From a bacterium (GTDB lineage: Bacteria > Patescibacteriota > Patescibacteriia > Patescibacteriales > GWE2-39-37), in the NCBI GenBank assembly GCA_037146995.1, contig JBAWWA010000002.1, positions 1,955-65,954 on the forward strand: a stretch of DNA of 64,000 nucleotides, read 5' to 3'. The first letter of the stretch is position 1. The number at the start of each line of letters is the position of its first letter. Of the stretch, positions 1 through 64,000 are shown piece after piece. Below the pieces are notes generated by a model that saw only the letters and a program-made list of their open reading frames with translations, searched no databases and was not told the origin of the DNA. Both the position numbers and the translations under genes were made by a program.

Positions 1-67
1 TTGGTCTGATGGATTCATACATTATGCTTTAACCAAGGCTCATTCCAATTTATCGGCCTTTTTTTGA

Positions 68-451
68 TTAGAAAAATTTCCACCACGGTATTTTTTTCTC
101 ATCTTTAACTATCTGCTTTGCTGCTTTAGCATTTGAGACCTGCTGAATCATATTAACTATATGATTTTTTAAATTATTAATTTCTGCTTCAACTAGCGGT
201 CCATCATACTCACCAGCATGAGCACTTTGACCTTGATAGCTAGCCTGTTTTTGATCGATATGCAAACTAAAAGTGATTTGATTGCCAATCTCCTTAATAT
301 AACAATGATATCGAGGAAAATGATCTCTTGAAACTCGTTTAGCATAGCTATCTTTGCCTGTGTGATAACTCGTAATATGCGCATAACCAAAACGCTGCAA
401 AATTTCATGACCAGACATGGGTAGTTTATCTTTGTAGACTGAAAAATCCAT
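68..451 (-). CDS. hypothetical protein (127 aa)
   Basis: ORF with plausible start. I do not recognise clear family motifs. Followed by intergenic region and a terminator belonging to the next gene. Confidence 0.4.
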   Translation of the reverse strand: MDFSVYKDKLPMSGHEILQRFGYAHITSYHTGKDSYAKRVSRDHFPRYHCYIKEIGNQITFSLHIDQKQASYQGQSAHAGEYDGPLVEAEINNLKNHIVNMIQQVSNAKAAKQIVKDEKKIPWWKFF

Positions 452-522
452 ATTATTCTAATTTAATATTTCAACTTATCGGCTAGAATTGTGCTCATAT
501 CTTATAGTATACCACAAAATAA

Positions 523-548
523 AACAACCTACGTTGCCGTAGGTTGTT
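523..548 (-). terminator. rho-independent terminator after the RRM gene
   Basis: Perfect 11-bp inverted repeat AACAACCTACG-ttgc-CGTAGGTTGTT. On the minus strand it is followed by TTTATTTTGT. Confidence 0.6.
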
Positions 549-568
549 TCTATATTCAAATCGGTAAT

Positions 569-883
569 TTACCAGCTTGAAGTACGTGGTGCGCGATCAC
601 CACCGCGATCGAAATCACGACGTGGAGGGCGAGCTTCCATTGGACGAGCTTCGTTGACCGTAATAGTACGACCATCTAACTCCTTGCCATTGAACATGTC
701 AATAGCCTGTTTTCCAGCTGCGTCATCAGCGAATTCAACGAAACCGAAGCCTTTTGAGCGACCAGTCATTTTATCCTTGATAACAATAGCAGAAGCAACT
801 TCACCAGCCTGCGCAAAATATTCGCGCAATGATTCGTCGGTTGTACCCCATGAAAGAGATCCGACAAACAATTTAATAGCCAT
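569..883 (-). CDS. RNA-recognition-motif (RRM) RNA-binding protein with Arg/Gly-rich C-terminal tail
   Basis: RNP-2-like IKLFVGSL and RNP-1 KGFGFVEF motifs. C-terminal RPPRRDFDRGGDR. Confidence 0.85.
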   Translation of the reverse strand: MAIKLFVGSLSWGTTDESLREYFAQAGEVASAIVIKDKMTGRSKGFGFVEFADDAAGKQAIDMFNGKELDGRTITVNEARPMEARPPRRDFDRGGDRAPRTSSW

Positions 884-1042
884 ATGCAGTTTTTACTTAG
901 AATTGAAGAACAATTCTATCTTTATAACGTAAGAGCGACCTTTCCTGCTCTCTCTCATCACTTGCATACGCATTAACGAGATACTAACGTGGAATCACTT
1001 ACTTAATATGAGAATAGCATATAATACTAGCAAAGTCAACAT

Positions 1043-1336
1043 TTAATCGGGCAACTTAGCGATAATTACGCCGTCACCACCTTCCAATATTTTGCCCATC
1101 CTATGGCTTATTTCCAAACGCTTGAGAATATCTATGGTCATTTCTTGGATAATTGCCCGTCCATCAGGAGAATGCAGCCCCTTGCCGGTTATGATTTTTA
1201 TATATTTCAGACGCTCTCGTACTACATCTCTTAAGAATAAATATAATTCCCTTTCAGCTGCCTTTTCAGTCAACCCGTGCAAATCGATTTCTGCCTCAAT
1301 TTTTAAGCAATGTTTATTATTTTTTCTAATTCCCAT
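1043..1336 (-). CDS. Smr-domain protein (MutS2 C-terminal-like endonuclease domain)
   Basis: DLHGLT ... ITGKGLHS motifs typical of Smr domains. 97 aa. Confidence 0.7.
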   Translation of the reverse strand: MGIRKNNKHCLKIEAEIDLHGLTEKAAERELYLFLRDVVRERLKYIKIITGKGLHSPDGRAIIQEMTIDILKRLEISHRMGKILEGGDGVIIAKLPD

Positions 1337-1412
1337 ACTAACTATGTATTTTTATAAATTTATTATACATACTATAATTATAGCCAAGTAACCTTGGTAG
1401 GGCTAGTTCTTC

Positions 1413-1649
1413 ATGAGGGTAGCCGAAAAAATGATCAAGCATCAAAAAGCAGAAATAGAGGCCTTAACTGCCAAGTCTCAAAAAGACTGGGAAGCGATTT
1501 GGTCAGATACTATATCAGACAGAGAACTCAACAAGCTTGCCCAAAGCAAACTCAAAGAGCTTGGCTATCAGGAAAAAAGACAACTTATTAAAGAAGTCGG
1601 GCACAAAAATGCCAACATTAAGACGCTCGAGCTTATTTCTCCAGCTTAA
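1413..1649 (+). CDS. small hypothetical protein (78 aa, charged/coiled-coil-like)
   Basis: ORF only. No recognisable motif. Confidence 0.3.
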   Translation: MRVAEKMIKHQKAEIEALTAKSQKDWEAIWSDTISDRELNKLAQSKLKELGYQEKRQLIKEVGHKNANIKTLELISPA

Positions 1650-1835
1650 AACTAAGCCACCAACAAAAATTAGCGGCTTTTTACCTACAAAAAAGCTAAA
1701 AAAATATCTGAAACTATAATACTTAATACCACTAGAGCTCCATTTTGACAGAGGTAGTAAGTATGATATAGTTGCAATCAGTCAGGTAATACAATCTAAC
1801 ATGACCTTTCAAAAACTACAACCAAGGAGGTTACA

Positions 1836-2984
1836 ATGACAAAACAAAACATCAAGCAACCGAGTCACCAACCATCAACTTACGAAGAAAAACTTATTAG
1901 CCTGTCTCATGAATATGGTGGTTGGATAAATGCTCACACACATCTTGATCGAGCCAATACTTTGGACTCATGTTTCTGGGCACATGCAGGAATCGACCCA
2001 TTGGAAGCTGGCACTTTCCCTTTGTCAGTCAAGCAAAGTCTAACCGGTGAGCTTCACAAAGGCATTGCCTATACTAAAAAAAGTCTGCAAAGCAGAATGA
2101 GGCAACAGCTTGGACAATCGGTCCGTAATAACACCAAGGAGATCGTCTCGCTCATTGATGCCACCCCTGACATTGGTATGATTGCAATTGAAACTGCCCT
2201 GAAGCTTAAAGAAGAATTTACAAGCAAGATCAATTTTAAAATTGGCCCGCAGCCAATCTTCGGATTCAAGCAAAAAAATTCTGATCGTTGGCAACTTTTT
2301 AAAGAGGCCGCCAAGCTAAGCGATGTCTTAGGCGGCCTACCAGAGAAAGACGATACGGAAAATCGCATTGGTTATAATCAACACCTCAAGCTCGTGCTCG
2401 AGCTTGGCATGGAACTGGACAAAGAAGTACAGATTCATGTTGACCAAGCCAATAGTCCGGCAGAACATGGCACCGAAACCCTAATCGAAGCCAGCAAATG
2501 GCTTTGTGACACAAAAAGTCTAAGTAGTGGCGCACCTCTGATTTGGGCTGTGCATGCAATCTCGCCGGCCTGCTACGACGAGTACCGCTTTAAAATCCTC
2601 TTGGATAATTTAAAAAAGGAAAACATTGGTATTATTTGTTGTCCGCGCGCCGCATTGTCGATGCGCCAACTCCGTCCCATCAACGCACCACTGCACAACA
2701 GCATTACCAGACTACTTGAGATTATTAAATGGGAAATTCCCGTTCGCCTCGGCACCGACAACATTAGCGATATTTTTATTCCAACCGGCTCAAACAATCT
2801 TCTAAATGAGATTACTTATCTAGCTGATTGCCTACGTTATTATATGACCAAGTTGTGGGTAAAAATTGCTTGTGGCGAAGTACCGAACGACATGGATCGT
2901 GCCAGTATCTCACGCGCTCTTTATGAAGACAATAAAGCCTTTCGTGATTATGCACCTGACTTTCCTCGACTCAATGAACTTTAA
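1836..2984 (+). CDS. amidohydrolase-superfamily metal-dependent hydrolase (cytosine-deaminase-like)
   Basis: N-terminal INAHTHLD HxH metal-binding motif. Size 382 aa. Good RBS AAGGAGG 8 nt upstream of the ATG. Confidence 0.65.
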   Translation: MTKQNIKQPSHQPSTYEEKLISLSHEYGGWINAHTHLDRANTLDSCFWAHAGIDPLEAGTFPLSVKQSLTGELHKGIAYTKKSLQSRMRQQLGQSVRNNTKEIVSLIDATPDIGMIAIETALKLKEEFTSKINFKIGPQPIFGFKQKNSDRWQLFKEAAKLSDVLGGLPEKDDTENRIGYNQHLKLVLELGMELDKEVQIHVDQANSPAEHGTETLIEASKWLCDTKSLSSGAPLIWAVHAISPACYDEYRFKILLDNLKKENIGIICCPRAALSMRQLRPINAPLHNSITRLLEIIKWEIPVRLGTDNISDIFIPTGSNNLLNEITYLADCLRYYMTKLWVKIACGEVPNDMDRASISRALYEDNKAFRDYAPDFPRLNEL

Positions 2985-3184
2985 ATGAAGGTTTAATCAC
3001 TCAAAACAAAAGATGATTTTAACACTAAAATCATCTTTTTTTATTTTAAAAATATCTGTAGAAATACCTAACCGATAACAGCTACGGCTAAAGGAATATT
3101 TACCTTAATAAAATTAAAAGTATTACCCATCACAATTTATGCAGCGGCAAGATACTCTTCACCTTCACCAACCAACACATAATA

Positions 3185-3210
3185 AAACAGGCTCCATCTG
3201 GAGCCTGTTT
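3185..3210. terminator. bidirectional rho-independent terminator
   Basis: Perfect inverted repeat AAACAGGCTCC-atct-GGAGCCTGTTT flanked by A-run and T-run. Lies between the convergent amidohydrolase gene and tRNA-Ser. Confidence 0.65.
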
Positions 3211-3218
3211 TATTATGT

Positions 3219-3235
3219 GCGGAAGATGAGGGATT
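3219..3235. repeat. 17-nt direct repeat of the 3' acceptor/T-arm end of the adjacent tRNA-Ser
   Basis: gcggaagatgagggatt occurs at 3219-3235 and again inside the tRNA at 3287-3303. Confidence 0.6.
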
Positions 3236-3284
3236 TACCCCTTCTCTTCGCTAGGGAGTATAAACTTCTCATTCCTTTCTTGAT

Positions 3285-3374
3285 TGGCGGAAGATGAGGG
3301 ATTCGAACCCTCGAAGGCTTTGACACCTTACCCGCTTTCCAAGCGAGCGCACTCGACCTCTATGCGAACCTTCC
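3285..3374 (-). tRNA. tRNA-Ser (anticodon GGA), type II with long variable arm, CCA encoded
   Basis: Reverse complement folds as acceptor GGAAGGT/ATCTTCC, anticodon stem CTCGC/GCGGG with loop TTGGAAA, long variable arm, T-arm GAGGG-TTCGAAT-CCCTC, and 3' GCCA. Confidence 0.85.
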
Positions 3375-3435
3375 TATGAATAATGCTTGCCCAACAGACA
3401 AGCATTATATTAAGCTAAATTTATTTTAAGGTCAA

Positions 3436-4311
3436 TTATTTTTTTTGCAGCTGTTTATTGATTATACTACGTAATCCTTCCATATAGCTACCATCACCAT
3501 GTTTGCCATCGTCCATGGGTGTAGCCCCATTAACCACTTGCCCGTTTACAAAGGTTGTCGGCGTACCAATAACACCAAATTGTTTTGCCTTTTCTGCTTG
3601 AGCCAAAATAACATCCTTGTATTTTTCAGCCTTGTAGCAGGCGTCAAACTTCTGTGTGTTTAATTTTAAATTTTTAGCCATAAAAGAAAATCTCTCACTG
3701 AATAACTGATTTTTAGCCGTGGCCTTAAAAAATTCATCAGACATTTCCCAAAATTTACCTTGCTCGTTTGCACATTCGGCAGCAATAGCAGCTGGTAGAG
3801 CCGTTTGATGAGCGGTCGAAAGAGGAAAATGTCTGAAAGCTATCACTATTTTATTGCCAAACTCTTTTCTTGCCTGATTAATAATTTCACTAAATAAAGC
3901 AGTTGAGGGACAATCAAAATCACCATAAATAATTATCTGTACTGGCGCATTAGCATCACCTCTCACATGATCGGTTGCCGAAATTGGCTCAATGGTTTTA
4001 ATTTTTACAATTTCATCTTTTCCTAGAACCTCTGAGACATCAATTTTCTTAACCTCTTTACTATCATTTGCAATATCGCTATAACTAGGCTTGTTGGGTT
4101 GTAACGACTCACCGACTGAATCAGTAACAGGTTCGACAACAGAGGTAGTTGCAAAATTTTCAGTCTGCTCACCAACATTACTAGTAAGTTTTTTTAGCTG
4201 CAGCGTTTTATTAAATTGCAAATACACAAATGCAATTATAAATAAAAAAATCACCGCACTAGTCAAGATAATTTTATTGTTATTTTGTTCATCCTTCCTT
4301 TTGAATAGCAT
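3436..4311 (-). CDS. membrane-anchored DsbA-like thioredoxin-fold protein with CxxT (CPST) active-site variant
   Basis: N-terminal TM helix. Motif IIIYGDFDCPSTALFS, where DNA reads tgt ccc tca act. DsbA-family downstream region FRHFPL...ECANEQGKFWE. Confidence 0.65.
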   Translation of the reverse strand: MLFKRKDEQNNNKIILTSAVIFLFIIAFVYLQFNKTLQLKKLTSNVGEQTENFATTSVVEPVTDSVGESLQPNKPSYSDIANDSKEVKKIDVSEVLGKDEIVKIKTIEPISATDHVRGDANAPVQIIIYGDFDCPSTALFSEIINQARKEFGNKIVIAFRHFPLSTAHQTALPAAIAAECANEQGKFWEMSDEFFKATAKNQLFSERFSFMAKNLKLNTQKFDACYKAEKYKDVILAQAEKAKQFGVIGTPTTFVNGQVVNGATPMDDGKHGDGSYMEGLRSIINKQLQKK

Positions 4312-4318
4312 ATTGTTT

Positions 4319-5794
4319 TTATATTTTAGCTTTAGCTAAATGAAAATTTGTAACTTTTTGATACTGATGACCGACTTGTAATAATTTATTCTCATCAAAC
4401 CTCGAACCAATTAACTGGAAAGCAAGAGGCAATTGTTTGCCATCAATCTCTGAAAAACCGCATGGTACTGACATAGCTGGTAGCCCGGCCAATGATGGGC
4501 TAGTAACGAAGATGTCCTCCAAATACATCTTGAGCGGGTCATTGGCCTGCTCACCAATCTTAAAGGCTGGATGAGGCGAAACTGGCGTCAACAACAAATC
4601 AACTTCCCTAAGTACCTGATCCAATTCTTCTTTAATTATAGTCCTAACTCTCTGGGCTTGCAAATAATAAGCATCAAAATAGCCCGCAGACAAAGCATAA
4701 GTACCAAGCATAATTCTTCGCTTTGCCTCTTCACCAAAACCCCGCCCGCGAGTCCTGTTATAAACGTCCTGCAAATTCTTTTCCTCGAGGTAAGTAGAAA
4801 AGCCATAACGGATACCGTCATGACGAGCTAGGTTTGAACTTAACTCTGATGGCGTCAAGATATAATAAACTGGCACAGCGTATTTAGTATGCGACAATTT
4901 AACTGACACAAATTCTGCGCCCAATTGCTTTAACTGTTCGATTGCCCGATTAACCGCTTGCGTTACCGACTCAGCAGTACCATCCGTAAAATATTCCTCA
5001 GGTAAACCGATTTTAAGTCCCTTAATACTATTACCCAGATTTTCGTTATAATTAACAATTTTTTCATCAACTGTTGTGGCATCAAATTTATCCAAGCCAG
5101 AAATGGCTTTCTGTACCGTCGCCACATCTTCAACCGTTTTGCATAAGGCACCTGGCACATCAGTCGAGCTAGTCATTGAGACCAAACCAAATCTTGAACT
5201 GCGACCATAAGTCGGTTTTAAACCAACCACACCACAAAAAGCGGCTGGACAGCGAATAGAGCCACCCGTATCGGTACCCAAGGCAAACAAACACATATCG
5301 GCAGCTACGGCGGCAGCCGAGCCACCTGATGAACCACCAGGGACACGCGCTAAATCCCAGGGATTATGAGTTACTCCAAAGGCGCTATTTTCTGTGGAGG
5401 CGCCATGAGCAAATTCATCAAGATTAACTTTGCCAAGCAGCACCGCCCCCGCCTCGCGCAATTTTTTAACGACAGTGGCGTCATAAGGTGCAATATAATT
5501 TTCAAGCATTTTTGAACTAGCCGTAGTTTTTATGCCACTGGTCAAAATATTATCCTTGCACAAATATGGAATACCTAGCAGTTCTCCCTTTTCGCCTTGA
5601 GCACGGCGCTCATCTGCTCTAACCGCTTCGGTCAAAGCCTCAGTTTCACACACCGTCAAGCAAGCGTGAATCATGGGATCAACCTCTTTTATCCGCAACA
5701 AACAAGCCTGAGTCAATTCAAGCGAAGTTATTTCGCCTTGTTCCAATTTTAATCGCGCCTCTCTTATTGTTAATTCGTTTAATTTCATACTCAA
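4319..5794 (-). CDS. gatA: Glu-tRNA(Gln)/Asp-tRNA(Asn) amidotransferase subunit A
   Basis: Amidase signature GGSSGGSAAAVA with Ser-cisSer-Lys triad context. 491 aa. Immediately downstream of gatC. Confidence 0.9.
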   Translation of the reverse strand: MSMKLNELTIREARLKLEQGEITSLELTQACLLRIKEVDPMIHACLTVCETEALTEAVRADERRAQGEKGELLGIPYLCKDNILTSGIKTTASSKMLENYIAPYDATVVKKLREAGAVLLGKVNLDEFAHGASTENSAFGVTHNPWDLARVPGGSSGGSAAAVAADMCLFALGTDTGGSIRCPAAFCGVVGLKPTYGRSSRFGLVSMTSSTDVPGALCKTVEDVATVQKAISGLDKFDATTVDEKIVNYNENLGNSIKGLKIGLPEEYFTDGTAESVTQAVNRAIEQLKQLGAEFVSVKLSHTKYAVPVYYILTPSELSSNLARHDGIRYGFSTYLEEKNLQDVYNRTRGRGFGEEAKRRIMLGTYALSAGYFDAYYLQAQRVRTIIKEELDQVLREVDLLLTPVSPHPAFKIGEQANDPLKMYLEDIFVTSPSLAGLPAMSVPCGFSEIDGKQLPLAFQLIGSRFDENKLLQVGHQYQKVTNFHLAKAKI

Positions 5795-5862
5795 TATCTT
5801 TATTCAAGACGAACCGTAATTTTATTTAAAAGGTTAAAACCTTACGATGAACTATCCTGATT

Positions 5863-6156
5863 TTATTCCAAAATTCGCTTAACTTTGATTTGTCCATCTT
5901 CACATTCTGGGGCTGAATTTATAGCAGCCAATCTTTCCTTGCTTGGCCAATCAAGCACGACATCTTCGCGCCAAGCATTTTCGAGGCCAGTAATCTGTGC
6001 TGTAGGCTCGACGCCAGTCGTATCAACCTCACGCAATTGGTCTATGTATGTCAAAACGCCAGACAACTGGTTGCCATAGCGCTCAACCTCCTCAATTGTC
6101 AACTCGAGCCTGGCAAGTCTGGCCACATGTTCTATTTCTTCTCTTGTTAATTTCAT
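5863..6156 (-). CDS. gatC: aminoacyl-tRNA amidotransferase subunit C
   Basis: 97 aa. N-terminal LTREEIEHVARLARLEL typical of GatC. Located upstream of gatA. Confidence 0.85.
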   Translation of the reverse strand: MKLTREEIEHVARLARLELTIEEVERYGNQLSGVLTYIDQLREVDTTGVEPTAQITGLENAWREDVVLDWPSKERLAAINSAPECEDGQIKVKRILE

Positions 6157-6213
6157 TGTTTTAAACTGTCAATTATTTATCAAGGCGAATAAATGTCCAC
6201 CTTTACATGACGA

Positions 6214-9142
<2,929 letters not shown>

Positions 9143-9179
9143 AAATATAGTATTACTCCTCTGCTTTAATTATAATAGA

Positions 9180-11327
9180 TTAGCTAACTTTAAAATAGTC
9201 ATCCTGGGGAAATAATTTTGACCCAGCCTTATGTAAACTCTTAACTTTCAGTTTATCACCTTTGGTCTTGTATACCTCGATTTCGAGCTTAAGCCAATCA
9301 ACGTCCATGGGATCTAACCTTTTACCGGTTTTTATATACTCCAAAGCCATATCCAGCTGACCAAGCATAATAGATGTGTCAGCGGATTTCTTATAGACCA
9401 GCTTTTCCTCGCGTATAACCATGGTTCGATGCTCTAGATTCATCATTTTGTCAGTCGTATTTGGATAGAGCTTTATGGCATTATTATAGTGTATTATGGC
9501 CCTTGAGAAATCACCCACCCGATAATTTAGATCACCCCAAGCTAGCTCGACTAAGGCATAACCGCCAGTATTTTTTTTAAGCTGACTAAATTTATCATTT
9601 ATGAGCAAAAATAGCTGGCTCTGGCCGCTAGGTAAGCCTGGTGGCAACAATCTGGTCAAAACCATCAAGGTGCTTAATTTTGCCCTAAAGGTCTGCGGCT
9701 CGTTATCAGTATTTAATATTTTTTTTAACAGTAAATCAAAAGCATTTTTATCAATCACGCCCGAATCGAGATAGCTTAAGGTAGTAGCTAATAACTCAGC
9801 CCGGTAAAAACCCTCAAATTGGTTGGAAGGTGCTGTGACAGTAATTTTATTTGCCCAAACAAGATAGTCGTTTTGGTTGCGAGCCAGGTTAAGCTGACGA
9901 AAATAATGACTTGCCATGATGCCTTGAATATAAATAAAAGAGAGATAACCGAGGAATGGCAATATTATTATTAAATAATAACTCCGCTGCCCAAGAGTAA
10001 TGACCTGGCGCTCACTAACCAAGGCTAAAATTATTCCCAAAGTCAAAGCCAAATAACTGGCCGTTACGATAGTAATAAATGAAAACAATAAACTAACCAA
10101 AAAACCCAAGAGAGCAAGTAACAACAATTTAACCACTTTTTGCTCCTGCAAATCAAGGCGAGTTTTATATGCTTGCTTAATAACTCTTAGAACAAACCAG
10201 GCCAATATTAAAGCTACACTAAAAGTCACCAAGCCTGACTCAAAAATAAAATCGAGAAAAATATTATGCAGTCTGTCAGGATTGGCATTTATGGCCTCGA
10301 CAATTGCCCAACTGCCATTATAATAGCGATACAAATAAAGCTCTTGCGTGTCCTGACCATACCCGAGTAAGGGTTTTTTGGAAATTAAGTCTAAGCCGCT
10401 CCGGTAAAGCCCAAACCTATACGTCCCCTGATTTAAGCTAAAAGTGCTTAAAACACGATTACCAACCGAGCTATAATTAATAAAAATATTTTCACTGGCC
10501 GTATTTTTGGTTATTAAAAAACCAGCAGTCATGGCTAGCAACAAAAATGTCAACAAACAGACTGAATAAAGTATCCATTTCTTTGCCTTAAATTGCCTCA
10601 AATAAAAAATAAAACTGACCAATACGGCTGCAAATAAACCAAGCCAACCGCTACGACTTAAAGTAAAAACAAGCGTTAGCAACTGTAACAACCACGAGAT
10701 TAAATAAAGAAACTTTAATTTGCTCTTAGTTACTAAATACCCCCACCAACTAAAAGCTAGACTAAAGAGTAAATATGCTGCCAAATAATTTGGCTGACCT
10801 AAAGTGCTGGCCGCTCGCAGACGCACCGGGTCAAATATTTCATACTCATAAAAATCTAGACCGGCCACCTGAAGTAAACCATAGATACTAACCAAACTAG
10901 CCGCAGCAGTCAGGGCAAGCAAAAAATATCTTAATTTTTCTTGAATTAATGGCCACCAAGCAAATACTAAATATAATAATAACCACAGCTCGAGCTCTAA
11001 AAAAAAGCCAAAACCTCGCATGGCGGAACCAAAAAAGGCGACGCTGCGAAATTCAGAATTGCATGCGCTCAAAAATCTTAGTGTAAAATATAATGCCCAA
11101 AGGTACAGCAACTTTTTATTTTGCGGCAAGACAAGTTCTTTGGTTAAAAAACTTTTCACTACAAACAATAGTGCTAGCCAAAAAATAAATACGCTAAAGA
11201 CGAAAATTTTAAATAATTCAAAAGAGTGCCAAATTTGCGAATTAAAAACCAAGGGCAAAGCAAAAAAACCAGCGCTTAAGCTAATAATTATTAAATGATT
11301 AATTTTTGAAATTATTTTTTCCTGCAT
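9180..11327 (-). CDS. O-antigen-ligase (Wzy_C) family membrane protein with C-terminal TPR repeats; candidate pilin O-glycosyltransferase
   Basis: About 12 TM segments. LSRSGWLGL motif typical of Wzy_C/O-antigen ligase/PglL/TfpO. C-terminal TPR-like YNNAIKLYP region. Gene immediately downstream of the pilin gene. Confidence 0.7.
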   Translation of the reverse strand: MQEKIISKINHLIIISLSAGFFALPLVFNSQIWHSFELFKIFVFSVFIFWLALLFVVKSFLTKELVLPQNKKLLYLWALYFTLRFLSACNSEFRSVAFFGSAMRGFGFFLELELWLLLYLVFAWWPLIQEKLRYFLLALTAAASLVSIYGLLQVAGLDFYEYEIFDPVRLRAASTLGQPNYLAAYLLFSLAFSWWGYLVTKSKLKFLYLISWLLQLLTLVFTLSRSGWLGLFAAVLVSFIFYLRQFKAKKWILYSVCLLTFLLLAMTAGFLITKNTASENIFINYSSVGNRVLSTFSLNQGTYRFGLYRSGLDLISKKPLLGYGQDTQELYLYRYYNGSWAIVEAINANPDRLHNIFLDFIFESGLVTFSVALILAWFVLRVIKQAYKTRLDLQEQKVVKLLLLALLGFLVSLLFSFITIVTASYLALTLGIILALVSERQVITLGQRSYYLIIILPFLGYLSFIYIQGIMASHYFRQLNLARNQNDYLVWANKITVTAPSNQFEGFYRAELLATTLSYLDSGVIDKNAFDLLLKKILNTDNEPQTFRAKLSTLMVLTRLLPPGLPSGQSQLFLLINDKFSQLKKNTGGYALVELAWGDLNYRVGDFSRAIIHYNNAIKLYPNTTDKMMNLEHRTMVIREEKLVYKKSADTSIMLGQLDMALEYIKTGKRLDPMDVDWLKLEIEVYKTKGDKLKVKSLHKAGSKLFPQDDYFKVS

Positions 11328-11350
11328 TTGTGTATTGTATCAATAAAACA

Positions 11351-11376
11351 AAAAACCCGCCAAGGCAGGTTTTTTG
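11351..11376. terminator. hairpin terminator between pilin gene and downstream Wzy_C gene
   Basis: AAAAACCCGC-caag-GCAGGTTTTTT with one mismatch, flanked by A-run and T-run. Confidence 0.5.
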
Positions 11377-11411
11377 TTTTAAATTCCTAATAGGATCCAA
11401 TAAGAATTCAA

Positions 11412-11846
11412 CTAATTGCTAATTTCACCAGGAGCTGCAGTATGAGCACCTGTATTTAATTCACCAGTCTTACCATTTAAAGTGAATGGTATATCGTAAG
11501 AAATTAACTCAGGATTAGCCAATGAAGTAGTTGCATGATAAACATAATTACCACCGCCGTACTTTGGCGTTTGCGCCATATAAGCTACGTAATCAGACGT
11601 ACCCTTGGTGCCTGTCGAAATTGAAGTCGGTAAAAAACCGCCATTCGAAGCAGGATAAGTACTCCAGTCATTTCGAAACAACTCAAGAGCTGTCTGAACG
11701 CTTTTAACATCTGAAACTATTTTGGCGTCTTGTGCCTTGGTACGAGCATTATTCAAAGAGATAACTGCCAAAGTTGACAGGATACCGATAATCGCGATAA
11801 CAACGAGCAACTCAATTAATGTAAAGCCTTTTTGATTTTTATTCAT
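11412..11846 (-). CDS. type IV pilin (class III signal peptide, N-methylation motif)
   Basis: MNKNQKGFTLIELLVVIAIIGIL: canonical G|FTLIE prepilin cleavage/methylation site followed by hydrophobic helix. Strong RBS GGAGGTG upstream. Confidence 0.9.
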   Translation of the reverse strand: MNKNQKGFTLIELLVVIAIIGILSTLAVISLNNARTKAQDAKIVSDVKSVQTALELFRNDWSTYPASNGGFLPTSISTGTKGTSDYVAYMAQTPKYGGGNYVYHATTSLANPELISYDIPFTLNGKTGELNTGAHTAAPGEISN

Positions 11847-12002
11847 TATTTCACCTCCTTTCTAATTATTAAATATGTTTATTAAAAAACAGTTATCCAC
11901 ATTATAACATAAATTTATATATAACCGGTAGTGGCAAGGCAAGTAAGCAATAATTCAATCAATTATTTTTTTAAAACAATCACTCTAAAACAACTCACCA
12001 CA

Positions 12003-12380
12003 TTAAACTAGCTTTAAGAGCTTCTTGACCTTAGCCACCACCTCCGCCGGCACAAAATGAGCCTTAATCAAATAATCCACTGCTCCCAAATCCAGACCAC
12101 TCTCCACTTCTGACCGCTGACTAAGATTTGTTAGCAATAGAACCATAATATTTTTTGTCTCATCATGAGTTTTTAGTTCTCGCAAAACATCAAGGCCATT
12201 CATTTTTGGCATCACAATATCAAGGAGAACAATGTCTGGCAATTCCTTTCTAGCAAGTCTTAAACCCTTTTCCCCGTCATCAGCACAAAAGACCTCAAAA
12301 TTTTCGAGCTCAAATTTGGTAGCATAAATACTTTGTAAAAATGAGTCATCCTCTACAATTAATAATTTAGGCTTGTTCAT
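12003..12380 (-). CDS. stand-alone response-regulator receiver (CheY-like REC) protein
   Basis: LLIVEDD acidic pocket, phospho-acceptor Asp in LLDIVMP, conserved Thr/Lys positions. 125 aa, no output domain. Confidence 0.8.
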   Translation of the reverse strand: MNKPKLLIVEDDSFLQSIYATKFELENFEVFCADDGEKGLRLARKELPDIVLLDIVMPKMNGLDVLRELKTHDETKNIMVLLLTNLSQRSEVESGLDLGAVDYLIKAHFVPAEVVAKVKKLLKLV

Positions 12381-12384
12381 TGAT

Positions 12385-13662
12385 TTAAATATAACGATCT
12401 AGTTTTAAAATATTATTAAACGCTAGCTCACCAGACAAGGCCTTAATCAGAGCATCCTGTCGCAAACTAACCAAGGTAGTGTCGTCTATTAAATCAATCA
12501 ATCGATATTGGCCAGTCTTATTAATTAAGCCATTTTTAAATTTCTTGTTAATCTGCGCAAATTCCACCAAGTCGGTCAGTCCTGTTAAGCCACTATTTTG
12601 ACATGACACACAACCGACGCCCTCGACAAAATGCCACTCCGAAGATATCAATTTAGCGAAAACTATTTTTGCCTTAACTGGCAAGTTATTGATTTCAGGC
12701 TGAATTAGATCTTTAGCTTGACTATCAATGTTAATAACTTGACGACATTTTTGACACACCTTTTCAATTTCTCTGACGACTAACACCCCACCAACCACCA
12801 AAAACCATAAATCTAGGTCGATATTTTGATGTCTTACAAATCTAAAAACATCATTTAAGCCATCAAAAATCATGCCGATAAAAACCTTCTTGCCGGCGAG
12901 TGCCAAATGAAGCGCAAAGTCAAGCTCAGCCGTGGTTTTTAATTCATCGATAATTATCACATCAAAATCCTGGGCCATCACCGCTCTCAGAGCAGTATCA
13001 CAAGTAAAACCAATTTCTGGCCTGATTTGTAATTGTTCAATCTTAGTAACATTTTTAGAGACATAATACTCAATCGATACCGCTTTTTCATTTTCACTTA
13101 AATTACTCAAGGCCAGAGAAAATAGGTAATCTTTGCGTTTTTCCACTTGCTTGCAAGTTACTATCGTGGCTGCCAGATTTTTCTTTAAATACTTGTCCAA
13201 AACCGCTTTGGTGAAATTATTAACTGGTAAGTCAGTAATTTTTTTATCTAGGTTATGATTAATATTAATCACCAAGCGAGATTCAGTTTGTGACAATTTA
13301 ATCCACGAAGCGTTTAAATAGTACTGGCGACCGTCTTGCTGATAAACTAGACGACTCAACTGAGGAAGCTTGTGTTGACTCTCGAAATCAAAATAATTAA
13401 CAACATAATTAAGTAATTCCAAAAATCTCACCCGATCGAATGCATAAACTATTCTTAATTTACCCTGATGACGGAACCTGATATTGCCGCCATTTTTTTG
13501 AAATTCAAAATGAATGGCCGTCACCGACTCATTGATCGCCGTGTCCACCACAACACCAAACAATCTATCGATTGCCAAATCAAAAAAATCCAACCGATGC
13601 AAATTTTTTGGAGTTATCGTTTCTAGGTTTTTTTTAGTTTTTTTTGCCAGAATTTTTGGCAT
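12385..13662 (-). CDS. PilB/PilT/GspE-family secretion-ATPase homologue with degenerate Walker A, Asp-box and His-box (probable pseudo-ATPase)
   Basis: Conserved TAIHFEF (SDIHIEP-like) and RFRHQG motifs, Walker-B-like DVIIIDEL and C-terminal tetracysteine CQKC...CVSC are present. No GxxGxGK[ST] anywhere in the 425 aa: the position reads TCKQVEKRKD. Confidence 0.65.
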   Translation of the reverse strand: MPKILAKKTKKNLETITPKNLHRLDFFDLAIDRLFGVVVDTAINESVTAIHFEFQKNGGNIRFRHQGKLRIVYAFDRVRFLELLNYVVNYFDFESQHKLPQLSRLVYQQDGRQYYLNASWIKLSQTESRLVININHNLDKKITDLPVNNFTKAVLDKYLKKNLAATIVTCKQVEKRKDYLFSLALSNLSENEKAVSIEYYVSKNVTKIEQLQIRPEIGFTCDTALRAVMAQDFDVIIIDELKTTAELDFALHLALAGKKVFIGMIFDGLNDVFRFVRHQNIDLDLWFLVVGGVLVVREIEKVCQKCRQVINIDSQAKDLIQPEINNLPVKAKIVFAKLISSEWHFVEGVGCVSCQNSGLTGLTDLVEFAQINKKFKNGLINKTGQYRLIDLIDDTTLVSLRQDALIKALSGELAFNNILKLDRYI

Positions 13663-13664
13663 AT

Positions 13665-14711
13665 TTATTCAAATCTATCAAGAGCTAAGCCTGCCGCCAC
13701 TGACAATCTAGGACTGATTTCAGTCAAAAGCGGCTTAAGCTCCAAAGGATACGAGATATGTGACCAAGAATCACCAACTATTACATTCATATTTAAAATA
13801 CGCGAAAGATAATTGGCCAAATTTGAAATCAAAGCTGAGCCGCCAGTTAGGATTAATTTTTCTACCTTCTTGTCACCTCGTCCCTGATAAAGGCCTATTA
13901 AATATTTTATCTCATTAACCAAAGGACTTAGAGACTCTTGAATAGTTTCAGATATTTGCGAATCAGCCGAATCGATAGCACTAATGCCCAGATCAAACTT
14001 CAGTTGCTCTGCTTCTTCCAGGCTAATGCTCATTTTTTGCGCCAAAATCTTTGACAAATTATCACCACCAATCTCAATGCTACGATTTAAAAAAGGTATG
14101 CCGCGTTCGATAATCGATACGTTAGTGGTTGTTGCACCAAATTCAGCAATCATAATCGTTGTCTTGTCGCGACCCATCAAGGCCCTGATCAACGAAAATG
14201 TTTCTGACTCAAGGTTTATTAATTTTAATTTGGCTTTTTTAAAAATATCTTGATACTTGGTAACCAGTACACGCGGAGCCGCAATAACAAAAATCTTTAA
14301 AAGTTCTCGGTTATTTTCCAAACGAGACTCGATCAAGCGCCATTCTAGAACTACATCTTCGATCGGTACCGGTAAAACTTTTTTAGTTTCCCATTCGACT
14401 GCTTGGTCAATCTTTTCCTTGTCGATATCAATCAGATTTATAATTGAAGAAAAAACCGAATAAGCCGGGAGCGAAGCCACGACTGAAGTCGCCTTCATGC
14501 CTGCCTGCGCAATAGTCTTGACTATCAATTCAGCAATTTTATCATTATCATTTCTCCATTTAACTTCAGCATCAGGTGTCAAATTTTCACTAAAGCCATA
14601 ACTTAGCAGCTTGGCCTGATCGCCTACCTTGGTTAATTCAACAATTTTTACACCAGAACTGCCCATATCGATACCAAGGTATCCGGTTTCAGGTGAAGAT
14701 AATATTCCCAT
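13665..14711 (-). CDS. pilM: type IV pilus assembly protein PilM (actin-like ATPase fold)
   Basis: N-terminal GIDMGSSGVKIVEL phosphate-1 motif. 348 aa. FtsA/PilM-like organisation. Head of the pilus gene string. Confidence 0.8.
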   Translation of the reverse strand: MGILSSPETGYLGIDMGSSGVKIVELTKVGDQAKLLSYGFSENLTPDAEVKWRNDNDKIAELIVKTIAQAGMKATSVVASLPAYSVFSSIINLIDIDKEKIDQAVEWETKKVLPVPIEDVVLEWRLIESRLENNRELLKIFVIAAPRVLVTKYQDIFKKAKLKLINLESETFSLIRALMGRDKTTIMIAEFGATTTNVSIIERGIPFLNRSIEIGGDNLSKILAQKMSISLEEAEQLKFDLGISAIDSADSQISETIQESLSPLVNEIKYLIGLYQGRGDKKVEKLILTGGSALISNLANYLSRILNMNVIVGDSWSHISYPLELKPLLTEISPRLSVAAGLALDRFE

Positions 14712-14794
14712 ATAGCACTTTATTAAGTAATGATTATATTATATAATAATAAGAGCTGATTGACAAACAATTTTTATCAAATATTATCGACCTT

Positions 14795-16054
14795 ATGAAT
14801 TTTTTTGAACGCTACAAGAAATTAATGATCGGCCTAGCCTTTATTGGCTTCACTGCCCTAATTGGCTATTTTTTATACATAGTGTTCTTTAAGCAATCAG
14901 TCACTACCATACCGATAACCGATGATCAATCGGGCAAAAGTCAAACTGGCTTGCCGTCTGCCTCTCTTGGCACTGACAATCAAATCATTAATAACGGCAC
15001 AGAACAAAAATTAACTGGTCAAAATACTAATAACAACACACCAACTCCTGACACAGGCAGCACCGCTGACTTAGTCGCCAAAGGTGGTATTACCAAAGTC
15101 GAAACTCTTACCAATACTCCCAGCTATGGTGTCAATATGGCCAAAGGCTCAAATGATGCCAGGTATTATGACTCAACTGAGGGTAAATTTTACAAAATCG
15201 ATGCCAATGGCAACAAGACTGCCCTATCGGATAAAAGCTTTTTCGAAGTTCAAAAAGTTACTTGGTCAGGCGCTAACAACAAGGCCATCTTAGAATATCC
15301 TGATGGCTCAAAAACCATTTATGATTTTGATAAGCAAAATCAAATTACCCTGCCCGAACATTGGAAGGATTTTTCATTTTCACCTGACGGTTCCGAGATT
15401 GTTATGAAAACAATGGCAAATGATGTGAACAATCGTTGGCTAGCGGTGACGTCAGCTGATGGCAACAAGGTTTATCCCGTCGAACGAATCGGCGATGAAG
15501 CCAGTATTATTCCGTCATGGTCACCAAACAAACAAATTGTGGCCATGTACACAGAAGGTGCTGGGCTGAATTCGCAAAAAGTCTACTTTGTCGGCTTGAA
15601 TGGTGAAAATTTTAAATCAGCCACCATTGATGGTCGTGACTTCAGACCGCAATGGTCACCACAAGGCGATGTCCTGGCCTACAGTACCTACTCCGATTCA
15701 TCAGACCTTAAGCCAAGCATGTATGTGGTACCTGCCCAGGGTGAACATATCGGCGAAAATACTAAAAATTTAGAAATAAATACCTGGGCTGACAAGTGTT
15801 CTTTTGCAGACAACACCACATTGTACTGTGCTGTACCAAAAGAACTTGAAAGAGGGGCAGGACTCTTTCCCAAAATGGCAGACAACACGGCTGATGACAT
15901 TTACAAGATCGATGTGCAAAGTGGCTTAAAAACCAAGATTGCCGTCCCTGAAACAGATTTGAATATCGTTGAAATGAGCATCTCGGCCGATGGTAGTAAT
16001 TTATTTTTTAATGACAAAGCAACTGGCTTATTACACAAGATTAAACTAAAATAA
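14795..16054 (+). CDS. membrane-anchored TolB-like beta-propeller (PD40 repeat) protein
   Basis: N-terminal TM helix. Repeated FSFSPDGSEIV / PSWSPNKQIVA / PQWSPQGDVLAY / ISADGSNLFF PD40-like blades. Confidence 0.6.
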   Translation: MNFFERYKKLMIGLAFIGFTALIGYFLYIVFFKQSVTTIPITDDQSGKSQTGLPSASLGTDNQIINNGTEQKLTGQNTNNNTPTPDTGSTADLVAKGGITKVETLTNTPSYGVNMAKGSNDARYYDSTEGKFYKIDANGNKTALSDKSFFEVQKVTWSGANNKAILEYPDGSKTIYDFDKQNQITLPEHWKDFSFSPDGSEIVMKTMANDVNNRWLAVTSADGNKVYPVERIGDEASIIPSWSPNKQIVAMYTEGAGLNSQKVYFVGLNGENFKSATIDGRDFRPQWSPQGDVLAYSTYSDSSDLKPSMYVVPAQGEHIGENTKNLEINTWADKCSFADNTTLYCAVPKELERGAGLFPKMADNTADDIYKIDVQSGLKTKIAVPETDLNIVEMSISADGSNLFFNDKATGLLHKIKLK

Positions 16055-16266
16055 TGAAAACAAAAAAATCAAACAAACTGTTTATCATATTTTCAATTAG
16101 CACGCTTATTATCGGAGTAATTGCTTTTAAATATTTATTAATAACCAGTCGACATAGCAGTAGTAATAATAGTCAGTCGGTCACAGCTACCAAAAGTCTG
16201 GATGCAAGTTGCTTTTCTACTACCGAAGACCCATTTGTCACAAAAGTCGACCCAAACTGCAACTAA
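16054..16266 (+). CDS. small membrane protein (70 aa)
   Basis: TAATGA start/stop overlap with upstream gene and stop abutting radA start. One TM helix. Confidence 0.45.
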   Translation: MKTKKSNKLFIIFSISTLIIGVIAFKYLLITSRHSSSNNSQSVTATKSLDASCFSTTEDPFVTKVDPNCN

Positions 16267-17616
16267 ATGTCCAAAATAACTACCATATTTACCTGCTCAA
16301 AATGTGGCGCCCAGTATCCTAAATGGACTGGGCGTTGTTCTGAATGCAGCAGCTGGGGCACAATCGTTCAAGAAACTAAAGATGCCCATACAAACAATAA
16401 AGACAGTCATAAGCAGAATGCCATCGAAACAATTGATTTAGCCACCCTAAAAAAACAAGAAAACAAGCGTCTATCAACTGGGCTAATCGAGCTTGACCGT
16501 GTTTTTGGTGGTGGTTTAGTTCCGGGCTCTTTGATACTACTTGGTGGCGAACCAGGTATTGGCAAATCAACGATCGTGGCTCAAATCGTCAATGAGCTAA
16601 AAAAAAATAAACCAGTCTTATATGTTTCTGGTGAAGAATCTGCTAATCAAGTCAAAGACCGTCTTGAACGTTTAAACATCAACTTTGATAATCTACATTT
16701 TTTAGCTGAGACAAATACGGAAAAAATTGCCGCCACTGCCATAAAGCTCAACCCCGAACTTTTAGTTATTGACTCGATTCAGACCGTGTACTCAAATCAT
16801 GCCGACTCGGAAGCTGGCAGTCTATCACAAATCAGGGCAAGCGCTGTAAGTTTTTTGGAAGTTGCCAAACAGCATGATATTACAACCATAATCATTGGTC
16901 ACATCACCAAGGATGGCCAACTAGCTGGACCAAAAAGCTTGGAACACATAGTTGATGTTGTACTCTATCTAGAGACCGAAAGTAGTCATAATTACAGAAT
17001 ACTCAGATCCAGCAAAAACAGATTTGGCTCAGTCAATGAACTGGGCATTTTTGACATGACAGTCAGTGGCTTCAAAGAGGTCAAGAATCCAGGTTCAATT
17101 TTTCTTGATGTTCATAATCAAGACTTATCAGGCTCAGTCATTAGTTGTGTCATGGAAGGCTCTAGGCCCTTTCTAGTTGAGGTTCAAGCCTTGGTGACCA
17201 AGACCATATTTGGCTATCCTCAAAGAAAAGCCTCTGGCTATGATATAAATCGTTTGCAAGTCCTGACGGCCGTCCTGATGAAGCGAGCTAATTTAAATCT
17301 AACCGACAAAGACATAATCCTAAATGTAGTGGGCGGTTTAAAAATTAACGACCCTGCCCTAGATCTGGCTGTCTGCACTGCCGTCATTTCGTCATTAACG
17401 AATATTGTTATAAATCGCCAAACTTTAATTATTGGCGAAGTCGGTTTAGGCGGTGAAATTCGCAATGTCAGCAAGCTTGATGTTCGACTCAATGAAGCTA
17501 GCAAGTTAGGCTTTACTAAAGTCTTAACTCCGGTGTCACCAATTCAAAGTAAAAAAACCGAACAAATTAATTTAAAAAACGTGAGCGACCTTGTTGAATA
17601 CTTGGCAAAAAATTAA
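16267..17616 (+). CDS. radA: DNA repair protein RadA/Sms
   Basis: N-terminal CSKCGAQYPKWTGRCSECSSW zinc finger. Walker A GGEPGIGKST. KNRFG motif. C-terminal Lon-like domain. Confidence 0.9.
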   Translation: MSKITTIFTCSKCGAQYPKWTGRCSECSSWGTIVQETKDAHTNNKDSHKQNAIETIDLATLKKQENKRLSTGLIELDRVFGGGLVPGSLILLGGEPGIGKSTIVAQIVNELKKNKPVLYVSGEESANQVKDRLERLNINFDNLHFLAETNTEKIAATAIKLNPELLVIDSIQTVYSNHADSEAGSLSQIRASAVSFLEVAKQHDITTIIIGHITKDGQLAGPKSLEHIVDVVLYLETESSHNYRILRSSKNRFGSVNELGIFDMTVSGFKEVKNPGSIFLDVHNQDLSGSVISCVMEGSRPFLVEVQALVTKTIFGYPQRKASGYDINRLQVLTAVLMKRANLNLTDKDIILNVVGGLKINDPALDLAVCTAVISSLTNIVINRQTLIIGEVGLGGEIRNVSKLDVRLNEASKLGFTKVLTPVSPIQSKKTEQINLKNVSDLVEYLAKN

Positions 17617-17642
17617 ATCTTGAACTCATAAAAATAAAAAAA

Positions 17643-17667
17643 CTCCACTGATTAGTGGAGCTTTTTT
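17643..17667. terminator. bidirectional terminator between radA and SpoIID-like gene
   Basis: ACTCCACT-gatt-AGTGGAG followed by TTTTTT, preceded by A-run. Confidence 0.6.
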
Positions 17668-17677
17668 AAAATAAACT

Positions 17678-19345
17678 CTAATAAACTTTTAAGATATCAA
17701 CTCCAGTATAAAAGTACTTTATAACCGTATCCCATTTTTTAGCATCATTTACGACCATTAATAAAGCGCCTCTGGCACTCATACCAACACCATGTCCCCA
17801 AAGTGTTTGACCAGTATCTTGAGGCACCTGTACTGGCACAAGCCAAGGCATGCCAGCCCCACCCCATACCTCCTGATAACTTCGAGTATGACCATCTGAA
17901 CGTGAAAAATATGGCGTTACAATGATTTTGCCTTGATAGGCTACAACCATGCCCCTGGTTTCATTCTCAGCCTGAACTAAGGTTGGCATCCTAGCCTCAG
18001 AGCTGTAGCCACGATAAACCTGATCATAAGTGGAATCTAAATGAAAATGTTCATCAGCATGTTTGGTTGATCCGTCAGGAATCTTAAAGTCAATACCTCT
18101 ATTATAATGATACATGGCATAGCTTCTAGCGGCAGCTAACATTACTTTTTGAAATTCTACAGGTGAATAATTTGATGTCTCACCGAGGCCCTTTAGATAA
18201 AATGATAATGGCAGCTCATTGATAACCCAGAATTTTTTAGTTTTCGTCGAATAATTAAATTCAATTATATTTCTAAATTTATTATCTCTTGTTGTGCCAC
18301 TTCCTTGAGCCACTGCACGATAATTAACCAACGTGGCAACCGAATTTTTTAATCTAGGCACGATTCTAATGGGAAAATTACTGTATTTTGTTATACCCAA
18401 TAATTTAACATAATATTGTTTGGTCGAGGTCGAGAAACCAACCTCTATAGTGGTTGCCGGAATAGCACCAGAGAAAAGCGGTAACGTGCCAGTCATAATG
18501 TCAGTAATTGATTCATGAGATACGATCTGAGAATCAACTGTCGCAAATAAGCCTATGCGCATCATGGGCTCAGTTTTATCTTGAATATTAATATCACTTT
18601 GCCCACTTGAATTGCTTGGCTCGATAGCGCTAGTGTTGCAATTTGCCAAAGCGGCAATCTGATCTGAGGTCACTAATCCAGTTGACGAGCATAAAAAACT
18701 AGAGGCGGCAGTGGAGGTTTTTGTAGATAAATTGCTGGCAATATTTGTATAAATGGTTGAAATTGGCGTCGCGATCGGATTATTATTTGTATTTACTGTT
18801 GACTGAGTATTTGTATTGACCGTTGCCGCAGTCACCGAGGCTGCTTTGTTAACATTTACAAAAACCCGTACAACAGAGCCCTTAATCACCTGTGCCCCAT
18901 TCTCGACCAGCTGAAAATTTTGTTGAATATCACCAGTAACCGCTACCGGAGCCTGTAAATAAAAAGTAAAGCTGCTACTTTTGCCTGGCATAACATCAGT
19001 ATTTAATCCTATTACACGATAATAATTCAGCCAGCTACTATGCTGCAATTGACTCTGACTTTTTAAAAAATCACCAGTCTCTAAAAAAACCTGACCCTTC
19101 TTCCAGATTTTACTGCCATTATTTTTCAAAGTAATGGTCACGGCTGAGGATTTGCCTTGATTAATCGCTGTGAAAATAGTACCGACAGTCGCCTCAGCTT
19201 GTGAGTCTTCCGCGAAAGCTAGTGCCCCTGAGCCAGAAATCAAAAAAACAGTAAAAACAAAAAAAATCAAGCTGAGTGCTATTTTTTTAGTTATTACTGC
19301 CTTCCTAAAACCAACCGCTAACTTGAATTTGTAAAGATTCATCAT
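17678..19345 (-). CDS. secreted SpoIID/LytB-domain protein
   Basis: Signal peptide/TM. C-terminal region with YYLKGLGE...YHY...STYDQVY...PYFSRSDGHTRSYQEVWGG characteristic of the SpoIID/LytB amidase-enhancer domain. Confidence 0.7.
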   Translation of the reverse strand: MMNLYKFKLAVGFRKAVITKKIALSLIFFVFTVFLISGSGALAFAEDSQAEATVGTIFTAINQGKSSAVTITLKNNGSKIWKKGQVFLETGDFLKSQSQLQHSSWLNYYRVIGLNTDVMPGKSSSFTFYLQAPVAVTGDIQQNFQLVENGAQVIKGSVVRVFVNVNKAASVTAATVNTNTQSTVNTNNNPIATPISTIYTNIASNLSTKTSTAASSFLCSSTGLVTSDQIAALANCNTSAIEPSNSSGQSDINIQDKTEPMMRIGLFATVDSQIVSHESITDIMTGTLPLFSGAIPATTIEVGFSTSTKQYYVKLLGITKYSNFPIRIVPRLKNSVATLVNYRAVAQGSGTTRDNKFRNIIEFNYSTKTKKFWVINELPLSFYLKGLGETSNYSPVEFQKVMLAAARSYAMYHYNRGIDFKIPDGSTKHADEHFHLDSTYDQVYRGYSSEARMPTLVQAENETRGMVVAYQGKIIVTPYFSRSDGHTRSYQEVWGGAGMPWLVPVQVPQDTGQTLWGHGVGMSARGALLMVVNDAKKWDTVIKYFYTGVDILKVY

Positions 19346-19563
19346 TGCTTCGTTTTTATTTTATATTTGTTTTTGCAGGTTATGCACTTTTTGCGCACAA
19401 CTTATTTTATACGTTTAAATTATACCAAAAAAACACATAATGGTCAAAAGATGTTGCCTAGTTATTGATTTTAGCTAGCATTTCTTCACACACCCTTGCC
19501 AAAGTTGTTTTTTTTTGTTATATTCTATTTAGCCTTTTTTAGGCTATATTTTTTTATTTTTTA

Positions 19564-19636
19564 GCGCCGTTAGCTCAGCCGGTAGAGCAGGTCCCTTTTA
19601 AGGACAAGGTCGCAGGTCCGAATCCTGCACGGCGCA
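19564..19636 (+). tRNA. tRNA-Lys (anticodon TTT)
   Basis: Acceptor GCGCCGT/ACGGCGC, D-arm GCTCAGCCGGTAGAGC, anticodon loop CTTTTAA, T-arm GCAGG-TCCGAAT-CCTGC, discriminator A. CCA not encoded. Confidence 0.85.
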
Positions 19637-19793
19637 CATTTAGTAATCACTTATTAATTTTGGTGATTATTTTTTTTGTTTATATTAGCCAACCTTAATT
19701 ACTTTTTAACACTAACTCTCGGTTAAATCTAGCGCACCCTTGCAATTTTTCCTTACCTTGATTTTAGAGGAGCAAAAAGGTAATATACTTAAT

Positions 19794-21179
19794 ATGAGCG
19801 AGCCAATAGGAAAACTACCACCCCAAAGCGTTGAAACCGAGGAATCACTCCTTGGTTGTTTATTGATTGATAAAGATGCCATTATCAATGTTGCCGACCT
19901 CATCACTTCTGATGATTTTTATCGTGACGCCAATCGTATCATCTATGAAACGATGCGCGAGCTATTTGCCAGGCAGGAACCTATAGATATAATCACTCTA
20001 ACCAATAAATTAGAGGAAAAAGGAAAATTAGAGATAATTGGCGGACGTACGAATTTAGCGCGACTTTCAAATATGGTGGCTTCAAGTGCTCATGTTGCTT
20101 CATATGCTGCCATCGTCCAAAAAAAAGCAACGCTACGACGTCTAATTGAAGTCTCAAGAGAATTATCAGAGATGGGCTATGCAGAGGATGAAGATGTTGA
20201 TGCCCTGCTCGATGAAGCTGAGAAAAAATTATTTTCAGTTTCACAAAAAAATTCTAAAAATGCTTTTACACAAATTGACGCCTTGCTGGCTGGGGCCTTC
20301 GATCGCATCGACGAACTTCATCGTCAATCAGGCAAACTACGCGGATTATCAACTGGCTTTGTCGATCTAGACAAATTACTCGCTGGTTTTCAACGTTCAG
20401 ATTTAATTATCTTGGCCGCCCGCCCCGCCGTCGGAAAAACTTCACTAGCCCTAGATTTTGCCAGATTCGTATCTTTAAAAAATAATGCTTCAGTGGGTTT
20501 GTTTTCACTAGAAATGAGCAAAGACCAGCTAGTTGATCGTATGCTTTGCGCACAGGCACAAGTAAATCTATGGAAAATGCGTACGGGTAACCTCTCAGAC
20601 AAAGAGGAGGACAATGATTTTACTAAAATTGGCAAAGCCATGGGTCAATTGGCTGAAGCCAAAATTTTCATCGATGATACTTCGAATACCAACATTATGG
20701 ATATTCGCACCAAATGTAGGCGTCTAAAAATGGAACACGGCCTTGACTTCATTGTTATTGACTACCTTCAACTCATGGAGGGCCGCGGCAAATCACAAGA
20801 CAATCGCGTGCAAGAAGTCTCAGAGATATCCCGCGGTTTAAAGGGTATTGCCCGCGAACTAGATGTACCGGTTCTAGCCCTTTCTCAACTCTCTCGTACC
20901 GTCGAGCAAAGCACGCCAGCCATACCGAAGCTTTCTCATTTACGTGAATCTGGCTCAATCGAACAAGACGCCGATATCGTATTGTTTATTTATCGCAAAG
21001 CGGCTGATAGAAACTATCGCCTAGAAGATCTTTCTGATTTTGAGAAACATTCAGCCGAAATACATATTGCAAAACACAGAAATGGCCCGACTGGCATGGT
21101 ACCACTATACTTTAATCCAGACACAGCCAACTATCATAATCTAGAACATCAAGGTTATGAAGCCCCACCAGAATTTTAA
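19794..21179 (+). CDS. dnaB: replicative DNA helicase DnaB
   Basis: N-terminal PPQSVETEESLLGCLL. Walker A ARPAVGKTSLAL. Helicase motifs through to the RecA-like C-terminus. Start taken at the internal ATG (MSEPIGKLPP) rather than the ORF-track start. Confidence 0.85.
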   Translation: MSEPIGKLPPQSVETEESLLGCLLIDKDAIINVADLITSDDFYRDANRIIYETMRELFARQEPIDIITLTNKLEEKGKLEIIGGRTNLARLSNMVASSAHVASYAAIVQKKATLRRLIEVSRELSEMGYAEDEDVDALLDEAEKKLFSVSQKNSKNAFTQIDALLAGAFDRIDELHRQSGKLRGLSTGFVDLDKLLAGFQRSDLIILAARPAVGKTSLALDFARFVSLKNNASVGLFSLEMSKDQLVDRMLCAQAQVNLWKMRTGNLSDKEEDNDFTKIGKAMGQLAEAKIFIDDTSNTNIMDIRTKCRRLKMEHGLDFIVIDYLQLMEGRGKSQDNRVQEVSEISRGLKGIARELDVPVLALSQLSRTVEQSTPAIPKLSHLRESGSIEQDADIVLFIYRKAADRNYRLEDLSDFEKHSAEIHIAKHRNGPTGMVPLYFNPDTANYHNLEHQGYEAPPEF

Positions 21180-21196
21180 AATTAATAATTAATAAT

Positions 21197-21475
21197 ATGT
21201 TCAACAAATTAAAACAATTCAAAGATCTTAGGGATCAAGCCAAAACTTTGCAAAGTGCCCTGGCCAAAGAATCAATCACACTTGATAAAAATGGAGTCAA
21301 ATTAACCATGAATGGCAATATGGAAGTAACAAACATTGTCATAACCGAGCAATTAGCAAACGACAAGATGGCCTCAACTATGAAAGACTTAATGAATGAT
21401 TCTGTAAAGAAAATGCAAAGGATAATGGCTGAAAAAATGCAATCAATGGGTGGTTTTCCTGGACTGGGCATGTAA
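21197..21475 (+). CDS. ybaB: nucleoid-associated protein YbaB/EbfC
   Basis: 92 aa. Characteristic QAQ...MNGN...V..I motif pattern and C-terminal MGGFPGLGM. Conserved position upstream of recR. Confidence 0.8.
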   Translation: MFNKLKQFKDLRDQAKTLQSALAKESITLDKNGVKLTMNGNMEVTNIVITEQLANDKMASTMKDLMNDSVKKMQRIMAEKMQSMGGFPGLGM

Positions 21476-21566
21476 TCACTATTTTTCGATTCCCAATTTT
21501 CAAGTTTTAATACAGAACTGTAATGATCAACTACTTGAAAATTGACTAATGAAAATTATCCCCTAA

Positions 21567-22163
21567 ATGAAATTCCCAAAAGCGATTACAAATCTAATAA
21601 ACGAGCTAGCAAATTGGCCGACAGTTGGACCCAAGACCGCTGAAAGATTTGCTTTTTATCTGCACAAACAAAGCAAAGAATCATTAATCAATCTGGCTAA
21701 AATATTAGTTGAATTAAAAGAACGAACCACTACCTGCTCTGTTTGTTTTGCCCTGGCTGAAACCAACCCGTGCAATATTTGCATGGACAACAAAAGAGAC
21801 AATAAAACTATTTGCGTTGTGGCTAACTACCGTGATTTAATCAGCATTGATAACACAAAACAATTTAATGGTAAATTTTTTGTTTTAAATGGTGAATTGT
21901 CACATCTAGATGGTATCGGTCCAGAACAACTCAATATTCAAAAATTAGTTGACAATATTCAAAAAAATAAAACCGAAGAACTAATTTTAGCTTTAAACCC
22001 CACAATCGAGGGCGAGACGACTGCCATGTATTTGAAGAAATTACTTAGTCCACTCAATCTTCGTGTAACCAGACTGGCCAGAGGTCTACCCATGGGCTCA
22101 GACCTAGAATACGTTGATGAATTAACACTAACCAATGCGTTAAAATATAGAAATGATCTTTAA
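21567..22163 (+). CDS. recR: recombination protein RecR
   Basis: HhH N-terminus, C4 zinc finger CSVCFALAETNPCNIC, Toprim domain. Confidence 0.9.
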   Translation: MKFPKAITNLINELANWPTVGPKTAERFAFYLHKQSKESLINLAKILVELKERTTTCSVCFALAETNPCNICMDNKRDNKTICVVANYRDLISIDNTKQFNGKFFVLNGELSHLDGIGPEQLNIQKLVDNIQKNKTEELILALNPTIEGETTAMYLKKLLSPLNLRVTRLARGLPMGSDLEYVDELTLTNALKYRNDL

Positions 22164-22181
22164 AAAAAGGAGATATTAATA

Positions 22182-22430
22182 GTGAATACTAACATTGACA
22201 ATGAAGACGAAGTTGATCGATCGATCATGACAGAATTTACGATTTTTAATGTATGCGCTTTTTGCGGTAACTTAAACTTCAAAGAAATCGATCCGAAAGA
22301 TTGTTCACTTTGCGGCACTGGCAGAGTCGAAATAGAGATAATTATCCAAAATATTTTAATCAGACAGGCAAAAATTGCAGCTCAGGTGAAAACAAGCCCA
22401 TGCAAAGTTTGCAACAACCATCATCCCTAA
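22182..22430 (+). CDS. small Cys-rich zinc-ribbon-like protein (82 aa)
   Basis: CAFC...CSLC...CKVC pairs. No known family recognised. Confidence 0.4.
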   Translation: MNTNIDNEDEVDRSIMTEFTIFNVCAFCGNLNFKEIDPKDCSLCGTGRVEIEIIIQNILIRQAKIAAQVKTSPCKVCNNHHP

Positions 22431-22444
22431 ATAGGAGGCCAAAA

Positions 22445-22681
22445 ATGATTAAAAAAAGACAAAGTCGCAACAACAAACTGAGTGGTTTTTTAGTACCGAT
22501 TGAACATTTTTGCAAAATCCAGCAACTATTCAATCACTCTAGGGCAGCTCGTCTGACAAATGCCAGTCAGGATTGTCCCCTATGCACCGGGACTATAGAA
22601 AACCAAACTGAATTTAAAAATGAACAAACCCAATCGATCATTAATCAATGCCCGAGTTGTTCAATTATTTACTCCAACTAG
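22445..22681 (+). CDS. small Cys-rich zinc-ribbon-like protein (78 aa)
   Basis: Internal ATG (MIKKRQS) of ORF 22301-22681, placed 14 nt after the previous gene. CPLC...CPSC pairs. Confidence 0.4.
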   Translation: MIKKRQSRNNKLSGFLVPIEHFCKIQQLFNHSRAARLTNASQDCPLCTGTIENQTEFKNEQTQSIINQCPSCSIIYSN

Positions 22682-22705
22682 AACCTTACTCTCCAACTAA
22701 ATAAC

Positions 22706-22735
22706 AAAAACCCATGTCACGTGACATGGGTTTTT
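22706..22735. terminator. bidirectional terminator
   Basis: Perfect 30-nt palindrome AAAAACCCATGTCAC/GTGACATGGGTTTTT between convergent genes. Confidence 0.7.
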
Positions 22736-22749
22736 AAATTGACCTGATC

Positions 22750-23055
22750 TTAAGCAATAGTTGCAATTTCAATTTTTGTGTATGGTTGGCGATGTCCAAC
22801 GTTACGCTTGTAACGAGTCTTGTTTTTGTATTTCACAACAGAAACCTTGTCAGCGCGACCGTGCTCAACAATTTTAGCCTCAACAATTTCGCCAAGCGAA
22901 GGCTTACCGATTTTCACATCTTCACCTTCGGCAGTCAATAAAGTTTCGAACTTCAAAATCGCACCTGCTTCAGCATCGAGCTTTTCCACTTTCAAAACAG
23001 ACCCTTGGGTAACTTTATACTGCTTACCACCAGTCTTAATTACGGCAATCTTTGA
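22750..23055 (-). CDS. rplU: 50S ribosomal protein L21
   Basis: MSKIAVIKTGGKQYKV...VKYKNKTRY canonical L21. Start could instead be the upstream ATG at 23070. Confidence 0.9.
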   Translation of the reverse strand, partial: SKIAVIKTGGKQYKVTQGSVLKVEKLDAEAGAILKFETLLTAEGEDVKIGKPSLGEIVEAKIVEHGRADKVSVVKYKNKTRYKRNVGHRQPYTKIEIATIA

Positions 23056-23257
23056 CATATTTTTAAACACTATTTAATATTCACCTCTATAATTTAGTCT
23101 TTTGACTTTAAACCTGTTTTTTAAACAAAAAACCGCCAACTCCATGACAGTACTACTATTATACTGATAATTACGATTTAGTCAAGTGTAAAAAACAAAA
23201 ATAAAATGACTAGTCATACATTATATTTCATTAATATTAGCCACAATTAACAAAATA

Positions 23258-24301
23258 TCAATTTTTTGAATTCAAAGTTTTTCTATCAATTAAGCTAAAA
23301 CCAACAATAATCAATATCATAGTTACAAATAATCCAATCAAAGCCATTATTTTACCACGACTTTGCAGAAATAAAGCAGACAAACCAAAAACCAAAGAAA
23401 AAGTGTAAAATATTAAAACTGTCAGGCGTTGGCCAAGGCCCAGGTCATATAAACGATGATGCAAGTGCTTTCTGTCAGCGGAACGAAACGGATTCTGACC
23501 ACCGAGTAAACGACGCAGTATTGTCCAACAGACATCAAGAATTGGAATACCCATAATCAACAAAGCAACAGCAAATTTACCGCCAGAGATTATGGCCAAG
23601 ACCCCTAAGGCATAGCCCAAAAATAATGATCCACCCTCACCTAAAAATATTTTTGCCGGATGAAAATTCCATAATAAAAAACCAAATATCGAACCAGCCA
23701 ATACAAGTGAGGCTAAACTGATATCCGGCTGAAAATAATGTGGCGTCAAGGTAAACAAAAAAATAATAATCGCACCAATACCTGAAACACCTGAAACCAG
23801 GCCATCCATGCCATCTAACAGCTTAGTCGTATACATCATACCCAGTAACCACAAGGTAATCAGTATTGGCGACCAATAGCTCAAATAAAAATAACCTCCG
23901 AAAGGACTTGAAACTCTTTCGATCTCAACCCCGCCCAAAATAACTGACACAATCGCCAAAACCGGAAAAATAAATTGCCAGCTTGGCTTTAAATTGTATT
24001 TGTCATCCAAGACACCACCCAACATAATTAATAAACCGCCAACAAAAAAACCAATATAATGACTAGGGCGAAGCATGGTCTGATCAAGTAAATGACTGCG
24101 TAAAAAAAACAGTACCAAAAAAAAGCTTAAAAAAACGGCACAACCACCAAGTAGTGGCATAGCACCCGTATGAATTTTTCGATCATCCGCCGGAATATCT
24201 AAAATTTTAAAGTACTTGGCAATTTTAATAGTTACCCAGGTCAAAAAAAATGACAGCAAAACTGTAAATAAAAAAGTATTAGAATAAAATAAATATGTCA
24301 T
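23258..24301 (-). CDS. MraY/WecA-family polyprenyl-phosphate N-acetylhexosamine-1-phosphate transferase
   Basis: About 10 TM helices. Cytoplasmic loop with DGMDGL and ...HLHHRLYDLGL motifs typical of the MraY/WecA/Rfe family. Confidence 0.75.
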   Translation of the reverse strand: MTYLFYSNTFLFTVLLSFFLTWVTIKIAKYFKILDIPADDRKIHTGAMPLLGGCAVFLSFFLVLFFLRSHLLDQTMLRPSHYIGFFVGGLLIMLGGVLDDKYNLKPSWQFIFPVLAIVSVILGGVEIERVSSPFGGYFYLSYWSPILITLWLLGMMYTTKLLDGMDGLVSGVSGIGAIIIFLFTLTPHYFQPDISLASLVLAGSIFGFLLWNFHPAKIFLGEGGSLFLGYALGVLAIISGGKFAVALLIMGIPILDVCWTILRRLLGGQNPFRSADRKHLHHRLYDLGLGQRLTVLIFYTFSLVFGLSALFLQSRGKIMALIGLFVTMILIIVGFSLIDRKTLNSKN

Positions 24302-27036
24302 AATGACTTTGCTTTTTCTATTGTTGCTTCACCCTCATCATTTATAACCAAGATGTCACGACGCCTTAAATCGCCAGATAAAATATTATCAGCAATTTTA
24401 TTTTCTATCCTATCTTGCAACAAACGACGGAGTGGTCTGGCACCAAACTTAACATCATAACCCAATTTTGACAAGATTTTTACACCGGCCTCCGAATATC
24501 TCAAGCCAATCCCCTTCGCAGCTAAATTTTTACCAATTTTATCGAGTGACAACTTAGCAATAGAAAAAATATCGTTTTCAGTTAGGGGTTTAAAGACTAT
24601 TAAGCCATCAAAGCGATTTATCAGTTCTGGCCGCATAATCTGATTCAGGTGCTCGTTAACAAGAATTTCTTTTATCGCCTCCAGGGCGGTATTCTTTTTT
24701 ATCTCAGCTTGAATAAAATTTGCGCCGGCATTGGAAGTGGCAATGATAATACAATTAGTAAAATCAATGGTCTTGCCTGCGCCATCGGTTAAGCGCCCAT
24801 CGTCCATGACTTGTAAAAATAAATTCAGAATATCAGGATGCGCCTTTTCAAATTCATCCAGGAGTAGCAAACAGAAAGGTTTTTTTCTGACTGCCTCCGT
24901 TAAATAACCTTTATCATCTTCTGAAGTGCCGATCATTTTAGAAATTGAACCCTGATTCTGATATTCACTCATGTCTATTCTTACCATATATTGCTCCCCG
25001 CCAAAATAGGTTTTGGCCAAAGTCTTGGCTAACTCAGTTTTACCGACACCAGTCGGACCCAAAAATAAAAAACTGGCAATCGGTCGTTTACCTTCAGTTA
25101 ATTGAGTTCTTGCCCGTCGCAAACTTGCCGCAATCATATCAACCGCCTCCGTCTGCCCAATCATGAACTGATGCATATTCTCCTCCAGTTTTAACAACTC
25201 CTTACCCTCACCTGCCCCAACCTTGGTTAACAAAATCCCGGTTTGCTCGCTAACAATTTTTGCCACTGACTCTTTATTAATAAGACCCTTGGTTTTACTG
25301 TTGTGACTAACTGCTAAAGCATTCAATACGGCAATGGCCTTCTCTGGCAAATAACGATCATGTTCATATTTAGCCGTCATTACCACGGCTGCCTCGATGG
25401 CGCTGTATGCGAATCTCACATTATTCATACCTTCCAACTGTGAAATTTTACTTTCAAGCATTTCAATGGCCTGATTGATAGTCGGCTCTGTCACAACCAC
25501 TTTTTGCATAATATTATCGATCGGCTTACCCTCAATGTATTTACTATAACTTGTAGTCGATACAGTAGCTAGACAAATTAAATTAGCTTGTTCTAGTGAA
25601 TTAACTAAGACATCCGCCAAATCAAGACTCGCCTCGCTACCAGAGCTAATACCGACGATAGTTTCGATATTATTTACGACGATAATAATATTGGTCGCAA
25701 AAACCACTTCAGTTAACATCGCCAAAAGTCGCTCCTCGGCTTGCGCCGGATTAACACCACTGATCAAACGGGAGACATCAAGTTCGACCAAACGCTTATC
25801 TCTAAGTATTTCTGGTACGGTTTCGGCTACCATTAATTGAGCAAGTCCTCCAATGATATTTTTTTTACCAACCCCTTCATCACCAACCAAGAGCACACCC
25901 TTTTTACCAGATTTTAAGGCATCAAAAATGGCTATCATTTCTGATTCACGAGCCACGCAAATCGGTAAAGAAAAATATTTTGCAGCCTTGGTCAAATCAT
26001 GACTTAAAGTATTAAGCAGAGGCGTAGCCTGGGCCGTATAGGCCCTGTCCATGTTACTAGCAGGCTTAAAACGTGACAACTCTTTATATTGCTGATAATT
26101 TTCTATCAAATGGTCATTAATCCTAAACCAATTAACCGCATTTTTTACTTGCAATAAACTAATTTCGGCATCAAGGAAGAGCTCGGTTATAATTTGATCA
26201 AGCTCATAAAGGCCTGGCAAGACGTTTATCACCTTTACCCGAGCCTGCCCTAAGTAGTAAGCACTGAAATAACCATCCAACAAAGCCTGACGCAAGGCCA
26301 CGCTAAAGCTTGGAGTGCCTGATCTGGTCGGTAATTTAATTAATTGATTTTTAATTTTCGCTGCAAAATCACTCGCGTTCAATTCTAAGCGATAAAATAA
26401 CACCCTAACTTCATAATCTTTTAAAGCTGCATACAAGAGATGAAGCGGCTCAACCTCTAGGTGATTCATTTTTTGAGCCAGTAAAAAAGCATTATCGATC
26501 ACATCAAGGGCTCTCAGACGATAAGCATTAGCAATATTAATTTTCTGCTCACGACCAAGCTTACGCAGGTTTAGATTTATAACATCCAAATCATTCGCCG
26601 CCAAATCACCTTGCCCTGACTTATAAATAATCATCTGCCGACTAGCAATATTGAAACTAATCCTAAATGTCAAATACATTGCACAAAATAAGCCCAACCA
26701 AAAATAAAGTAAATAAGGGCTTTTTTGAGACCAAAAATTTAAGATTAAATAAATATCAGCCTTATTTTCAAATAACCAAAATATCAAACCACCTAAACCC
26801 AAAAGAGCGCTACCAAAAAGAAACAAATCAACAAATAAGCTAAGTATTTTTTTGAGTCGCCACAAATAAATTGTCGGGGGATTTATTGCGGCTTGCCAAA
26901 AGAACAAACGACCATTGAATAGATAAGCCAAGCCCGTGCCAGAGCACTCCCTGCATCGGCCATGCCTAACATTGAGACCCGTGCCGTGACAAGCCTGACA
27001 ATCGATTTTGGTGGTTTTTATTTCAGTTTTAAACAT
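24298..27036 (-). CDS. membrane-anchored Clp-type double-ring AAA+ ATPase with N-terminal DnaJ-like zinc ribbon and degenerate D1
   Basis: N-terminal CQACHGTG...CRECSGTG, two TM helices, and Clp_N-like repeats. D1 has Walker A GDEGVGKKN and Walker B IIVVNN (no DE). D2 has intact Walker A GPTGVGKTELAKTLA, Walker B LLLLDEFEKAHPD, sensor and arginine finger. ATGA overlap with the downstream gene. Confidence 0.75.
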   Translation of the reverse strand: MFKTEIKTTKIDCQACHGTGLNVRHGRCRECSGTGLAYLFNGRLFFWQAAINPPTIYLWRLKKILSLFVDLFLFGSALLGLGGLIFWLFENKADIYLILNFWSQKSPYLLYFWLGLFCAMYLTFRISFNIASRQMIIYKSGQGDLAANDLDVINLNLRKLGREQKINIANAYRLRALDVIDNAFLLAQKMNHLEVEPLHLLYAALKDYEVRVLFYRLELNASDFAAKIKNQLIKLPTRSGTPSFSVALRQALLDGYFSAYYLGQARVKVINVLPGLYELDQIITELFLDAEISLLQVKNAVNWFRINDHLIENYQQYKELSRFKPASNMDRAYTAQATPLLNTLSHDLTKAAKYFSLPICVARESEMIAIFDALKSGKKGVLLVGDEGVGKKNIIGGLAQLMVAETVPEILRDKRLVELDVSRLISGVNPAQAEERLLAMLTEVVFATNIIIVVNNIETIVGISSGSEASLDLADVLVNSLEQANLICLATVSTTSYSKYIEGKPIDNIMQKVVVTEPTINQAIEMLESKISQLEGMNNVRFAYSAIEAAVVMTAKYEHDRYLPEKAIAVLNALAVSHNSKTKGLINKESVAKIVSEQTGILLTKVGAGEGKELLKLEENMHQFMIGQTEAVDMIAASLRRARTQLTEGKRPIASFLFLGPTGVGKTELAKTLAKTYFGGEQYMVRIDMSEYQNQGSISKMIGTSEDDKGYLTEAVRKKPFCLLLLDEFEKAHPDILNLFLQVMDDGRLTDGAGKTIDFTNCIIIATSNAGANFIQAEIKKNTALEAIKEILVNEHLNQIMRPELINRFDGLIVFKPLTENDIFSIAKLSLDKIGKNLAAKGIGLRYSEAGVKILSKLGYDVKFGARPLRRLLQDRIENKIADNILSGDLRRRDILVINDEGEATIEKAKSL

Positions 27037-27406
27037 TGAAATTTATAATTAAGCCCTTTATCAGGACAACTGGTAAAACCAACCACCCAGCCAAGAATAA
27101 TAGAGACAAAAAAACCCAAACCATCATTATGCTGCCCCGGAAAGCAATCTGCAGGCTTCGTATAAACAAACTTATTAAACGGCTAAAGATGTCCGTTTGG
27201 CCAAACATGGGGGTAAAAAGATTGGTCACCCAAACTAATAAGCCAAGACTGCTTTCACGGTGACTTAAAAATTCAAAAACAAACTTTATAGCGCCAAAAA
27301 AACCAATTGAATACCACCATAATGGAAAAATGGCTAAATTTAGCAAATTATTATAAAGTAAACTGTCCCTGCGAAGTGTATGATTCATTGCTGTATTATA
27401 ACACAA
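27029..27406 (-). CDS. polytopic small membrane protein (125 aa)
   Basis: 3-4 hydrophobic helices. 8-nt overlap with the start of the Clp-type gene. Confidence 0.45.
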   Translation of the reverse strand: MCYNTAMNHTLRRDSLLYNNLLNLAIFPLWWYSIGFFGAIKFVFEFLSHRESSLGLLVWVTNLFTPMFGQTDIFSRLISLFIRSLQIAFRGSIMMVWVFLSLLFLAGWLVLPVVLIKGLIINFNV

Positions 27407-27479
27407 AACATCAAAATACTAAAAGTTCTTAAAAATACCTCAAATCTTGATAATTATCAGTAGGATGTAATTATTTTAC

Positions 27480-27508
27480 TTGACAAATAACCATAAATAA
27501 CCTATTAT
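27480..27508 (+). promoter_or_regulatory. candidate sigma70 promoter for secE-nusG-rplKA
   Basis: TTGACA, 17-nt spacer, TATTAT, about 95 nt upstream of secE. Confidence 0.4.
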
Positions 27509-27604
27509 TTAAATATATTTACTGCCCACATTGGGTAGTTTTTTAAATCAAAAAATAAATTTAAGGATCAAGCATTTTTAAATTTATCATTAACATCCAA
27601 CGAG

Positions 27605-27796
27605 ATGAACAAATTAACCGCCTATATCAATGAGTCGATGGTTGAACTTAAAAAGGTTAGCTGGCCAACTCAAAAGCAAACACAGGGTTATACGATTTTA
27701 GTCTTAGGCATCAGTTTAGGCATGGCCATTTACCTCGGTCTTGTAGATACTGCCTTCAATTATGGTTTAAAATTATTTTTAACTCGCGGTTTATAA
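27605..27796 (+). CDS. secE: preprotein translocase subunit SecE
   Basis: 63 aa, single C-terminal TM helix. Conserved position immediately upstream of nusG. Confidence 0.8.
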   Translation: MNKLTAYINESMVELKKVSWPTQKQTQGYTILVLGISLGMAIYLGLVDTAFNYGLKLFLTRGL

Positions 27797-27804
27797 TTTT
27801 TAAT

Positions 27805-28350
27805 ATGGCAAAGCAATCAATCAATCAAGGTCGTCGCTGGTACGTGATTCACACTTACTCCGGGTACGAAGAAAACGTGACTCAAAGTTTAAAGCAAAGA
27901 ATCGAAACCATGGACATGGAAGACAAAATTTTTAATGTCTTAGTGCCGATCGAGAAAAAAATTAAAATCAAAAATGGCAAACGTAAAACCGTTGAGGAAA
28001 AAATCTTTCCTGGTTATGTTTTAGTGGAAATGGTTGTTAATGACGACTCCTGGTATGTAGTGCGTAATACGCCAAACGTTACTGGCTTTATCGGCACCGG
28101 TACTATTCCTACCCCGCTTGGCGACCATGAAGTCAAAGAGCTTCAAAAGCGCATGGGCGTTGAAGATCCAAAGTTTCAAATTGATGTTACCGTCAACTCA
28201 CCTGTCAAAATCATTGACGGTCCATTTAAAAATCTTGAAGGCAAAATTACAACCATTGATGAGGCTAAAGGCAAGGTCAAGGTTTTGGTTTCAATGTTTG
28301 GTCGCGAGACACCAGTAGAGCTAGATTTCTTGCAAATCAAAAAGATATAA
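27805..28350 (+). CDS. nusG: transcription termination/antitermination factor NusG
   Basis: NGN domain (WYVIHTYSGYE) and C-terminal KOW motif. 181 aa. Confidence 0.9.
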   Translation: MAKQSINQGRRWYVIHTYSGYEENVTQSLKQRIETMDMEDKIFNVLVPIEKKIKIKNGKRKTVEEKIFPGYVLVEMVVNDDSWYVVRNTPNVTGFIGTGTIPTPLGDHEVKELQKRMGVEDPKFQIDVTVNSPVKIIDGPFKNLEGKITTIDEAKGKVKVLVSMFGRETPVELDFLQIKKI

Positions 28351-28409
28351 ACAACTTAATACCTCCCTGCGCTTCTCTGGGATATTATATATAGAATAAT
28401 AAAAATTAT

Positions 28410-28832
28410 ATGGCTAAATTAGTAACTCAAATCAAATTACAAATTCCTGGCGGTCAGGCAAATCCTGCACCTCCGGTCGGTCCAGCCTTGGGTCAACACG
28501 GTCTACAGATACAGGCTTTTTGCCAGCAATTTAACGCTGCCACTTCTGACCGCATGGGCGAAGTCGTGCCAGTACTTATTAATGTTTATGATGATCGTAC
28601 CTTTACTTTCATCACCAAGACGCCACCAGCTGGTGAATTGATCAAGAAATTTGCCAAATTAAAAAGTGGTTCTAAAAAGTCAAAAACTGAAAAAGTTGGC
28701 TCTATTACTACTGAACAATTAAGAGAAATTGCCACCATCAAGCTACCAGATTTAAACACTGATAATGTGGACAATGCTATGCGCACGATTGCTGGCACAG
28801 CACGTCAAATGGGAGTAACTATCAAAGATTAA
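28410..28832 (+). CDS. rplK: 50S ribosomal protein L11
   Basis: [31 protein letters not shown] canonical L11. Confidence 0.95.
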
Positions 28833-28881
28833 TAATTAAACGTGGGAGTCAAAGTTGACGCTATAACCACTAAATAAATGT

Positions 28882-29574
28882 ATGCCAAAAAAAGCACCAG
28901 CCAACAAGAAGGCAAAGCTAAAAGTTTATGATTACGACAAGACTAAGTCGTACAACGTGATCGAAGCGATCGAATTAGTAAAAAAATTCTCGAACTCAAA
29001 ATTTGATGCTTCCGTTGAAGCTCACTTCCGCCTAGGTATCGATGTCAAAAAAGGTGACCAGCAAATTCGCGCTGCCGTTAGTCTACCACACGGTACAGGC
29101 AAGACCGTAAAGGTCGCTGCCTTTGTACCAGCCGATAAAGAAGCTGATGCAAGAGCTGCCGGTGCTGACGTCGTCGGCGGTGAAGAGCTTATTGATGAAA
29201 TCAAAAAAACCGAGAAGACTGACTTTCAAGTCGCAATCGCCACGCCAGACATGATGAGATTACTTGCCCCAATTGCCAAAATTCTCGGCACACGTGGCCT
29301 TATGCCTTCACCAAAGAATGACACTGTCACAGTTGAGCCAGCCAAAGCAATTGCAGAAATTAAAAAAGGTAAAATTTCTTTCAAAAATGATGATGGCGGT
29401 ATTGTGCACATGAGTATTGGCAAAACCTCTTTTGAAGCGACAAAAATTTCAGAGAACTTAACTGCAGTTGTTGCCTTACTAAAGAAAATCAAGCCAGCTA
29501 AAGCCAAGGGTGTCTACATAAAATCAGTAACCATCTGTTCAACCATGGGTCCTGGCATCAAAGTCACACTTTAA
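28882..29574 (+). CDS. rplA: 50S ribosomal protein L1
   Basis: Canonical L1 motifs FDASVEAHF.LGID and GKTVKVAAF. 230 aa. Confidence 0.95.
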   Translation: MPKKAPANKKAKLKVYDYDKTKSYNVIEAIELVKKFSNSKFDASVEAHFRLGIDVKKGDQQIRAAVSLPHGTGKTVKVAAFVPADKEADARAAGADVVGGEELIDEIKKTEKTDFQVAIATPDMMRLLAPIAKILGTRGLMPSPKNDTVTVEPAKAIAEIKKGKISFKNDDGGIVHMSIGKTSFEATKISENLTAVVALLKKIKPAKAKGVYIKSVTICSTMGPGIKVTL

Positions 29575-29588
29575 AAGCGATATACAGA

Positions 29589-29613
29589 AAAACAACCGCA
29601 AGGTTGTTTTTTT
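29589..29613 (+). terminator. rho-independent terminator after rplA
   Basis: AAAACAACC-gcaa-GGTTGTTTTTTT. Confidence 0.65.
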
Positions 29614-29670
29614 GTTGACTTTTGGCAATTTAAGACCTAGGCTTATATTAACTATAATTAAACAAAATAT

Positions 29671-30426
29671 ATGTTTTATTTACTTGCGTTTTTATTCGTT
29701 ATTTTTGTAATTCTTCCAGGACTCAGAGTTGTTCAACAATACCAAAAAGGTGTGGTCTTTCGTTTTGGTAAAATTGTCAGAGAGTGCAACCCTGGCCTGA
29801 ATTGGGTCATTCCCTATATCGAATGGATGCGCAATATCGACATGCGCACAATCACTCTACCGATACCGCCACAGAAAATCATTACCAAGGATAATATTTC
29901 AGTTGATATTTCGGCCGTTGCCTATTACAAGATCATCGATCCTATTAAAAGCATTGTCGCCATTGAAAACGTCATGACGGCTATCAATCAAATTGCTCAA
30001 ACCACATTACGCAACAATGTTGGCCGCTTTCAATTAGATGAAATCCTTTCAGAACGTGACACTATTAACGCTGAAATCAGAAAAGTCCTTGATGGCCATA
30101 CCGAACCATGGGGGGTAATTGTTTCTCTCGTAGAAATAAAAGACATTGAGCTGCCAGAAAATATGCAACGTGCCATGGCTAAGCAAGCCGAGGCCGAGCG
30201 TGAGAAGCGCGCTAAAATTATCGCCGCTGAAGGTGAATTGCTGGCCTCTCTAAAATTAGGCGAAGCAGCGGATGTTATTGCGGCGCATCCAATCGCTTTA
30301 CAACTACGTAATTTACAAACTATGGCCGAAATCAGTATTGAAAAAAATTCGACTATCATCTTCCCGGCCCAATTAATGAGCACCGTAAATGATATTAAAA
30401 ATTTCATCAATGGTGAGAAAAAATAA
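29671..30426 (+). CDS. SPFH/Band-7 (stomatin/prohibitin-like) membrane protein
   Basis: N-terminal TM. SPFH core with QQYQKGVVFRFGK. C-terminal coiled coil AKQAEAEREKRAKIIAAEGE. Confidence 0.85.
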   Translation: MFYLLAFLFVIFVILPGLRVVQQYQKGVVFRFGKIVRECNPGLNWVIPYIEWMRNIDMRTITLPIPPQKIITKDNISVDISAVAYYKIIDPIKSIVAIENVMTAINQIAQTTLRNNVGRFQLDEILSERDTINAEIRKVLDGHTEPWGVIVSLVEIKDIELPENMQRAMAKQAEAEREKRAKIIAAEGELLASLKLGEAADVIAAHPIALQLRNLQTMAEISIEKNSTIIFPAQLMSTVNDIKNFINGEKK

Positions 30427-30462
30427 ACCACTTATTTTTATAATTTTGTAATTTTTTACTAT

Positions 30463-30490
30463 AAAACAGCAATAAAATTGCTGTTTTATT
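30463..30490 (+). terminator. rho-independent terminator after SPFH gene
   Basis: Perfect AAAACAGCAAT-aaa-ATTGCTGTTTT. Confidence 0.65.
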
Positions 30491-30630
30491 ATGCTTTACT
30501 TTTTACCCCTATTAAATTAAAATATAAAGACTAAAATACTTATACACAAGGCCTTAAGGAGGGGCTTTGTTTTTGGTCGAGGGATAGCTCCCCAACATAC
30601 AAAAAGCCTTTAGCTAATAACTAAAAACCT

Positions 30631-31254
30631 ATGCAAACCCCCTTCAAACGTCCATCATGGGATGAATATTTCATGAAAATTACCGAAATCGTCGGCTCAA
30701 GAGGCACTTGTGACCGTGGTCGTTCAGGCTGCGTAATCACCAAGGAAAAAAGAATCATCTCCACAGGCTATGTCGGTTCCCCGATTAACACCATGCATTG
30801 CGATGAGGCAGGACATGAGATGCACACGGTAACTCACCCGGACGGCTCACAATCAAGACACTGCATCAGAACTACTCATGCCGAACAAAATGCTATTTGC
30901 CAAGCAGCACGAACAGGTATTGCCTTGGGTGGCGCTACCCTTTACTGCAAAATGACACCTTGCTACACCTGTGCAAAAATGATTATCAATTCAGGCATTG
31001 CCCGTGTCGTTTGCGATAATGACTATCATGCAGGCAAACGCAGTAAAGAAATATTCGCCGAGGCCGGCGTACAATTCAAGCTTTTGAACTCTGAGACAAT
31101 TACTTATGCTGATATGAAACCGGAGGCAAAAATAAACATAAAGATCAGCGAGACATTAAATCAGATTAAAGACACCGCAGTGCCTGTCAAGGTTATCTCA
31201 AACAGTCAGTTAACCGAAAATGACAACCTAGTGTCGGCAGAAATTCCACTATAA
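30631..31254 (+). CDS. dCMP deaminase (cytidine/deoxycytidylate deaminase zinc-binding family, ComEB-like)
   Basis: HAEQNAI zinc-ligand motif and PCYTCAKMI second motif. 207 aa. Confidence 0.8.
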   Translation: MQTPFKRPSWDEYFMKITEIVGSRGTCDRGRSGCVITKEKRIISTGYVGSPINTMHCDEAGHEMHTVTHPDGSQSRHCIRTTHAEQNAICQAARTGIALGGATLYCKMTPCYTCAKMIINSGIARVVCDNDYHAGKRSKEIFAEAGVQFKLLNSETITYADMKPEAKINIKISETLNQIKDTAVPVKVISNSQLTENDNLVSAEIPL

Positions 31255-31258
31255 AATT

Positions 31259-31813
31259 ATGGCAAAATTAATTATTGGCATTACCGGCCTTATGGCCTCT
31301 GGCAAAGGCACGGCAGCAAAATACATTGTTGATAACTACAGCGCCTCGTCACATCGCTTTTCGACCATGTTACGGGACACTTTGGATAGATATTATCTAC
31401 CTCATACTAGAGAAAATATGGTCACCGTATCAGAGATAATGCGGACTAGTTTCGGCCAAGATATTCTGGCTAAAGTAATGGCCGAAGATGCTAAAAATGA
31501 TGAAAAAGAAATTGTTGTAATCGAGGGCATCAGGCGCATGGCAGACATTACCCACCTGAGCAAACTCAATAATTTTGTCCTTGTGCAAATTATTGCTGAG
31601 CCAAAATTGAGACATTCAAGACTCTCGATACGCGGCGAAAATGCCGATGACAACACAAAAACTTACGACCAATTCATTCAAGACCACAATCTACCAACTG
31701 AAAAAACTATTCCTGAAGTCATGAATCAGGCCAAGGAAACATTGGACAATAATCTAGACATGAAAGAGCTTAGTGTCCAAATTGATAACTTGATAAAAAA
31801 ATTGATTTTATAA
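31259..31813 (+). CDS. P-loop nucleoside/nucleotide kinase-like protein (paralogue A)
   Basis: Walker A GITGLMASGKGT. Conserved HRFST...RD...TREN...VIEGIRR...RGEN LID-like arginines. Confidence 0.6.
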   Translation: MAKLIIGITGLMASGKGTAAKYIVDNYSASSHRFSTMLRDTLDRYYLPHTRENMVTVSEIMRTSFGQDILAKVMAEDAKNDEKEIVVIEGIRRMADITHLSKLNNFVLVQIIAEPKLRHSRLSIRGENADDNTKTYDQFIQDHNLPTEKTIPEVMNQAKETLDNNLDMKELSVQIDNLIKKLIL

Positions 31814-31814
31814 T

Positions 31815-32369
31815 ATGGCCGAACAAATAATTTTTGGATTAGTTGGTGAACAAGCCAGTGGCAAGGGTGAAGCAAGTAAGTACATTAAAGAGCGTTACGG
31901 AGCTGCCAGTTATCGTTTCTCCACTCCGATGCGCGATATCTTAAATCGCGTTCAACTACCCCTAACTAGGGAGAACCTGCAAGATGTCTCGACAATACTT
32001 AGAAAAAGATTTGGTCAAGACTTATTTGTAAATGCCATTATGCGTGATATCAAATATGATCCTACAAAAATCATCATCGTCGAGGGCATCAGATTATTAA
32101 TCGACACCGAGAAGTTAAGTCAATTACCAAATTTTAAATTAATTTACATAGACACTAGTCCTGAAGCACGTTTTGCCAGACTAAAGCACCGAGGTGAAAA
32201 TACTGATGATCACTTAAAAACTTTTGAAGATTTTGAAAAAGACCACGAAAAAGAAACGGAGCAACAAATTATCAAGCTCAAGATGCAAGCTAATTACGTG
32301 ATTGACAACGAAGGTAGTCTGACAGAATTACACAAAAAACTCGACAACATAATAAAAGGAGGATTATAA
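31815..32369 (+). CDS. P-loop nucleoside/nucleotide kinase-like protein (paralogue B)
   Basis: Walker A GLVGEQASGKGE. Same conserved LID-like motifs as paralogue A (YRFSTPMRD...TREN...VEGIRL...HRGEN). Same length (184 aa). Confidence 0.6.
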   Translation: MAEQIIFGLVGEQASGKGEASKYIKERYGAASYRFSTPMRDILNRVQLPLTRENLQDVSTILRKRFGQDLFVNAIMRDIKYDPTKIIIVEGIRLLIDTEKLSQLPNFKLIYIDTSPEARFARLKHRGENTDDHLKTFEDFEKDHEKETEQQIIKLKMQANYVIDNEGSLTELHKKLDNIIKGGL

Positions 32370-32396
32370 ATCCTCTTTTGTTATCTACAAAATATC

Positions 32397-33515
32397 ATGA
32401 AAAACACGAATGGAAAATTTATTGTCATAGATGGTACCGATGGCTCTGGCAAAACCACTCAACTTGAATTATTGGCAAGCAGATTAAAAAGCCTGGGTTA
32501 TAAGGTAGAGTTAGCAGACTTCCCTCAATACAATAACAAGTCAGCCGGTCTGGTTGAGGAATATTTATCGGGCAAATATGGGAGCGCTGATGAAGTTGGA
32601 CCATATATTGCCTCAGTTTTTTATGCCGTCGATCGTTTTGACGCCAGCTTTAAAATCAGAGAATGGCTCAAGAGCGGAGCCATTGTTTTATCCAATCGCT
32701 ATGTTGCCGCCAATATGGGCCACCAAGGAGGTAAAATTTCCAACCCCCTTGAGAGAAAAGCCTATTTTGATTGGCTATACAAACTCGAGTTCGAAATGTT
32801 CAACCTGCCCCAGCCAGACCTAAACTTAATTTTACATGTTCCCGCCAGGGTGGCTGCCGAAATGGCCGCCGCCAGAACTCGAATTGATTGGTCGGGCAAG
32901 ACGGCAGACATTCACGAAGACAATCTCTCACACCTCATTAATGCCGAGCAAACGTATTTAGAAATAGCCGAAGGCTTTCCAAATTTTAAATTAGTCTCCT
33001 GCGCACAGGATAATCTAATAAAATCAAAAGAAGAGATAAATGACCTCATTTGGTCAGAAATCAATCAATTAATCAACCCAAACGCCGAACCAGAATATAT
33101 CGATATCGAAATAATCAATCAACAAGGGAAACTACCAACAAGAGGCAACGAAAACGACGCTGGTCTGGACTTATATAGTGCCGATTACTACACACTTCTG
33201 CCAGGCGATCGAGCTATAATCTCAACTGGTATTAAGATTGCCATACCAAATGGCTACACAGGCTTGATCTGGGATAAAAGTAGCGTATCTAGTTGCGGTA
33301 TCAAAGTACTAGGCGGAGTCATAGATGCTGGCTATCGCGGTGAAATAAAAATCGGTCTCATTAATTTGAGCCGCGAGCCATATCTAATAAGCTCTAGCCA
33401 AAAAATAGCACAAATCTTAATTCAAAAAATAAGTCTACCAAAAGTCAGGACAAATAAAATCAACGACAATACCTCGCGCGGTACAAATGGTTATGGTAGC
33501 ACTGGTATGTATTAA
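32397..33515 (+). CDS. bifunctional thymidylate kinase / dUTP pyrophosphatase fusion protein
   Basis: N-terminal Tmk P-loop IVIDGTDGSGKTTQ with DRF/LID. C-terminal dUTPase motifs RGNENDAGLDLYSA, GYRGEI and a terminal Gly-rich tail. Confidence 0.75.
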   Translation: MKNTNGKFIVIDGTDGSGKTTQLELLASRLKSLGYKVELADFPQYNNKSAGLVEEYLSGKYGSADEVGPYIASVFYAVDRFDASFKIREWLKSGAIVLSNRYVAANMGHQGGKISNPLERKAYFDWLYKLEFEMFNLPQPDLNLILHVPARVAAEMAAARTRIDWSGKTADIHEDNLSHLINAEQTYLEIAEGFPNFKLVSCAQDNLIKSKEEINDLIWSEINQLINPNAEPEYIDIEIINQQGKLPTRGNENDAGLDLYSADYYTLLPGDRAIISTGIKIAIPNGYTGLIWDKSSVSSCGIKVLGGVIDAGYRGEIKIGLINLSREPYLISSSQKIAQILIQKISLPKVRTNKINDNTSRGTNGYGSTGMY

Positions 33516-33561
33516 TGATGATTATTAAGTTTTTAGCCAAGTAAAAAATTCAATCAAAAAT

Positions 33562-34962
33562 ATGAACAATTCACCTAGAATTTATGCCTTAAAAAATTTA
33601 TCCCCAGAAGTCGCCGCAGTAACTTTTGCTAAATGTTCAAGATCGGCTGAACCATTTGACGTCATAGCTAGAGAGCTAAGCGATGAGAAATCAGCCGAAT
33701 TTAACGAAAAATGGGTGGTAAATTATGGCCATGGCTCAGTAGCTGAACATGCCTTTATGAATATTGCCATCGAAAACGTTTCACTTATTGCCGTCGAAGC
33801 AATTCAGGCAAATCGTCTGGCGTCATATACCGAAAAATCATCACGCTATCAGGTTTATACCAGAGATAGAGTTTTCGTGCCAAAGGCCCTATATTACGAT
33901 TCGCGCCTCATATCTAGTTATCTAGAATCGATAAACGCTCTATATGATCTTTATGAAAAATCAATTGAACCAATCAAAGCGGCAATCGAAAAACTATACC
34001 CGAATGACAAAAATCTAAGCGAAGCAGCATATCAAGCCAGCATTAAGTCTAAATGGATAGACGTAGTACGTTTCGCTTTACCCAATACTGCTTTAGCAAA
34101 TTTAGGCATGAGTGCCAATGCCCGCACCATGGAATATGCCATAACTAAAATGCTTTCACACCCGCTAGAAGAGGTTCGTGAAATTGGCGAATCTGTTAAG
34201 CGCGTGGCACTAGAAATCACGCCTACCCTGGTTAAATACGCTGACGCTTCAAATTACTATGCCAGAAATGAAGACTTTTTATTCAAAACTTCGCTTGACC
34301 AATTGGATGCCGTAAAGCCTAGCGACTTTAATAGAGACAATCAACTATCAGTCGATCTAATCGACTACGACCCGAATGGCGAAAACAAGGTTCTAGCGGG
34401 CATGCTTTATAAATTTAAATCAATTTCTTATCGTGAAGCTTTAGAACACGTAGAAAAAATGACTGAAGCTGATAAGGCAGAGATTTTCAAAACTATTCTT
34501 GGTGATGCCAAAAATATTTACGAGAAGCCGCCACGTGAGCTCGAATATCCATACTACACCTTCGATGTTATGCTCGATCAAGGTGCCTACTACGACCTCA
34601 AGCGCAATCGGATAATGACCCAAACTCCACAAATTTTAAGCGCTGATTATGGCTACTATACACCAAAATTATTTGATCAAGTTGGCCTAGGTAACGATTA
34701 TCGCAAAGCCATGGACCAGGCGCATGAGACAGCAAGACTTATAAGCCAATATCATCCTTACGAGGCTCAATATATTACCACTAAGGCAACGGCGCGACGT
34801 TTTGTCATGAAAATGAACCTAAGAGAAGCTTTTTATTTCATTGGACTGCGCTCACGCCAAGGCGGACACTTCACCTACCGCAAAATTGGCCAACTATTAC
34901 ATCAGCAAATCCTAAAAGTCCATCCAAACTTAGCAAAATATATACTAGTGGATAATAGTTAG
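33562..34962 (+). CDS. tandem-duplicated ThyX-like (flavin-dependent thymidylate synthase family) protein with degenerate RHR motifs
   Basis: First repeat: EAIQANRLASYTEKSSRY aligns with ThyX ELVRHRIASYSQQSQRY, and the ARFALPNTALANLGMSANARTMEYAITKM helix is ThyX-like. Second repeat has LKRNRIMTQT and a NLREAFYFIGLRSRQGGH tail. Confidence 0.6.
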   Translation: MNNSPRIYALKNLSPEVAAVTFAKCSRSAEPFDVIARELSDEKSAEFNEKWVVNYGHGSVAEHAFMNIAIENVSLIAVEAIQANRLASYTEKSSRYQVYTRDRVFVPKALYYDSRLISSYLESINALYDLYEKSIEPIKAAIEKLYPNDKNLSEAAYQASIKSKWIDVVRFALPNTALANLGMSANARTMEYAITKMLSHPLEEVREIGESVKRVALEITPTLVKYADASNYYARNEDFLFKTSLDQLDAVKPSDFNRDNQLSVDLIDYDPNGENKVLAGMLYKFKSISYREALEHVEKMTEADKAEIFKTILGDAKNIYEKPPRELEYPYYTFDVMLDQGAYYDLKRNRIMTQTPQILSADYGYYTPKLFDQVGLGNDYRKAMDQAHETARLISQYHPYEAQYITTKATARRFVMKMNLREAFYFIGLRSRQGGHFTYRKIGQLLHQQILKVHPNLAKYILVDNS

Positions 34963-35036
34963 GCCATTGACTTAAATCATTGTTAGTTATAAATTATATT
35001 AACCATCGTACATTCTAACTACTGGAGGTAATTATC

Positions 35037-35273
35037 ATGAAACAACTTAGTAGCATGATAATTAGGGCTAAGATTTTTTGTGCTGTCTCAATGTTGCTAG
35101 TTGGTTATAATTTAGTATCATTACTTCTGTTCAATTTAACCACGGAGCAAACTGCTGAATTTGTCTTAAAAGGACAAATCATGACGTTTTACTTTTTTAT
35201 AGCAAATATTTGGCATGATTTCCTGCTATTTAAAGTCAAACCCCGAATTTGCCAAGATAAATGGAGTGAATAA
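35037..35273 (+). CDS. small membrane protein (78 aa)
   Basis: Two hydrophobic helices. ORF only. Confidence 0.35.
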   Translation: MKQLSSMIIRAKIFCAVSMLLVGYNLVSLLLFNLTTEQTAEFVLKGQIMTFYFFIANIWHDFLLFKVKPRICQDKWSE

Positions 35274-35521
35274 TGAAACCAGGCCCTGCGTTCGTCCTTA
35301 TTAGCTTAATAATATTGCGCCTACTCTCAGTTGTCATTTTTTTCACCATTTTTGCTATGTTGATTATACTAGCCTCAGATACTCTGCCGCCAAACTATAT
35401 TAAACATATTTACAAATTTGGGACAAGCCTTAGTCATTTTTTCTTTGCTCTTGGCATAACAATTGAATGCTTAAATTTAGTACTCAAGTCACATGCAAAT
35501 AATCACAAAAACCGCGTTTAA
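35273..35521 (+). CDS. small membrane protein (82 aa)
   Basis: ATGA overlap with the upstream ORF. Two hydrophobic helices. Stop embedded in a terminator hairpin (35508-35536). Confidence 0.35.
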   Translation: MKPGPAFVLISLIILRLLSVVIFFTIFAMLIILASDTLPPNYIKHIYKFGTSLSHFFFALGITIECLNLVLKSHANNHKNRV

Positions 35522-35628
35522 AAGCGGTTTTATTTTAGCCAAAAACTTGATTTTTGCAGCCAAATTAGCTATTATTGGGATATAAATATTAAATTTACTA
35601 GAGATCTCTAGAGTAAAACTATCTAAAA

Positions 35629-37137
35629 ATGACTGATAAATACGATATCATAATCGGCCTAGAAATACATGCTGAATTAAAAACAAAGTCAAAAATGTTT
35701 TGTCGCTGTAATAATGACTCGCATTTAGCTGAGCCGAATTTAAATACCTGTCCAATCTGCCTTGCTCATCCTGGAACATTGCCGGTGCCCAATAAACAAG
35801 CCATAGAATGGACTATCTTGGTTGGACTAGCATTGAACGGTCAAATAAATTATTTATCCAAATTTGATCGAAAAAACTATTTTTATCCAGACTTACCAAA
35901 GGGCTACCAAATATCACAATTCGACTTGCCCTTTGTCTATAAGGGTGAGTTAGAAGTTGATGGAGAAATGATTGAGGTAACCAGAATCCATCTCGAAGAA
36001 GATACTGGAAAATTAAGCCACCCGGCTGGTAAGCCATATTCCCTAGTTGATTACAATCGTGCCGGCACGCCATTAATGGAGCTAGTGACCGAGCCCACTA
36101 TACATAATGCACAAACGGCAAAAAAATTTTGTCAAAACTATCAACAGATTTTACGTTATCTAGGCGTCTCGAATGCAGATATGGAAAAAGGTGAGATGCG
36201 CTGCGAAGCCAATGTCTCAATCCAGGAAAAGGGTAAGTGGAAATATGAAGCTGGTCTTATTATGCCGATTGGTGACTATAAACTAAACCCTAAAGTTGAA
36301 TTGAAAAATATTAACTCATTTAAAGCAGTCGAAAAAGCAATCGAATATGAGGTAAAGCGTCAAATTTTAGCACTAGTAGAGGGTGAAAAGCTTGTACAAG
36401 AAACCAGAGGCTGGAATGAGGACAAGGGTCAGACAATTCGTCAACGCATCAAAGAAACCTCGGCAGATTATCGCTACTTCCCTGACCCAGACATACCACC
36501 TATAAATATTACCCCAGAAGTTATAGCCGAAATAAAAAACATGCTGGTTGAGTTACCAATCGCCAAAAAGGCCAGATTCATGTCTGAGTATAATTTAAAT
36601 GAAGCCGATGCTGACATTTTAGTTAGCGACAAGCAATTAGCCTCATTTACTGAACAAACAATCTCCGAGCTACACGCCTGGCTCAGTGAAAATAATCAAG
36701 ATCTTAGCGATCAAAAAGATCGTCTAGCTAAACTGACCTCAAATTGGCTAATATCTGAATTATTCAAACATCTAAAGACCACAGGCGAAACCATCGAAAA
36801 TACCAAGATCTCACCGGCTGAATTTGCCGAATTAATCGGTCTGATTTTTGATAATAAAATAAATTCATCAGCCGGACAACTAGTGCTTGAAAAAATGTAT
36901 CATCAAGGTGGTAGCGCCCATGCTTGGACCAAAGAATTGGGCCTAGAGCAAATTGAGGATGATAATCACTTAGAGGGTGTAGTTAAAGAATTAATCAATA
37001 AATTCCCCGAACAAATAGAACAGTATCGAAACGGTAAAGTGGCGGTCATTCAATTTTTAGTTGGCCAAGGCATGGCCGCCACCAAGGGCAAAGCTAATCC
37101 GGCCAAGCTACAAGAAATCTTTAAAAAATTAATTTAG
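35629..37137 (+). CDS. gatB: aminoacyl-tRNA amidotransferase subunit B
   Basis: N-terminal DIIIGLEIHAELKTKSKMFC, GatB catalytic core, C-terminal GatB/YqeY domain. Confidence 0.9.
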   Translation: MTDKYDIIIGLEIHAELKTKSKMFCRCNNDSHLAEPNLNTCPICLAHPGTLPVPNKQAIEWTILVGLALNGQINYLSKFDRKNYFYPDLPKGYQISQFDLPFVYKGELEVDGEMIEVTRIHLEEDTGKLSHPAGKPYSLVDYNRAGTPLMELVTEPTIHNAQTAKKFCQNYQQILRYLGVSNADMEKGEMRCEANVSIQEKGKWKYEAGLIMPIGDYKLNPKVELKNINSFKAVEKAIEYEVKRQILALVEGEKLVQETRGWNEDKGQTIRQRIKETSADYRYFPDPDIPPINITPEVIAEIKNMLVELPIAKKARFMSEYNLNEADADILVSDKQLASFTEQTISELHAWLSENNQDLSDQKDRLAKLTSNWLISELFKHLKTTGETIENTKISPAEFAELIGLIFDNKINSSAGQLVLEKMYHQGGSAHAWTKELGLEQIEDDNHLEGVVKELINKFPEQIEQYRNGKVAVIQFLVGQGMAATKGKANPAKLQEIFKKLI

Positions 37138-37164
37138 AATTCATATTAACTCTAGTCTAATAAA

Positions 37165-37689
37165 ATGAGTACATCAATCGACAATAAAGTTACAGATGAG
37201 GCCTCACTTGGCGCTGACAAATTGAAAAAATTAACCAAAGGAAACGTCCTAAAAATGCAGATTAAGGCCATAATCAAAGGTAATATTCCAGGCAAGGAAA
37301 ATCCCAGTCTAACTGAACGCTCTAATTACGCCAAAGAAGTTTTAAGCGATGAAGCTTTTAAGCAATTTACTGAAGAGCTAGGCAAAGAAACCAGACTGGA
37401 AAGTGCCACGCAAATTCTCGAAGATAAAAAGAATCTTGAAAACCTTCTAGTCAATGTCGACCCAATTATTAAGGAAATAGTTTATAATGTCTTATCTGGC
37501 AATGAATACATTCAGATTATTGCTGCCGGTAAAGACACAGCCGTCATGAATGGTATCACTAAAATTGCCAAAAAATACCAAGGCTCTGACATTATTCTCG
37601 AGGGTAAAGAACAACAACTTAGAGACGCTATAAAATCAGAGATGGAAAGAATTATGAATCAAGAAAAACCAGAACAAATGGCCGCTTAA
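37165..37689 (+). CDS. hypothetical protein (174 aa)
   Basis: ORF tightly following gatB. No recognised motif. Confidence 0.4.
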   Translation: MSTSIDNKVTDEASLGADKLKKLTKGNVLKMQIKAIIKGNIPGKENPSLTERSNYAKEVLSDEAFKQFTEELGKETRLESATQILEDKKNLENLLVNVDPIIKEIVYNVLSGNEYIQIIAAGKDTAVMNGITKIAKKYQGSDIILEGKEQQLRDAIKSEMERIMNQEKPEQMAA

Positions 37690-37701
37690 AATAAAAAAAT
37701 A

Positions 37702-37726
37702 GGAACACTTCATGTGTTCCCTTTTT
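37702..37726. terminator. bidirectional terminator
   Basis: GGAACAC-ttcat-GTGTTCC then TTTTT, preceded by A-run. Between convergent genes. Confidence 0.6.
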
Positions 37727-37728
37727 AA

Positions 37729-38097
37729 TTATGCCGGTAAAAAAGCATTAATAATAACGGCAATAATATTTTTAGCTTGACGACTAAAATCGAAAATTTT
37801 CATTTCAATGTCAAACACCACCATTGCCTCGATCAAATTGCTTTTTAAGGCAAAGACCCTTTTTCTTTCTTGAAAAAAATCAGCTTTCTGTCTCGCCCGA
37901 GTCAAGCGATCGTTTGACACATTTTTTAATGGAATGCCCTCAAAGGCCATCAAAATAGAGTCATACTCCCGTCTTGTAAGTCGACCTGACTTCAACTGTT
38001 CTTCGAGATAATTATATATCACGAAGTTTTCTTGGCAAATGCCGCATGTAGTTATACTCAAAACCAAATTGATCACCCCCAGTGCTTTAAAGTTCAA
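37729..38097 (-). CDS. hypothetical protein (122 aa)
   Basis: ORF only. Confidence 0.35.
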   Translation of the reverse strand: MNFKALGVINLVLSITTCGICQENFVIYNYLEEQLKSGRLTRREYDSILMAFEGIPLKNVSNDRLTRARQKADFFQERKRVFALKSNLIEAMVVFDIEMKIFDFSRQAKNIIAVIINAFLPA

Positions 38098-38192
38098 TTT
38101 TGCCCGCTAGGGCAAGGCCCCTTGGGGGTTATTTGCAAACTAGCACCTAAGGCATAAAAAGTCAAGGCTAAATGATACTTTTAATGCTAATA

Positions 38193-39122
38193 TTAGGTAT
38201 TATTAGCAAATTCCTTAATCAATTTTATCGCTTCCGCCTCATCCTTGATCCAAAAAATCTTTTGCCCTTGTTTTTCCCAACGCTTAAACCAAGTGATCTG
38301 GCGTTTAGCAAATTGCCGAATCGCAATATTTAAACGCTCAATTAATTCCTCATAAGTAAATTTTTCCTCGAGATATTCAGTAATAAAACGATACTCTAGG
38401 CCAAATGCCTTTAGACGTTCGTCACTAACTCCTTGTCGGCGTAAACCCTCAACCTCACCGACCATATCTTCGTCTTCAAGTCGTGTTACTAGCCGTCTCT
38501 TAATCTTAGCTTCCATGATTTCCCTATCCGGCATGATCCCGATAATCAAGCAATCATATTTTTCTGGGTGGCTACCAATAGACTGAGACGCGTTTCCCTC
38601 AAGGTCTTGCAGTTCTATATATCTTATCAATCTGCGTTTATTATTCTTGTCACTGTTATTAAGTCTTTCTGCAAAGACTTTATTTTTTTGCGTTAGCAAC
38701 TCAAATAATTCTTCTTTAGCTTTTAATTCAAGATTCGCCCTTAAGGCTTTGTCGGGGCCATCATTTACTGCTAATAAAAAATTTTCAACCACCGCCTGCA
38801 AATACAAACCTGATCCACCAACCAACATCGGGACCCGACCTCGAGCCACGATTTCTTTTATTGCAGAGTCAGCCTGATTTTTAAAATCAGCCAAGGTGAA
38901 TTGAGCTTGAGGATCAACAACATCTATTAAGTGATGTTTAATCTCTTTGTATTCATCAAGGTCCTTGCCCGTACCAATATCCATGCCTCGATAAACCTGT
39001 CTCGAATCTGCCGAGACGATTTCGGCATTAAATTGGCCAGCCAAGGTTACTGCCAGCTTGGTCTTACCACTCGCTGTCGGACCAAGAATCACAATTAATT
39101 TTATTTTTTTATCTAACGCCAT
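38193..39122 (-). CDS. miaA: tRNA dimethylallyltransferase
   Basis: P-loop ILGPTASGKT, DSRQVYRGMDIGT motif. 309 aa. Confidence 0.9.
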   Translation of the reverse strand: MALDKKIKLIVILGPTASGKTKLAVTLAGQFNAEIVSADSRQVYRGMDIGTGKDLDEYKEIKHHLIDVVDPQAQFTLADFKNQADSAIKEIVARGRVPMLVGGSGLYLQAVVENFLLAVNDGPDKALRANLELKAKEELFELLTQKNKVFAERLNNSDKNNKRRLIRYIELQDLEGNASQSIGSHPEKYDCLIIGIMPDREIMEAKIKRRLVTRLEDEDMVGEVEGLRRQGVSDERLKAFGLEYRFITEYLEEKFTYEELIERLNIAIRQFAKRQITWFKRWEKQGQKIFWIKDEAEAIKLIKEFANNT

Positions 39123-39143
39123 TTAATTTACTCTAAAGTCTTG

Positions 39144-40436
39144 TTAGTATTCTACGATTTCACCATCCATGCCGAAGTCACGAGCCTCAATAATTTTAAC
39201 GTCAACAAAACGACCTACAATATTTTCTTTAGGCGTGTTAATTATTTTAACGAAAGTATTATCATTACTTCGTCCATAATAGCTACCCTTACTCTTTGAG
39301 TCAACCAAAACCCTAACGACTTGTCCTAAATATTTTTGATGATTCATGGCAGCACCCGGCCTCATAATATTCATTAAAATCTCCTCACGTTTACGTTTCT
39401 CTTTTTGAGTTACGTCATCTCTTAACTTGAATGCTGCGGTAAATGGTCGCGGACTATATTTACCTAGATAAATATTATCAAAGGCCGCCCATTCAACTAG
39501 CTTCACCGTATCAGCAAATTGCTCATCCGACTCACCAGGAAAGCCGACAATAATATCCGTGGTAATGCTCACATTTTTAATTCGCTCACGAATTTTTGAT
39601 ATTAAGTCACGATAATGTTCGATGGTATACTTACGATTCATCCGTTCGAGTATTTCGTTGTTACCAGCCTGCACTGGCAGATGAATATGCTTGCAAACCT
39701 TATCACACTCAGCGACTGCCGTTATTAATTCATCGGACATGTCTTTGGGATGACTAGAAACGAAACGAATCCAAAAATCTCCAGGTATCGCGTTAACCAA
39801 GCGCAGAAGCCCTGGAAACATAATTACCTTGCCATCCTCACTTTTATAACTATTAACATTTTGTGCGATTAAATTTATCTCCTTTATGCCAGCCTCAATC
39901 GCCCTACTAACTTCAGTTAATATTTCCTCGGCACTGCGATAAGTTTCCCGACCACGAGCGTATGGCACCACACAATAAGTGCAAAAATTATCACAACCTG
40001 TGCCTATCGGGATCTGGACAGATATTTTAGAATTATACTTTGGGGCAATTTTTAGATAACTGTCAGGTAGTACGACCTCTTTAATTTTCAAAAACTCTCC
40101 CAACTTCGTCATGTCCTTGATCGGTAACCACAAATCAACTTGTTTCATTCTGCGCTGCACATCACTACGACCAGAAACACAACCAGTTATTACGACTTTT
40201 ACTCGTGGATTGTCTTTTTTTAATTGGGGCACCAAACCGTAGATCCTACTTTCAGAAGTCTGCTTAACTCCGCAAGTATTTATGGTCACCAAATCCGCCT
40301 CAGCCCTCGCCTTAACTTCTTGATAGCCTAAGCTATCCAAAAAGCTCGCCAGCCTCTCGGAATCCGCAAAATTCATGGCACAGCCAATTGTTATAATGTG
40401 ATATAACTTATTCATCGAATTTTTAACCTCTCTCAC
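39144..40436 (-). CDS. miaB: radical-SAM methylthiotransferase (tRNA i6A37 2-methylthiolation MiaB-type)
   Basis: N-terminal UPF0004 Cys triad (C..C..C), radical SAM CDNFCTYC, C-terminal TRAM domain. Adjacent to miaA. Confidence 0.8.
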   Translation of the reverse strand: MREVKNSMNKLYHIITIGCAMNFADSERLASFLDSLGYQEVKARAEADLVTINTCGVKQTSESRIYGLVPQLKKDNPRVKVVITGCVSGRSDVQRRMKQVDLWLPIKDMTKLGEFLKIKEVVLPDSYLKIAPKYNSKISVQIPIGTGCDNFCTYCVVPYARGRETYRSAEEILTEVSRAIEAGIKEINLIAQNVNSYKSEDGKVIMFPGLLRLVNAIPGDFWIRFVSSHPKDMSDELITAVAECDKVCKHIHLPVQAGNNEILERMNRKYTIEHYRDLISKIRERIKNVSITTDIIVGFPGESDEQFADTVKLVEWAAFDNIYLGKYSPRPFTAAFKLRDDVTQKEKRKREEILMNIMRPGAAMNHQKYLGQVVRVLVDSKSKGSYYGRSNDNTFVKIINTPKENIVGRFVDVKIIEARDFGMDGEIVEY

Positions 40437-42159
40437 TGATTAATTTTGTGATTTCAGCAAAGAATGATTTTTTATTAACACTCCGCATTTCACGGCTTCC
40501 TCGATCTCGAACGATCAAATCCTCAGATGACATCTCCTTGTCACCAATTACTAAGATATAAGGCACTTTTTCGTTAACTGCCTTACGCGTCTTGTTGCCG
40601 ACTGTTTCATTTTTATCATCAACTTCCGTGCGGATACCTTTACTCTTGAATTCTTTTGCTAATTCATGGCAATAATCATGATGAGATTCGCCAACTGATA
40701 AAATTTTGACTTGCACTGGAGCAAGCCAGACTGGAAAAGCGCCAGCAAAATGCTCGATGATAATACCAAAAAATCTCTCCATGGAACCTAAAATGGCCCG
40801 ATGTATAACAACGGGTGTCTTAGCCTTACCCTGCTCATCAATATATTCAAGTTCAAAACGCTGTGGCAATTGATAATCAAGCTGAATAGTGGCCAGCTGC
40901 CATTGGCGACCAATCACATCCTTAACCTTGACATCGATTTTCGGTCCATAAAATGCCCCGTCACCTTCATTTATCTTATAACTCAAACTTGCCTTTGCCA
41001 GAGCTGCTTTCAAAGAATTCTCTGCCTCATCCCAAGTAGCACGTTCGCCAAGAAAATTATCCGGACGAGTTGAGAGATGTATTTCGTCGATAGCTAGACC
41101 GAATATCTCATAAATACTCTTGATTTTCTCAAGCAATGTCAATATCTCATCAAAAATTTGATCCTCGCGAGCAAAGATATGTGTATCATCTTGTGACAGA
41201 CTTCGAACTCGAGTCAGGCCTTGTAATGTGCCTGATTTTTCATTGCGATAAAGCGTGGTAGCCTCAGCGATCCGAAGAGGTAATTCTTTATATGAATGGA
41301 TATCGCGCTTGAATATCAGCATATGAGCCGGACAGTTCATCGGCTTAACTCCCAAGTCCATATTGTCTTCAGCATGGTGCATACAAAACATATCATCCTT
41401 GTAATGATCCCAGTGCCCGGAAATTTTCCACAGTTCAGAGTTTAAAATCTGTGGCGTTCTGACTTCACGATAACCGTCACCCCACGACAGCTCCCTCACA
41501 AATTTTGTAAGCTCGTTGTATACAATCATGCCATTCGGCAAAAAGAACGGCATGCCTGGAGCCACCTCATGCATCATAAAGAGATCAAGCTCCTTGCCTA
41601 ATTTACGATGATCTCTTTTTTGCGCCTCCTCTAATTGATACAGATACTCATCGAGCCCAGCCTTATCAGCAAATGCTACACCATAAATTCGAGTCAACAT
41701 CTTGTTTTTTTCATCACCTCGCCAATAGGCGCCAGCTAGCTTCATGAGTTTAAAGCTGCCAGGTTTAATTTTGTTGGTATTTTCGAGATGTGGTCCACGA
41801 CATAAATCTGTAAACCCTCCAGTCGCATAAAAGCTGACTGTCGCTTCACCGGCATTTTTTAAATCCTCTATTAATTCTTGTTTGTATGTTTGCTCCTCAG
41901 TTTTTGCCAGCGCGATTGCTTCATCTATTATTAGATCACTGCGCTCAAATTTTAAATTTTGCTTGATCAGATGACTCATTTTTTTTTCAATTTTTACCAA
42001 ATCATCATCATTAACCTTAAGATCGCCAAAATCAATATCATAATAAAAGCCATTGTCCACACTTGGACCAATTGCAAATTTTACCGTCGGATATAATTCC
42101 TTAATTGCAGCTGCCATGATATGTGACAATGAATGTCGTAATATTTCGAGATTTTCCAT
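40423..42159 (-). CDS. thrS: threonyl-tRNA synthetase (lacking N-terminal TGS domain)
   Basis: Editing-domain HSLSHIM, class II motifs, zinc-binding catalytic core and C-terminal anticodon-binding domain. 578 aa versus about 640 aa canonical. Confidence 0.85.
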   Translation of the reverse strand: MENLEILRHSLSHIMAAAIKELYPTVKFAIGPSVDNGFYYDIDFGDLKVNDDDLVKIEKKMSHLIKQNLKFERSDLIIDEAIALAKTEEQTYKQELIEDLKNAGEATVSFYATGGFTDLCRGPHLENTNKIKPGSFKLMKLAGAYWRGDEKNKMLTRIYGVAFADKAGLDEYLYQLEEAQKRDHRKLGKELDLFMMHEVAPGMPFFLPNGMIVYNELTKFVRELSWGDGYREVRTPQILNSELWKISGHWDHYKDDMFCMHHAEDNMDLGVKPMNCPAHMLIFKRDIHSYKELPLRIAEATTLYRNEKSGTLQGLTRVRSLSQDDTHIFAREDQIFDEILTLLEKIKSIYEIFGLAIDEIHLSTRPDNFLGERATWDEAENSLKAALAKASLSYKINEGDGAFYGPKIDVKVKDVIGRQWQLATIQLDYQLPQRFELEYIDEQGKAKTPVVIHRAILGSMERFFGIIIEHFAGAFPVWLAPVQVKILSVGESHHDYCHELAKEFKSKGIRTEVDDKNETVGNKTRKAVNEKVPYILVIGDKEMSSEDLIVRDRGSREMRSVNKKSFFAEITKLISERG

Positions 42160-42165
42160 ATTATT

Positions 42166-42777
42166 TTATTTATATATTTTTTTAAATATTTGATCAAACT
42201 CAAGTAAATTATCCCCCTCATACATAAGCTTTTCTTCTTCTGACAAATCCATGAACGACTTACCTAGAGCGGTATCGATCGTCACAGCACTCATTGGCCA
42301 GCCCTCTTTGTATAATGACCAATTTGGCGTATCTAAAACTTTAAATTCCCTACTCCAGCGCATTACATGTTCAGAGCCATCCGAGGTAACTATAGCACGA
42401 CTTATTTTAAAATAACCTTTTCTATCTTTATCGTTGACTTGTTTCATTTGATCAAGAAAAAAATCAAGCCATTCTCGATCACCAATTTCATCAGAGAATC
42501 GGCCTGCCCAGCGTCTCACCTGCACACCTGGCATATTGCCTAGAGCCGGTATATACATTCCGGCATCATCCGCGAAGCTTGCAACCCCGCTAAGCTTTGC
42601 ATAGTATCTAGCCTTTATTAAAGCGTTTTCCGTTTCATCTAGTCCGTTTTCTTCAACTACACTGCTAATTTTAAAATCATTAAGTGACAATAACTCTAAA
42701 TCAAAACTCGTCAGCAATTTTGAGAAATACTCTAACTTGGCCTTGTTGTGGGTGGCTATCAATAATTTATTCTTCAT
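42166..42777 (-). CDS. Ham1/RdgB-like non-canonical purine NTP pyrophosphatase (tentative)
   Basis: N-terminal LLIATHNKAKLEY matches the (S/T)xNxxKxxE Ham1 signature. About 200 aa. Confidence 0.45.
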   Translation of the reverse strand: MKNKLLIATHNKAKLEYFSKLLTSFDLELLSLNDFKISSVVEENGLDETENALIKARYYAKLSGVASFADDAGMYIPALGNMPGVQVRRWAGRFSDEIGDREWLDFFLDQMKQVNDKDRKGYFKISRAIVTSDGSEHVMRWSREFKVLDTPNWSLYKEGWPMSAVTIDTALGKSFMDLSEEEKLMYEGDNLLEFDQIFKKIYK

Positions 42778-43014
42778 TCTGATTACAACTTCTAGCTATT
42801 AAATTTAATAAAAGTCCCGTCCTGATAACACAAAAAAATGCATTACCGGGACGGGACTTTTTTATAAAAATGTCTCGCGGTTCCACCCAGATTCCTATTA
42901 CAAAAATAGGCTACTTTTTATCGATTTAGGATTAACAGCCAAATGGCTTCATGGTTGGTAGCCATGACAATCATCGATTTTTTAAACTTTACTTGATTTT
43001 ACTCACCATGTCAA

Positions 43015-44598
43015 CTATTGTATTTGTTCAACCGGTGTAATTTTTATTCTATCTGTATAGGAAGGTACTTTGCCAATAAATCCAGGAATAAATGTAACTT
43101 TAAAGCTAGCCACATCTGGCAAGCTCGATAGATAATTTTTTAACTGATCAGCGCTTAAACCAACCAATTTTGACTTATCAATGACTGAAGGATTCTTTGC
43201 TACAACTGTACCTGAATAGCCGATATTGACCGTTGCACTATTATTGTAAACATCATATGTGCCTAGCTCATAAGTAACTTCTTTGTCATTAAACCCTAGG
43301 AGTAGCTTATTCTCCGGCACGGCTGAGTTTAATTGCATTTCAGCTATTTTTTTGGCATCAGCTTCGTTAAAAGCAATGACAGCAACTTTTATCGTGGCGG
43401 TTACCTTGAATTTATCCATCTCTTCACCTACTTTGGCAACTGCACTAGTCACGATCGAAGCATCATCAATTTTAAATAAAACTTTTGAATACTGAGTATT
43501 ATACGTGGGAACAATTTCATTTTCAGCCTTAATTGTTACCGCCTTTTTAACAACTTCAATCGCTCCATCCAAATCAGCTTGAGTTACTGTGTGCTTGATT
43601 GTCTCCTTGTATTTTATGTCTTCAATAGCTTCTGCATAAATCTTATCCTGGATTCCCGCCCACAAGCCTGGGATATTAAGTCTAGTGCCAAGTGGTACGT
43701 TTATGGCACTGTCAGCCTTGTCAGCATAAACTTGAACTTCGACTGATCCGCCGGCTGGTACATTAACAGTATTCTTTATCCTGAGCAGTTGGTTATTGGT
43801 CGATAATAATCTGGTTGAGGCAACTAGCGGTTGATTCCTAACATAATTATTAACTAACTTGACTGTGCCCGTTACATCCTGTCCCAGAGACTCAACACCG
43901 GTAGTTGGAATTTCTTCAGTTTGATAGATTTCAACCTCCTTAACTACGCCTATAACGCTAGTTGTACTCGAGGCCACCTGGCTACCACTTACGGTCAATA
44001 CCGAGCTACCCTTTAACTCGCCCTTACTCATGACAACTGCAATATCAACTTTCACAAGTGAAAAATAAAAAATGGCTGCCAATAAAAAGCCAGTTAAAAT
44101 CACAAACGAAACTGAAATTTTTCTATAGATATTAAATGACCGGCCGTGTAAATTCTTAAAATCAATTTTCTCATCCAAGTCATACTGACGAACTTTTGAC
44201 TCAACAGCACTCGATTCATCTTTTTGACTGGCCTTTAAGCGCTCAATCGTACTTGAGACTTTACTGGTTCTATTGTCTTTTTCTAAAGCCGATTCTATTA
44301 AAACCTTTTTTGGTGCAACTTCATCCAATACATCAACTTCTTCTGAATTATCAACACTTACCTGTTGACGCAAATCAAGCATACTGCCGCTGGTTAGATT
44401 ACCATGAATTTTTTTAATCTCGATAACCTTTCTTGATGATGAAATTACCGGCTTTTTTACCTCAGCTGGTGCTTGCTTAACAATCTTTTTAGGCTTTGCT
44501 TTTGGCTTAGCCACCGCTGACCCCTTGGCAGATGTTGTTTTTTTAACCACCTTTAGTGACATATTTACTCCTTTAATAATATATCCATATAATACCAA
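43015..44598 (-). CDS. membrane-anchored hypothetical protein with Lys/Ala/Pro-rich N-terminal tail
   Basis: N-terminal KPKAKPKKIVKQAPAEVKKP low-complexity basic region. Single TM (VSFVILTGFLLAAIFYF). Large extracytoplasmic domain. No family recognised. Confidence 0.5.
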   Translation of the reverse strand: MVLYGYIIKGVNMSLKVVKKTTSAKGSAVAKPKAKPKKIVKQAPAEVKKPVISSSRKVIEIKKIHGNLTSGSMLDLRQQVSVDNSEEVDVLDEVAPKKVLIESALEKDNRTSKVSSTIERLKASQKDESSAVESKVRQYDLDEKIDFKNLHGRSFNIYRKISVSFVILTGFLLAAIFYFSLVKVDIAVVMSKGELKGSSVLTVSGSQVASSTTSVIGVVKEVEIYQTEEIPTTGVESLGQDVTGTVKLVNNYVRNQPLVASTRLLSTNNQLLRIKNTVNVPAGGSVEVQVYADKADSAINVPLGTRLNIPGLWAGIQDKIYAEAIEDIKYKETIKHTVTQADLDGAIEVVKKAVTIKAENEIVPTYNTQYSKVLFKIDDASIVTSAVAKVGEEMDKFKVTATIKVAVIAFNEADAKKIAEMQLNSAVPENKLLLGFNDKEVTYELGTYDVYNNSATVNIGYSGTVVAKNPSVIDKSKLVGLSADQLKNYLSSLPDVASFKVTFIPGFIGKVPSYTDRIKITPVEQIQ

Positions 44599-44614
44599 TT
44601 TTAGAACATTATGT

Positions 44615-47600
44615 CTACGCTACTACCTCAACCTTATCGCCGCACTTTTCTTTGATTGCCATTTTTAGATTGTCGTCATTTTTAACCCTAAAACCCGTCT
44701 CTACTATACTAGCCTTGCCATTCTGACTAACCTTGAAATACACCTTTTCATTTCCAACGGCAGTCACTAACACCTCTCTTAGGCCAGTCATCACATCTGG
44801 CGTGCAATCACTAGCTAAAATTAATTTCAAGGGATTAGAAGTTACAGGTTTTGAAGCAGTGTTATTGCTTACCGTGCTATTATCCTGCGGCCTTGGTTTA
44901 AATTTTCGACTCTTTACCATTTCAGGCGCATTGCGAAAATTATTAAAATCTTCAACCGCTGTCTCCAAATTTAAAATAGCTACTTTATTGACCAATAATT
45001 TGGTTTCCTGATCTTTATCAGACACACGTCCAGTTATTAGAATAGCTCTACCATCAACCCACAAATCAGCTGTTTGCTTCAAAAGACTTGGAAAAATCAA
45101 TAACTCAGTCGAATCATTTTGATCTTCAACCTTTACAAATAACATCGTATCATTTGACCGGGTTTGTATTTTTTTAATCGTCGAAATAATGCCACCAGTT
45201 ACAATATCGGAATCGCGAGAAACGGTTCGTAATCTCCTGATAGGAATTATTTGCTGACCGATAATTTTATGGAACTCGCCAAAAGGATGCTCAGAGAGAT
45301 ACAAGCCAAGCAGTTCTTTTTCCCAGGAAAGCTTTTCCTGCTGACTAAAAGTGCCAGTCTTATCGAGCCTGACCTTTTGTTTTTGCATAATACTCGGCGT
45401 TGCCGCAAAGAGGCTGGTCTGCGCAATATTTGTGGTTTTACCAACGTCCTTATTGAACGCTAACAAGTTATCCATATTCGACAGAAATATTCCCCGATCC
45501 CCCCATGAATCAAAGGCGCCACACTTTACCAAGCTCTCAAGCGATTTCTTATTCATGTTCTTGTCTTTCACCCTTTCTAGCAAGTCAGAGACATCAAGAT
45601 AAGGACCGTTAGCTTGCCTTTCTGCTACAACCACCTCAGCAATGTGACCACCGAAATTCTTGATCGCTTTTAAGCCAAACCTGATTGTTTTAATTTCAGC
45701 TGCACTATCATCCTTGTTGACCACCACAGTAAAGGTGTCAAAAGACTCATTAATATCAGGTGGCAAGACCTCAATACCCATCTTTCTTGCCTCTTCAATC
45801 TCAATTGATATCCTATCAGAATCACCTTGATCAGAAACCATCAAAGCCGCCATAAATTCAGCCGGCCAATTAGCCTTGAGATAGGCGGTCTGATAACCAA
45901 TGATAGCATAACAAGCAGCATGACTACGATTAAAACCGTAACCAGCAAAAGGCTCAATAAAGGCAAAGATTTGGGCTGCTAAATCAGAGTTAATGCCGTT
46001 TTTAACACAGCCGTTAATAAACTTCTCTTTTTGCTCACCGAGCAATTTGACAATCTTTTTACCCACCGCTTTGCGCAGCACATCTGCCTCGCCCATTGTA
46101 AAACCGGCCAAATCACGAGCCATCTGCATAACTTGCTCCTGATATATAGCTACACCATAAGTCACTCCCAAAATCGGTTCTAGTTTCGGATGCAGATATT
46201 CCGGTTTTTTCTTACCGTTTTTGCCGGCAATATAATCCGGAATCCACTCCATCGGACCTGGGCGGTAAAGCGCTACCATAGCGATTATATCCTCAATGTC
46301 GGTAGATTTGAGTTCTCGCAAATAACGCTTCATACCAGAACTTTCAAATTGAAAGACGCCAGTTGTTTCACCATCCTGAAACAACTTAAAAGCCTTCTTA
46401 TCATCAAGGGGAATGTCATCTATATCAATCTCAATACCACGTGTATTTTTTATAATCTTGATAGCCGACTCAATGATGGTTAGATTTTTTAGACCCAAAA
46501 AGTCCATCTTAAGTAAGCCCAGATCTTCAACCGGATGCAGCGAATATTGCGAAACGATATTTTGATCAGCACTGGAGGCGTATTGCACCGGAGCATATTC
46601 TGTGATTGGATCACGAGTGATTAAGACACCACAAGCATGGGTTGAGGCATGTCTAACGCAACCCTCCAAACGTATGGCATAGTCAATTAAAACTTTCGCG
46701 CTCTCGTCATTTTTATAAATATCCTTAAACTCCGTAACATCACTCAAGGCATCTTTAATATTCGAAAACTGCGGAATCATTTTCGCCAAACGGTCGCAAA
46801 ATTCATAAGGATAATCAAGAACCCTGCCAACATCACGGACTGCTGCCCTAGCAGCCATAGTTCCGAAAGTAATAATCTGCGCCACATGATCCTGACCATA
46901 TTTTTCCGCTACATATTTAAGTACATCGTCTCGGCGAATATCTGAAAAATCAGTATCAATATCAGGCATCGAAATACGTTCAGGATTAAGGAACCGTTCA
47001 AACAAAAGATTGTATTTAATCGGATCCAAATTCGTGATACCAATAAGATAACAAACCAGCGAACCAGCCGCTGAGCCACGGCCAGGACCAACAACTACGC
47101 CGTTATCCTTGGCCCAATTAATAAAATCGGAAACGATCAAAAAGTACGAGGGCCAACCCATGCGCTCCACAACTGAAATTTCATAATCCAAACGCTCTCT
47201 GATAACGGGTGCCACCTTATCGTAATTCAGTCCATAACGTTTTATTACCCCATCCTTACACCAATCAATTAAAACTTCCATTTCGCTCTTACCCACTGGC
47301 ACAGGAAAAACCGGCAAGGATATTTCACCCAGCGGTATCTCAAGGTCACACATCTCAGCAATCTTGACCGTGTTTTCCAATGCCTCAGGTACATGGGAAA
47401 AAACCGCCTTCATCTCCTCTTCACTTTTATAAAAATAATCACGACCATGCATCTCCATGCGGTCTTTGTCATTCTTTTTCTTTTTGGTTTGCATGCATAG
47501 CAAAACATCTTGTGCGTCGTAATCAGATGCCTTGATGTAGTGCAAGTCGTTAGTTGCCACCAGCGGGATGTTCATCTCTTTGGACAAGATGATTAATTTA

Positions 47601-48163
47601 TCATTCATAGCCGCCTGCCCCTCCAACTCCGGATGATCTTGTAATTCAAGAAAATAATTACCCTGACCAAATACTTCATTGTATTCTAGTATTCTTTGCT
47701 TTGCCCTTTCTAATTTACCAGATTCGATCAAGCGCGGAATCTCGCCACCCAGACAAGCCGAACAAGCAATCAGACCTTCGCTGTGCTTTTTTAACAACTC
47801 CCAGTCAATCCTGGGCTTGTAATAATAACCCTCTAAATGCGCAGCTGAAACCAACTTTAAGAGATTTTTATAACCGGTAAAATTTTTCGCAAGTAATAAA
47901 AGATGATAATTAGCCGCATCCTCACGCGTTAGTTTTTGATGCAAGCTCACCGGGGCCAAATACGTCTCCACCCCAACAATCGGTTTTATGCCTTCTTTCT
48001 TGCATTTTTGATAAAACTCGATAATACCATACATTGAGCCGTGATCAGTTAAAGCAACGGCCGGTGCGCCATCCTCTTTGGCGCGCAAAACTAGCTCATC
48101 AATTTTTGTCAAACCATCAAGCAAGCTGTAGTGCGAATGTACATGTAAGTGGACAAAAGACAT
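44615..48163 (-). CDS. dnaE: DNA polymerase III alpha subunit
   Basis: N-terminal PHP domain MSFVHLHVHSHYSLLDG, polymerase core, OB fold. 1182 aa. Confidence 0.95.
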   Translation of the reverse strand: MSFVHLHVHSHYSLLDGLTKIDELVLRAKEDGAPAVALTDHGSMYGIIEFYQKCKKEGIKPIVGVETYLAPVSLHQKLTREDAANYHLLLLAKNFTGYKNLLKLVSAAHLEGYYYKPRIDWELLKKHSEGLIACSACLGGEIPRLIESGKLERAKQRILEYNEVFGQGNYFLELQDHPELEGQAAMNDKLIILSKEMNIPLVATNDLHYIKASDYDAQDVLLCMQTKKKKNDKDRMEMHGRDYFYKSEEEMKAVFSHVPEALENTVKIAEMCDLEIPLGEISLPVFPVPVGKSEMEVLIDWCKDGVIKRYGLNYDKVAPVIRERLDYEISVVERMGWPSYFLIVSDFINWAKDNGVVVGPGRGSAAGSLVCYLIGITNLDPIKYNLLFERFLNPERISMPDIDTDFSDIRRDDVLKYVAEKYGQDHVAQIITFGTMAARAAVRDVGRVLDYPYEFCDRLAKMIPQFSNIKDALSDVTEFKDIYKNDESAKVLIDYAIRLEGCVRHASTHACGVLITRDPITEYAPVQYASSADQNIVSQYSLHPVEDLGLLKMDFLGLKNLTIIESAIKIIKNTRGIEIDIDDIPLDDKKAFKLFQDGETTGVFQFESSGMKRYLRELKSTDIEDIIAMVALYRPGPMEWIPDYIAGKNGKKKPEYLHPKLEPILGVTYGVAIYQEQVMQMARDLAGFTMGEADVLRKAVGKKIVKLLGEQKEKFINGCVKNGINSDLAAQIFAFIEPFAGYGFNRSHAACYAIIGYQTAYLKANWPAEFMAALMVSDQGDSDRISIEIEEARKMGIEVLPPDINESFDTFTVVVNKDDSAAEIKTIRFGLKAIKNFGGHIAEVVVAERQANGPYLDVSDLLERVKDKNMNKKSLESLVKCGAFDSWGDRGIFLSNMDNLLAFNKDVGKTTNIAQTSLFAATPSIMQKQKVRLDKTGTFSQQEKLSWEKELLGLYLSEHPFGEFHKIIGQQIIPIRRLRTVSRDSDIVTGGIISTIKKIQTRSNDTMLFVKVEDQNDSTELLIFPSLLKQTADLWVDGRAILITGRVSDKDQETKLLVNKVAILNLETAVEDFNNFRNAPEMVKSRKFKPRPQDNSTVSNNTASKPVTSNPLKLILASDCTPDVMTGLREVLVTAVGNEKVYFKVSQNGKASIVETGFRVKNDDNLKMAIKEKCGDKVEVVA

Positions 48164-48281
48164 AATAAGTATAAAAAAGAAAGAAAAGGCAAATCTGCCC
48201 CTTTAAATAAATACATTATAAAGCAATTTTTTAAAATCCGCAAAGACTTTTTTAAAAGAATTTTTTAAGCTTAAAAATACA

Positions 48282-48308
48282 AAAAAACCACCCGAAGGTG
48301 GTTTTTTC
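48282..48308 (-). terminator. rho-independent terminator after parB
   Basis: AAAAAAACCACC-cgaa-GGTGGTTTTTT. T-run on the minus strand follows the parB stop. Confidence 0.6.
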
Positions 48309-49180
48309 TATGACATTTTCAAGATTATATTTTGCAGCTCTTCGTCATCGTAAAAATGAATAACGATCTCACCACCCTTAGCCTTGCGTCTAATTTCAGC
48401 CCTAGCCTGCAAGGCCTCACGTATAGCGAATTCTTTGTCTTTGTCTTGATAATTTATTTTTACCCGCTGTTGTTTCGTGCCTCCCATTTCCCGCGTTTCT
48501 TTAGTTGTATCGGCAACGCTCAAACTTCCATGAACTATTTTTCGATATAGACCCATTTGCTTGACCTCACCCTCAAGACCCAAAATAACCTTAGCATGAC
48601 CCTCTGTTATATTGCCCTCCATTAGACCTAGCTGTATTTCATCCGGCAAAGTCAATAAGCGCAGTGAATTAGCGACCGACGGTCTGGCTTTGCCAACTCG
48701 CTTAGCCAAATCATCCTGGGTCATACGAAAATCATTGAGCAGCTTTTGATAGGCTACAGCCGTCTCGATTGGATTCAACTCGGAACGTTGGATATTTTCA
48801 ATCAAGGCGATTTCTTGCTTATCCTGTTCACTGGCTTCCCTGACAATGACCGGGATTTTCAATAGACCCAGTTCTTTGGCTGAACGTAAACGACGTTCAC
48901 CGGCAATTAATTGAAATTGATTTTCATTAATCTTGGTCACAATCAAGGGCTGAATAATCCCATGAATACGAATTGACTCAACTAAATCATGAAGATCTCG
49001 CTCCTTGAATTGCTTGCGAGGCTGAAAGGGATTAACTTCAATCTGGTCTGGAGAGACTTGCAATATTCGATCTTTTTCGTCAATCGTGGTCGTGTTAATT
49101 ATGGTATCACCAGTCGGTGAAACCACGCGCATAACTTTTTTTGGTATTAAGGAGTCTAGCCCCCTGCCTAATCCAGACAT
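48308..49180 (-). CDS. parB: chromosome partitioning protein ParB
   Basis: ParB box GERRLRSAKELG. HTH. 290 aa. Downstream of parA. Confidence 0.9.
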   Translation of the reverse strand: MSGLGRGLDSLIPKKVMRVVSPTGDTIINTTTIDEKDRILQVSPDQIEVNPFQPRKQFKERDLHDLVESIRIHGIIQPLIVTKINENQFQLIAGERRLRSAKELGLLKIPVIVREASEQDKQEIALIENIQRSELNPIETAVAYQKLLNDFRMTQDDLAKRVGKARPSVANSLRLLTLPDEIQLGLMEGNITEGHAKVILGLEGEVKQMGLYRKIVHGSLSVADTTKETREMGGTKQQRVKINYQDKDKEFAIREALQARAEIRRKAKGGEIVIHFYDDEELQNIILKMS

Positions 49181-49224
49181 AGATTATTAATTAATATTAA
49201 TTACTTCGAATTTAAAATTTAAAT

Positions 49225-50025
49225 TTAACCAAAACTTATACCAAAACCGCCTGAACTACTCCCTAGCTCGAGATCAATAACCTCTCTAGCTAATTTCTCA
49301 TAAGCCTTCCCACCCTTTGAACTCGCGTCATAGTGAAGAATTGAACGACCGTAAGACGGAGATTCCGCCAATTTCACGTTCCGTGGCACAACTGTTCTAA
49401 AAATTCTATTTGGAAAATGTTTATATAATTCTTCCATAACCGAATCCGAGAGTTTATTGCGCTTATCAAACATCGTAATGACTGCCCCCATGATACCAAG
49501 CTCAGGCTTCAAATTAGCCTGAACTAGGCCAATCGTATTTAAAAGCTGACTCAGGCCTTCCAAGGCATAATACTCGCTTTGAATCGGTATCAAGACCTCA
49601 TCAGCCGCCACCAAACTATTAATCGTCAAAAGTCCCAAAGACGGTGGACCATCAATAATAATATAGTCATACTCGTCTTTTATTTCTGACAGTATTTTTT
49701 GCAACCGATATTCACGTTCATCCATATGCACTAGATCGATACCTGCTCCGGCCAGTGACAAAGTGGCTGGTGCAACACGAAAACGATCCTGCATGGTGCG
49801 CTTGATAATATCAACCATGGTTTTTTGACCAACCAAGGCCTCATAGACGCCGTGCTCTAAGTCCCGATGTTCAATACCAAGACCTGAAGTGGCATTGGCC
49901 TGCGGATCAATATCAACAAGCAGTACTTCCTTGCCTAAATGTGCCAAAAAAGCCCCCAAATTGACCGCTGTGGTGGTTTTTCCTACGCCCCCTTTCTGAT
50001 TGACGACTGATATAATTTTGCCCAT
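49225..50025 (-). CDS. parA: chromosome partitioning ATPase ParA/Soj
   Basis: Deviant Walker A KGGVGKTTTAVNL. 266 aa. Confidence 0.9.
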   Translation of the reverse strand: MGKIISVVNQKGGVGKTTTAVNLGAFLAHLGKEVLLVDIDPQANATSGLGIEHRDLEHGVYEALVGQKTMVDIIKRTMQDRFRVAPATLSLAGAGIDLVHMDEREYRLQKILSEIKDEYDYIIIDGPPSLGLLTINSLVAADEVLIPIQSEYYALEGLSQLLNTIGLVQANLKPELGIMGAVITMFDKRNKLSDSVMEELYKHFPNRIFRTVVPRNVKLAESPSYGRSILHYDASSKGGKAYEKLAREVIDLELGSSSGGFGISFG

Positions 50026-50094
50026 AATTGGCTAAAAAATGGCTAGTCTAGCTAGTCAGAATTAATAACCTTATTATAACCGAAAAAGAACCCT

Positions 50095-50123
50095 TTGACA
50101 ATTTATTTCAACTTCCCTATAAT
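50095..50123 (+). promoter_or_regulatory. consensus sigma70 promoter, probably driving tRNA-Leu
   Basis: TTGACA, 17-nt spacer, TATAAT (perfect hexamers). About 80 nt upstream of the tRNA. Confidence 0.55.
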
Positions 50124-50205
50124 ATTCTCATAACTAGCGAAAAGGCTGGTTTTAAATTTGCTATATATAAAAGGTTTAAAAACTTCAATATTAAAGCAAG
50201 GTGGC

Positions 50206-50289
50206 GCCGTGGTGGTGGAATTGGTATACGCAGGAGACTCAAAATCTCCCGGTCGCAAGGCCTTGAGGGTTCGAGTCCCTCCCGCGGCA
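50206..50289 (+). tRNA. tRNA-Leu (anticodon CAA), type II
   Basis: Acceptor GCCGTGG/CCGCGGC with a G-U pair, anticodon stem GGAGA/TCTCC with loop CTCAAAA, long variable arm, T-arm GAGGG-TTCGAGT-CCCTC, discriminator A. Confidence 0.8.
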
Positions 50290-50300
50290 CAAATAAAAAA

Positions 50301-50326
50301 AGAACTGACGAAAGTCGGTTCTTTTC
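50301..50326 (+). terminator. rho-independent terminator after tRNA-Leu
   Basis: AGAACTGAC-gaaa-GTCGGTTCT then TTTT. Confidence 0.6.
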
Positions 50327-50388
50327 GTATTTTGTGCTATTGAGAAAGGGACGAGAAGTTTATGCCGCGTAGCTTAAGCGAAGTGGCA

Positions 50389-50440
50389 AGTCCCTCCCGC
50401 GGCACAAATAAAAAAAGAACTGACGAAAGTCGGTTCTTTT
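50389..50440. repeat. 52-nt perfect direct repeat of tRNA-Leu 3' end plus terminator
   Basis: 50274-50325 is repeated exactly at 50389-50440. The second copy lacks the 5' two-thirds of the tRNA. Confidence 0.75.
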
Positions 50441-50502
50441 TGTTTATGTATTGCTAAGAAAAATGAATATTTATTTCTACACTAACTATTTACACTAAAA
50501 AA

Positions 50503-52302
50503 CTAAAATTTCCAAATTAACCATCCAGGTCCTGGATTTATTAATTGAACAACTGATGCCATCATCACTCCAGGCGCTGCCTCTATCATAATTTCAAACT
50601 CCGAAAACCTAGAATCTACAAATTTAGACTTTGCTGTTTTTAGTGACTTTGCCGTATCTATTCTTGCGTTATCAATGGAAAATAATTTAATGTAGTCCTG
50701 CTCACGTGAGATGCCTTGTTCATCGAAGAAAGATACATATTTCAACGCTGTTTCAATGTCTTTGGAGTCTAGCGCCTCTGCCATCTTTTCCAATGCCTCT
50801 TGAGGTGTTTTTGAATATATTCGAGTATTTTCAATTCTTTTAGAAAATTCTTCAGCTTTAATAATTTCTTTATCTACTGCTACAGACTCGATCAATGCCT
50901 CATTACAATCTGCACGATATATTGATAACACATCACTGCCATATACAATGCCAATATTATCAATAAATATCATATCACTTAAAATTACCCCCCAATTATA
51001 TAATCCTAGTTTTTTTGCAATTTTCCAACTAATGGCGCCGTTATTAGTTTCAAAGATGTAGCCGCCACCAAATAAATATCCATTCATTTTATCTTTAAAA
51101 TATACCTTTAAGTAATTATTAAGTGCATTCTCAACACTTAACATTTTCTTATCTTCGTCGAATTTTTCTACATTATTTATAATTTCAAGACCAATCCAGT
51201 TCTTTCCGCCATCGATAGTTTTCAATATTTTATGCTTATTATACATAAAGCCAACTTGACTATCTACAAAGAATATATTCTTCAATTGTGTCGTCGTACT
51301 ATATATCTCATTCCAAGACAAACCACCATCAACCGTACTCCAAATCTTATCAGACGTATCAAGACCATTATTTACTGACTCGCCCTTACCGTAAGCCCAT
51401 CCTTCATTATCGTTAATAAAAAACAAGCCATTTATTTCATGGAATATATTACTATCGTGCAATGCCCAATTATCGCCTCCATCATCGGTTTTATAAAGAA
51501 GGTCGTTATTTTTATAATTAGTACTTCCCATTATTAACCACCCTTTTTTTGAATCCAAAAAATAAAATTTTTTCACTGACATATGATTAGAAGCTGGAAG
51601 CCACATTTTTTCCACCCAAGTATTCCCACTATCATATGTTTTTAATACATATTGCCCTTCTTCTTTTGTAATTTCACCAGGTTGCCTTAAACCGCCATTA
51701 CTAACAGTAAGTGCAGAAAGCCAATTTTTTTCATCTAAGAAATGAGTCACTGGCCGTAATTCAGTGCTGCCCTTCCACTCGATTTTTGAAATATCCAACC
51801 AATTGATGCCGCCATCAATTGTTTTATGCAAACCACCTTCTTGATCTGCAGCAAAGCCAACTCTATCATTAATAAACTGAATAATTGTGTATCCTATTGG
51901 TAGGTCAATATTTTTCCAATGACTCACCTCAGTGGAGGCTGAAAGAGATGTAGTACTACAACCTAAAACTTGATTATTGATTTTATTAGTAATTGCAATT
52001 TCTTCTTTTTTATTTACACTACTATTAACATCACCAACCTGAATATTCTTATAATTATTCTTCTTGATATTTATGTAAGTATAAATACCTATAGTTGTAA
52101 AAACAAATACAATAATAACAACCAATAATACCTGCTTATTTGTTGCTGCTTTTTTATGTTTCGATGATAAATCTATTTCATTTATACATTCCTCAATTTC
52201 AGAAACAGACCAACTTTTCGACAGGTCGGCTTGCACTTCTGGATATTCTTTGCCAGATTTAAGTTGTTGATTTATAACATCTATGAGTTGTTTGTTTATC
52301 AT
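50503..52302 (-). CDS. membrane-anchored BNR/Asp-box repeat beta-propeller protein (Ycf48/sialidase-like fold)
   Basis: N-terminal TM. Six or more S/T-x-D-G-G-x-x-W Asp-box motifs (TIDGGINW, TYDSGNTW, TDDGGDNW, TVDGGLSW, TIDGGKNW, TNNGAISW). Confidence 0.6.
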   Translation of the reverse strand: MINKQLIDVINQQLKSGKEYPEVQADLSKSWSVSEIEECINEIDLSSKHKKAATNKQVLLVVIIVFVFTTIGIYTYINIKKNNYKNIQVGDVNSSVNKKEEIAITNKINNQVLGCSTTSLSASTEVSHWKNIDLPIGYTIIQFINDRVGFAADQEGGLHKTIDGGINWLDISKIEWKGSTELRPVTHFLDEKNWLSALTVSNGGLRQPGEITKEEGQYVLKTYDSGNTWVEKMWLPASNHMSVKKFYFLDSKKGWLIMGSTNYKNNDLLYKTDDGGDNWALHDSNIFHEINGLFFINDNEGWAYGKGESVNNGLDTSDKIWSTVDGGLSWNEIYSTTTQLKNIFFVDSQVGFMYNKHKILKTIDGGKNWIGLEIINNVEKFDEDKKMLSVENALNNYLKVYFKDKMNGYLFGGGYIFETNNGAISWKIAKKLGLYNWGVILSDMIFIDNIGIVYGSDVLSIYRADCNEALIESVAVDKEIIKAEEFSKRIENTRIYSKTPQEALEKMAEALDSKDIETALKYVSFFDEQGISREQDYIKLFSIDNARIDTAKSLKTAKSKFVDSRFSEFEIMIEAAPGVMMASVVQLINPGPGWLIWKF

Positions 52303-52430
52303 ATTTTCTATCGCATATTATTTTATAATTTGAGGAAAAGTACTCTTCTAGTTTTAAAAAAGTAAAACTTGAAATCCACACAAAAAAACAAAATTTACAT
52401 AATTTTTAGATAAACTTCACATTAACCCTG

Positions 52431-53489
52431 CTAATCCTCCAAGCACTCTACATCCATTGACCTACCATCCAGCACGTCACCTACGAATACACTTAACGCA
52501 GTGGCTACTGGCATTGAGAGCATGGCGCCAATAATGCCACCCAAATTAAAACCAATCAAGAGAACCGCAATGCTAACGATTGGATTAAGGCCGACGGTTT
52601 TTTGCATTACTTTAGGCACAAGTAGATTATTTTCGACTTGTTGAATGACATAATAAAGGATAGCCACCGCCAAGGCTAAGCCTGGTGAAACAGTCAAGGC
52701 CAAAAAAATCGCTGGTATTGCTCCAATCATCGGACCAATATAGGGCACGGTTTCGGTAATGCCCGCAATCAAGGCCAGGACAAGTTTGTATTCGATAGGC
52801 AAAAACCAGAGCCCCACATAGGTCAGACAAAAGATTGCCAATGATAAAATCAATTGTGCCTTCAGCCATGAATTAATCTTCTTTTGCATGCGATTAATCA
52901 GACTCATGACGTAATAGCGCTTCTTGGCCGGGGCGACTGTCCAAACTAATTTCTTTATCGCCTCTTCCTCTACGGTCATATAAAAAATAATAACCGCTAT
53001 CAAGATCAAAGTAAAAATCCCACCGACAAAATTGTACACTCCGCTAAAAACATTGGTGGCAGCTGCTTGAATATTTGAGCTGGCCGAGCCAAAGGCAGTT
53101 TGCAATTGCGGCAACAAGCCATGCGTTTCGGTGTAAGTTCGCACAGCCGAATAACTCTGGGTTATTTTTTCAAGATACAAAGGAAAATTACTAATAAAGC
53201 TGGAAATTTCTTTTGATATTGGCGGCACCAAAAGATAGACAGAAAATGCAATAATACTAATGACGACAGTATATATGGCCAAAATACCAATACCTCGAGG
53301 AATTTTATGACGTTGCATCCAATCTACCCAAGGATCAAAAGCGCTAGAAAGAATCAGGGCGATAAACAACACTAATGCAATATCCCTGATAAGATAAAGC
53401 ATATAAAACAGAATAAAAATGGCCACAACTTTAAAAATGGTGCCAGTTGTAATTGTTACATTGAATTTTTGCTCTTGAAGCTTGGCCAT
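52431..53489 (-). CDS. AI-2E family transporter (PerM/UPF0118)
   Basis: Eight TM helices with the family's characteristic large TM5/TM6 region and conserved pattern. 352 aa. Confidence 0.7.
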   Translation of the reverse strand: MAKLQEQKFNVTITTGTIFKVVAIFILFYMLYLIRDIALVLFIALILSSAFDPWVDWMQRHKIPRGIGILAIYTVVISIIAFSVYLLVPPISKEISSFISNFPLYLEKITQSYSAVRTYTETHGLLPQLQTAFGSASSNIQAAATNVFSGVYNFVGGIFTLILIAVIIFYMTVEEEAIKKLVWTVAPAKKRYYVMSLINRMQKKINSWLKAQLILSLAIFCLTYVGLWFLPIEYKLVLALIAGITETVPYIGPMIGAIPAIFLALTVSPGLALAVAILYYVIQQVENNLLVPKVMQKTVGLNPIVSIAVLLIGFNLGGIIGAMLSMPVATALSVFVGDVLDGRSMDVECLED

Positions 53490-53549
53490 AATGATATTTT
53501 CTTATTTATATTATTATACTAATAATACGTTTTTAAAACAACTACAAAT

Positions 53550-53575
53550 AAAAAAACCCCGATTAATTTCGGGGT
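53550..53575 (-). terminator. rho-independent terminator after 53584-53892 gene
   Basis: ACCCCGA-ttaatt-TCGGGGT. A-run on the plus strand gives a T-run on the minus strand. Confidence 0.55.
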
Positions 53576-53583
53576 CATTCAAA

Positions 53584-53892
53584 CTAAATGCCACAGATTT
53601 TTTGACTTGGAAAAACAAGGTCTATGCACTCGCTAAACTCATCACCAAACCACCACACATCAGATACGGTAATAAAAGCCAGTCTCAGAGCGGAGCCGCT
53701 AACCGGAATTATCGCCGAGACCTCCTCCATTGTGGGACTGACAATACTCCTGAGCGATTCACTTTTTTCAAGTCTAGCTTCCATAAGATGCATCCACAAG
53801 GTTGAAAAATAATAACACTTGCAGACCTCCAAAGTATCGGCATCAAAATCATTTAAACAATTTTCATACAAGTCCTTGTTGCGGATCCTCAT
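53584..53892 (-). CDS. hypothetical protein (102 aa)
   Basis: ORF with its own terminator. No recognised family. Confidence 0.4.
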   Translation of the reverse strand: MRIRNKDLYENCLNDFDADTLEVCKCYYFSTLWMHLMEARLEKSESLRSIVSPTMEEVSAIIPVSGSALRLAFITVSDVWWFGDEFSECIDLVFPSQKICGI

Positions 53893-54013
53893 GAGTCACC
53901 TCCATCTATTTTTATAATGTTCTATATATTTTTATTAACATTTTAATAATCAAATGTCAAAAAAGCAGCTCCTGAAAAATTCAAGAGCTGCTTTGCAATA
54001 AAATATTCAAACT

Positions 54014-55675
<1,662 letters not shown>

Positions 55676-55734
55676 TTATTAGTAACGCCCTAAGCGTTAC
55701 AAAAATTAATTATTATTTAATTAATGATTAAGCA

Positions 55735-56022
55735 CTAAGAAATAATGGCAACAATGTCACTCTCCCTGACAATCAAATAATCTTCACCATTAACTTTAAT
55801 CTCATTGGCTGAATATTTTTTGAACATGACCTGATCACCAGCAGCAACACTCAAAATGGATTTTTGACCATTATCAAGCTGTTTGCCATCACCGACGGCT
55901 ACCACCACACCTTTTTCTGGTTTGTCTTTGCTTAAAGTATCAGGCAAGACAATGCCCGATTTCGTCACCTCTTCTGTTAAGGCTTTAATAACAACATAAT
56001 CATAAAGTGGTTTGATATTCAT
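55735..56022 (-). CDS. groS: co-chaperonin GroES
   Basis: [14 protein letters not shown]...mobile loop...GDQVMFKKY. Start taken at the internal ATG of the ORF-track entry. Confidence 0.9.
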
Positions 56023-56095
56023 ACATTTTGGAACCCATCTTGGCATATTTACTACCAATATTAATGGGCTAAAATTAAATAATTAATTAGACTTA

Positions 56096-56122
56096 TTAGC
56101 ACTCAAACAATGAGAGTGCTAA
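56096..56122. promoter_or_regulatory. CIRCE operator (HrcA binding site) upstream of groES-groEL
   Basis: TTAGCACTC-aaacaatga-GAGTGCTAA: perfect CIRCE consensus inverted repeat with 9-nt spacer. Confidence 0.9.
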
Positions 56123-56171
56123 TTGCATTTTAGGCAAAAGCCACGGCCGTGTCAAGTAAACTAAAATTAAA

Positions 56172-56200
56172 TAAAAAAAACGCGGTTATTAAAACCGCGC
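56172..56200 (-). terminator. rho-independent terminator downstream of the gamma-CA-like gene
   Basis: On the minus strand: GCGCGGTT-ttaat-AACCGCG followed by TTTTTTTT. Confidence 0.55.
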
Positions 56201-56374
56201 TAACTACTTGTTTATTTTCGCTCATGACAATTGGCAAAAAAATTACAGAGCCTATTAAAAGGTTCCTCGATGAATTTAGCCACAAAAGCCATGATGTCAT
56301 CAAAAAACTCCAAATAGCACCAGACGCCACCAAGAAGCATTAACATTGCCACTGCAGACATAATCGCCTCCATA

Positions 56375-57181
56375 CTAGCGCACCTCGATAGTTTTATTTA
56401 GGGCCATGGCCATTTCCTTCATGCAACGCAGGGCCATGTCAAATTGCTCCTCTGGTGTCAGATTCTTGGCCATGTTTACGGCTTTGTGATGTTCTAAGTC
56501 ATGTTGACGCCGCTTGTAGAGAGCGCACAACTGCTTGTTTTCATCCACAACACTTTTATTCAGGTCATTGTCTGCCTCGGCAATATCCCTCGGCACATGC
56601 GGCAGCCTGTCAGCTGTTTCTTGGTTATTGACCACCCAGCCATCAGGCACGAGGCGATGATTGTCAATCCTGACATTTGCCACAACGGCGTTAATGCCGA
56701 TATGACAATAATCACCAACGGTGGCTTTTTTCACCACCGCACCATGATCAAGCATACAATTACGCCCAATCGTGGAGTGATGAACAATGACATTAAAGCC
56801 GATAAAACATTTTTTACCCAGATAAGCCGGACCATGAATGGTTGCCTTGTGAGCAACTGAACAATGTTTGCCGACCCAGACGCAATACTTTTTGCCGTCG
56901 TCTCCGTCGACAAAAAGGCCTCCATGCGCATGAACCAAGGTGTGATCTTGAAAGTTGACACCCTCAGAAATTCTCACCCCACCGTAATTTTCATCGTTAA
57001 GATAGACATCTTTTACCTCGTCGATGCGAATAACCGTGTCGGGCAAAATTGTCACTCGAGGCCCGATACTGATTTGACCAATGATAATCGCACTTTCACT
57101 TACAATGGCGCTCTTATCAATGGTCGGGTTGCCAAAAAAAGAATCGTTGAAACGAAACCTACCCGGTTTTCCTGCATCCAT
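56375..57181 (-). CDS. left-handed beta-helix (hexapeptide repeat) protein, gamma-carbonic-anhydrase-like, with C-terminal alpha-helical extension
   Basis: Hexapeptide repeats throughout. HAHGG and H-x4-HG (SVAHKATIHG) match gamma-CA zinc-ligand spacing. About 80-aa charged C-terminal tail. Confidence 0.6.
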   Translation of the reverse strand: MDAGKPGRFRFNDSFFGNPTIDKSAIVSESAIIIGQISIGPRVTILPDTVIRIDEVKDVYLNDENYGGVRISEGVNFQDHTLVHAHGGLFVDGDDGKKYCVWVGKHCSVAHKATIHGPAYLGKKCFIGFNVIVHHSTIGRNCMLDHGAVVKKATVGDYCHIGINAVVANVRIDNHRLVPDGWVVNNQETADRLPHVPRDIAEADNDLNKSVVDENKQLCALYKRRQHDLEHHKAVNMAKNLTPEEQFDMALRCMKEMAMALNKTIEVR

Positions 57182-57417
57182 GTTGCTCTCCTTTTTTACT
57201 GTAATTTATTACCGTTCAAATGTGAACGTCCTACTTTTTGTAAAGATCTCCTTTTGTAACAATTTATGATTATTGCATAAATACACATTTGTGTCAATAT
57301 TAGCCACTTTTAAACAATTTAGGTTCAAAAATATCCTAATTTATACAATATTCTTCAAGATACAACTATTATATGCTACTCCCTGTAATAATTACGTCAA
57401 GTGTATGGCGCAATAAC

Positions 57418-57446
57418 TTGACATTAATATATATTTGTGCTATATT
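57418..57446 (+). promoter_or_regulatory. near-consensus sigma70 promoter for small peptide gene
   Basis: TTGACA, 17-nt spacer, TATATT. 35 nt upstream of ATG 57481. Confidence 0.55.
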
Positions 57447-57480
57447 ATAAATATAAAAAATTATCCAAAAGGAGGGGCAA

Positions 57481-57564
57481 ATGAGTGGATATTTAATGTC
57501 CGTTGGCTTAGTCATACTTGTTATTGTTCTGTGGAACCTAATGGGCTATATCTTGCCCGAATAA
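57481..57564 (+). CDS. 27-aa hydrophobic single-TM peptide (MSGYLMSVGLVILVIVLWNLMGYILPE)
   Basis: Strong RBS AAAGGAGGGG 5 nt upstream. Promoter and terminator are both well formed. Not in the ORF track (below the size cut-off). Confidence 0.5.
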   Translation: MSGYLMSVGLVILVIVLWNLMGYILPE

Positions 57565-57589
57565 TAACTAACAAAAAACCTTTTACCCT

Positions 57590-57616
57590 AGCCTCAATTC
57601 GTTGAGGCTTTTTTCT
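57590..57616 (+). terminator. rho-independent terminator after the small peptide gene
   Basis: AGCCTCAA-ttcg-TTGAGGCT then TTTTTC. Confidence 0.6.
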
Positions 57617-57632
57617 TTTAAAAAAATAAAAA

Positions 57633-57660
57633 AGAATCGATTTTAGTCGATTCTTTTTTC
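57633..57660. terminator. bidirectional terminator (also ends the complex-I-like operon on the minus strand)
   Basis: AAGAATCGA-ttttag-TCGATTCTT flanked by A-run and T-run. Lies 11 nt past the stop of the NuoCD-like gene. Confidence 0.6.
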
Positions 57661-57670
57661 TAAATATATT

Positions 57671-59224
57671 TTACATGTCAGTACCGGAATAACTCAGGTT
57701 AAGCGATTTGTTGCACAGCGGAAAGTCTGGTACGATATTGCCCGGACCGATGATGCCAAAGGTGGCCCAATTACAAAATGATGGATCACGCGGAAAACAA
57801 CGCTCAATCTGGCCGTTTCTTATTACTACAGCACAGAGAACTTCACCCCGCCATGACTCGGTTGCGCCAATAGCGTAACCATCTCTCGGTGTGCAATTAA
57901 CGCTATACTCACCGGTCGGCATTTGATCAATTAAAATATTAATGAGTCGCACTGTTTCGTTTAATTCATCTAGACGCGCCGTAAATCGCGCATGAACATC
58001 ACCAGCCGTTTTTACAACCACTTTAACCGGAAATTTCGCGTAAGCAGCGTGCGGAAAATCGCGCCGAACATCACGATCAACCCCGGAACTTCTAGCTGGC
58101 AATCCCAGTGCGCCAAAGGCCTTGGCCGCTTCCAATGGCAAAATTCCAGTTGTCTGCAAACGATCCATAAAACCTTCTGAGGACAAAGCAGTCGTTGTTA
58201 TTTCCTTGATCTCGGCAAAAGCCTCATTAACAACTAGCTTGATACGAGCCAACTCGGAGGTGGTAAAGCTTTTAGAAACACCCCCTGGCAAAATCAAACC
58301 TCGCCAAAATCGATTACCAAGCACTTCCTCTGACAAACGCATTAGACGTTCTTTGACTCGAAAACCATTGGCCGCAATAAAACTAAAGCCTGTGCCCATA
58401 CCGCCAATATTAGCAATGTCGTGAACATGCATCGTCAAGCGTTCAAGTTCAGCAACTAGCGTTCTTAAAATCAAGGCCAGTTCAGGCACATTAACGTTGG
58501 CAAGAATCTCTACGGCCTGACAATAGGCCAAAGCATTGGCAGCCGCCATATCACCAGACAAGCGCTCAATAAATTTCAAACCCTCAACCGGAGTTTTGCC
58601 TTCTAAAAGCTTCTCGACGCCTTTGTGAGTAAAGAAAAGCTTGCCCTCTAAAGTAATAATACGCTCGCCTGCCACATTAAATCTAAAATGACCAGGCTCA
58701 ATAATACCCGCATGAATCGGTCCGACTGGAATTTCAAAAATCCCCTCGCCTTTGACATGGCCCATCGGATATGGCTCATTGGCATGTTCAAGTTTTTTAT
58801 TCCAAATAAAATCTTTTCTTAATGGGTGAGTAGCATTAGGAATATTTTCATGATTAACCAAACGACGCAAATCTGGATGGCCATCCGGCACCACACCGAA
58901 CATGTCATGACTATAGCGTTCATACCAATGTGCGGCCATAATCGTCGCAGTAATCGACGGATAATGAGGGTGACTAGCACTCACCTCCGCACGCAGTTCG
59001 AGCCGCTCATGACTCTCGTCTAGACTAAATACTGCATGAACTGTGTAGCATTTTTTTTCAGCCCGTTCATCGGTCACAAACATTAACGATAATGGCAGGT
59101 CATATTCATTCACCAAAGCAGTCGCTATTTTAGCTATATCATCACTGTTAACCGTAACACAATATATGTTGGCCAGGAGTTCTGCCTTAAGTTGTAATTT
59201 TGACAAAATTTCTAAAGCTTTCAT
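57671..59224 (-). CDS. fused NuoC/NuoD-like (HycE-like) large-subunit homologue lacking all [NiFe]-binding cysteines
   Basis: N-terminal 30-kDa-subunit motif HWYERYSHDMFGVVPDGHPDLRRL. Large-subunit motifs GPIHAGIIEPGHFRF. The L1 site reads ERLSGDMAAANALAY (canonical R-x-C-G-x-C). The C-terminal L2 site reads NLSYSGTDM (canonical D-P-C-x-x-C-x-x-H/R). Confidence 0.8.
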   Translation of the reverse strand: MKALEILSKLQLKAELLANIYCVTVNSDDIAKIATALVNEYDLPLSLMFVTDERAEKKCYTVHAVFSLDESHERLELRAEVSASHPHYPSITATIMAAHWYERYSHDMFGVVPDGHPDLRRLVNHENIPNATHPLRKDFIWNKKLEHANEPYPMGHVKGEGIFEIPVGPIHAGIIEPGHFRFNVAGERIITLEGKLFFTHKGVEKLLEGKTPVEGLKFIERLSGDMAAANALAYCQAVEILANVNVPELALILRTLVAELERLTMHVHDIANIGGMGTGFSFIAANGFRVKERLMRLSEEVLGNRFWRGLILPGGVSKSFTTSELARIKLVVNEAFAEIKEITTTALSSEGFMDRLQTTGILPLEAAKAFGALGLPARSSGVDRDVRRDFPHAAYAKFPVKVVVKTAGDVHARFTARLDELNETVRLINILIDQMPTGEYSVNCTPRDGYAIGATESWRGEVLCAVVIRNGQIERCFPRDPSFCNWATFGIIGPGNIVPDFPLCNKSLNLSYSGTDM

Positions 59225-59231
59225 ATATTTT

Positions 59232-60692
59232 TTAACTTAAATTTTTTATAATATCAACCACGAAGCCAGTGCCACTTGACGATGTAAACCAAACACCCAA
59301 CAAGATAACTGCAATTATATGAACCAACATGACACTGTGAGTAATATTCCAGTGCTCTCGTGTCTCATTTAAATCAGTAGTATTTGCTTTTTCCAAAATC
59401 ATACCAATTGTCGTTCTTAGCATGCCAAAGGCAATAACACCAAGGGCAATGAAAACCGCGATTGACAGATACAAATGAGCTTTGATCATTGCCGAAAAGA
59501 GCGTAAATTCACTAACAAATAATATTGACGGTGGCATTGCCACAATAAAAATTATCCCGATTAAAAACAAAGAGCTCGTATAGGGCGCATACTTTAACAA
59601 GCCGCCAACTTTAGTTGTGTCAGTTGTTTTATAGCGCAACAGTATTTCACCAGCTCCAAAAAATAATCCAGATTTTATGATTGAATGACCAATCATATGG
59701 ATAACTGCAGCCATTACGCCGATAGGCGGCAAGGCCAAGCCTAGGGCAATCAAGCCCATGTGCTCAATACTTGAATAGGCGAGCATCCTTTTGTAATTCC
59801 TTTGCACGAGCAACATAAAGGCTGGTAATACGACCGACAAGATACCGAAAAATAAAAAGAATTTACCAGTCCATTCACTCCCGCCTATGGCCTGATTAGC
59901 AATCATTTGAAAACGAATAATCGCATACAAAGCCACGTTTAACAATATGCCAGAAAACAAGGCCGAGATTGGCGATGGCGCCTTGCTGTGGGCATCTGGT
60001 AGCCACGTATGGATTGGCGCGAAACCGACTTTAGCACCAAAACCCACAAAGATAAAAACAAAAGCCCATTTTACAAGCTCCGGCGACAAGGCGCTAGTAT
60101 TCTTCAATAAATCACTGATCAAAAAACTAACTGATTGATCTGCCCCAGCCTGCGATGTATAACCGAGTAAAAGTATGCCAATCAAACCTAAAGTAATACC
60201 AGTTGAGCAAATAATAATATATTTCCAAGCAGCCTCAAGTGATGAGCGCTTGCGATAAAGACCAACCAAGAAGGTCGAAGATAAAGTTGTTGCTTCTAGA
60301 GCCAACCACATAATCAAAGTATTATTAGTGACAACGACTAAAAACATTGCCATCACGAACAAAGGTAGCAAAGTGAAATATAATTTTAGATCATTGATTT
60401 TCACCTCTCCATCCTTAAATTCATGACCAATATAGCGCACACTAACAATAGTGGCACTTAAAGATAATAAAGCGATTAGACTAGCAATCAAGGCTCCGAA
60501 TCTATCCAAATAAAACCACTCAGTAATTAAAACCTCTGTGCCAAAAAATTGTGGTGAGACGAATAACCAAATTGTCAAAGCAGAAGCGATGGATACAGCA
60601 CCAGCCGACAAACGAATGATTTTTTCGTTTTTTTGCACCACAGCAAGAATGACTGCCAAACTAAAAAGTCCAAAGATAAATAAAATATTCAT
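59232..60692 (-). CDS. NuoN/NuoM/MrpD-family antiporter-like membrane subunit
   Basis: 14 TM helices. Hallmark ...GFAPIHTWLPDAHSKAPSPISAL. Confidence 0.85.
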   Translation of the reverse strand: MNILFIFGLFSLAVILAVVQKNEKIIRLSAGAVSIASALTIWLFVSPQFFGTEVLITEWFYLDRFGALIASLIALLSLSATIVSVRYIGHEFKDGEVKINDLKLYFTLLPLFVMAMFLVVVTNNTLIMWLALEATTLSSTFLVGLYRKRSSLEAAWKYIIICSTGITLGLIGILLLGYTSQAGADQSVSFLISDLLKNTSALSPELVKWAFVFIFVGFGAKVGFAPIHTWLPDAHSKAPSPISALFSGILLNVALYAIIRFQMIANQAIGGSEWTGKFFLFFGILSVVLPAFMLLVQRNYKRMLAYSSIEHMGLIALGLALPPIGVMAAVIHMIGHSIIKSGLFFGAGEILLRYKTTDTTKVGGLLKYAPYTSSLFLIGIIFIVAMPPSILFVSEFTLFSAMIKAHLYLSIAVFIALGVIAFGMLRTTIGMILEKANTTDLNETREHWNITHSVMLVHIIAVILLGVWFTSSSGTGFVVDIIKNLS

Positions 60693-60693
60693 A

Positions 60694-62289
60694 TTATTCG
60701 GTTAAATTTCTCAATTCCTCGGTATCCACTGAACCGTAAAAATACTTAATTCGTGAACCAAGAAGCGAAAGAATTAAAGCTGTTAAAGCGGTGACGGTAA
60801 AAACACCCATCTCAATTATTAACGGCAATGACTTGACTGTCACAAGCGTAAATATGGCGATACCATTTTCAACAACAAGCAGACCGATAATTTGAGAAAA
60901 AACATTTCTATGGACAATCATAGTGGCAAGACCCAAAACTAGCAGCCCAACTGAAGCAAACAATAAACTACTCCACTCAACCAAGGCAAAAATTGGCGTC
61001 TTTTGAACAATAAAAAATACAAAGACTAAAAGTAGCGCTGCCAAAAGATAGCTTGAAGCCGGTCTCAAGAAAGACTGTAAATTCGCCGTATGTCGCTGTT
61101 GTTTTTCCATTATCTTAATAACGTATGGCACTAACAGGACTTTTACGGCGATCGTTACAACAGCGAAAATCAATAAATGAGTCTGCTCTTCTGGGGCCAT
61201 TAAGGCAAGACTATAGGCAATGCCTGCAATCATTAATGATGAGGCTGCATAATATCTAAGTATTGATTTCAATCTTAACCGACCGAAGAGTAACACCACA
61301 AAGAAAACCGACATAGCAGCAAAGACAGTATAATATTTTATATCAGGTCCGGTAAGTTTGACATATACAGCCACCATCATGCCAAAAAAAGCCGTAAAAA
61401 AAGCCAAGGATAAATATTCAGGCATCCTATAAAACCTCATTTTAACTATGGTCATTTCTAACCAACCCAGCAAGACGGCAACCATAGAAACCTTAAGGAT
61501 TGCCAAAAGTATAGCCAAAATACCACCACCGACACTAAGACTAAAAATCGTTACAGGCGGAAAAACAAAATTCGCAATTAAAATTGAAAAGGCTGCTAAT
61601 TTTATTGCCGAAGCGTATTCTAGCAAGGCCAAATAGCGACCAGAATATTCAAGAATCATGGCCTCATGAACCATAGTTAACTCAAGATGCGTTGCCGGAT
61701 TATCAACAGGATAACGTGCATTTTCAGCCAGTGAGACCAAGACAAAGGCAATCATTAAAATTATCAAATGCGGGGCACTAAAAATTAAAGACTGCGCAAA
61801 CATACCATCAAGCTGAAAAGAGCCTGTCACAAAAGCTAAAGCACCAAATATCAAAATAACAGTTGGCTCAATCAACGAGGCCAGAGTCATTTCACGCGAT
61901 GAGCCCATGCCCCCAAAAGCGCTAGCGGAATCTAGACCGCCCAAAACCAAAAAGATCGAGCCAACAATCATAAAGGCTGCTACCACCAAAAAATCACTAG
62001 CGAAAGCCAAGGCACCACCACTAAAAACTAAGGGCAATATAAAAGCCAAGGCTATTGTCGAGGCTAGTACCACAAAAGGTACGGCCCTAAAAACCCAAGA
62101 AGTGGATTTTGAGATAACCATTTCTTTCTTGAGTAAAGTCAAGATCGTATAATAGGGCAAAAATGGCGAAGCTCCGCGTCTGCCCTGCAATCGAGCCTTG
62201 GTAAACCTAACCAGACCGACAGAAAATGGTGCTACCAACAATATGGTCAGGCCTTGCAATATTGTAGCTAAAATTTGAAATGAGTTCAT
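60694..62289 (-). CDS. NuoH/HycD-like membrane subunit fused to a C-terminal ~200-aa polytopic extension (HyfE/NuoK-like?)
   Basis: N-terminal LLVAPFSVGLVRFTKARLQGRRGASPFLPYYTIL matches the NuoH/HycD signature. Total 531 aa versus about 310-330 for NuoH. C-terminal third has about 6 extra TM helices. Confidence 0.7.
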   Translation of the reverse strand: MNSFQILATILQGLTILLVAPFSVGLVRFTKARLQGRRGASPFLPYYTILTLLKKEMVISKSTSWVFRAVPFVVLASTIALAFILPLVFSGGALAFASDFLVVAAFMIVGSIFLVLGGLDSASAFGGMGSSREMTLASLIEPTVILIFGALAFVTGSFQLDGMFAQSLIFSAPHLIILMIAFVLVSLAENARYPVDNPATHLELTMVHEAMILEYSGRYLALLEYASAIKLAAFSILIANFVFPPVTIFSLSVGGGILAILLAILKVSMVAVLLGWLEMTIVKMRFYRMPEYLSLAFFTAFFGMMVAVYVKLTGPDIKYYTVFAAMSVFFVVLLFGRLRLKSILRYYAASSLMIAGIAYSLALMAPEEQTHLLIFAVVTIAVKVLLVPYVIKIMEKQQRHTANLQSFLRPASSYLLAALLLVFVFFIVQKTPIFALVEWSSLLFASVGLLVLGLATMIVHRNVFSQIIGLLVVENGIAIFTLVTVKSLPLIIEMGVFTVTALTALILSLLGSRIKYFYGSVDTEELRNLTE

Positions 62290-64000
62290 AAAGCGATACT
62301 TAAAGCAACAATTAAGGTTGCCAATAACAAAAGTAAATAATACTGAATCCTGCCGCTTTGGATTAATTTAACTCTAAGCGATAAAAAATTCATAAATTTC
62401 TCAATGGGCAGATACACGCTACTCTTCCAGGCAGAACTAATTAAAAGCGAAAATGAATAATTACGAATCCAGGGATTAGTGACCACAACTGGCTCGCTAG
62501 TAATTAATTTGTTTCTGCCAATTAAATTGAGGAAAAAAAATCTGATCGGCGCCGAAAAAGCGGCTGCTGTATATTCCATAGTTGAATTTATCGGCTGTCC
62601 GCAATCCCAGGTATGATATGAACGCTCTTTTTTATTTAGCGCAAAGAAGTAATTCAAAAGATAGGCAAATAGTAAAAAACCTAAAACGACGGACAATAGT
62701 TGCATAGATGATATAGAGCCAATGGCATTTTCCGTAATCAATTCAGAACTATTTAATACATTGGAAATAATGCTAATAAAATAATTTGCAAAAATACCAA
62801 TACTTAAAACACCAAGTGCTAATCCGGCAATCGGCCAAACTAAAAGTCCATCACCTAACTCAGACTTTATTTCATGCTCACGATACCTTGGCAAGCCCAG
62901 CATAGAAATAGCAAAAATCTTGATCATCGCAAAAACAGCTAAACCCCCGATCAAACCGATTACTGATAAAATTAGAACCACAATTGGCAATAGCATGCCA
63001 CCGGCTTGAGACATTAAACTAATAGCCACATGAATCAAGCCCCATTCGCCATAAAAAGTACCGAACGGCGGAATTGGTAACGAACCCATAATAACCAGTA
63101 AAAAGAAAAAAGAAAATAAAGGTAAAGACTTCGCAAAGCCACCCATAAGCTCTAGACTGCGAGAATGGACACGACTAATGACTAAACCACTCGAAAGGAA
63201 TAGGGCCGTCTTAAAGAAGGCATGACTCAAACTATGAATGATAGCAAAAACAATCAAGGGAATAAAATATCTCATTAAATTTGAATGAGCATAGTTTGCT
63301 GTAATATAAATTGCCAAGCCAATAACAGAAAATATAATTCCCATATTTTCAATACTGCTATAGGCAAAAGCCTTTTTCATGTCAGTTTCAATTGCCGCAT
63401 AAAGTGCGCCGACAACACCGGACACAAGCCCAAGAATGATCACCAAGGTGCCAGCCCAGGTTGGCATGTAGGCAAAATTCAAGACCACCATCAAGAAACC
63501 ATAAATCGCCACTTTTAACATCAAGCCAGACATAAGAGCGGAAATATTGCTTGGAGCCTGTGGATGTGCTTCTGGCAACCAAACATGGAGTGGAACAAGT
63601 CCAGCCTTTGAACCAAATCCAAATAAAAACAAACAAAAGGCAGCAGTAGCCAAAGTTGGCGTCAACTGCTGTGTCACTTCTTGAATCATTGATAAATCAA
63701 AAAACAAGGAGCCATTTCCCAATATTAAAAAACCACCTAATATCGCCGAAGCTCCGAGGTGGGTCATAATGAAATACAAGAATGCTGCGTTGAAAGACTC
63801 TTTAGTCTTGTCTGACAATACCAAAAAGAAAGAACTTAGAGACATTACCTCCCAAAAAAACAAGAAAGTAAATGAGTTGTTGGCAAGCAATACTGCCTGC
63901 ATACCAAAAACAAACAATCCCATTAAAAATTGGGTTGTGTATTTGTTATAAGTTTTTTGATACAGATCAAGATATCTAACACTATAAACGCCAACCAAAG
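62286..64000 (-). CDS. NuoL/MrpA/HycC-family antiporter-like subunit (N-terminus lies beyond window end)
   Basis: Hallmark GLVPLHVWLPEAHPQAPSNISAL. ATGA overlap with the next gene. ORF runs to the window edge. Confidence 0.8.
   Translation of the reverse strand, partial: LVGVYSVRYLDLYQKTYNKYTTQFLMGLFVFGMQAVLLANNSFTFLFFWEVMSLSSFFLVLSDKTKESFNAAFLYFIMTHLGASAILGGFLILGNGSLFFDLSMIQEVTQQLTPTLATAAFCLFLFGFGSKAGLVPLHVWLPEAHPQAPSNISALMSGLMLKVAIYGFLMVVLNFAYMPTWAGTLVIILGLVSGVVGALYAAIETDMKKAFAYSSIENMGIIFSVIGLAIYITANYAHSNLMRYFIPLIVFAIIHSLSHAFFKTALFLSSGLVISRVHSRSLELMGGFAKSLPLFSFFFLLVIMGSLPIPPFGTFYGEWGLIHVAISLMSQAGGMLLPIVVLILSVIGLIGGLAVFAMIKIFAISMLGLPRYREHEIKSELGDGLLVWPIAGLALGVLSIGIFANYFISIISNVLNSSELITENAIGSISSMQLLSVVLGFLLFAYLLNYFFALNKKERSYHTWDCGQPINSTMEYTAAAFSAPIRFFFLNLIGRNKLITSEPVVVTNPWIRNYSFSLLISSAWKSSVYLPIEKFMNFLSLRVKLIQSGRIQYYLLLLLATLIVALSIAL

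Follow-up and report, generated by a model that had tools for sequence, protein, structure and literature searches.

An apparent Cam/CcmM-class gamma-carbonic anhydrase encoded next to an Ehr-type complex-I-like operon in a Patescibacteria bacterium

The gamma-carbonic anhydrase gene and its local signals

The analysed stretch of DNA (the window, 64,000 nucleotides) carries on its minus strand, at 56375..57181, an unbroken open reading frame of 268 codons, whose ATG is preceded by an AAGGAG Shine-Dalgarno sequence about 8 nt upstream. It is a real gene, and its 268-aa product, which has no signal peptide, appears to be a Cam/CcmM-class gamma-carbonic anhydrase (gamma-CA). A sigma-70-like promoter (57269..57297, minus strand; TTGACA-17-AATAAT, TG-extended, 11 of 12 matches) is found 88 bp upstream of the start codon. 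On the other side, a 53-aa ORF (56212..56373, minus strand), which encodes a hydrophobic, transmembrane-like N-terminal segment, has its ATG only 1 nt past the gamma-CA stop codon (TAG-n-ATG), suggesting translational coupling of the two genes. The 53-aa peptide could be a membrane partner of the carbonic anhydrase (CA); its sequence is not conserved. Downstream of this pair, a terminator-like hairpin with a T-run (56179..56201, minus strand) would end the gamma-CA/53-aa unit ahead of groES.

In the 490 bp between the gamma-CA gene and the hydrogenase-like genes there are hairpins resembling terminators, sites resembling promoters and an opposite-strand 27-aa ORF. One of these hairpins (57628..57659, minus strand; 13-bp stem plus T-run) lies directly 3' of the NuoCD-like gene. 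An Rfam scan of the 490-bp gap and its flanks returned only sub-threshold chance matches. With a promoter-like site of its own, and set apart by the hairpins and the opposite-strand ORF, the gamma-CA gene is unlikely to be co-transcribed with the complex genes in the present genome. The sequence-only reading had described the gene as lying next downstream of the complex-I-like genes, with a small peptide gene and terminators in between, which agrees with the arrangement found. It had also placed the gene at the distal end of the operon, and this has to be corrected, since simple signals mark a separate transcription unit.

Enzyme class and predicted active site

The 268-aa protein matches Pfam Hexapep (6.6e-13), and its best full-length PDB sequence matches are Cam of Methanosarcina thermophila (1e-23; the alignment spans residues 18-224) and CcmM (6e-23). 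According to NCBIfam, it is related to the CcmM-domain (3.6e-39) and "carbonic anhydrase" (2.4e-35) models. The scores of 122.2 and 134.9 bits are below the equivalog cut-offs of NF040597 (380) and NF053794 (550), so the protein is regarded as a divergent relative rather than an equivalog. An AF2 monomer model of moderate confidence (pLDDT 69) contains short strands across residues 32-168 and helices at 198-239 and 243-260, and the top 16 Foldseek matches of this model are all Cam/CcmM, with weak E values. Like Cam and the CcmM N-terminal domain, the protein combines a left-handed beta-helix with a C-terminal helix, and by analogy with Cam it should assemble as a homotrimer whose subunit interfaces hold the metal sites.

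The H...H-x4-HG pattern, from which zinc ligation had first been proposed together with the hexapeptide fold, corresponds to H84, H111 and H116-G117. These three histidines (Cam H81, H117 and H122) are invariant in alignments of 13 and 20 sequences, and the proposal is borne out by them and by the Cam/CcmM matches. In the multiple alignment, R52, D54, E55, Q78 and N215 (Cam R59, D61, E62, Q75 and N202) are invariant as well, while N76 and D79, the equivalents of Cam Asn73 and Asp76, are nearly invariant. In a pairwise phmmer alignment the first histidine (Cam H81) seemed to be replaced by Gln, which is an artefact of a 10-12-aa insert; in the multiple alignment NFQDHTLVH pairs with Cam NVQDGVVLH. 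Alignment with Cam thus recovers all three ligands and the catalytic residues, with the exception of the acidic loop carrying the proton shuttle Glu84 (Cam ETINEEGEPIEDN), which is deleted in the clade of this protein and leaves G87 at the aligned position. It is speculated that H86 of an H-x-H motif may replace Glu84 in this role. Apart from the missing loop, the protein differs from Cam/CcmM in having neither a signal peptide nor RbcS-like repeats, and in three lineage-specific additions, namely a 10-aa insert at ~59-68, one more beta-helix turn at ~144-160 and 44 further residues at the C-terminus (225-268). Taken at sequence level, it is apparently a cytoplasmic enzyme, predicted to be catalytically competent.

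The sequence-only reading had named an acetyltransferase subfamily as the competing identity; a hexapeptide-repeat acyltransferase of the PaaY/LpxA/SAT-like type is barely credible. Weak partial matches to LpxD, NeuD, GlmU and PaaY do exist (50-130 residues, E values of 1e-10 to 1e-3). They are limited to the generic repeat region, those to LpxD, NeuD, GlmU and others covering mostly 50-80 residues and that to PaaY spanning 19-151, and they fall far below the family cut-offs (40 bits against 207 for the best LpxD subfamily, and 30.7 bits against 319.6 for PaaY). No acyltransferase family gave a full-length match above its cut-off, while the best full-length matches are Cam/CcmM and the CA-specific ligands are invariant, so that the carbonic anhydrase identity stands.

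A non-catalytic structural or assembly subunit, similar to the CAL-type proteins of plant complex I, would be in keeping with the absence of the Cam Glu84 proton-shuttle loop and with scores under the NCBIfam equivalog cut-offs. We consider it very improbable, as the three His ligands and the R/D/E/Q/N/D/N residues are conserved and the protein is much nearer to the active Cam/CcmM enzymes than to the mitochondrial subunits. Indeed, the mitochondrial gamma-CA/CAL subunits match at E values of 1e-7 to 3e-2 over partial lengths, compared with 1e-23 over the full length for Cam, and PDB sequence matches do not place the protein in the mitochondrial/CamH-like subgroup. The parallel with plant gamma-CA/CAL (~1e-7) that had been drawn for this gene therefore gives way to the Cam/CcmM subclass (~1e-23), and the comparison with plant complex I is one of analogy, not orthology.

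The Ehr-type operon and its flanking genes in relatives

The neighbouring operon has the order X334-NuoB-NuoL-NuoH-NuoM-NuoCD, and four of its genes lie in the window, all on the minus strand. They encode a fused NuoC-NuoD/HycE-like large subunit (57671..59224, 517 aa) without both NiFe-binding Cys pairs, an antiporter-like subunit of the NuoM/N or MbhH type (59232..60692, 486 aa), a NuoH-like subunit with a weak NuoK-like C-terminal part (60694..62289, 531 aa), and a NuoL-like antiporter subunit (62286..64000), which is cut at the window end and reaches 661 aa where it is complete, in locus L001. Upstream of NuoL and outside the window follow a NuoB-like gene without FeS cysteines, the gene of a 334-aa "CSDGR...HxxCGAA" protein, a GGDEF gene and atpC. 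The operon proteins contain NADHdh and Proton_antipo_M domains, and HycE is the best PDB match of the NuoCD-like protein (4e-66), which supports the original description of the operon as hydrogenase- or complex-I-like.

In the NuoCD-like protein both Cys pairs are replaced, as are all four FeS-cluster cysteines of the NuoB-like protein in the alignment to MbhJ/HycG, and the module has no ferredoxin subunit. With all NiFe and FeS cysteines lost and no ferredoxin subunit, the module looks redox-dead. The antiporter-like subunit retains a Glu and two Lys aligned with MbhH, which we take to be those of TM5, TM7 and TM12. By its predicted gene content, namely large and small subunits lacking the NiFe cysteines together with NuoH-like and antiporter-like proteins, the operon agrees with the definition of the Ehr complex (PMC7304191) and is an Ehr-type complex-I/group-4-hydrogenase relative of a CPR/Patescibacteria bacterium. 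Previous work described the CPR Ehr clade as related to group-4 hydrogenases, devoid of the metal-binding cysteines and monophyletic in CPR, and concluded that these versions "likely cannot interact with H2" (PMC7304191). The role of Ehr was given as unknown (PMC7304191; bioRxiv 10.1101/765248). An association with a carbonic anhydrase or ATP synthase is absent from these two accounts, and no Ehr/CPR-carbonic anhydrase link was found in the literature searched.

Eighty related loci, most of them from CPR bacteria, share the NuoB-L-H-M-CD core, which is directly preceded by F-ATPase genes in about 32-37 of them. The gamma-CA gene is directly downstream of the core in just five of the roughly 80 loci (L001, L007, L012, L021 and L036), so the pairing of these particular genes, whose conservation in related genomes the sequence-only reading had proposed to check, recurs in a few relatives only. 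The flanking slots of other loci are occupied by carbonic anhydrases of other classes. Family F4, with invariant C/D/R/H/C residues, matches CsoSCA structures by profile (~1e-11), and family F10 matches Pfam Pro_CA_2 (1e-12 to 3e-15); a gamma-CA, CsoSCA-like or Pro_CA_2 gene is directly beside the core in at least 25 loci. The CA type switches between adjacent tips of the NuoCD tree. In L082, L083 and L085, the frame, which consists of the atp operon, X, the core, a CsoSCA-like gene, a small ORF and groES, is identical to that of the gamma-CA locus except for the CA class.

Two further flanking families were considered. The 334-aa protein encoded 5' of NuoB (family X) has an invariant CSDGR...H-x-x-CGAA motif, and a beta-CA identity was rejected for it: nothing matched in Pfam, in the PDB by sequence or profile, or in Foldseek with a family member's pLDDT-92 model, and hhalign probabilities against F4, F6 and F10 did not exceed 13%. 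Family X is therefore taken as CA-like at the motif level only. Family F6, which carries C-x-D and H-x-x-CG motifs and gave no meaningful Pfam match in two members (L025 and L003), is possibly CA-like, likewise at the level of motifs. No DabA or CupA family turned up when the gamma-CA, X334 and members representing F4, F6 and F10 were scanned against Pfam.

The gene might instead encode a stand-alone housekeeping cytoplasmic CA, which provides bicarbonate for carboxylations or buffers pH and has come by chance, and without a functional tie to the complex, to lie in a variable intergenic region between the Ehr operon and groESL; no partner complex is needed for an ordinary CA to benefit a cell. 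Such an enzyme would fit the gene's own promoter-like site and terminator, the intervening opposite-strand gene, the presence of the gamma-CA/complex pair in five loci only, and the unrelated gene context of a distant archaeal homologue (P0003). It would also fit the loci that lack an adjacent CA, which amount to about half and include all 12 Acidobacteriota loci; no partner gene recurred consistently next to the Acidobacteriota loci or some of the Uhrbacteria loci. We nevertheless regard chance placement as unlikely, if still worth keeping in mind, because at least three unrelated CA classes occupy the core-flanking slots in the 25 or more loci and alternate between close relatives, and because in L082 and L085 a CsoSCA-like gene replaces the gamma-CA within the same frame. 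Moreover, of the 162 genes that lie no more than 900 bp from the core, 35 are CA-like, compared with none of the 443 genes farther out, a count that ignores phylogeny and uses families defined from the same flanks.

Alternatively, the CA-like genes may serve the F-type ATPase or envelope pH and ion homeostasis, with the Ehr module acting as a separate Mrp-like cation antiporter. This would account for the atp operon directly upstream in the 32-37 loci mentioned above, and for L084, where an X-family gene follows atpGDC without an Ehr core; in addition, a gene for a DUF4349 membrane protein occurs 3' of the CA-like gene whether or not the core is there. We judge it improbable, as L084 is the single core-less example seen, and the gamma-CA, F10 and many F4 genes come immediately after NuoCD, with the core between them and the atp genes.

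Possible coupling of CO2 hydration to ion flow

The recurrence of carbonic anhydrases of several classes beside the core argues for functional coupling between the CA and the module. We moderately favour a reading in which CO2/bicarbonate conversion by the CA in the recurrent slot is coupled by the module to ion flow. Transmembrane movement of H+ or Na+ by the module would be coupled to the reaction CO2 + H2O <-> HCO3- + H+ catalyzed by the adjacent CA, and module and CA together would constitute a vectorial carbonic anhydrase, with DabAB and the cyanobacterial NDH-1MS/CupA as its analogues. Such a system might be powered by, or feed, the ion gradient of the F-type ATPase, whose genes are immediately upstream in many relatives. 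The favoured direction would be gradient-driven CO2 hydration with bicarbonate trapped in the cell. We infer that the CA is physically bound to the complex, and likewise the energy coupling and the direction of the reaction. The link to the complex-I-like genes, which had been called suggestive at the outset, is thus strengthened by the CAs of other classes that fill the flanking slot in many relatives, although not in the way then proposed.

More tentatively, the CPR Ehr module in general may be a redox-independent machine with an interchangeable CA partner (gamma, CsoSCA-like beta or Pro_CA_2), in which CO2/HCO3- conversion is coupled to H+ or Na+ with the adjacent F-ATPase. One variant would be an inorganic-carbon trap driven by ATP or the proton motive force, and a more radical variant would be an ion pump driven by CO2 hydration, which in fermentative ultra-small bacteria devoid of respiration could help to energise the membrane. 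To our knowledge, CPR bacteria have no respiratory chains to go with their F-ATPase and this large membrane complex; the class-swapping placement of CAs beside the complex offers a concrete hypothesis for Ehr function. If it is true, a function could be assigned to Ehr complexes, the complex-I scaffold would prove re-usable without redox chemistry, and a third architecture would be added to the vectorial carbonic anhydrases. It would also provide a bacterial precedent for the mitochondrial gamma-CA/complex-I partnership and have a bearing on why mitochondrial complex I binds gamma-CAs.

Several known systems resemble the proposed one in part. Plant and protist mitochondrial complex I with its gamma-CA/CAL subunits (for example PDB 7aqq, 6x89 and 7tgh) likewise brings the gamma-CA fold together with a complex-I-type machine, but its subunits are only distantly similar in sequence (E values of about 1e-6 to 1e-7), and in the present case a redox-dead Ehr module takes the place of respiratory complex I and the association is one of gene adjacency. 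The DAB systems (DabA/DabB, MpsAB) also have a CA-type gene beside one or more complex-I-type antiporter-like subunits and no redox module (PMC13144422; bioRxiv 10.64898/2026.05.01.722082), and the concept of ion-gradient-coupled CO2 hydration is shared with the role proposed here. They differ in consisting of two or three subunits with a dedicated beta-CA-like DabA, compared with the five-gene NuoB-L-H-M-CD core and its interchangeable CA genes. NDH-1MS and NDH-1MS', with CupA and CupB, carry a CO2-hydrating subunit on a complex-I-like machine (bioRxiv 10.64898/2026.08.03.742399). Unlike the present module, in which the FeS and NiFe ligands are all lost, they are redox-driven, from ferredoxin to plastoquinone, and CupA of NDH-1MS has no homology to gamma- or beta-CA.

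Finally, the charged C-terminus of the gamma-CA had been proposed to be an extension of about 80 aa that could dock to a partner complex, as in plant complex I. Its helical character is supported by the two helices of the AF2 model, while its length has to be reduced: residues ~195-224 align with the ordinary C-terminal helix of Cam (~30 aa), so the true extension is 44 aa. A role as a conserved docking element was ruled out, since three of the four syntenic orthologues, those of L007, L012 and L036, are 201-204 aa long and have no counterpart of residues 225-268, and in the fourth, from L021, the corresponding part is unrelated. Compared by eye, the C-termini of the gamma-CA, F4, F10 and X proteins had no motif in common. 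Both the 44-aa tail and the 53-aa hydrophobic peptide are lineage-specific, and they would serve as local aids to attachment at most. In L002 and L085, too, a small hydrophobic ORF (45 and 35 aa, respectively) is present 3' of the CA-like gene.

The gamma-carbonic anhydrase

The gamma-CA gene (56375..57181, minus strand) is an uninterrupted ORF of 268 codons with an AAGGAG ribosome-binding site about 8 nt 5' of its ATG, and no signal peptide is evident from sequence at the N-terminus. Its product matches Pfam hexapeptide repeats (6.6e-13). In NCBIfam it scores best against the CcmM gamma-CA domain (3.6e-39), followed by 'carbonic anhydrase' NF040597 (2.4e-35), each far under its equivalog cut-off. 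Among solved structures, the top matches are full-length gamma-CAs, including a designed Cam-like protein, M. thermophila Cam (~1e-23) and CcmM (6e-23), while plant and protist complex-I gamma-CA subunits, YrdA and PaaY-like proteins match far more weakly (1e-7 to 1e-3). These matches, the repeats and the intact ORF confirm the sequence-only reading of a gamma-CA-type hexapeptide-repeat protein. An acyltransferase identity is very unlikely, as the model scores are far under the cut-offs and most models cover just 50-80 residues of generic repeat.

In a 13-sequence alignment, which includes Cam, the four orthologues from syntenic loci and the nearest relatives in the database, NFQDHTLVH of gamma-CA pairs with NVQDGVVLH of Cam, and the Gln suggested as first His ligand by pairwise alignment with Cam proved to be an artefact of a lineage-specific insert. 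Residues R52, D54, E55, Q78, H84, H111, H116 and N215 are invariant, also when the alignment was repeated with 20 other sequences, and correspond in order to R59, D61, E62, Q75, H81, H117, H122 and N202 in verified Cam numbering; the expected His ligands (H84, H111 and H116) are thus all present. The acidic loop carrying the proton-shuttle Glu84 of Cam is deleted throughout the clade to which this protein belongs. At the sequence level, assignment to the Cam subclass with intact active-site residues is secure, and the gene, taken alone, adds a new and divergent member to an already established enzyme class. As well, three homologues of ~820 aa (P0008, P0009 and P0016) each match gamma-CA in three separate stretches and could be single-chain 'pseudo-trimeric' gamma-CAs.

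The alignment with Cam extends to residue 224 and takes in Cam's ordinary C-terminal helix, so the true extension comprises 44 residues (225-268) rather than the ~80 proposed earlier. Helices are predicted at 198-239 and 243-260 (AlphaFold2; pLDDT 69 overall, 80-92 in the beta-helix core). The 16 best Foldseek matches of this model are all Cam or CcmM, with weak scores. The idea that the tail serves in docking is weakened because it is lineage-specific, and the comparison with plant complex I becomes an analogy, since gamma-CA is Cam-type rather than mitochondrial-type.

The Ehr-like operon and nearby transcription signals

On the organism's own contigs (L001 and L086), the gene order is atpC, a GGDEF protein, the 334-aa protein X334, NuoB-, NuoL-, NuoH-, NuoM/N- and NuoCD-like genes and, after 490 bp, gamma-CA, a 53-aa ORF, groES and groEL. 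The GGDEF-domain (diguanylate cyclase) gene, an insertion that separates atpC from the X334/Ehr genes here, lies outside the window (L086:270-1340). The NuoCD-like protein is nearest to the FHL large subunit HycE (4e-66), and its NiFe cysteines are replaced, both N-terminal and both C-terminal, while the NuoB-like protein aligns to MbhJ and HycG with all four [4Fe-4S] cysteines replaced. An antiporter-like subunit retains a Glu and two Lys that align with MbhH, which we take to lie in TM5, TM7 and TM12. Genes for a ferredoxin-type subunit (NuoI/HycF) and for NuoEFG are missing from the operon. The hydrogenase-like character noted earlier is borne out, and the operon matches the CPR clade of 'Ehr' complexes, which is monophyletic, lacks metal-binding cysteines and is 'likely' unable to interact with H2 (Jaffe et al., PMC7304191). 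The role of Ehr complexes has been stated as unknown (bioRxiv 10.1101/765248).

Simple consensus scans place a terminator-like hairpin directly 3' of NuoCD (57659..57628, minus), a strong promoter-like site 88 bp 5' of gamma-CA (57297..57269, minus), a terminator 3' of the 53-aa ORF (56201..56179, minus) and a further minus-strand promoter-like site before groES. The NuoCD/gamma-CA gap, in which Rfam gave nothing credible, holds a plus-strand 27-aa hydrophobic ORF, MSGYLMSVGLVILVIVLWNLMGYILPE (57481..57564), with a strong AGGAGG ribosome-binding site, a sigma-70-like promoter (57418..57446, plus) and a terminator-like hairpin (57590..57609, plus); it is probably a small membrane peptide gene, and the small gene and terminators noticed earlier are borne out. 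The 53-aa ORF (56212..56373, minus) begins one nucleotide past the stop codon of gamma-CA, which suggests translational coupling, and carries a TM-like segment near its N-terminus. From these signals and the opposite-strand ORF, gamma-CA and the 53-aa ORF probably form their own transcription unit in this genome. Such probable independence is evidence against coupling to the complex, and a free housekeeping CA is a serious, if rather unlikely, rival.

Conservation and carbonic-anhydrase-type genes in the flanking slots

A scan with the NuoCD-like protein (one genome per species) returned 80 loci, mostly from Patescibacteria/CPR (Moranii-, Uhr-, Parcu-, Falkow-, Peregrini- and Saccharibacteria) plus one clade of Acidobacteriota. 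The NuoB-L-H-M-CD core is identical in order across all intact loci, and atpA-G-D-C lie directly upstream in ~32-37 loci (upstream flanks of L002-L081), with an entire atp operon leading into the complex genes in L082 (2599-9992), which suggests a bioenergetic unit in these CPR. Eight MAGs labelled 'uncultured Gammaproteobacteria' (L002, L027, L042, L045, L047, L049, L053 and L063) carry the CPR-type operon, two of them (L002 and L049) also with atp genes directly upstream; these labels are probably taxonomic mis-assignments.

The strict gamma-CA/complex pair is not widely conserved, as a gamma-CA lies directly 3' of NuoCD in only five of the 80 loci (L001, L007, L012, L021 and L036). About half of the loci, including all from Acidobacteriota, have no adjacent CA. 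An extra beta-helix turn is common to gamma-CA and non-syntenic relatives and absent from the L007/L012/L036 group, to which gamma-CA is 42-44% identical versus 62-66% for NuoCD; a gamma-CA thus probably entered the slot on at least two occasions.

The slots directly 5' of NuoB or 3' of NuoCD repeatedly hold other CA-type genes. The profile of family F4 (~340-380 aa, 16 sequences) matches the carboxysome shell CA CsoSCA (2fgy, 8thm, 9skx) at ~1e-11 as well as other beta-CAs, with C, D, R, H and C invariant at the zinc site. Family F10 (~305-355 aa, six loci) hits Pfam Pro_CA_2 above threshold (1e-12 to 3e-15 in two members scanned); its top PDB matches are all beta-CAs, none significant. Families F6 and X share C-x-D(-x-R) and H-x-x-C-G motifs and are CA-like by motif only, with no tie to beta-CAs by profile or fold. 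Family X, directly upstream of NuoB, includes X334 (L001:39-1043, ~64831..65835 in window coordinates, outside the window) and its relatives P0154-P0162, with an invariant, beta-CA-like CSDGR...H-x-x-CGAA zinc signature. A model of P0158 (AF2 pLDDT 92) matched nothing in Pfam, PDB sequences or PDB folds, and the family could represent an undescribed fold or a metalloenzyme that has diverged very far.

Three loci found via family X (L082, L083 and L085) have exactly the frame seen here, atp - X - core - [CA] - small ORF - groES, with a CsoSCA-like gene in the gamma-CA position; L002 has one past a short opposite-strand ORF and followed by groEL, and L078 has Pro_CA_2, then groES and groEL. The CA-like gene is followed by small hydrophobic ORFs, not homologous to the 53-aa one, in L002 (13219..13356, 45 aa) and L085 (10891..10998, 35 aa), and by a 67-aa soluble ORF in L082; the hydrophobic ORFs and the 53-aa hydrophobic peptide are alternative, weak candidates for membrane attachment. 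On a neighbour-joining tree of NuoCD proteins, CA class alternates across adjacent tips (L007 gamma, L008 Pro_CA_2, L010 CsoSCA-like, L012 gamma, L019 Pro_CA_2, L040 CsoSCA-like), which argues for repeated in-place replacement. Among genes of at least 150 aa, with families defined from these same flanks, 35 of the 162 lying no more than 900 bp from the core are CA-like, versus none of the 443 more distant ones in those loci (Fisher p ~5e-22, uncorrected for common descent).

Possible coupling and further neighbouring genes

We infer a functional link between CA and complex from this non-orthologous displacement, in which CAs of differing kinds recur next to one apparently redox-dead, ion-translocating module. 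Its nearest working models are DabAB, where a beta-CA-like subunit sits on a NuoL-like proton conduit and CO2 hydration is unidirectional and PMF-driven (PMC13144422), and NDH-1MS/CupA, in which a complex-I scaffold carries a vectorial CA driven by redox chemistry (bioRxiv 10.64898/2026.08.03.742399). Drawing on the displacement and both models, we propose that the CPR Ehr module would couple H+/Na+ flux to CA chemistry, with the adjacent F-ATPase either generating or consuming that flux; such coupling seems somewhat favoured. No DabA or CupA homologue was seen among the flanking proteins scanned, and literature searches on this question turned up no published connection of carbonic anhydrases with Ehr complexes or CPR bacteria. 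If true, the arrangement as a whole would extend the known theme of a vectorial carbonic anhydrase on a complex-I-type scaffold to a new form and give the orphan Ehr complex a testable function.

In Moranbacteria-type loci, the CA-like gene 3' of NuoCD is regularly followed by family F5, a ~330-aa DUF4349 protein with one hydrophobic stretch after a basic N-terminus and another near the C-terminus (13 loci, e.g., L018:13180-14172). In L084, an X-family gene (4429-5229) lies 3' of atpG-atpD-atpC, with a DUF4349 membrane protein gene after it and no Ehr core, so this pair can exist without the complex. Finally, a 102-aa protein encoded just 3' of groEL (53584..53892, minus) matches Pfam Tad4 (type I Thoeris inhibitor, 4.2e-9), an anti-defence type of gene unexpected on a CPR chromosome.

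Follow-up and report, generated by a model that had tools for sequence, protein, structure and literature searches.

Between the last gene of a complex-I-like operon and a carbonic-anhydrase-like gene, the window (by which we mean the whole 64,000-nucleotide stretch of Patescibacteria DNA analysed here) carries a real, self-contained and unannotated gene for a 27-residue, single-helix membrane peptide. By analogy with AcrZ, MgtS and MgrB, and at a probability of roughly 60%, we favour the reading that its product would be a lineage-restricted, independently transcribed single-pass micro-protein that binds to and modulates a larger membrane protein. At this length a gene escapes the size cut-offs of gene callers.

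An earlier note on this DNA had described a promoter, a ribosome-binding site, a 27-codon open reading frame (ORF) and two terminators at this site, and direct reading together with a consensus scan located all of them (Table 1). The promoter spacer ends in TGC, with the TG at 57438-57439 forming an extended -10 element, and the promoter as a whole scored 11/12 in the scan. Terminator 1 is the small gene's own terminator; terminator 2, located 12 nt past the stop codon of the convergent NuoCD-like gene, therefore also ends the NuoCD-like operon, besides backing up terminator 1. With its own promoter, a strand opposite to that of the NuoCD-like operon and a bidirectional terminator between the two, the small gene forms a separate monocistronic unit, bounded by two terminators and a divergent promoter. 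The predicted fold of its transcript has a z-score of -3.9, driven by both terminator hairpins. With 38% GC, close to the window average of 39%, the ORF has a coding-like composition, whereas the intergenic DNA on its two sides has 27% and 25%.

Near-consensus signals of this kind had also been called rare in the window, and here the scan gave a different picture: 16 sites scored at least 11/12, compared with 2.2 +/- 1.6 in Markov shuffles, and a comparison of positions placed at least 10 of the 16, the small gene's included, just 5' of gene or tRNA starts. The signals of the small gene are real and above chance, yet they follow the normal operon-start grammar of this genome and do not make the gene an outlier. 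The small gene is probably well expressed.

Table 1. Features of the small gene and its surroundings (positions are those of the window)
Feature	Positions	Strand	Details
HyfB-like antiporter subunit	62286-63998	-	
NuoH+NuoK/HyfE-like fusion	60694-62289	-	
HyfF/NuoM-like subunit	59232-60692	-	
Fused NuoC/NuoD-like (Ehr-type) large subunit	57671-59224	-	last gene of the operon; identical to MEI8360674.1
Terminator 2	57628-57659	both	bidirectional 13-bp hairpin with T-runs on each strand
Terminator 1	57590-57619	+ only	AGCCTCAA-TTCG-TTGAGGCT followed by a T-run; 8-bp stem at 57590-57609
Small-gene ORF	57481-57564	+	27 codons and TAA (57562-57564); product MSGYLMSVGLVILVIVLWNLMGYILPE
Shine-Dalgarno sequence (SD) AAAAGGAGGGG	57467-57477	+	GGAGG core 5 nt 5' of the ATG
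Small-gene sigma-70 promoter	57418-57446	+	-35 TTGACA (57418-57423), 17-nt spacer, -10 TATATT (57441-57446)
Divergent promoter-like element CE/P1	57373-57400	-	TTGACG-16-TAGCAT; conserved; upstream boundary of the inserted cassette
Promoter of the gamma-carbonic-anhydrase-like gene	57297-57269	-	at least 11/12; 120 nt from the small-gene promoter region
Palindrome in the carbonic anhydrase leader	57213-57228		CGTTCA-N4-TGAACG; conserved
Gamma-carbonic-anhydrase-like gene	56375-57181	-	CcmM/Cam-like left-handed beta-helix; best NCBIfam similarity to CcmM and Cam-type carbonic anhydrase, below the cut-off
53-aa ORF with N-terminal transmembrane helix	56212-56373		starts 1 nt past the gamma-carbonic-anhydrase stop; SD within the end of that gene

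Related loci were collected around homologues of the NuoCD-like gene, 94 in all, of which 80 came from GTDB species representatives and 14 from Logan, JGI and ENA contigs carrying the closest proteins. Within 4-6 kb on either side of the operon the cassette was sought by tblastn with the peptide and by inspection of every region downstream of NuoCD, and it was found in two lineages besides the window. The first is represented by locus L001 (CAYUCS010000002), which encodes ATG...(MIWHSIQQ)MSGYFTTIGAALFVFGVYQFQGLFLKEY in the same slot and orientation with a promoter, a ggagg SD and two terminators; its peptide has 28 residues, or 36 if eight more at the N-terminus are counted, and the ORF recurs unchanged in L112, a strain 99% identical to L001. 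The second, L088 (JGI 3300045051), encodes the 46-residue MQGYLTSVGAAIFVLFVWNFQPILMEKCSPILDTIANKATKALSRI, again in the same slot and orientation and with a promoter, an aaggag SD and two terminators, and differs by a 19-residue basic (K/R-rich) C-terminal tail.

The cassette lies between the NuoCD stop and the element CE, convergent to NuoCD, in all three lineages. The promoter stretch ACTTGACA-N14-TGCTATATTA is identical across the three, terminator 1 has a counterpart (AGCCCC...GGGGCT with a T-run) in both L001 and L088, and both also carry a second hairpin at the place of terminator 2. Effectively these are two deep lineages, and with three divergent members known the statistics are thin.

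The earlier note would have taken a lack of conservation of the ORF, as opposed to the promoter, in homologous loci as a refutation; the ORF is in fact conserved there, with a codon-position signature. The 27 codons align without gaps across the window, L001 and L088. Identity at codon positions 1, 2 and 3 is 13, 19 and 7 of 27 between the window and L001 (chi-square p = 0.005) and 15, 22 and 8 of 27 between L001 and L088; the window and L088 share 12, 18 and 13 of 27, a comparison that alone is not significant, and in the three-way alignment 9, 16 and 3 of the 27 sites at each position are invariant. Given that third codon positions are at chance identity, neutral sites must be saturated. The frame, the start and the SD have nonetheless been kept in all three loci, while the length and sequence of the 5'UTR differ and GC content stands at 53% in L001 versus 39% in the window. 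Between the three peptides the correlation of hydropathy profiles is r = 0.76-0.94. Codon usage also favours this frame, whose log-likelihood exceeds that of the other frames by 4.5. A 15-nt identity around the start, GCAAATGAGTGGATA, is common to the window and L001 and is lacking in L088, which argues against a constraint on the RNA sequence. From this protein-coding signature we conclude that selection acts on the peptide and not on the RNA.

The peptide itself is predicted to be one transmembrane (TM) helix: by direct count, hydrophobic and aromatic residues make up 19 of the 27, and its sole charge is E27. M1, G3, Y4, G9 and V14 are invariant among the three peptides, and within the helix position 18 is always aromatic (W or Y) and position 19 always polar (N or Q). 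A polar residue in mid-helix beside an aromatic one, and a face of small residues near the N-terminus, are of the kind that can mediate helix-helix packing.

Searches of protein databases placed the peptide outside every family consulted. At E<=10 none of the three peptides matched a profile in Pfam or NCBIfam; PADLOC gave no match to them, and PHROGs returned just weak chance matches that differed for each of the three. PDB chains, which include KdpF, CydX, AcrZ and the NDH-1 small subunits, were searched at E<=10 with the single peptide and with two- and three-sequence profiles and yielded nothing except one irrelevant ribosomal-protein match. A 31-residue in-frame extension of the peptide found no match among 1.84 billion representative proteins with phmmer, and the 27-residue peptide of the window is absent from a collection of 15 billion proteins. 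Queried with the 46-residue L088 form and the three-sequence profile, 5.8 billion protein clusters returned solely two unnamed proteins, the 36-aa form of L001 and the 46-aa form of L088. The three peptides thus constitute a new, very narrowly distributed orphan family of small proteins, outside every described one.

The mechanism that we propose begins at the strong sigma-70 promoter with its extended -10, which would give a transcript of about 165 nt starting near 57453 and ending at terminator 1. An accessible SD would then drive translation of the 27-residue peptide, essentially one TM helix, and this helix would pack against a larger membrane protein and modulate it in the manner of AcrZ, MgtS and MgrB, with contact probably made through the polar Asn/Gln within the membrane and the face of small residues (G3, S/T7, G9). 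The signals, the absence of known homologues, the coding signature and the pattern of conservation and distribution are shown here; membrane insertion, topology, transcription start, binding mode and partner are inferred. The topology is likely N-out/C-in, because the C-terminal tail of the L088 peptide, rich in K and R, would remain inside under the positive-inside rule.

AcrZ with AcrB, MgtS with MgtA and MgrB with PhoQ are examples of independently transcribed micro-proteins that bind larger membrane proteins, and YohP (27 aa) is an orphan of E. coli. Compared with these from general knowledge, the small gene shares a promoter and terminator of its own, an intergenic location, a product of fewer than 50 residues and a narrow phylogenetic range, and its peptide is likewise a single TM helix without signal-peptide cleavage or a soluble domain. 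It differs from them in having no sequence relationship to any of the four and in its host, a member of the Patescibacteria. To our knowledge no membrane micro-protein has been characterised in the Patescibacteria, whose genomes are tiny and in which few membrane functions have been characterised. The existence of such a gene would not surprise a specialist; of value is the evidence that it is a genuine gene in CPR genomes, conserved there yet left without annotation. Considered alone the peptide is a modest finding, and it serves mainly as a marker for the more interesting neighbourhood of an Ehr-type operon and carbonic anhydrases of multiple classes.

The nickel ligands of [NiFe]-hydrogenase large subunits are held in RxCGxC and DPCxxC motifs. 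At the corresponding places the NuoCD-like large subunit of the window reads ...RLSGDMAAANA... and ...DPSFCNW..., which identifies it as a large subunit of the Ehr type. An Ehr type has already been reported from CPR bacteria, as a monophyletic group without the cysteines that bind the metal (Jaffe et al. 2020, PMC7304191). Proteins related to the NuoCD-like one come almost entirely from metagenome-assembled genomes of Patescibacteria (Moranbacteria, Falkowbacteria, Uhrbacteria and Parcubacteria), the best non-self match being 72% identical. GroES and GroEL follow next after the gamma-carbonic-anhydrase-like gene. Carbonic anhydrases of different classes recur downstream of the Ehr-like operon as its genomic partners.

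The cassette is far less widespread than this module. A search of related genomes for a conserved small ORF at the same position, which the earlier note had suggested, succeeded in L001/L112 and L088 and failed elsewhere: about 90 further loci retain the complex but lack the cassette in the stretch covered, among them L077 and L081-L087, which are closest to the window (70-72% NuoCD identity), and L089-L094. CE is conserved in L001, L077, L083, L084, L086, L087 and L088. L077, L083, L084 and L086 have CE directly against the NuoCD stop, with the entire cassette, promoter included, absent; the gap between NuoCD and CE in L087 holds about 150 nt with hairpins and no homologous ORF, and L085 and L089-L094 are without both CE and the cassette. 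A neighbour-joining tree of NuoCD puts the window in a single clade with L077, L081-L087 and L001, in which L001 is basal. This suggests that the cassette is ancestral and has been lost several times, although with branches this deep the tree is no more than indicative. A metagenome scan with the shared promoter pattern returned 52 loci, among which L112 alone was relevant; the rest were unrelated consensus promoters, and the promoter motif is therefore generic. No match supported an origin of the peptide as a fragment of a neighbouring subunit.

The peptide also changes faster than its neighbours, since the L001 and L088 peptides are 44% identical and their NuoCD proteins 86.5%. This fast evolution fits a constraint on hydrophobicity only; it would likewise be expected of a toxin or of a gene that is only marginally useful. 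The place of the cassette is unchanged though the downstream carbonic anhydrase gene differs, being of the gamma type in the window and encoding a weakly CsoSCA/beta-like protein in L001 and L088. This conserved position may just mirror the conserved synteny of the whole NuoCD-carbonic anhydrase-GroES-GroEL region.

It was on the strength of its position that the earlier note had preferred to see the peptide as an accessory subunit of the adjacent putative membrane complex. It would then be a dedicated subunit of the Ehr-type/carbonic anhydrase machine, comparable to KdpF, CydX or NdhP/NdhQ. In favour of this, the cassette sits between the last complex gene and the carbonic anhydrase gene in all three lineages, even after exchange of the carbonic anhydrase class, and small single-TM subunits are typical of such complexes. 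NdhP and NdhQ, for instance, are small single-TM subunits of cyanobacterial NDH-1, including its CO2-hydrating NDH-1MS forms, and like them the peptide is a tiny TM protein beside a complex-I-type module whose genomic partner is a carbonic-anhydrase-like protein. Unlike them, it bears no similarity to chains of solved structure, and relatives that have this operon can do without it. KdpF (PF09604) and CydX (YbgT/YccB family) resemble it in size (27-37 aa) and in having one TM helix; the peptide, however, matches neither the profiles of KdpF (PF09604/TIGR02115) and CydX nor any PDB chain at E<=10, its gene is neither at the head of a kdpFABC operon nor in a cydAB operon, no kdp or cyd gene being its neighbour, and it is not co-transcribed with the complex that it flanks. 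The end of the peptide, ...GYILPE, loosely resembles the C-terminus of KdpF, and this candidate was dropped for want of profile support.

Against the accessory-subunit interpretation stand, in addition, the absence of the cassette from the roughly 90 loci with an intact operon, its separate convergent transcription, by which stoichiometric co-expression is not built in, and the lack of any HMM or PDB-chain likeness to known small subunits. Moreover, the 53-residue TM ORF, which is translationally coupled to the gamma-carbonic-anhydrase gene, fits the accessory-subunit idea better than the 27-residue peptide does and is the better candidate for an anchor. An hhalign comparison for paralogy between the peptide and the family of ORFs that follow the carbonic anhydrase gene gave a probability of 47% at 11% identity. 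We regard a dedicated accessory subunit as unlikely, and on these comparisons the peptide is not a core subunit of the adjacent complex.

A modulatory micro-protein, which is the reading we prefer, could still act on this neighbour, and the Ehr-like complex/carbonic anhydrase module next door is the leading single candidate for its partner, where the peptide would be optional and no stoichiometric subunit. Two versions of this can be formulated. That the peptide is a lineage-specific regulatory micro-subunit docking on the antiporter-like subunits of a redox-dead Ehr-type module recurrently paired with carbonic anhydrases is improbable; were it true, the peptide would tune a putative ion-coupled machine for CO2/bicarbonate conversion in ultrasmall episymbiotic bacteria. 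To the chance of a dedicated accessory subunit, a looser, optional modulation of the neighbouring Ehr-like/carbonic anhydrase module would add perhaps a small further share.

A different proposal takes up the type I toxin that the earlier note had also mentioned: the gene would encode a hydrophobic peptide that is toxin-like or otherwise disturbs membranes, borne on a small selfish cassette of patchy distribution. The peptides (27-46 aa) resemble TisB, IbsC, ShoB, ZorO and DinQ in length and hydrophobicity, and the stand-alone intergenic cassette of promoter, ORF and terminator, its patchy distribution among close relatives and the rapid sequence change with hydrophobicity alone retained are all in keeping with such toxins. 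Part of the SD is, moreover, paired in the predicted fold of each of the three transcripts, but its pairing partners differ in each and no sequestering fold is conserved. The antisense small RNA that would be expected of a type I pair was sought computationally and did not emerge: between 57480 and 57670 the consensus scan showed no promoter on the other strand, neither inside the ORF nor 3' of it, and the duplex energy between the divergent transcript and the mRNA was no better than that of shuffles for the window, L001 or L088, so that, unlike the known systems, no antisense or divergent complementary RNA was detected. A short 5'UTR, a strong SD and a near-consensus promoter, all apparently unrepressed, would be hard to tolerate for a toxin, and the peptide of the window does not have the basic tail with which toxins of this kind often end. 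Neither peptide paralogues, flanking repeats nor duplicate copies were found in the window, and the PADLOC search was negative. A toxin is accordingly quite improbable in our estimation.

The possibility that the locus specifies a non-coding small RNA, or just a strong promoter and terminators insulating two operons around a fortuitous ORF, would draw on the lack of a protein homologue among the 1.84 billion representatives, on promoter and terminators being the best-conserved DNA and on 27-codon open frames being common in the window, but we consider it highly improbable, since second codon positions are 59-81% identical with third positions at chance, the opposite of RNA-level constraint, and since frame, start and SD have outlasted the saturation of neutral sites. 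Hits to Rfam 15 all fell on the terminator hairpins and below threshold, the best reaching 29 bits where the gathering score is 54, and the related loci gave none; a scan of the whole window placed no family at threshold around the small gene, and the three transcripts share no conserved RNA structure beyond their terminators.

Several further observations concern the carbonic anhydrase side of the locus. Among 68 genes downstream of the NuoCD-like gene, 10 match Pro_CA_2, 5 are gamma-carbonic-anhydrase-like, 4 match Pro_CA and 3 match CsoSCA_cat. The leader of the carbonic anhydrase gene contains, besides the palindrome listed in Table 1, two conserved tandem promoters with a hairpin and T-run in between, the latter degenerate in the window. 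ORFs similar in size and design to the 53-residue ORF follow the carbonic anhydrase gene in L001, L083, L084, L086 and L087.

In the window and in loci L001-L094, which were fetched around NuoCD-like homologues, a carbonic anhydrase (CA) gene recurs downstream of the Ehr-type complex-I-like operon, the large subunit of which lacks the Ni-ligand cysteines, but the class of that CA varies. The enzyme is of the gamma type in the window, L006, L011, L020 and L035, while genes downstream of the operon gave matches to Pro_CA_2 (10 of 68), Pro_CA (4 of 68) and CsoSCA_cat (3 of 68). Given that non-orthologous CAs replace one another at a fixed position, the arrangement suggests that operon and CA are functionally coupled in Patescibacteria, possibly through ion-coupled CO2/bicarbonate conversion. 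Ehr-like genes themselves are already known (PMC7304191), and a link between them and CA was not found in the passages of that article that were consulted.

A 53-aa ORF begins 1 nt past the gamma-CA stop; its Shine-Dalgarno sequence (gaggtg) lies within the CA 3' end, and a terminator stands behind the ORF. In relatives, the post-CA position is occupied by ORFs of 35-52 aa that are similar in size and design. The 53-aa product is probably translated together with the CA and serves it as a small membrane partner or anchor, and it fits the accessory-subunit role better than does the flagged 27-aa peptide, for which the earlier note had favored it.

Directly past the NuoCD stop lies a conserved element in which a GGTGGAAAAC-type upstream stretch is followed by CTTGAC-16 nt-TAGCAT/TAATAT/TATTAT and then by AAGAGTTGTG... 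with a hairpin and T-run, the hairpin being degenerate in the window. The element reads as a sigma-70 promoter with a terminator-like hairpin right behind it, and is a candidate for an overlapping terminator and promoter, or for a tiny RNA; a search of Rfam returned no match for it. The CA leader carries a second, near-consensus promoter and a palindrome, CGTTCAaatgTGAACG, which may serve as an operator or form a leader hairpin; both promoter and palindrome are kept 5' of CA genes of differing class in L001, L083, L086, L087 and L088.

In L087 the gap that separates the conserved element from the NuoCD stop contains a TATAAT, an 11-codon ORF (MSKSNYYTYKI) and two hairpins, and may be what is left, after decay, of the small-gene cassette, that is, the 27-codon ORF with its own promoter and terminators.

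Coordinates of the features discussed
Feature	Locus	Position	Strand	Remark
Ehr-type operon plus CA	window	56375-63998	-
53-aa ORF, MEAIMSAVAMLMLLGGVWCYLEFF...	window	56212-56373	-	N-terminal TM helix
Post-CA small ORF	L083	6870-7010
Post-CA small ORF	L084	5346-5495
Post-CA small ORF	L087	6856-7014
Post-CA small ORF	L001	~9219-9356
Post-CA small ORF	L086	~6863-6970
Conserved element	window	57373-57400	-
Conserved element	L083	~5560-5640
Conserved element	L001	~7885-7935
Conserved element	L084, L086, L087, L077, L088
Second CA promoter	window	57269-57297	-	TTGACA-17-AATAAT with TG
Palindrome, CA 5' leader	window	57213-57228	-
Element-to-NuoCD-stop gap	L087	5558-5700		~150 nt
Start-proximal promoter sites (examples)	window	1745, 14760, 50095	+
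Start-proximal promoter sites (examples)	window	56155, 23185, 19447, 14766	-

Near-consensus signals, which the earlier note had considered rare here, proved otherwise for promoters: across the whole window 16 sites matched the consensus at 11 or more of 12 positions, against 2.2 ± 1.6 expected, and comparison with ORF and tRNA coordinates placed most of them just 5' of operon or tRNA starts. Near-consensus sigma-70 promoters are routine in this CPR genome.

The promoter pattern ACTTGACA-N14-TGCTATATTAWWAAT is carried by 52 unrelated metagenome contigs, L111, L121 and L135 among them. Several contigs (marine TARA, Ga0209777) carry the pattern twice, in near-identical copies spaced 180-220 bp from each other, with a short gene behind each. 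Such pairs resemble repeated early-promoter modules from mobile or viral elements; they are unrelated to the small-gene cassette.

Follow-up and report, generated by a model that had tools for sequence, protein, structure and literature searches.

The window analysed here is a 64,000-nt stretch of the Patescibacteriota (CPR) contig JBAWWA010000002.1 (assembly GCA_037146995.1). On its minus strand, at 57671..59224, lies an intact open reading frame of 517 aa encoding EhrL, a fusion of a NuoC-like domain with a HycE/HyfG-like large subunit devoid of the [NiFe] ligands; the initial annotation had placed this gene correctly while overlooking its strand and its gene context. The identical protein sequence is recorded on three contigs, two of which were retrieved from separate assemblies (ENA, Logan). 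Upstream of EhrL on the same minus strand lies an antiporter-like subunit of the HyfF/NuoM type (59232..60692, 486 aa; Pfam Proton_antipo_M, NCBIfam 'hydrogenase 4 subunit F'), which keeps the channel Glu and Lys residues when aligned to MbhH, its top solved match. Still further upstream on the minus strand come a fusion of NuoH/HyfC-like and HyfE-like (NuoK-type) parts (60694..62289, 531 aa; Pfam NADHdh and Oxidored_q2), residues 370-529 of which match the NCBIfam model 'hydrogenase 4 membrane subunit', and a second antiporter-like subunit, of the HyfB/NuoL type according to Pfam and NCBIfam (62286..64000, minus strand), whose 5' end is lost at the window edge and which measures 661 aa in locus L001. 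Beyond the window and upstream of the HyfB-like gene lie a NuoB-like gene, the product of which has MbhJ as its top solved match, a gene with the beta-carbonic anhydrase (beta-CA) fold, and atpD/atpC. The core gene order, namely NuoB-like, HyfB-like, NuoH+HyfE-like, HyfF-like and EhrL, is invariant across loci.

On the other side of EhrL, the minus strand carries at 56375..57181 a gene for a 268-aa gamma-CA of the Cam/CcmM type, recognised by the NCBIfam CcmM and carbonic-anhydrase models, by an HMM scan and by its match to Cam structures (E ~1e-23). By sequence it possesses the left-handed beta-helix, the three zinc His and the R-x-D-E and Q-D motifs of the gamma class, which read IRIDE, NFQDHTLVHA and VAHKATIHGP when set against Cam, the block holding Q-D and the first His being assigned by inspection at a point where the HMMER gap placement differs from the motif match. 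Its N-terminus does not resemble a signal peptide, and its C-terminus is extended by ~45 aa.

Between EhrL and the gamma-CA gene is a gap of 490 bp, containing a terminator-like hairpin immediately past the stop codon of EhrL (57628..57659, minus strand), a second such hairpin (57590-57609) and, upstream of the gamma-CA gene, a promoter-like site reading TTGACA-17-AATAAT with TG (57269..57297, minus strand). The gamma-CA gene probably forms its own transcription unit in the source genome; its seat behind hairpins and its separate promoter-like site count against coupling to the complex. Rfam scans of the gap for an RNA element, run both at gathering threshold and by E-value, returned only sub-threshold matches to terminator hairpins. 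A small ORF after the CA gene (56212-56373 in the window, 20090-20293 in locus L083) was discarded, the two sequences being dissimilar.

Replacement of the [NiFe] ligands in EhrL

Pfam assigns EhrL to Complex1_30kDa (residues 23-143) and Complex1_49kDa, with a sub-threshold match to NiFeSe_Hases, and among solved structures its nearest relative is HycE of E. coli (7z0s_E; E = 4e-66, residues 24-516 aligned). Together with the conservation pattern, these matches show neither the NuoC-like domain nor the EPGHFRF core of hydrogenase type to be damaged, in agreement with the initial annotation. The two ligand motifs were located by alignment to HycE and MbhL with column counts, whereby HycE DRVCGICGFAH pairs with ERLSGDMAAAN (E220-N230, the L1 equivalent; 58535..58567, minus strand) and HycE DPCYSCTD with NLSYSGTD (N509-D516, the L2 equivalent; 57677..57700, minus strand). 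Since both pairings are gap-free and lie within well-conserved blocks, S223 and M226 can be assigned to the Cys columns of L1, and S511 and G514 to those of L2, so that the replacement of Cys by Ser/Met and by Ser/Gly, first read from the translation, is upheld by the HycE alignment. Neither the RxCGxC (L1) nor the DPCxxC (L2) signature of group 4 [NiFe]-hydrogenases is present, and EhrL stops one residue after the L2-equivalent motif (NLSYSGTDM-stop), leaving no C-terminal peptide to be cleaved in maturation.

That EhrL might be a real [NiFe] hydrogenase with ligands overlooked owing to misalignment, an offset that had been conceded when the replacements were first described, draws on its overall homology to HycE and on nothing more. 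The gap-free alignment to HycE and MbhL excludes it, with no Cys at the ligand columns; none of the 8 Cys of the translation stands in a CxxC arrangement, and therefore no offset can restore the ligands. As the maturation peptide is missing and the small subunit lacks its cluster, the probability left to this explanation is negligible.

Among the 81 clade members, the L1 columns hold Ser (79/81) and M, A or S, and the L2 columns Ser (78/81) and Gly (79/81); D225 is kept in 80 of the 81 homologues, and the residues beside the ligand columns, G224, D225, Y512, S513 and D516, are 95-99% conserved in the same set. Over the whole protein, 150 of 517 positions are at least 95% conserved. This near-invariance of ERxSGD...NLSYSGTD indicates a fixed derived site rather than decay, and the old metal pocket is, as these alignments have it, a strictly conserved polar pocket of Ser, Asp, Ser and Gly. 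A decaying hydrogenase operon, i.e. a non-functional relic or pseudogene, would account for the loss of all catalytic ligands; it would not account for intact ORFs, for more than 7000 homologues, for an invariant gene order, or for replacement residues that stay near-invariant in CPR and Acidobacteriota alike, where overall identity is 55-70%. The conservation pattern therefore effectively refutes decay, which we regard as very improbable.

Aquifex NuoD2 RMDYIS aligns with EhrL RLSGDM, so that NuoD does carry a different substitution pattern, as had been proposed, and the NCBIfam NuoD models score far under their cut-offs on EhrL. In the Aquifex NuoD2 alignment, G224 falls in the column of the quinone-site Tyr and I175 in that of the beta1-beta2-loop His, columns that we take to correspond to T. 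thermophilus Nqo4 Tyr87 and His38. The quinone-site His and Tyr and the N2 ligands in NuoB that mark complex I NuoD/NuoCD are all missing.

Ehr complexes were reportedly defined by Coppi in 2005 and by Marreiros et al. in 2013. Among the nearest 150 of the 50%-identity representatives, some 100 carry an SGD...SYSG-type signature, while CxxC is found in 26, which are true hydrogenases. This agrees with the literature, where Ehr is defined by kinship to the group 4 (4f) hydrogenases combined with the lack of CxxC motifs (PMC6349859, PMC10284858). A monophyletic CPR-specific Ehr clade without metal-binding cysteines was described by Jaffe et al. 2020, and CPR sequences fall into an Ehr subclade in published trees (PMC7304191); a Cys-less Ehr large subunit is already known from this literature. 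The initial assignment to an Ehr type, itself already published, is borne out by the homology to HycE, by the loss of all four Cys and by the SGD/SYSG neighbours. With group 4 homology in the absence of [NiFe] ligands, and with NuoB-like, NuoH-like and antiporter-like subunits co-encoded, EhrL is almost certainly a non-hydrogenase, cofactor-less Ehr subunit.

Loss of redox cofactors throughout the complex

The loss extends beyond EhrL. In the NuoB-like subunit, N, E, G and D occupy the four [4Fe-4S] Cys positions in 69/69 sequences (the fourth being D in 62/69), and no Fer4 or ferredoxin-like (HycF/NuoI) gene occurs in the five-gene operon across loci, whereas two other sampled Ehr clades carry a Fer4 gene, or a Fer4+Oxidored_q6 gene, directly after EhrL. 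Group 4 enzymes are characterised by a proximal [4Fe-4S] cluster in the small subunit and by a ferredoxin-like subunit, both of which are wanting here. Within the visible 64 kb, no hyp or hycI maturation gene was seen among the best 25 of 53 families for the window ORFs. Because it has no [NiFe] Cys, no [4Fe-4S] Cys and no ferredoxin-like subunit, the CPR Ehr complex can, to judge from its sequences, be neither a hydrogenase nor an electron-transfer enzyme. In the literature covered, we found no prior report of the loss of FeS ligands and of the ferredoxin-like subunit in this clade.

A redox function could persist in another guise, if the arm bound a non-cysteine-ligated or organic cofactor, or docked an unlinked soluble oxidoreductase, and thereby drove ion pumping. 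Proposals of a redox role have been published for other Ehr complexes (PMC6349859; PMC7894505), e.g. FDH-Ehr in Margulisbacteria. Some ligand could be accommodated by the conserved polar pocket (S223, D225, S511); however, the NuoB-like subunit offers no FeS ligands, a Fer4 subunit is lacking, no NuoE/F/G or FdhA gene adjoins the core in any of the 81 first-set loci, the NuoD quinone-site His and Tyr columns hold Ile and Gly, and there is no electron route from a donor to the pocket. To our knowledge, quinones and electron-transport chains are moreover generally missing in CPR bacteria, and on balance we deem a surviving redox enzyme improbable.

Genes at the flanks of the Ehr core

In CPR genomes, the five-gene core usually sits after the F-ATPase operon, with atpA/G/D/C directly upstream in ~35 CPR loci, a placement for which we found no prior report. 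Q/S/T is the sodium motif of the ATPase c-subunit, and the c-subunit of the relative L083 lacks it; protons are therefore more likely than sodium to be the coupling ion, and a sodium-coupled system is disfavoured.

A CA-fold gene belonging to one of five families adjoins the core in 38 of the 50 non-Acidobacteriota loci in which both flanks are covered, and every CA match lies within 900 bp of the core ends, with none elsewhere in the loci; the window locus has the gamma-CA at one flank and, a short way past the window edge, the beta-CA-fold gene. The CA family models were derived from the flanking ORFs of the first locus set, a bias that is only partly countered by the replication of the adjacency in 13 non-duplicate metagenome loci outside the model-building set. 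The remaining 12 of the 50 CPR loci have no adjoining CA, nor do any of the 9 well-covered loci of Acidobacteriota, which encode the same cofactor-less complex and whose flanks hold unrelated housekeeping genes and no conserved partner genes. One further locus has an X334-type CA after atpC with no Ehr present. Both kinds of locus count against coupling.

The class of the CA varies between loci with closely similar complexes. L016 and L019, with EhrL 99% identical, carry a Pro_CA_2-like and a CsoSCA-like gene, respectively; L011 and L013, with EhrL 90% identical, a CsoSCA-like gene and a gamma-CA; and L083 has a CsoSCA-like gene at the exact position of the window gamma-CA. CA classes have been swapped at one position, i.e. 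by non-orthologous displacement, and for such swapping between near-identical Ehr loci we found no prior report.

As to the families themselves, the beta-CA fold was assigned to c4, c12, c13 and X334. The c4 profile matches CsoSCA structures (E = 1e-13) with C-x-D-x-R, H and C invariant, as befits the Cys/His/Cys zinc site and Asp-Arg dyad of the beta class, the profile being required since a single c4 sequence had no match in the PDB; c12 matches Pfam Pro_CA_2 at 61 bits; and c13 carries Asp in place of the Arg of CxDxR, which makes its activity uncertain. Single-sequence Pfam searches gave nothing significant for c13, c31 and X334, and hhalign of the small flanking-family alignments, which are too shallow to unite the beta-CA-like families, linked only c13 to c31 (92%) and, weakly, c12 to c13. 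Weak PDB matches of X334 to alcohol dehydrogenases, on a GHExxG-like motif, were judged spurious after a fold search. CA-to-NuoB gene fusions were not found, all CA-fold ORFs stopping more than 100 bp before the NuoB-like gene. In the literature on Ehr, CPR or hydrogenase-like complexes and carbonic anhydrase, searched with few subscription journals covered, we found no report of the association.

Discussion

The interpretation that we favour, and that we hold to be evenly balanced between right and wrong, is that EhrL is the large subunit of a cofactor-less CPR Ehr membrane complex that translocates ions independently of redox chemistry and in conjunction with carbonic anhydrase. Such a complex would be a redox-independent proton (ion)-translocating machine working with the F-type ATPase, whose genes lie just upstream, and with the cytoplasmic zinc CA encoded at the flank of the core, EhrL and the NuoB-like subunit forming a non-redox coupling or docking arm. 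It would link the membrane proton gradient to the reaction CO2 + H2O <-> HCO3- + H+, as in the PMF-driven DAB or in NDH-1MS, with bicarbonate accumulation, pH homeostasis or energy conservation from a CO2/bicarbonate disequilibrium as possible outcomes. The coupling to carbonic anhydrase taken by itself, suggested by gene neighbourhood and by precedent, is in our judgement a plausible proposition somewhat short of even. The interchange of CA classes between near-identical complexes speaks against the docking of a tightly co-evolved subunit such as DabA or CupA and fits a looser partnership, through substrate and product or through co-regulation. We know of little obvious need for a carbon-concentrating mechanism in CPR bacteria, which also counts against coupling.

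The main competitor of this interpretation is that the complex stands alone as an Mrp-like cation/proton antiporter or as a converter of the proton gradient; its H+/Na+ movement would support the F-ATPase in a fermenter, and the CAs would adjoin it through shared acid-base regulation rather than through a mechanistic link. Two antiporter-like subunits, with the Glu/Lys residues kept in the HyfF-like one, the synteny with the atp operon, the absence of redox cofactors, the interchangeable CA classes with a separate promoter-like site for the window gamma-CA, and the Acidobacteriota complex without an adjoining CA are all consistent with it. Yet a plain antiporter needs neither a NuoB/NuoC/NuoD-like arm nor a NuoH-like subunit, and the arm is under very strong purifying selection, as the conserved positions of EhrL and the invariant NuoB-like replacements attest. 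Loose co-regulation alone, moreover, hardly explains the repeated independent gain of five CA-fold families at one spot. The Mrp and Pyrococcus MBH/MBS membrane modules (PDB 6CFW, 6U8Y) do share with CPR Ehr antiporter-like subunits with conserved Glu/Lys. Mrp itself, however, is a seven-gene system (MrpA-G) without any NuoB/C/D/H-like arm, of which CPR Ehr holds only antiporter-like and NuoK-like (HyfE) equivalents, MrpE/F/G being missing from the gene order; MBH keeps its [NiFe] site and FeS clusters and MBS its FeS clusters, all of which CPR Ehr has lost. A stand-alone antiporter is, in sum, unlikely, though far from negligible.

Coupled ion translocation with carbonic anhydrase, if correct, would bear on a family the function of which is still termed unknown in papers up to 2023 (PMC10284858). 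The CPR clade is its extreme case, all redox cofactor sites being gone while the peripheral and membrane arms stay under strong selection, and the CA and F-ATPase neighbourhood turns the question of Ehr function into a concrete and cheaply testable hypothesis, with assays established for DAB. If it were true, it would account for the presence of a complex-I-like machine in CPR bacteria that ferment and lack a respiratory chain, and would mark a third way in which the complex I family has been turned to CO2 chemistry. We also put forward, more tentatively, that CPR Ehr is a third energy-coupled CA system, evolved independently of NDH-1MS and DAB/MpsAB. On this view a Hyf-type proton-translocating module, stripped of its hydrogenase activity and of FeS chemistry altogether, would use or generate the proton gradient that it has in common with the adjacent F-ATPase, so as to drive the interconversion of CO2 and bicarbonate by a recruited generic CA. 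Such a system would be the first function assigned to any Ehr complex and, for ultrasmall bacteria without respiration, a novel bioenergetic or acid-base device.

Measured against known systems, the CPR clade resembles other Ehr complexes, such as Geobacter sulfurreducens EhrA-1/EhrC/EhrL/EhrS (GSU0739-45), in co-encoding NuoB-, NuoH- and NuoL/M/N-like subunits, but differs from them in that the NuoB-like gene comes first, the [4Fe-4S] ligands and ferredoxin-like subunit are absent, and CA-fold genes and the atp operon lie at the flanks. With E. coli formate hydrogenlyase and hydrogenase 4 (HycE, HyfG; PDB 7Z0S) it has in common the NuoC+large-subunit fusion and Hyf-like membrane subunits (HyfB, C, E, F), whereas the [NiFe] site, the maturation peptide, the small-subunit FeS, the HycF/HyfH and HyfA ferredoxins and the formate dehydrogenase partner all have no counterpart.

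The closest functional analogy is offered by DAB (DabA/DabB) and S. aureus MpsAB, in which a cytoplasmic beta-CA-fold protein is encoded beside a complex-I-type antiporter-like channel with no redox input; in DAB2, which runs on PMF, the partner of the beta-CA-fold subunit is a NuoL-like subunit (PMC13144422). The likeness is functional only, in that the DAB subunit is specialised, with a transmembrane finger, and works with a single NuoL-like protein, whereas the partner CAs of CPR Ehr are ordinary-looking, soluble and interchangeable, and adjoin a five-protein Hyf-like module with a peripheral arm. DabA (PF10070) gave no match in Pfam scans of the flanking-family representatives or of the c4 family. 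NDH-1MS, or NDH-1(3,4) with CupA/CupB, is proposed to remove the proton from zinc-catalysed CO2 hydration (PMC6981117) and is, like the proposed CPR Ehr, a complex-I-family machine tied to CO2 hydration; unlike it, NDH-1MS is redox-driven (ferredoxin to plastoquinone) and has a complete chain of FeS clusters. When one representative each of c4, c12, c13, c31 and X334 was scanned against Pfam, no CupA-type family came up.

Finally, the gamma-CA domain of plant and protist mitochondrial complex I (PDB 7AQQ, 6X89) likewise joins the gamma-CA family to a complex-I-family enzyme. The mitochondrial proteins are integral subunits of a redox-active complex I, whereas the CPR association is known from gene adjacency alone, and the window gamma-CA matches the mitochondrial subunits weakly (E ~1e-7) and Cam/CcmM more closely (E ~1e-23).

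Results

The open reading frame at 57671-59224, which the initial annotation had flagged for its replaced motifs while overlooking that it lies on the minus strand, encodes EhrL, the 517-residue large subunit of an Ehr (energy-converting-hydrogenase-related) complex. Its residues 23-143 form a NuoC-like domain (Pfam Complex1_30kDa) and the remainder is a fused NuoD/hydrogenase large-subunit domain, which matches Complex1_49kDa and, below threshold, NiFeSe_Hases. The closest solved structure is E. coli HycE (7z0s_E, E = 4e-66, alignment spanning residues 24-516), followed by Aquifex NuoCD and Pyrococcus MbhL. A gap-free alignment sets the HycE motifs DRVCGICGFAH and DPCYSCTD opposite ERLSGDMAAAN and NLSYSGTD, thereby placing S223, M226, S511 and G514 of EhrL at the four [NiFe] ligand columns and bearing out the earlier proposal that both CxxC motifs of a HycE-like large subunit are replaced. 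The protein holds eight cysteines, none in a CxxC arrangement, and terminates one residue past the second motif, so that it lacks a C-terminal maturation peptide. EhrL cannot bind [NiFe]. An assembly artefact is excluded because three recorded contigs, two of which were retrieved from separate assemblies, encode an identical protein. The reading as a misaligned true hydrogenase is poorly supported. We also rejected EhrL as a complex I subunit: G224 and I175 occupy the positions that correspond to the NuoD quinone-site Tyr and beta1-beta2-loop His, residue roles known from Nqo4. The substitution pattern of NuoD indeed differs, as had been claimed, Aquifex NuoD2 reading RMDY versus RLSGD in EhrL.

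Conservation of the replacement was followed in 81 homologues (80 species-representative genomes plus the window locus), hosted by CPR (Candidate Phyla Radiation) lineages and Acidobacteriota. The ligand columns hold S in 79/81, M, A or S, S in 78/81 and G in 79/81; D225 is kept in 80 of the 81, and G224, Y512, S513 and D516 are also nearly invariant. Since 150 of the 517 positions are at least 95% conserved despite only 51-72% identity to the window protein, the motif E-R-x-S-G-D ... N-L-S-Y-S-G-T-D is a derived site that has become fixed and is kept by purifying selection. Among the best 150 of the 50%-identity cluster representatives drawn from 1.8 billion proteins, about 100 carry an SGD ... 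SY[SA]G-type signature and 26, at 38-46% identity, are true CxxC/CxxC hydrogenases. Relic status of the Ehr operon is poorly supported.

The window boundary falls within this operon, whose full locus (L001) reads atpD, atpC, a GGDEF protein, a 334-residue protein (X334), the core genes, a 490-bp gap, a gamma-carbonic anhydrase, GroES and GroEL. The core comprises NuoB-like (177 aa), HyfB-like (661 aa), NuoH+HyfE fusion (531 aa), HyfF-like (486 aa) and EhrL genes, invariant in content and order in the 81 loci as far as the contigs cover. Aligned to MbhJ, HycG and NuoB, the NuoB-like subunit bears N, E, G and D at their four [4Fe-4S] Cys positions; 69/69 homologues share these replacements without variation, except that the fourth is D in 62/69. 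The operon contains no ferredoxin-like (HycF/NuoI) gene, in contrast to two other Ehr clades sampled, which keep the Hyf order and carry a Fer4 or Fer4+Oxidored_q6 gene directly 3' of EhrL. The complex is unable to carry FeS clusters, and a redox function exerted via an unlinked partner is poorly supported. The HyfF-like subunit, the antiporter-like protein that was checked, retains the antiporter-type TM5 Glu, TM7 Lys, HxxxK Lys and TM12 Glu and looks competent for ion translocation. As read from its sequences, this Ehr subtype has lost every recognisable redox-cofactor site and retained the HyfF-like channel residues and the peripheral-arm scaffold.

The NuoH-like and HyfE-like (NuoK-type) proteins share one 531-residue ORF (60694-62289, minus strand), an arrangement also seen in Moranbacteria-like loci. 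For Uhrbacteria-like and Acidobacteriota loci tblastn matches the NuoH part only, followed by a gap, suggesting separate genes there.

One or both core ends are directly flanked by a gene of one of five carbonic anhydrase (CA)-fold families. Family c4 (~340 aa) matches carboxysomal CsoSCA structures by profile (E = 1e-13), with C-x-D-x-R, H and C invariant and 7/12 members passing the Pfam CsoSCA_cat threshold, and c12 (~310 aa) matches Pfam Pro_CA_2 (61 bits). The gamma-CA of the Cam/CcmM type (56375-57181, minus strand, 268 aa) matches Cam structures (E ~1e-23) and bears R-x-D-E, Q-D and three-His motifs. The X334 gene lies just beyond the window (L001 3390-4394), directly 5' of the NuoB-like gene, with relatives P0271-P0279, L083 10001-11218 and L085 4429-5229. 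The N-termini inspected, one representative per CA family, have no signal-peptide-like start, so these proteins are probably cytoplasmic.

The small X334 family has no Pfam match and nine database homologues. Its CSDGR and HxxCGAA motifs are invariant, and its fold is predicted with confidence to be pseudo-dimeric and beta-CA/CsoSCA-like; its genes always lie directly 3' of atpC, in one case at a locus without any Ehr genes. The window gamma-CA has a C-terminal extension of about 45 residues (~225-268) that is not in Cam. Of the other gamma-CAs next to Ehr genes, three out of four (201-204 aa) also lack it, whereas that of L022 has 250 aa.

An HMM search of every ORF in the six reading frames of the 81 loci (each ~20 kb) detected CA-fold families in 43, always less than 900 bp from the core ends and nowhere else within these loci. 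When the count is limited to loci in which each flank extends at least 1.5 kb, a CA-fold gene adjoins the core in 38/50 non-Acidobacteriota loci and 0/9 Acidobacteriota loci. The models were derived from the flanks of these same loci, and the scan was therefore repeated on 80 metagenome loci, with 31 duplicates of the first set taken out: 13 new loci have a CA-fold gene, all within 431 bp of the core, including 6/6 of those with both flanks covered and at least 58% identity, while the six loci without one are only 37-56% identical and thus members of other clades.

CA class does not track Ehr phylogeny. L016 and L019, whose EhrL proteins are 99% identical, have a downstream Pro_CA_2-like gene in one and a CsoSCA-like gene in the other; the L011/L013 pair (90% identical) sets a CsoSCA-like gene against a gamma-CA; and L083 shares the window's layout (atp operon, X334-like gene, core, CA, GroES/EL) with a CsoSCA-like gene replacing the gamma-CA. 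The case that "carbonic anhydrase here" is selected draws its strongest support from this repeated swap of unrelated classes at one position. The swap also speaks against tight docking: CAs that are generic and interchangeable probably did not co-evolve closely with the complex as DabA- or CupA-type subunits, and coupling may instead run through substrate and product (H+, HCO3-) or co-regulation. Two terminator-like hairpins 3' of the EhrL stop, together with a promoter-like TTGACA-17-AATAAT and a good ribosome-binding site 5' of the gamma-CA gene, make the latter appear to be its own transcription unit.

By flanking-ORF clustering, about 35 CPR loci have F-ATPase atpA/G/D/C directly 5' of the core, and L083 has the entire atpIBEFHAGDC operon there; the c-subunit of L083 lacks the sodium-binding motif. 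In L001 a GGDEF diguanylate cyclase gene (2313-3383) separates atpC from the X334/Ehr block, and weakly similar GGDEF-type genes (26-32% identity) occur at varying positions in L005, L007, L053 and L080. In L005-L022 and L085 a DUF4349 membrane protein (~320 aa) is encoded 3' of a CA-fold gene or atpC. It comes after the Ehr/CA block at 13 loci and after the X334-like gene in the Ehr-less L085, and may be part of the same functional neighbourhood.

Discussion

We infer that the Ehr complex would act as a redox-independent proton-translocating machine on a proton circuit common to the F-ATPase, functionally tied to cytoplasmic CO2/HCO3- interconversion, the CA coupling being drawn solely from gene neighbourhood. 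As to direction, the complex might accumulate bicarbonate, control the cytoplasmic pH of a fermenter energising its membrane by ATP hydrolysis, or conserve energy from CO2/bicarbonate disequilibrium. Ancestrally, in hyf operons, a ferredoxin-like subunit gene comes next after that of the large subunit; many of the Ehr loci have a CA gene in this slot, which suggests that a CA may have taken the place of the electron-input module. Chief among the rivals is an Mrp-like antiporter working alone, with merely co-regulated CAs, consistent both with CA interchangeability and with the CA-less Acidobacteriota loci; it leaves unexplained, however, why the cofactor-less NuoB/C/D/H-like arm is so strongly conserved.

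For a CA-linked proton machine the closest working analogies are DAB2, the PMF-driven CA system in which a beta-CA-fold subunit sits on a NuoL-like proton channel and is inactive without membrane potential (PMC13144422), and cyanobacterial NDH-1MS (PMC6981117). The Ehr complex belongs to neither family: five subunits make up its membrane part, and Pfam scans of representatives of the flanking families gave no DabA (PF10070) or CupA homologue.

The Ehr-type assignment made initially is supported. A CPR Ehr large subunit without these cysteines has been described before (Jaffe et al. 2020, PMC7304191) and is, taken alone, ordinary for specialists. In a literature search of incomplete coverage we found no prior report, for this clade, of total FeS-site loss, of atp-operon synteny or of recurrent class-swapping CA neighbours. 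Together these features yield a first hypothesis, both concrete and testable, on what this subtype does, in a family that has lacked an assigned function for two decades.

The host is a CPR/Patescibacteria bacterium, the closest homologues being labelled Falkowbacteria, Moranbacteria, Uhrbacteria and Parcubacteria. The same cofactor-less five-gene operon occurs in true Acidobacteriota (L049, L051-L053, L055-L058, L060-L062), on Acidobacteriota/Vicinamibacterales contigs of up to 5.3 Mb, where EhrL shares 55-61% identity with the window protein and neither CA nor atp operon adjoins the core; its presence there implies lateral transfer between CPR and Acidobacteriota. CPR-type loci also occur in MAGs titled "uncultured Gammaproteobacteria" (L003, L028, L043, L046, L048, L050, L054, L064), labels that look wrong; the GroEL of L003 is 81% identical to that of the window.

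Elsewhere in the window, the minus-strand ORFs 50503-52302 (599 aa) and 43015-44598 (527 aa) match no Pfam family, the former showing just a faint NCBIfam match to a surface-associated protein. The ORF at 33562-34962 (plus strand, 466 aa) matches the ThyX (Thy1) domain twice, separately, and looks like a tandem-duplicated flavin-dependent thymidylate synthase.
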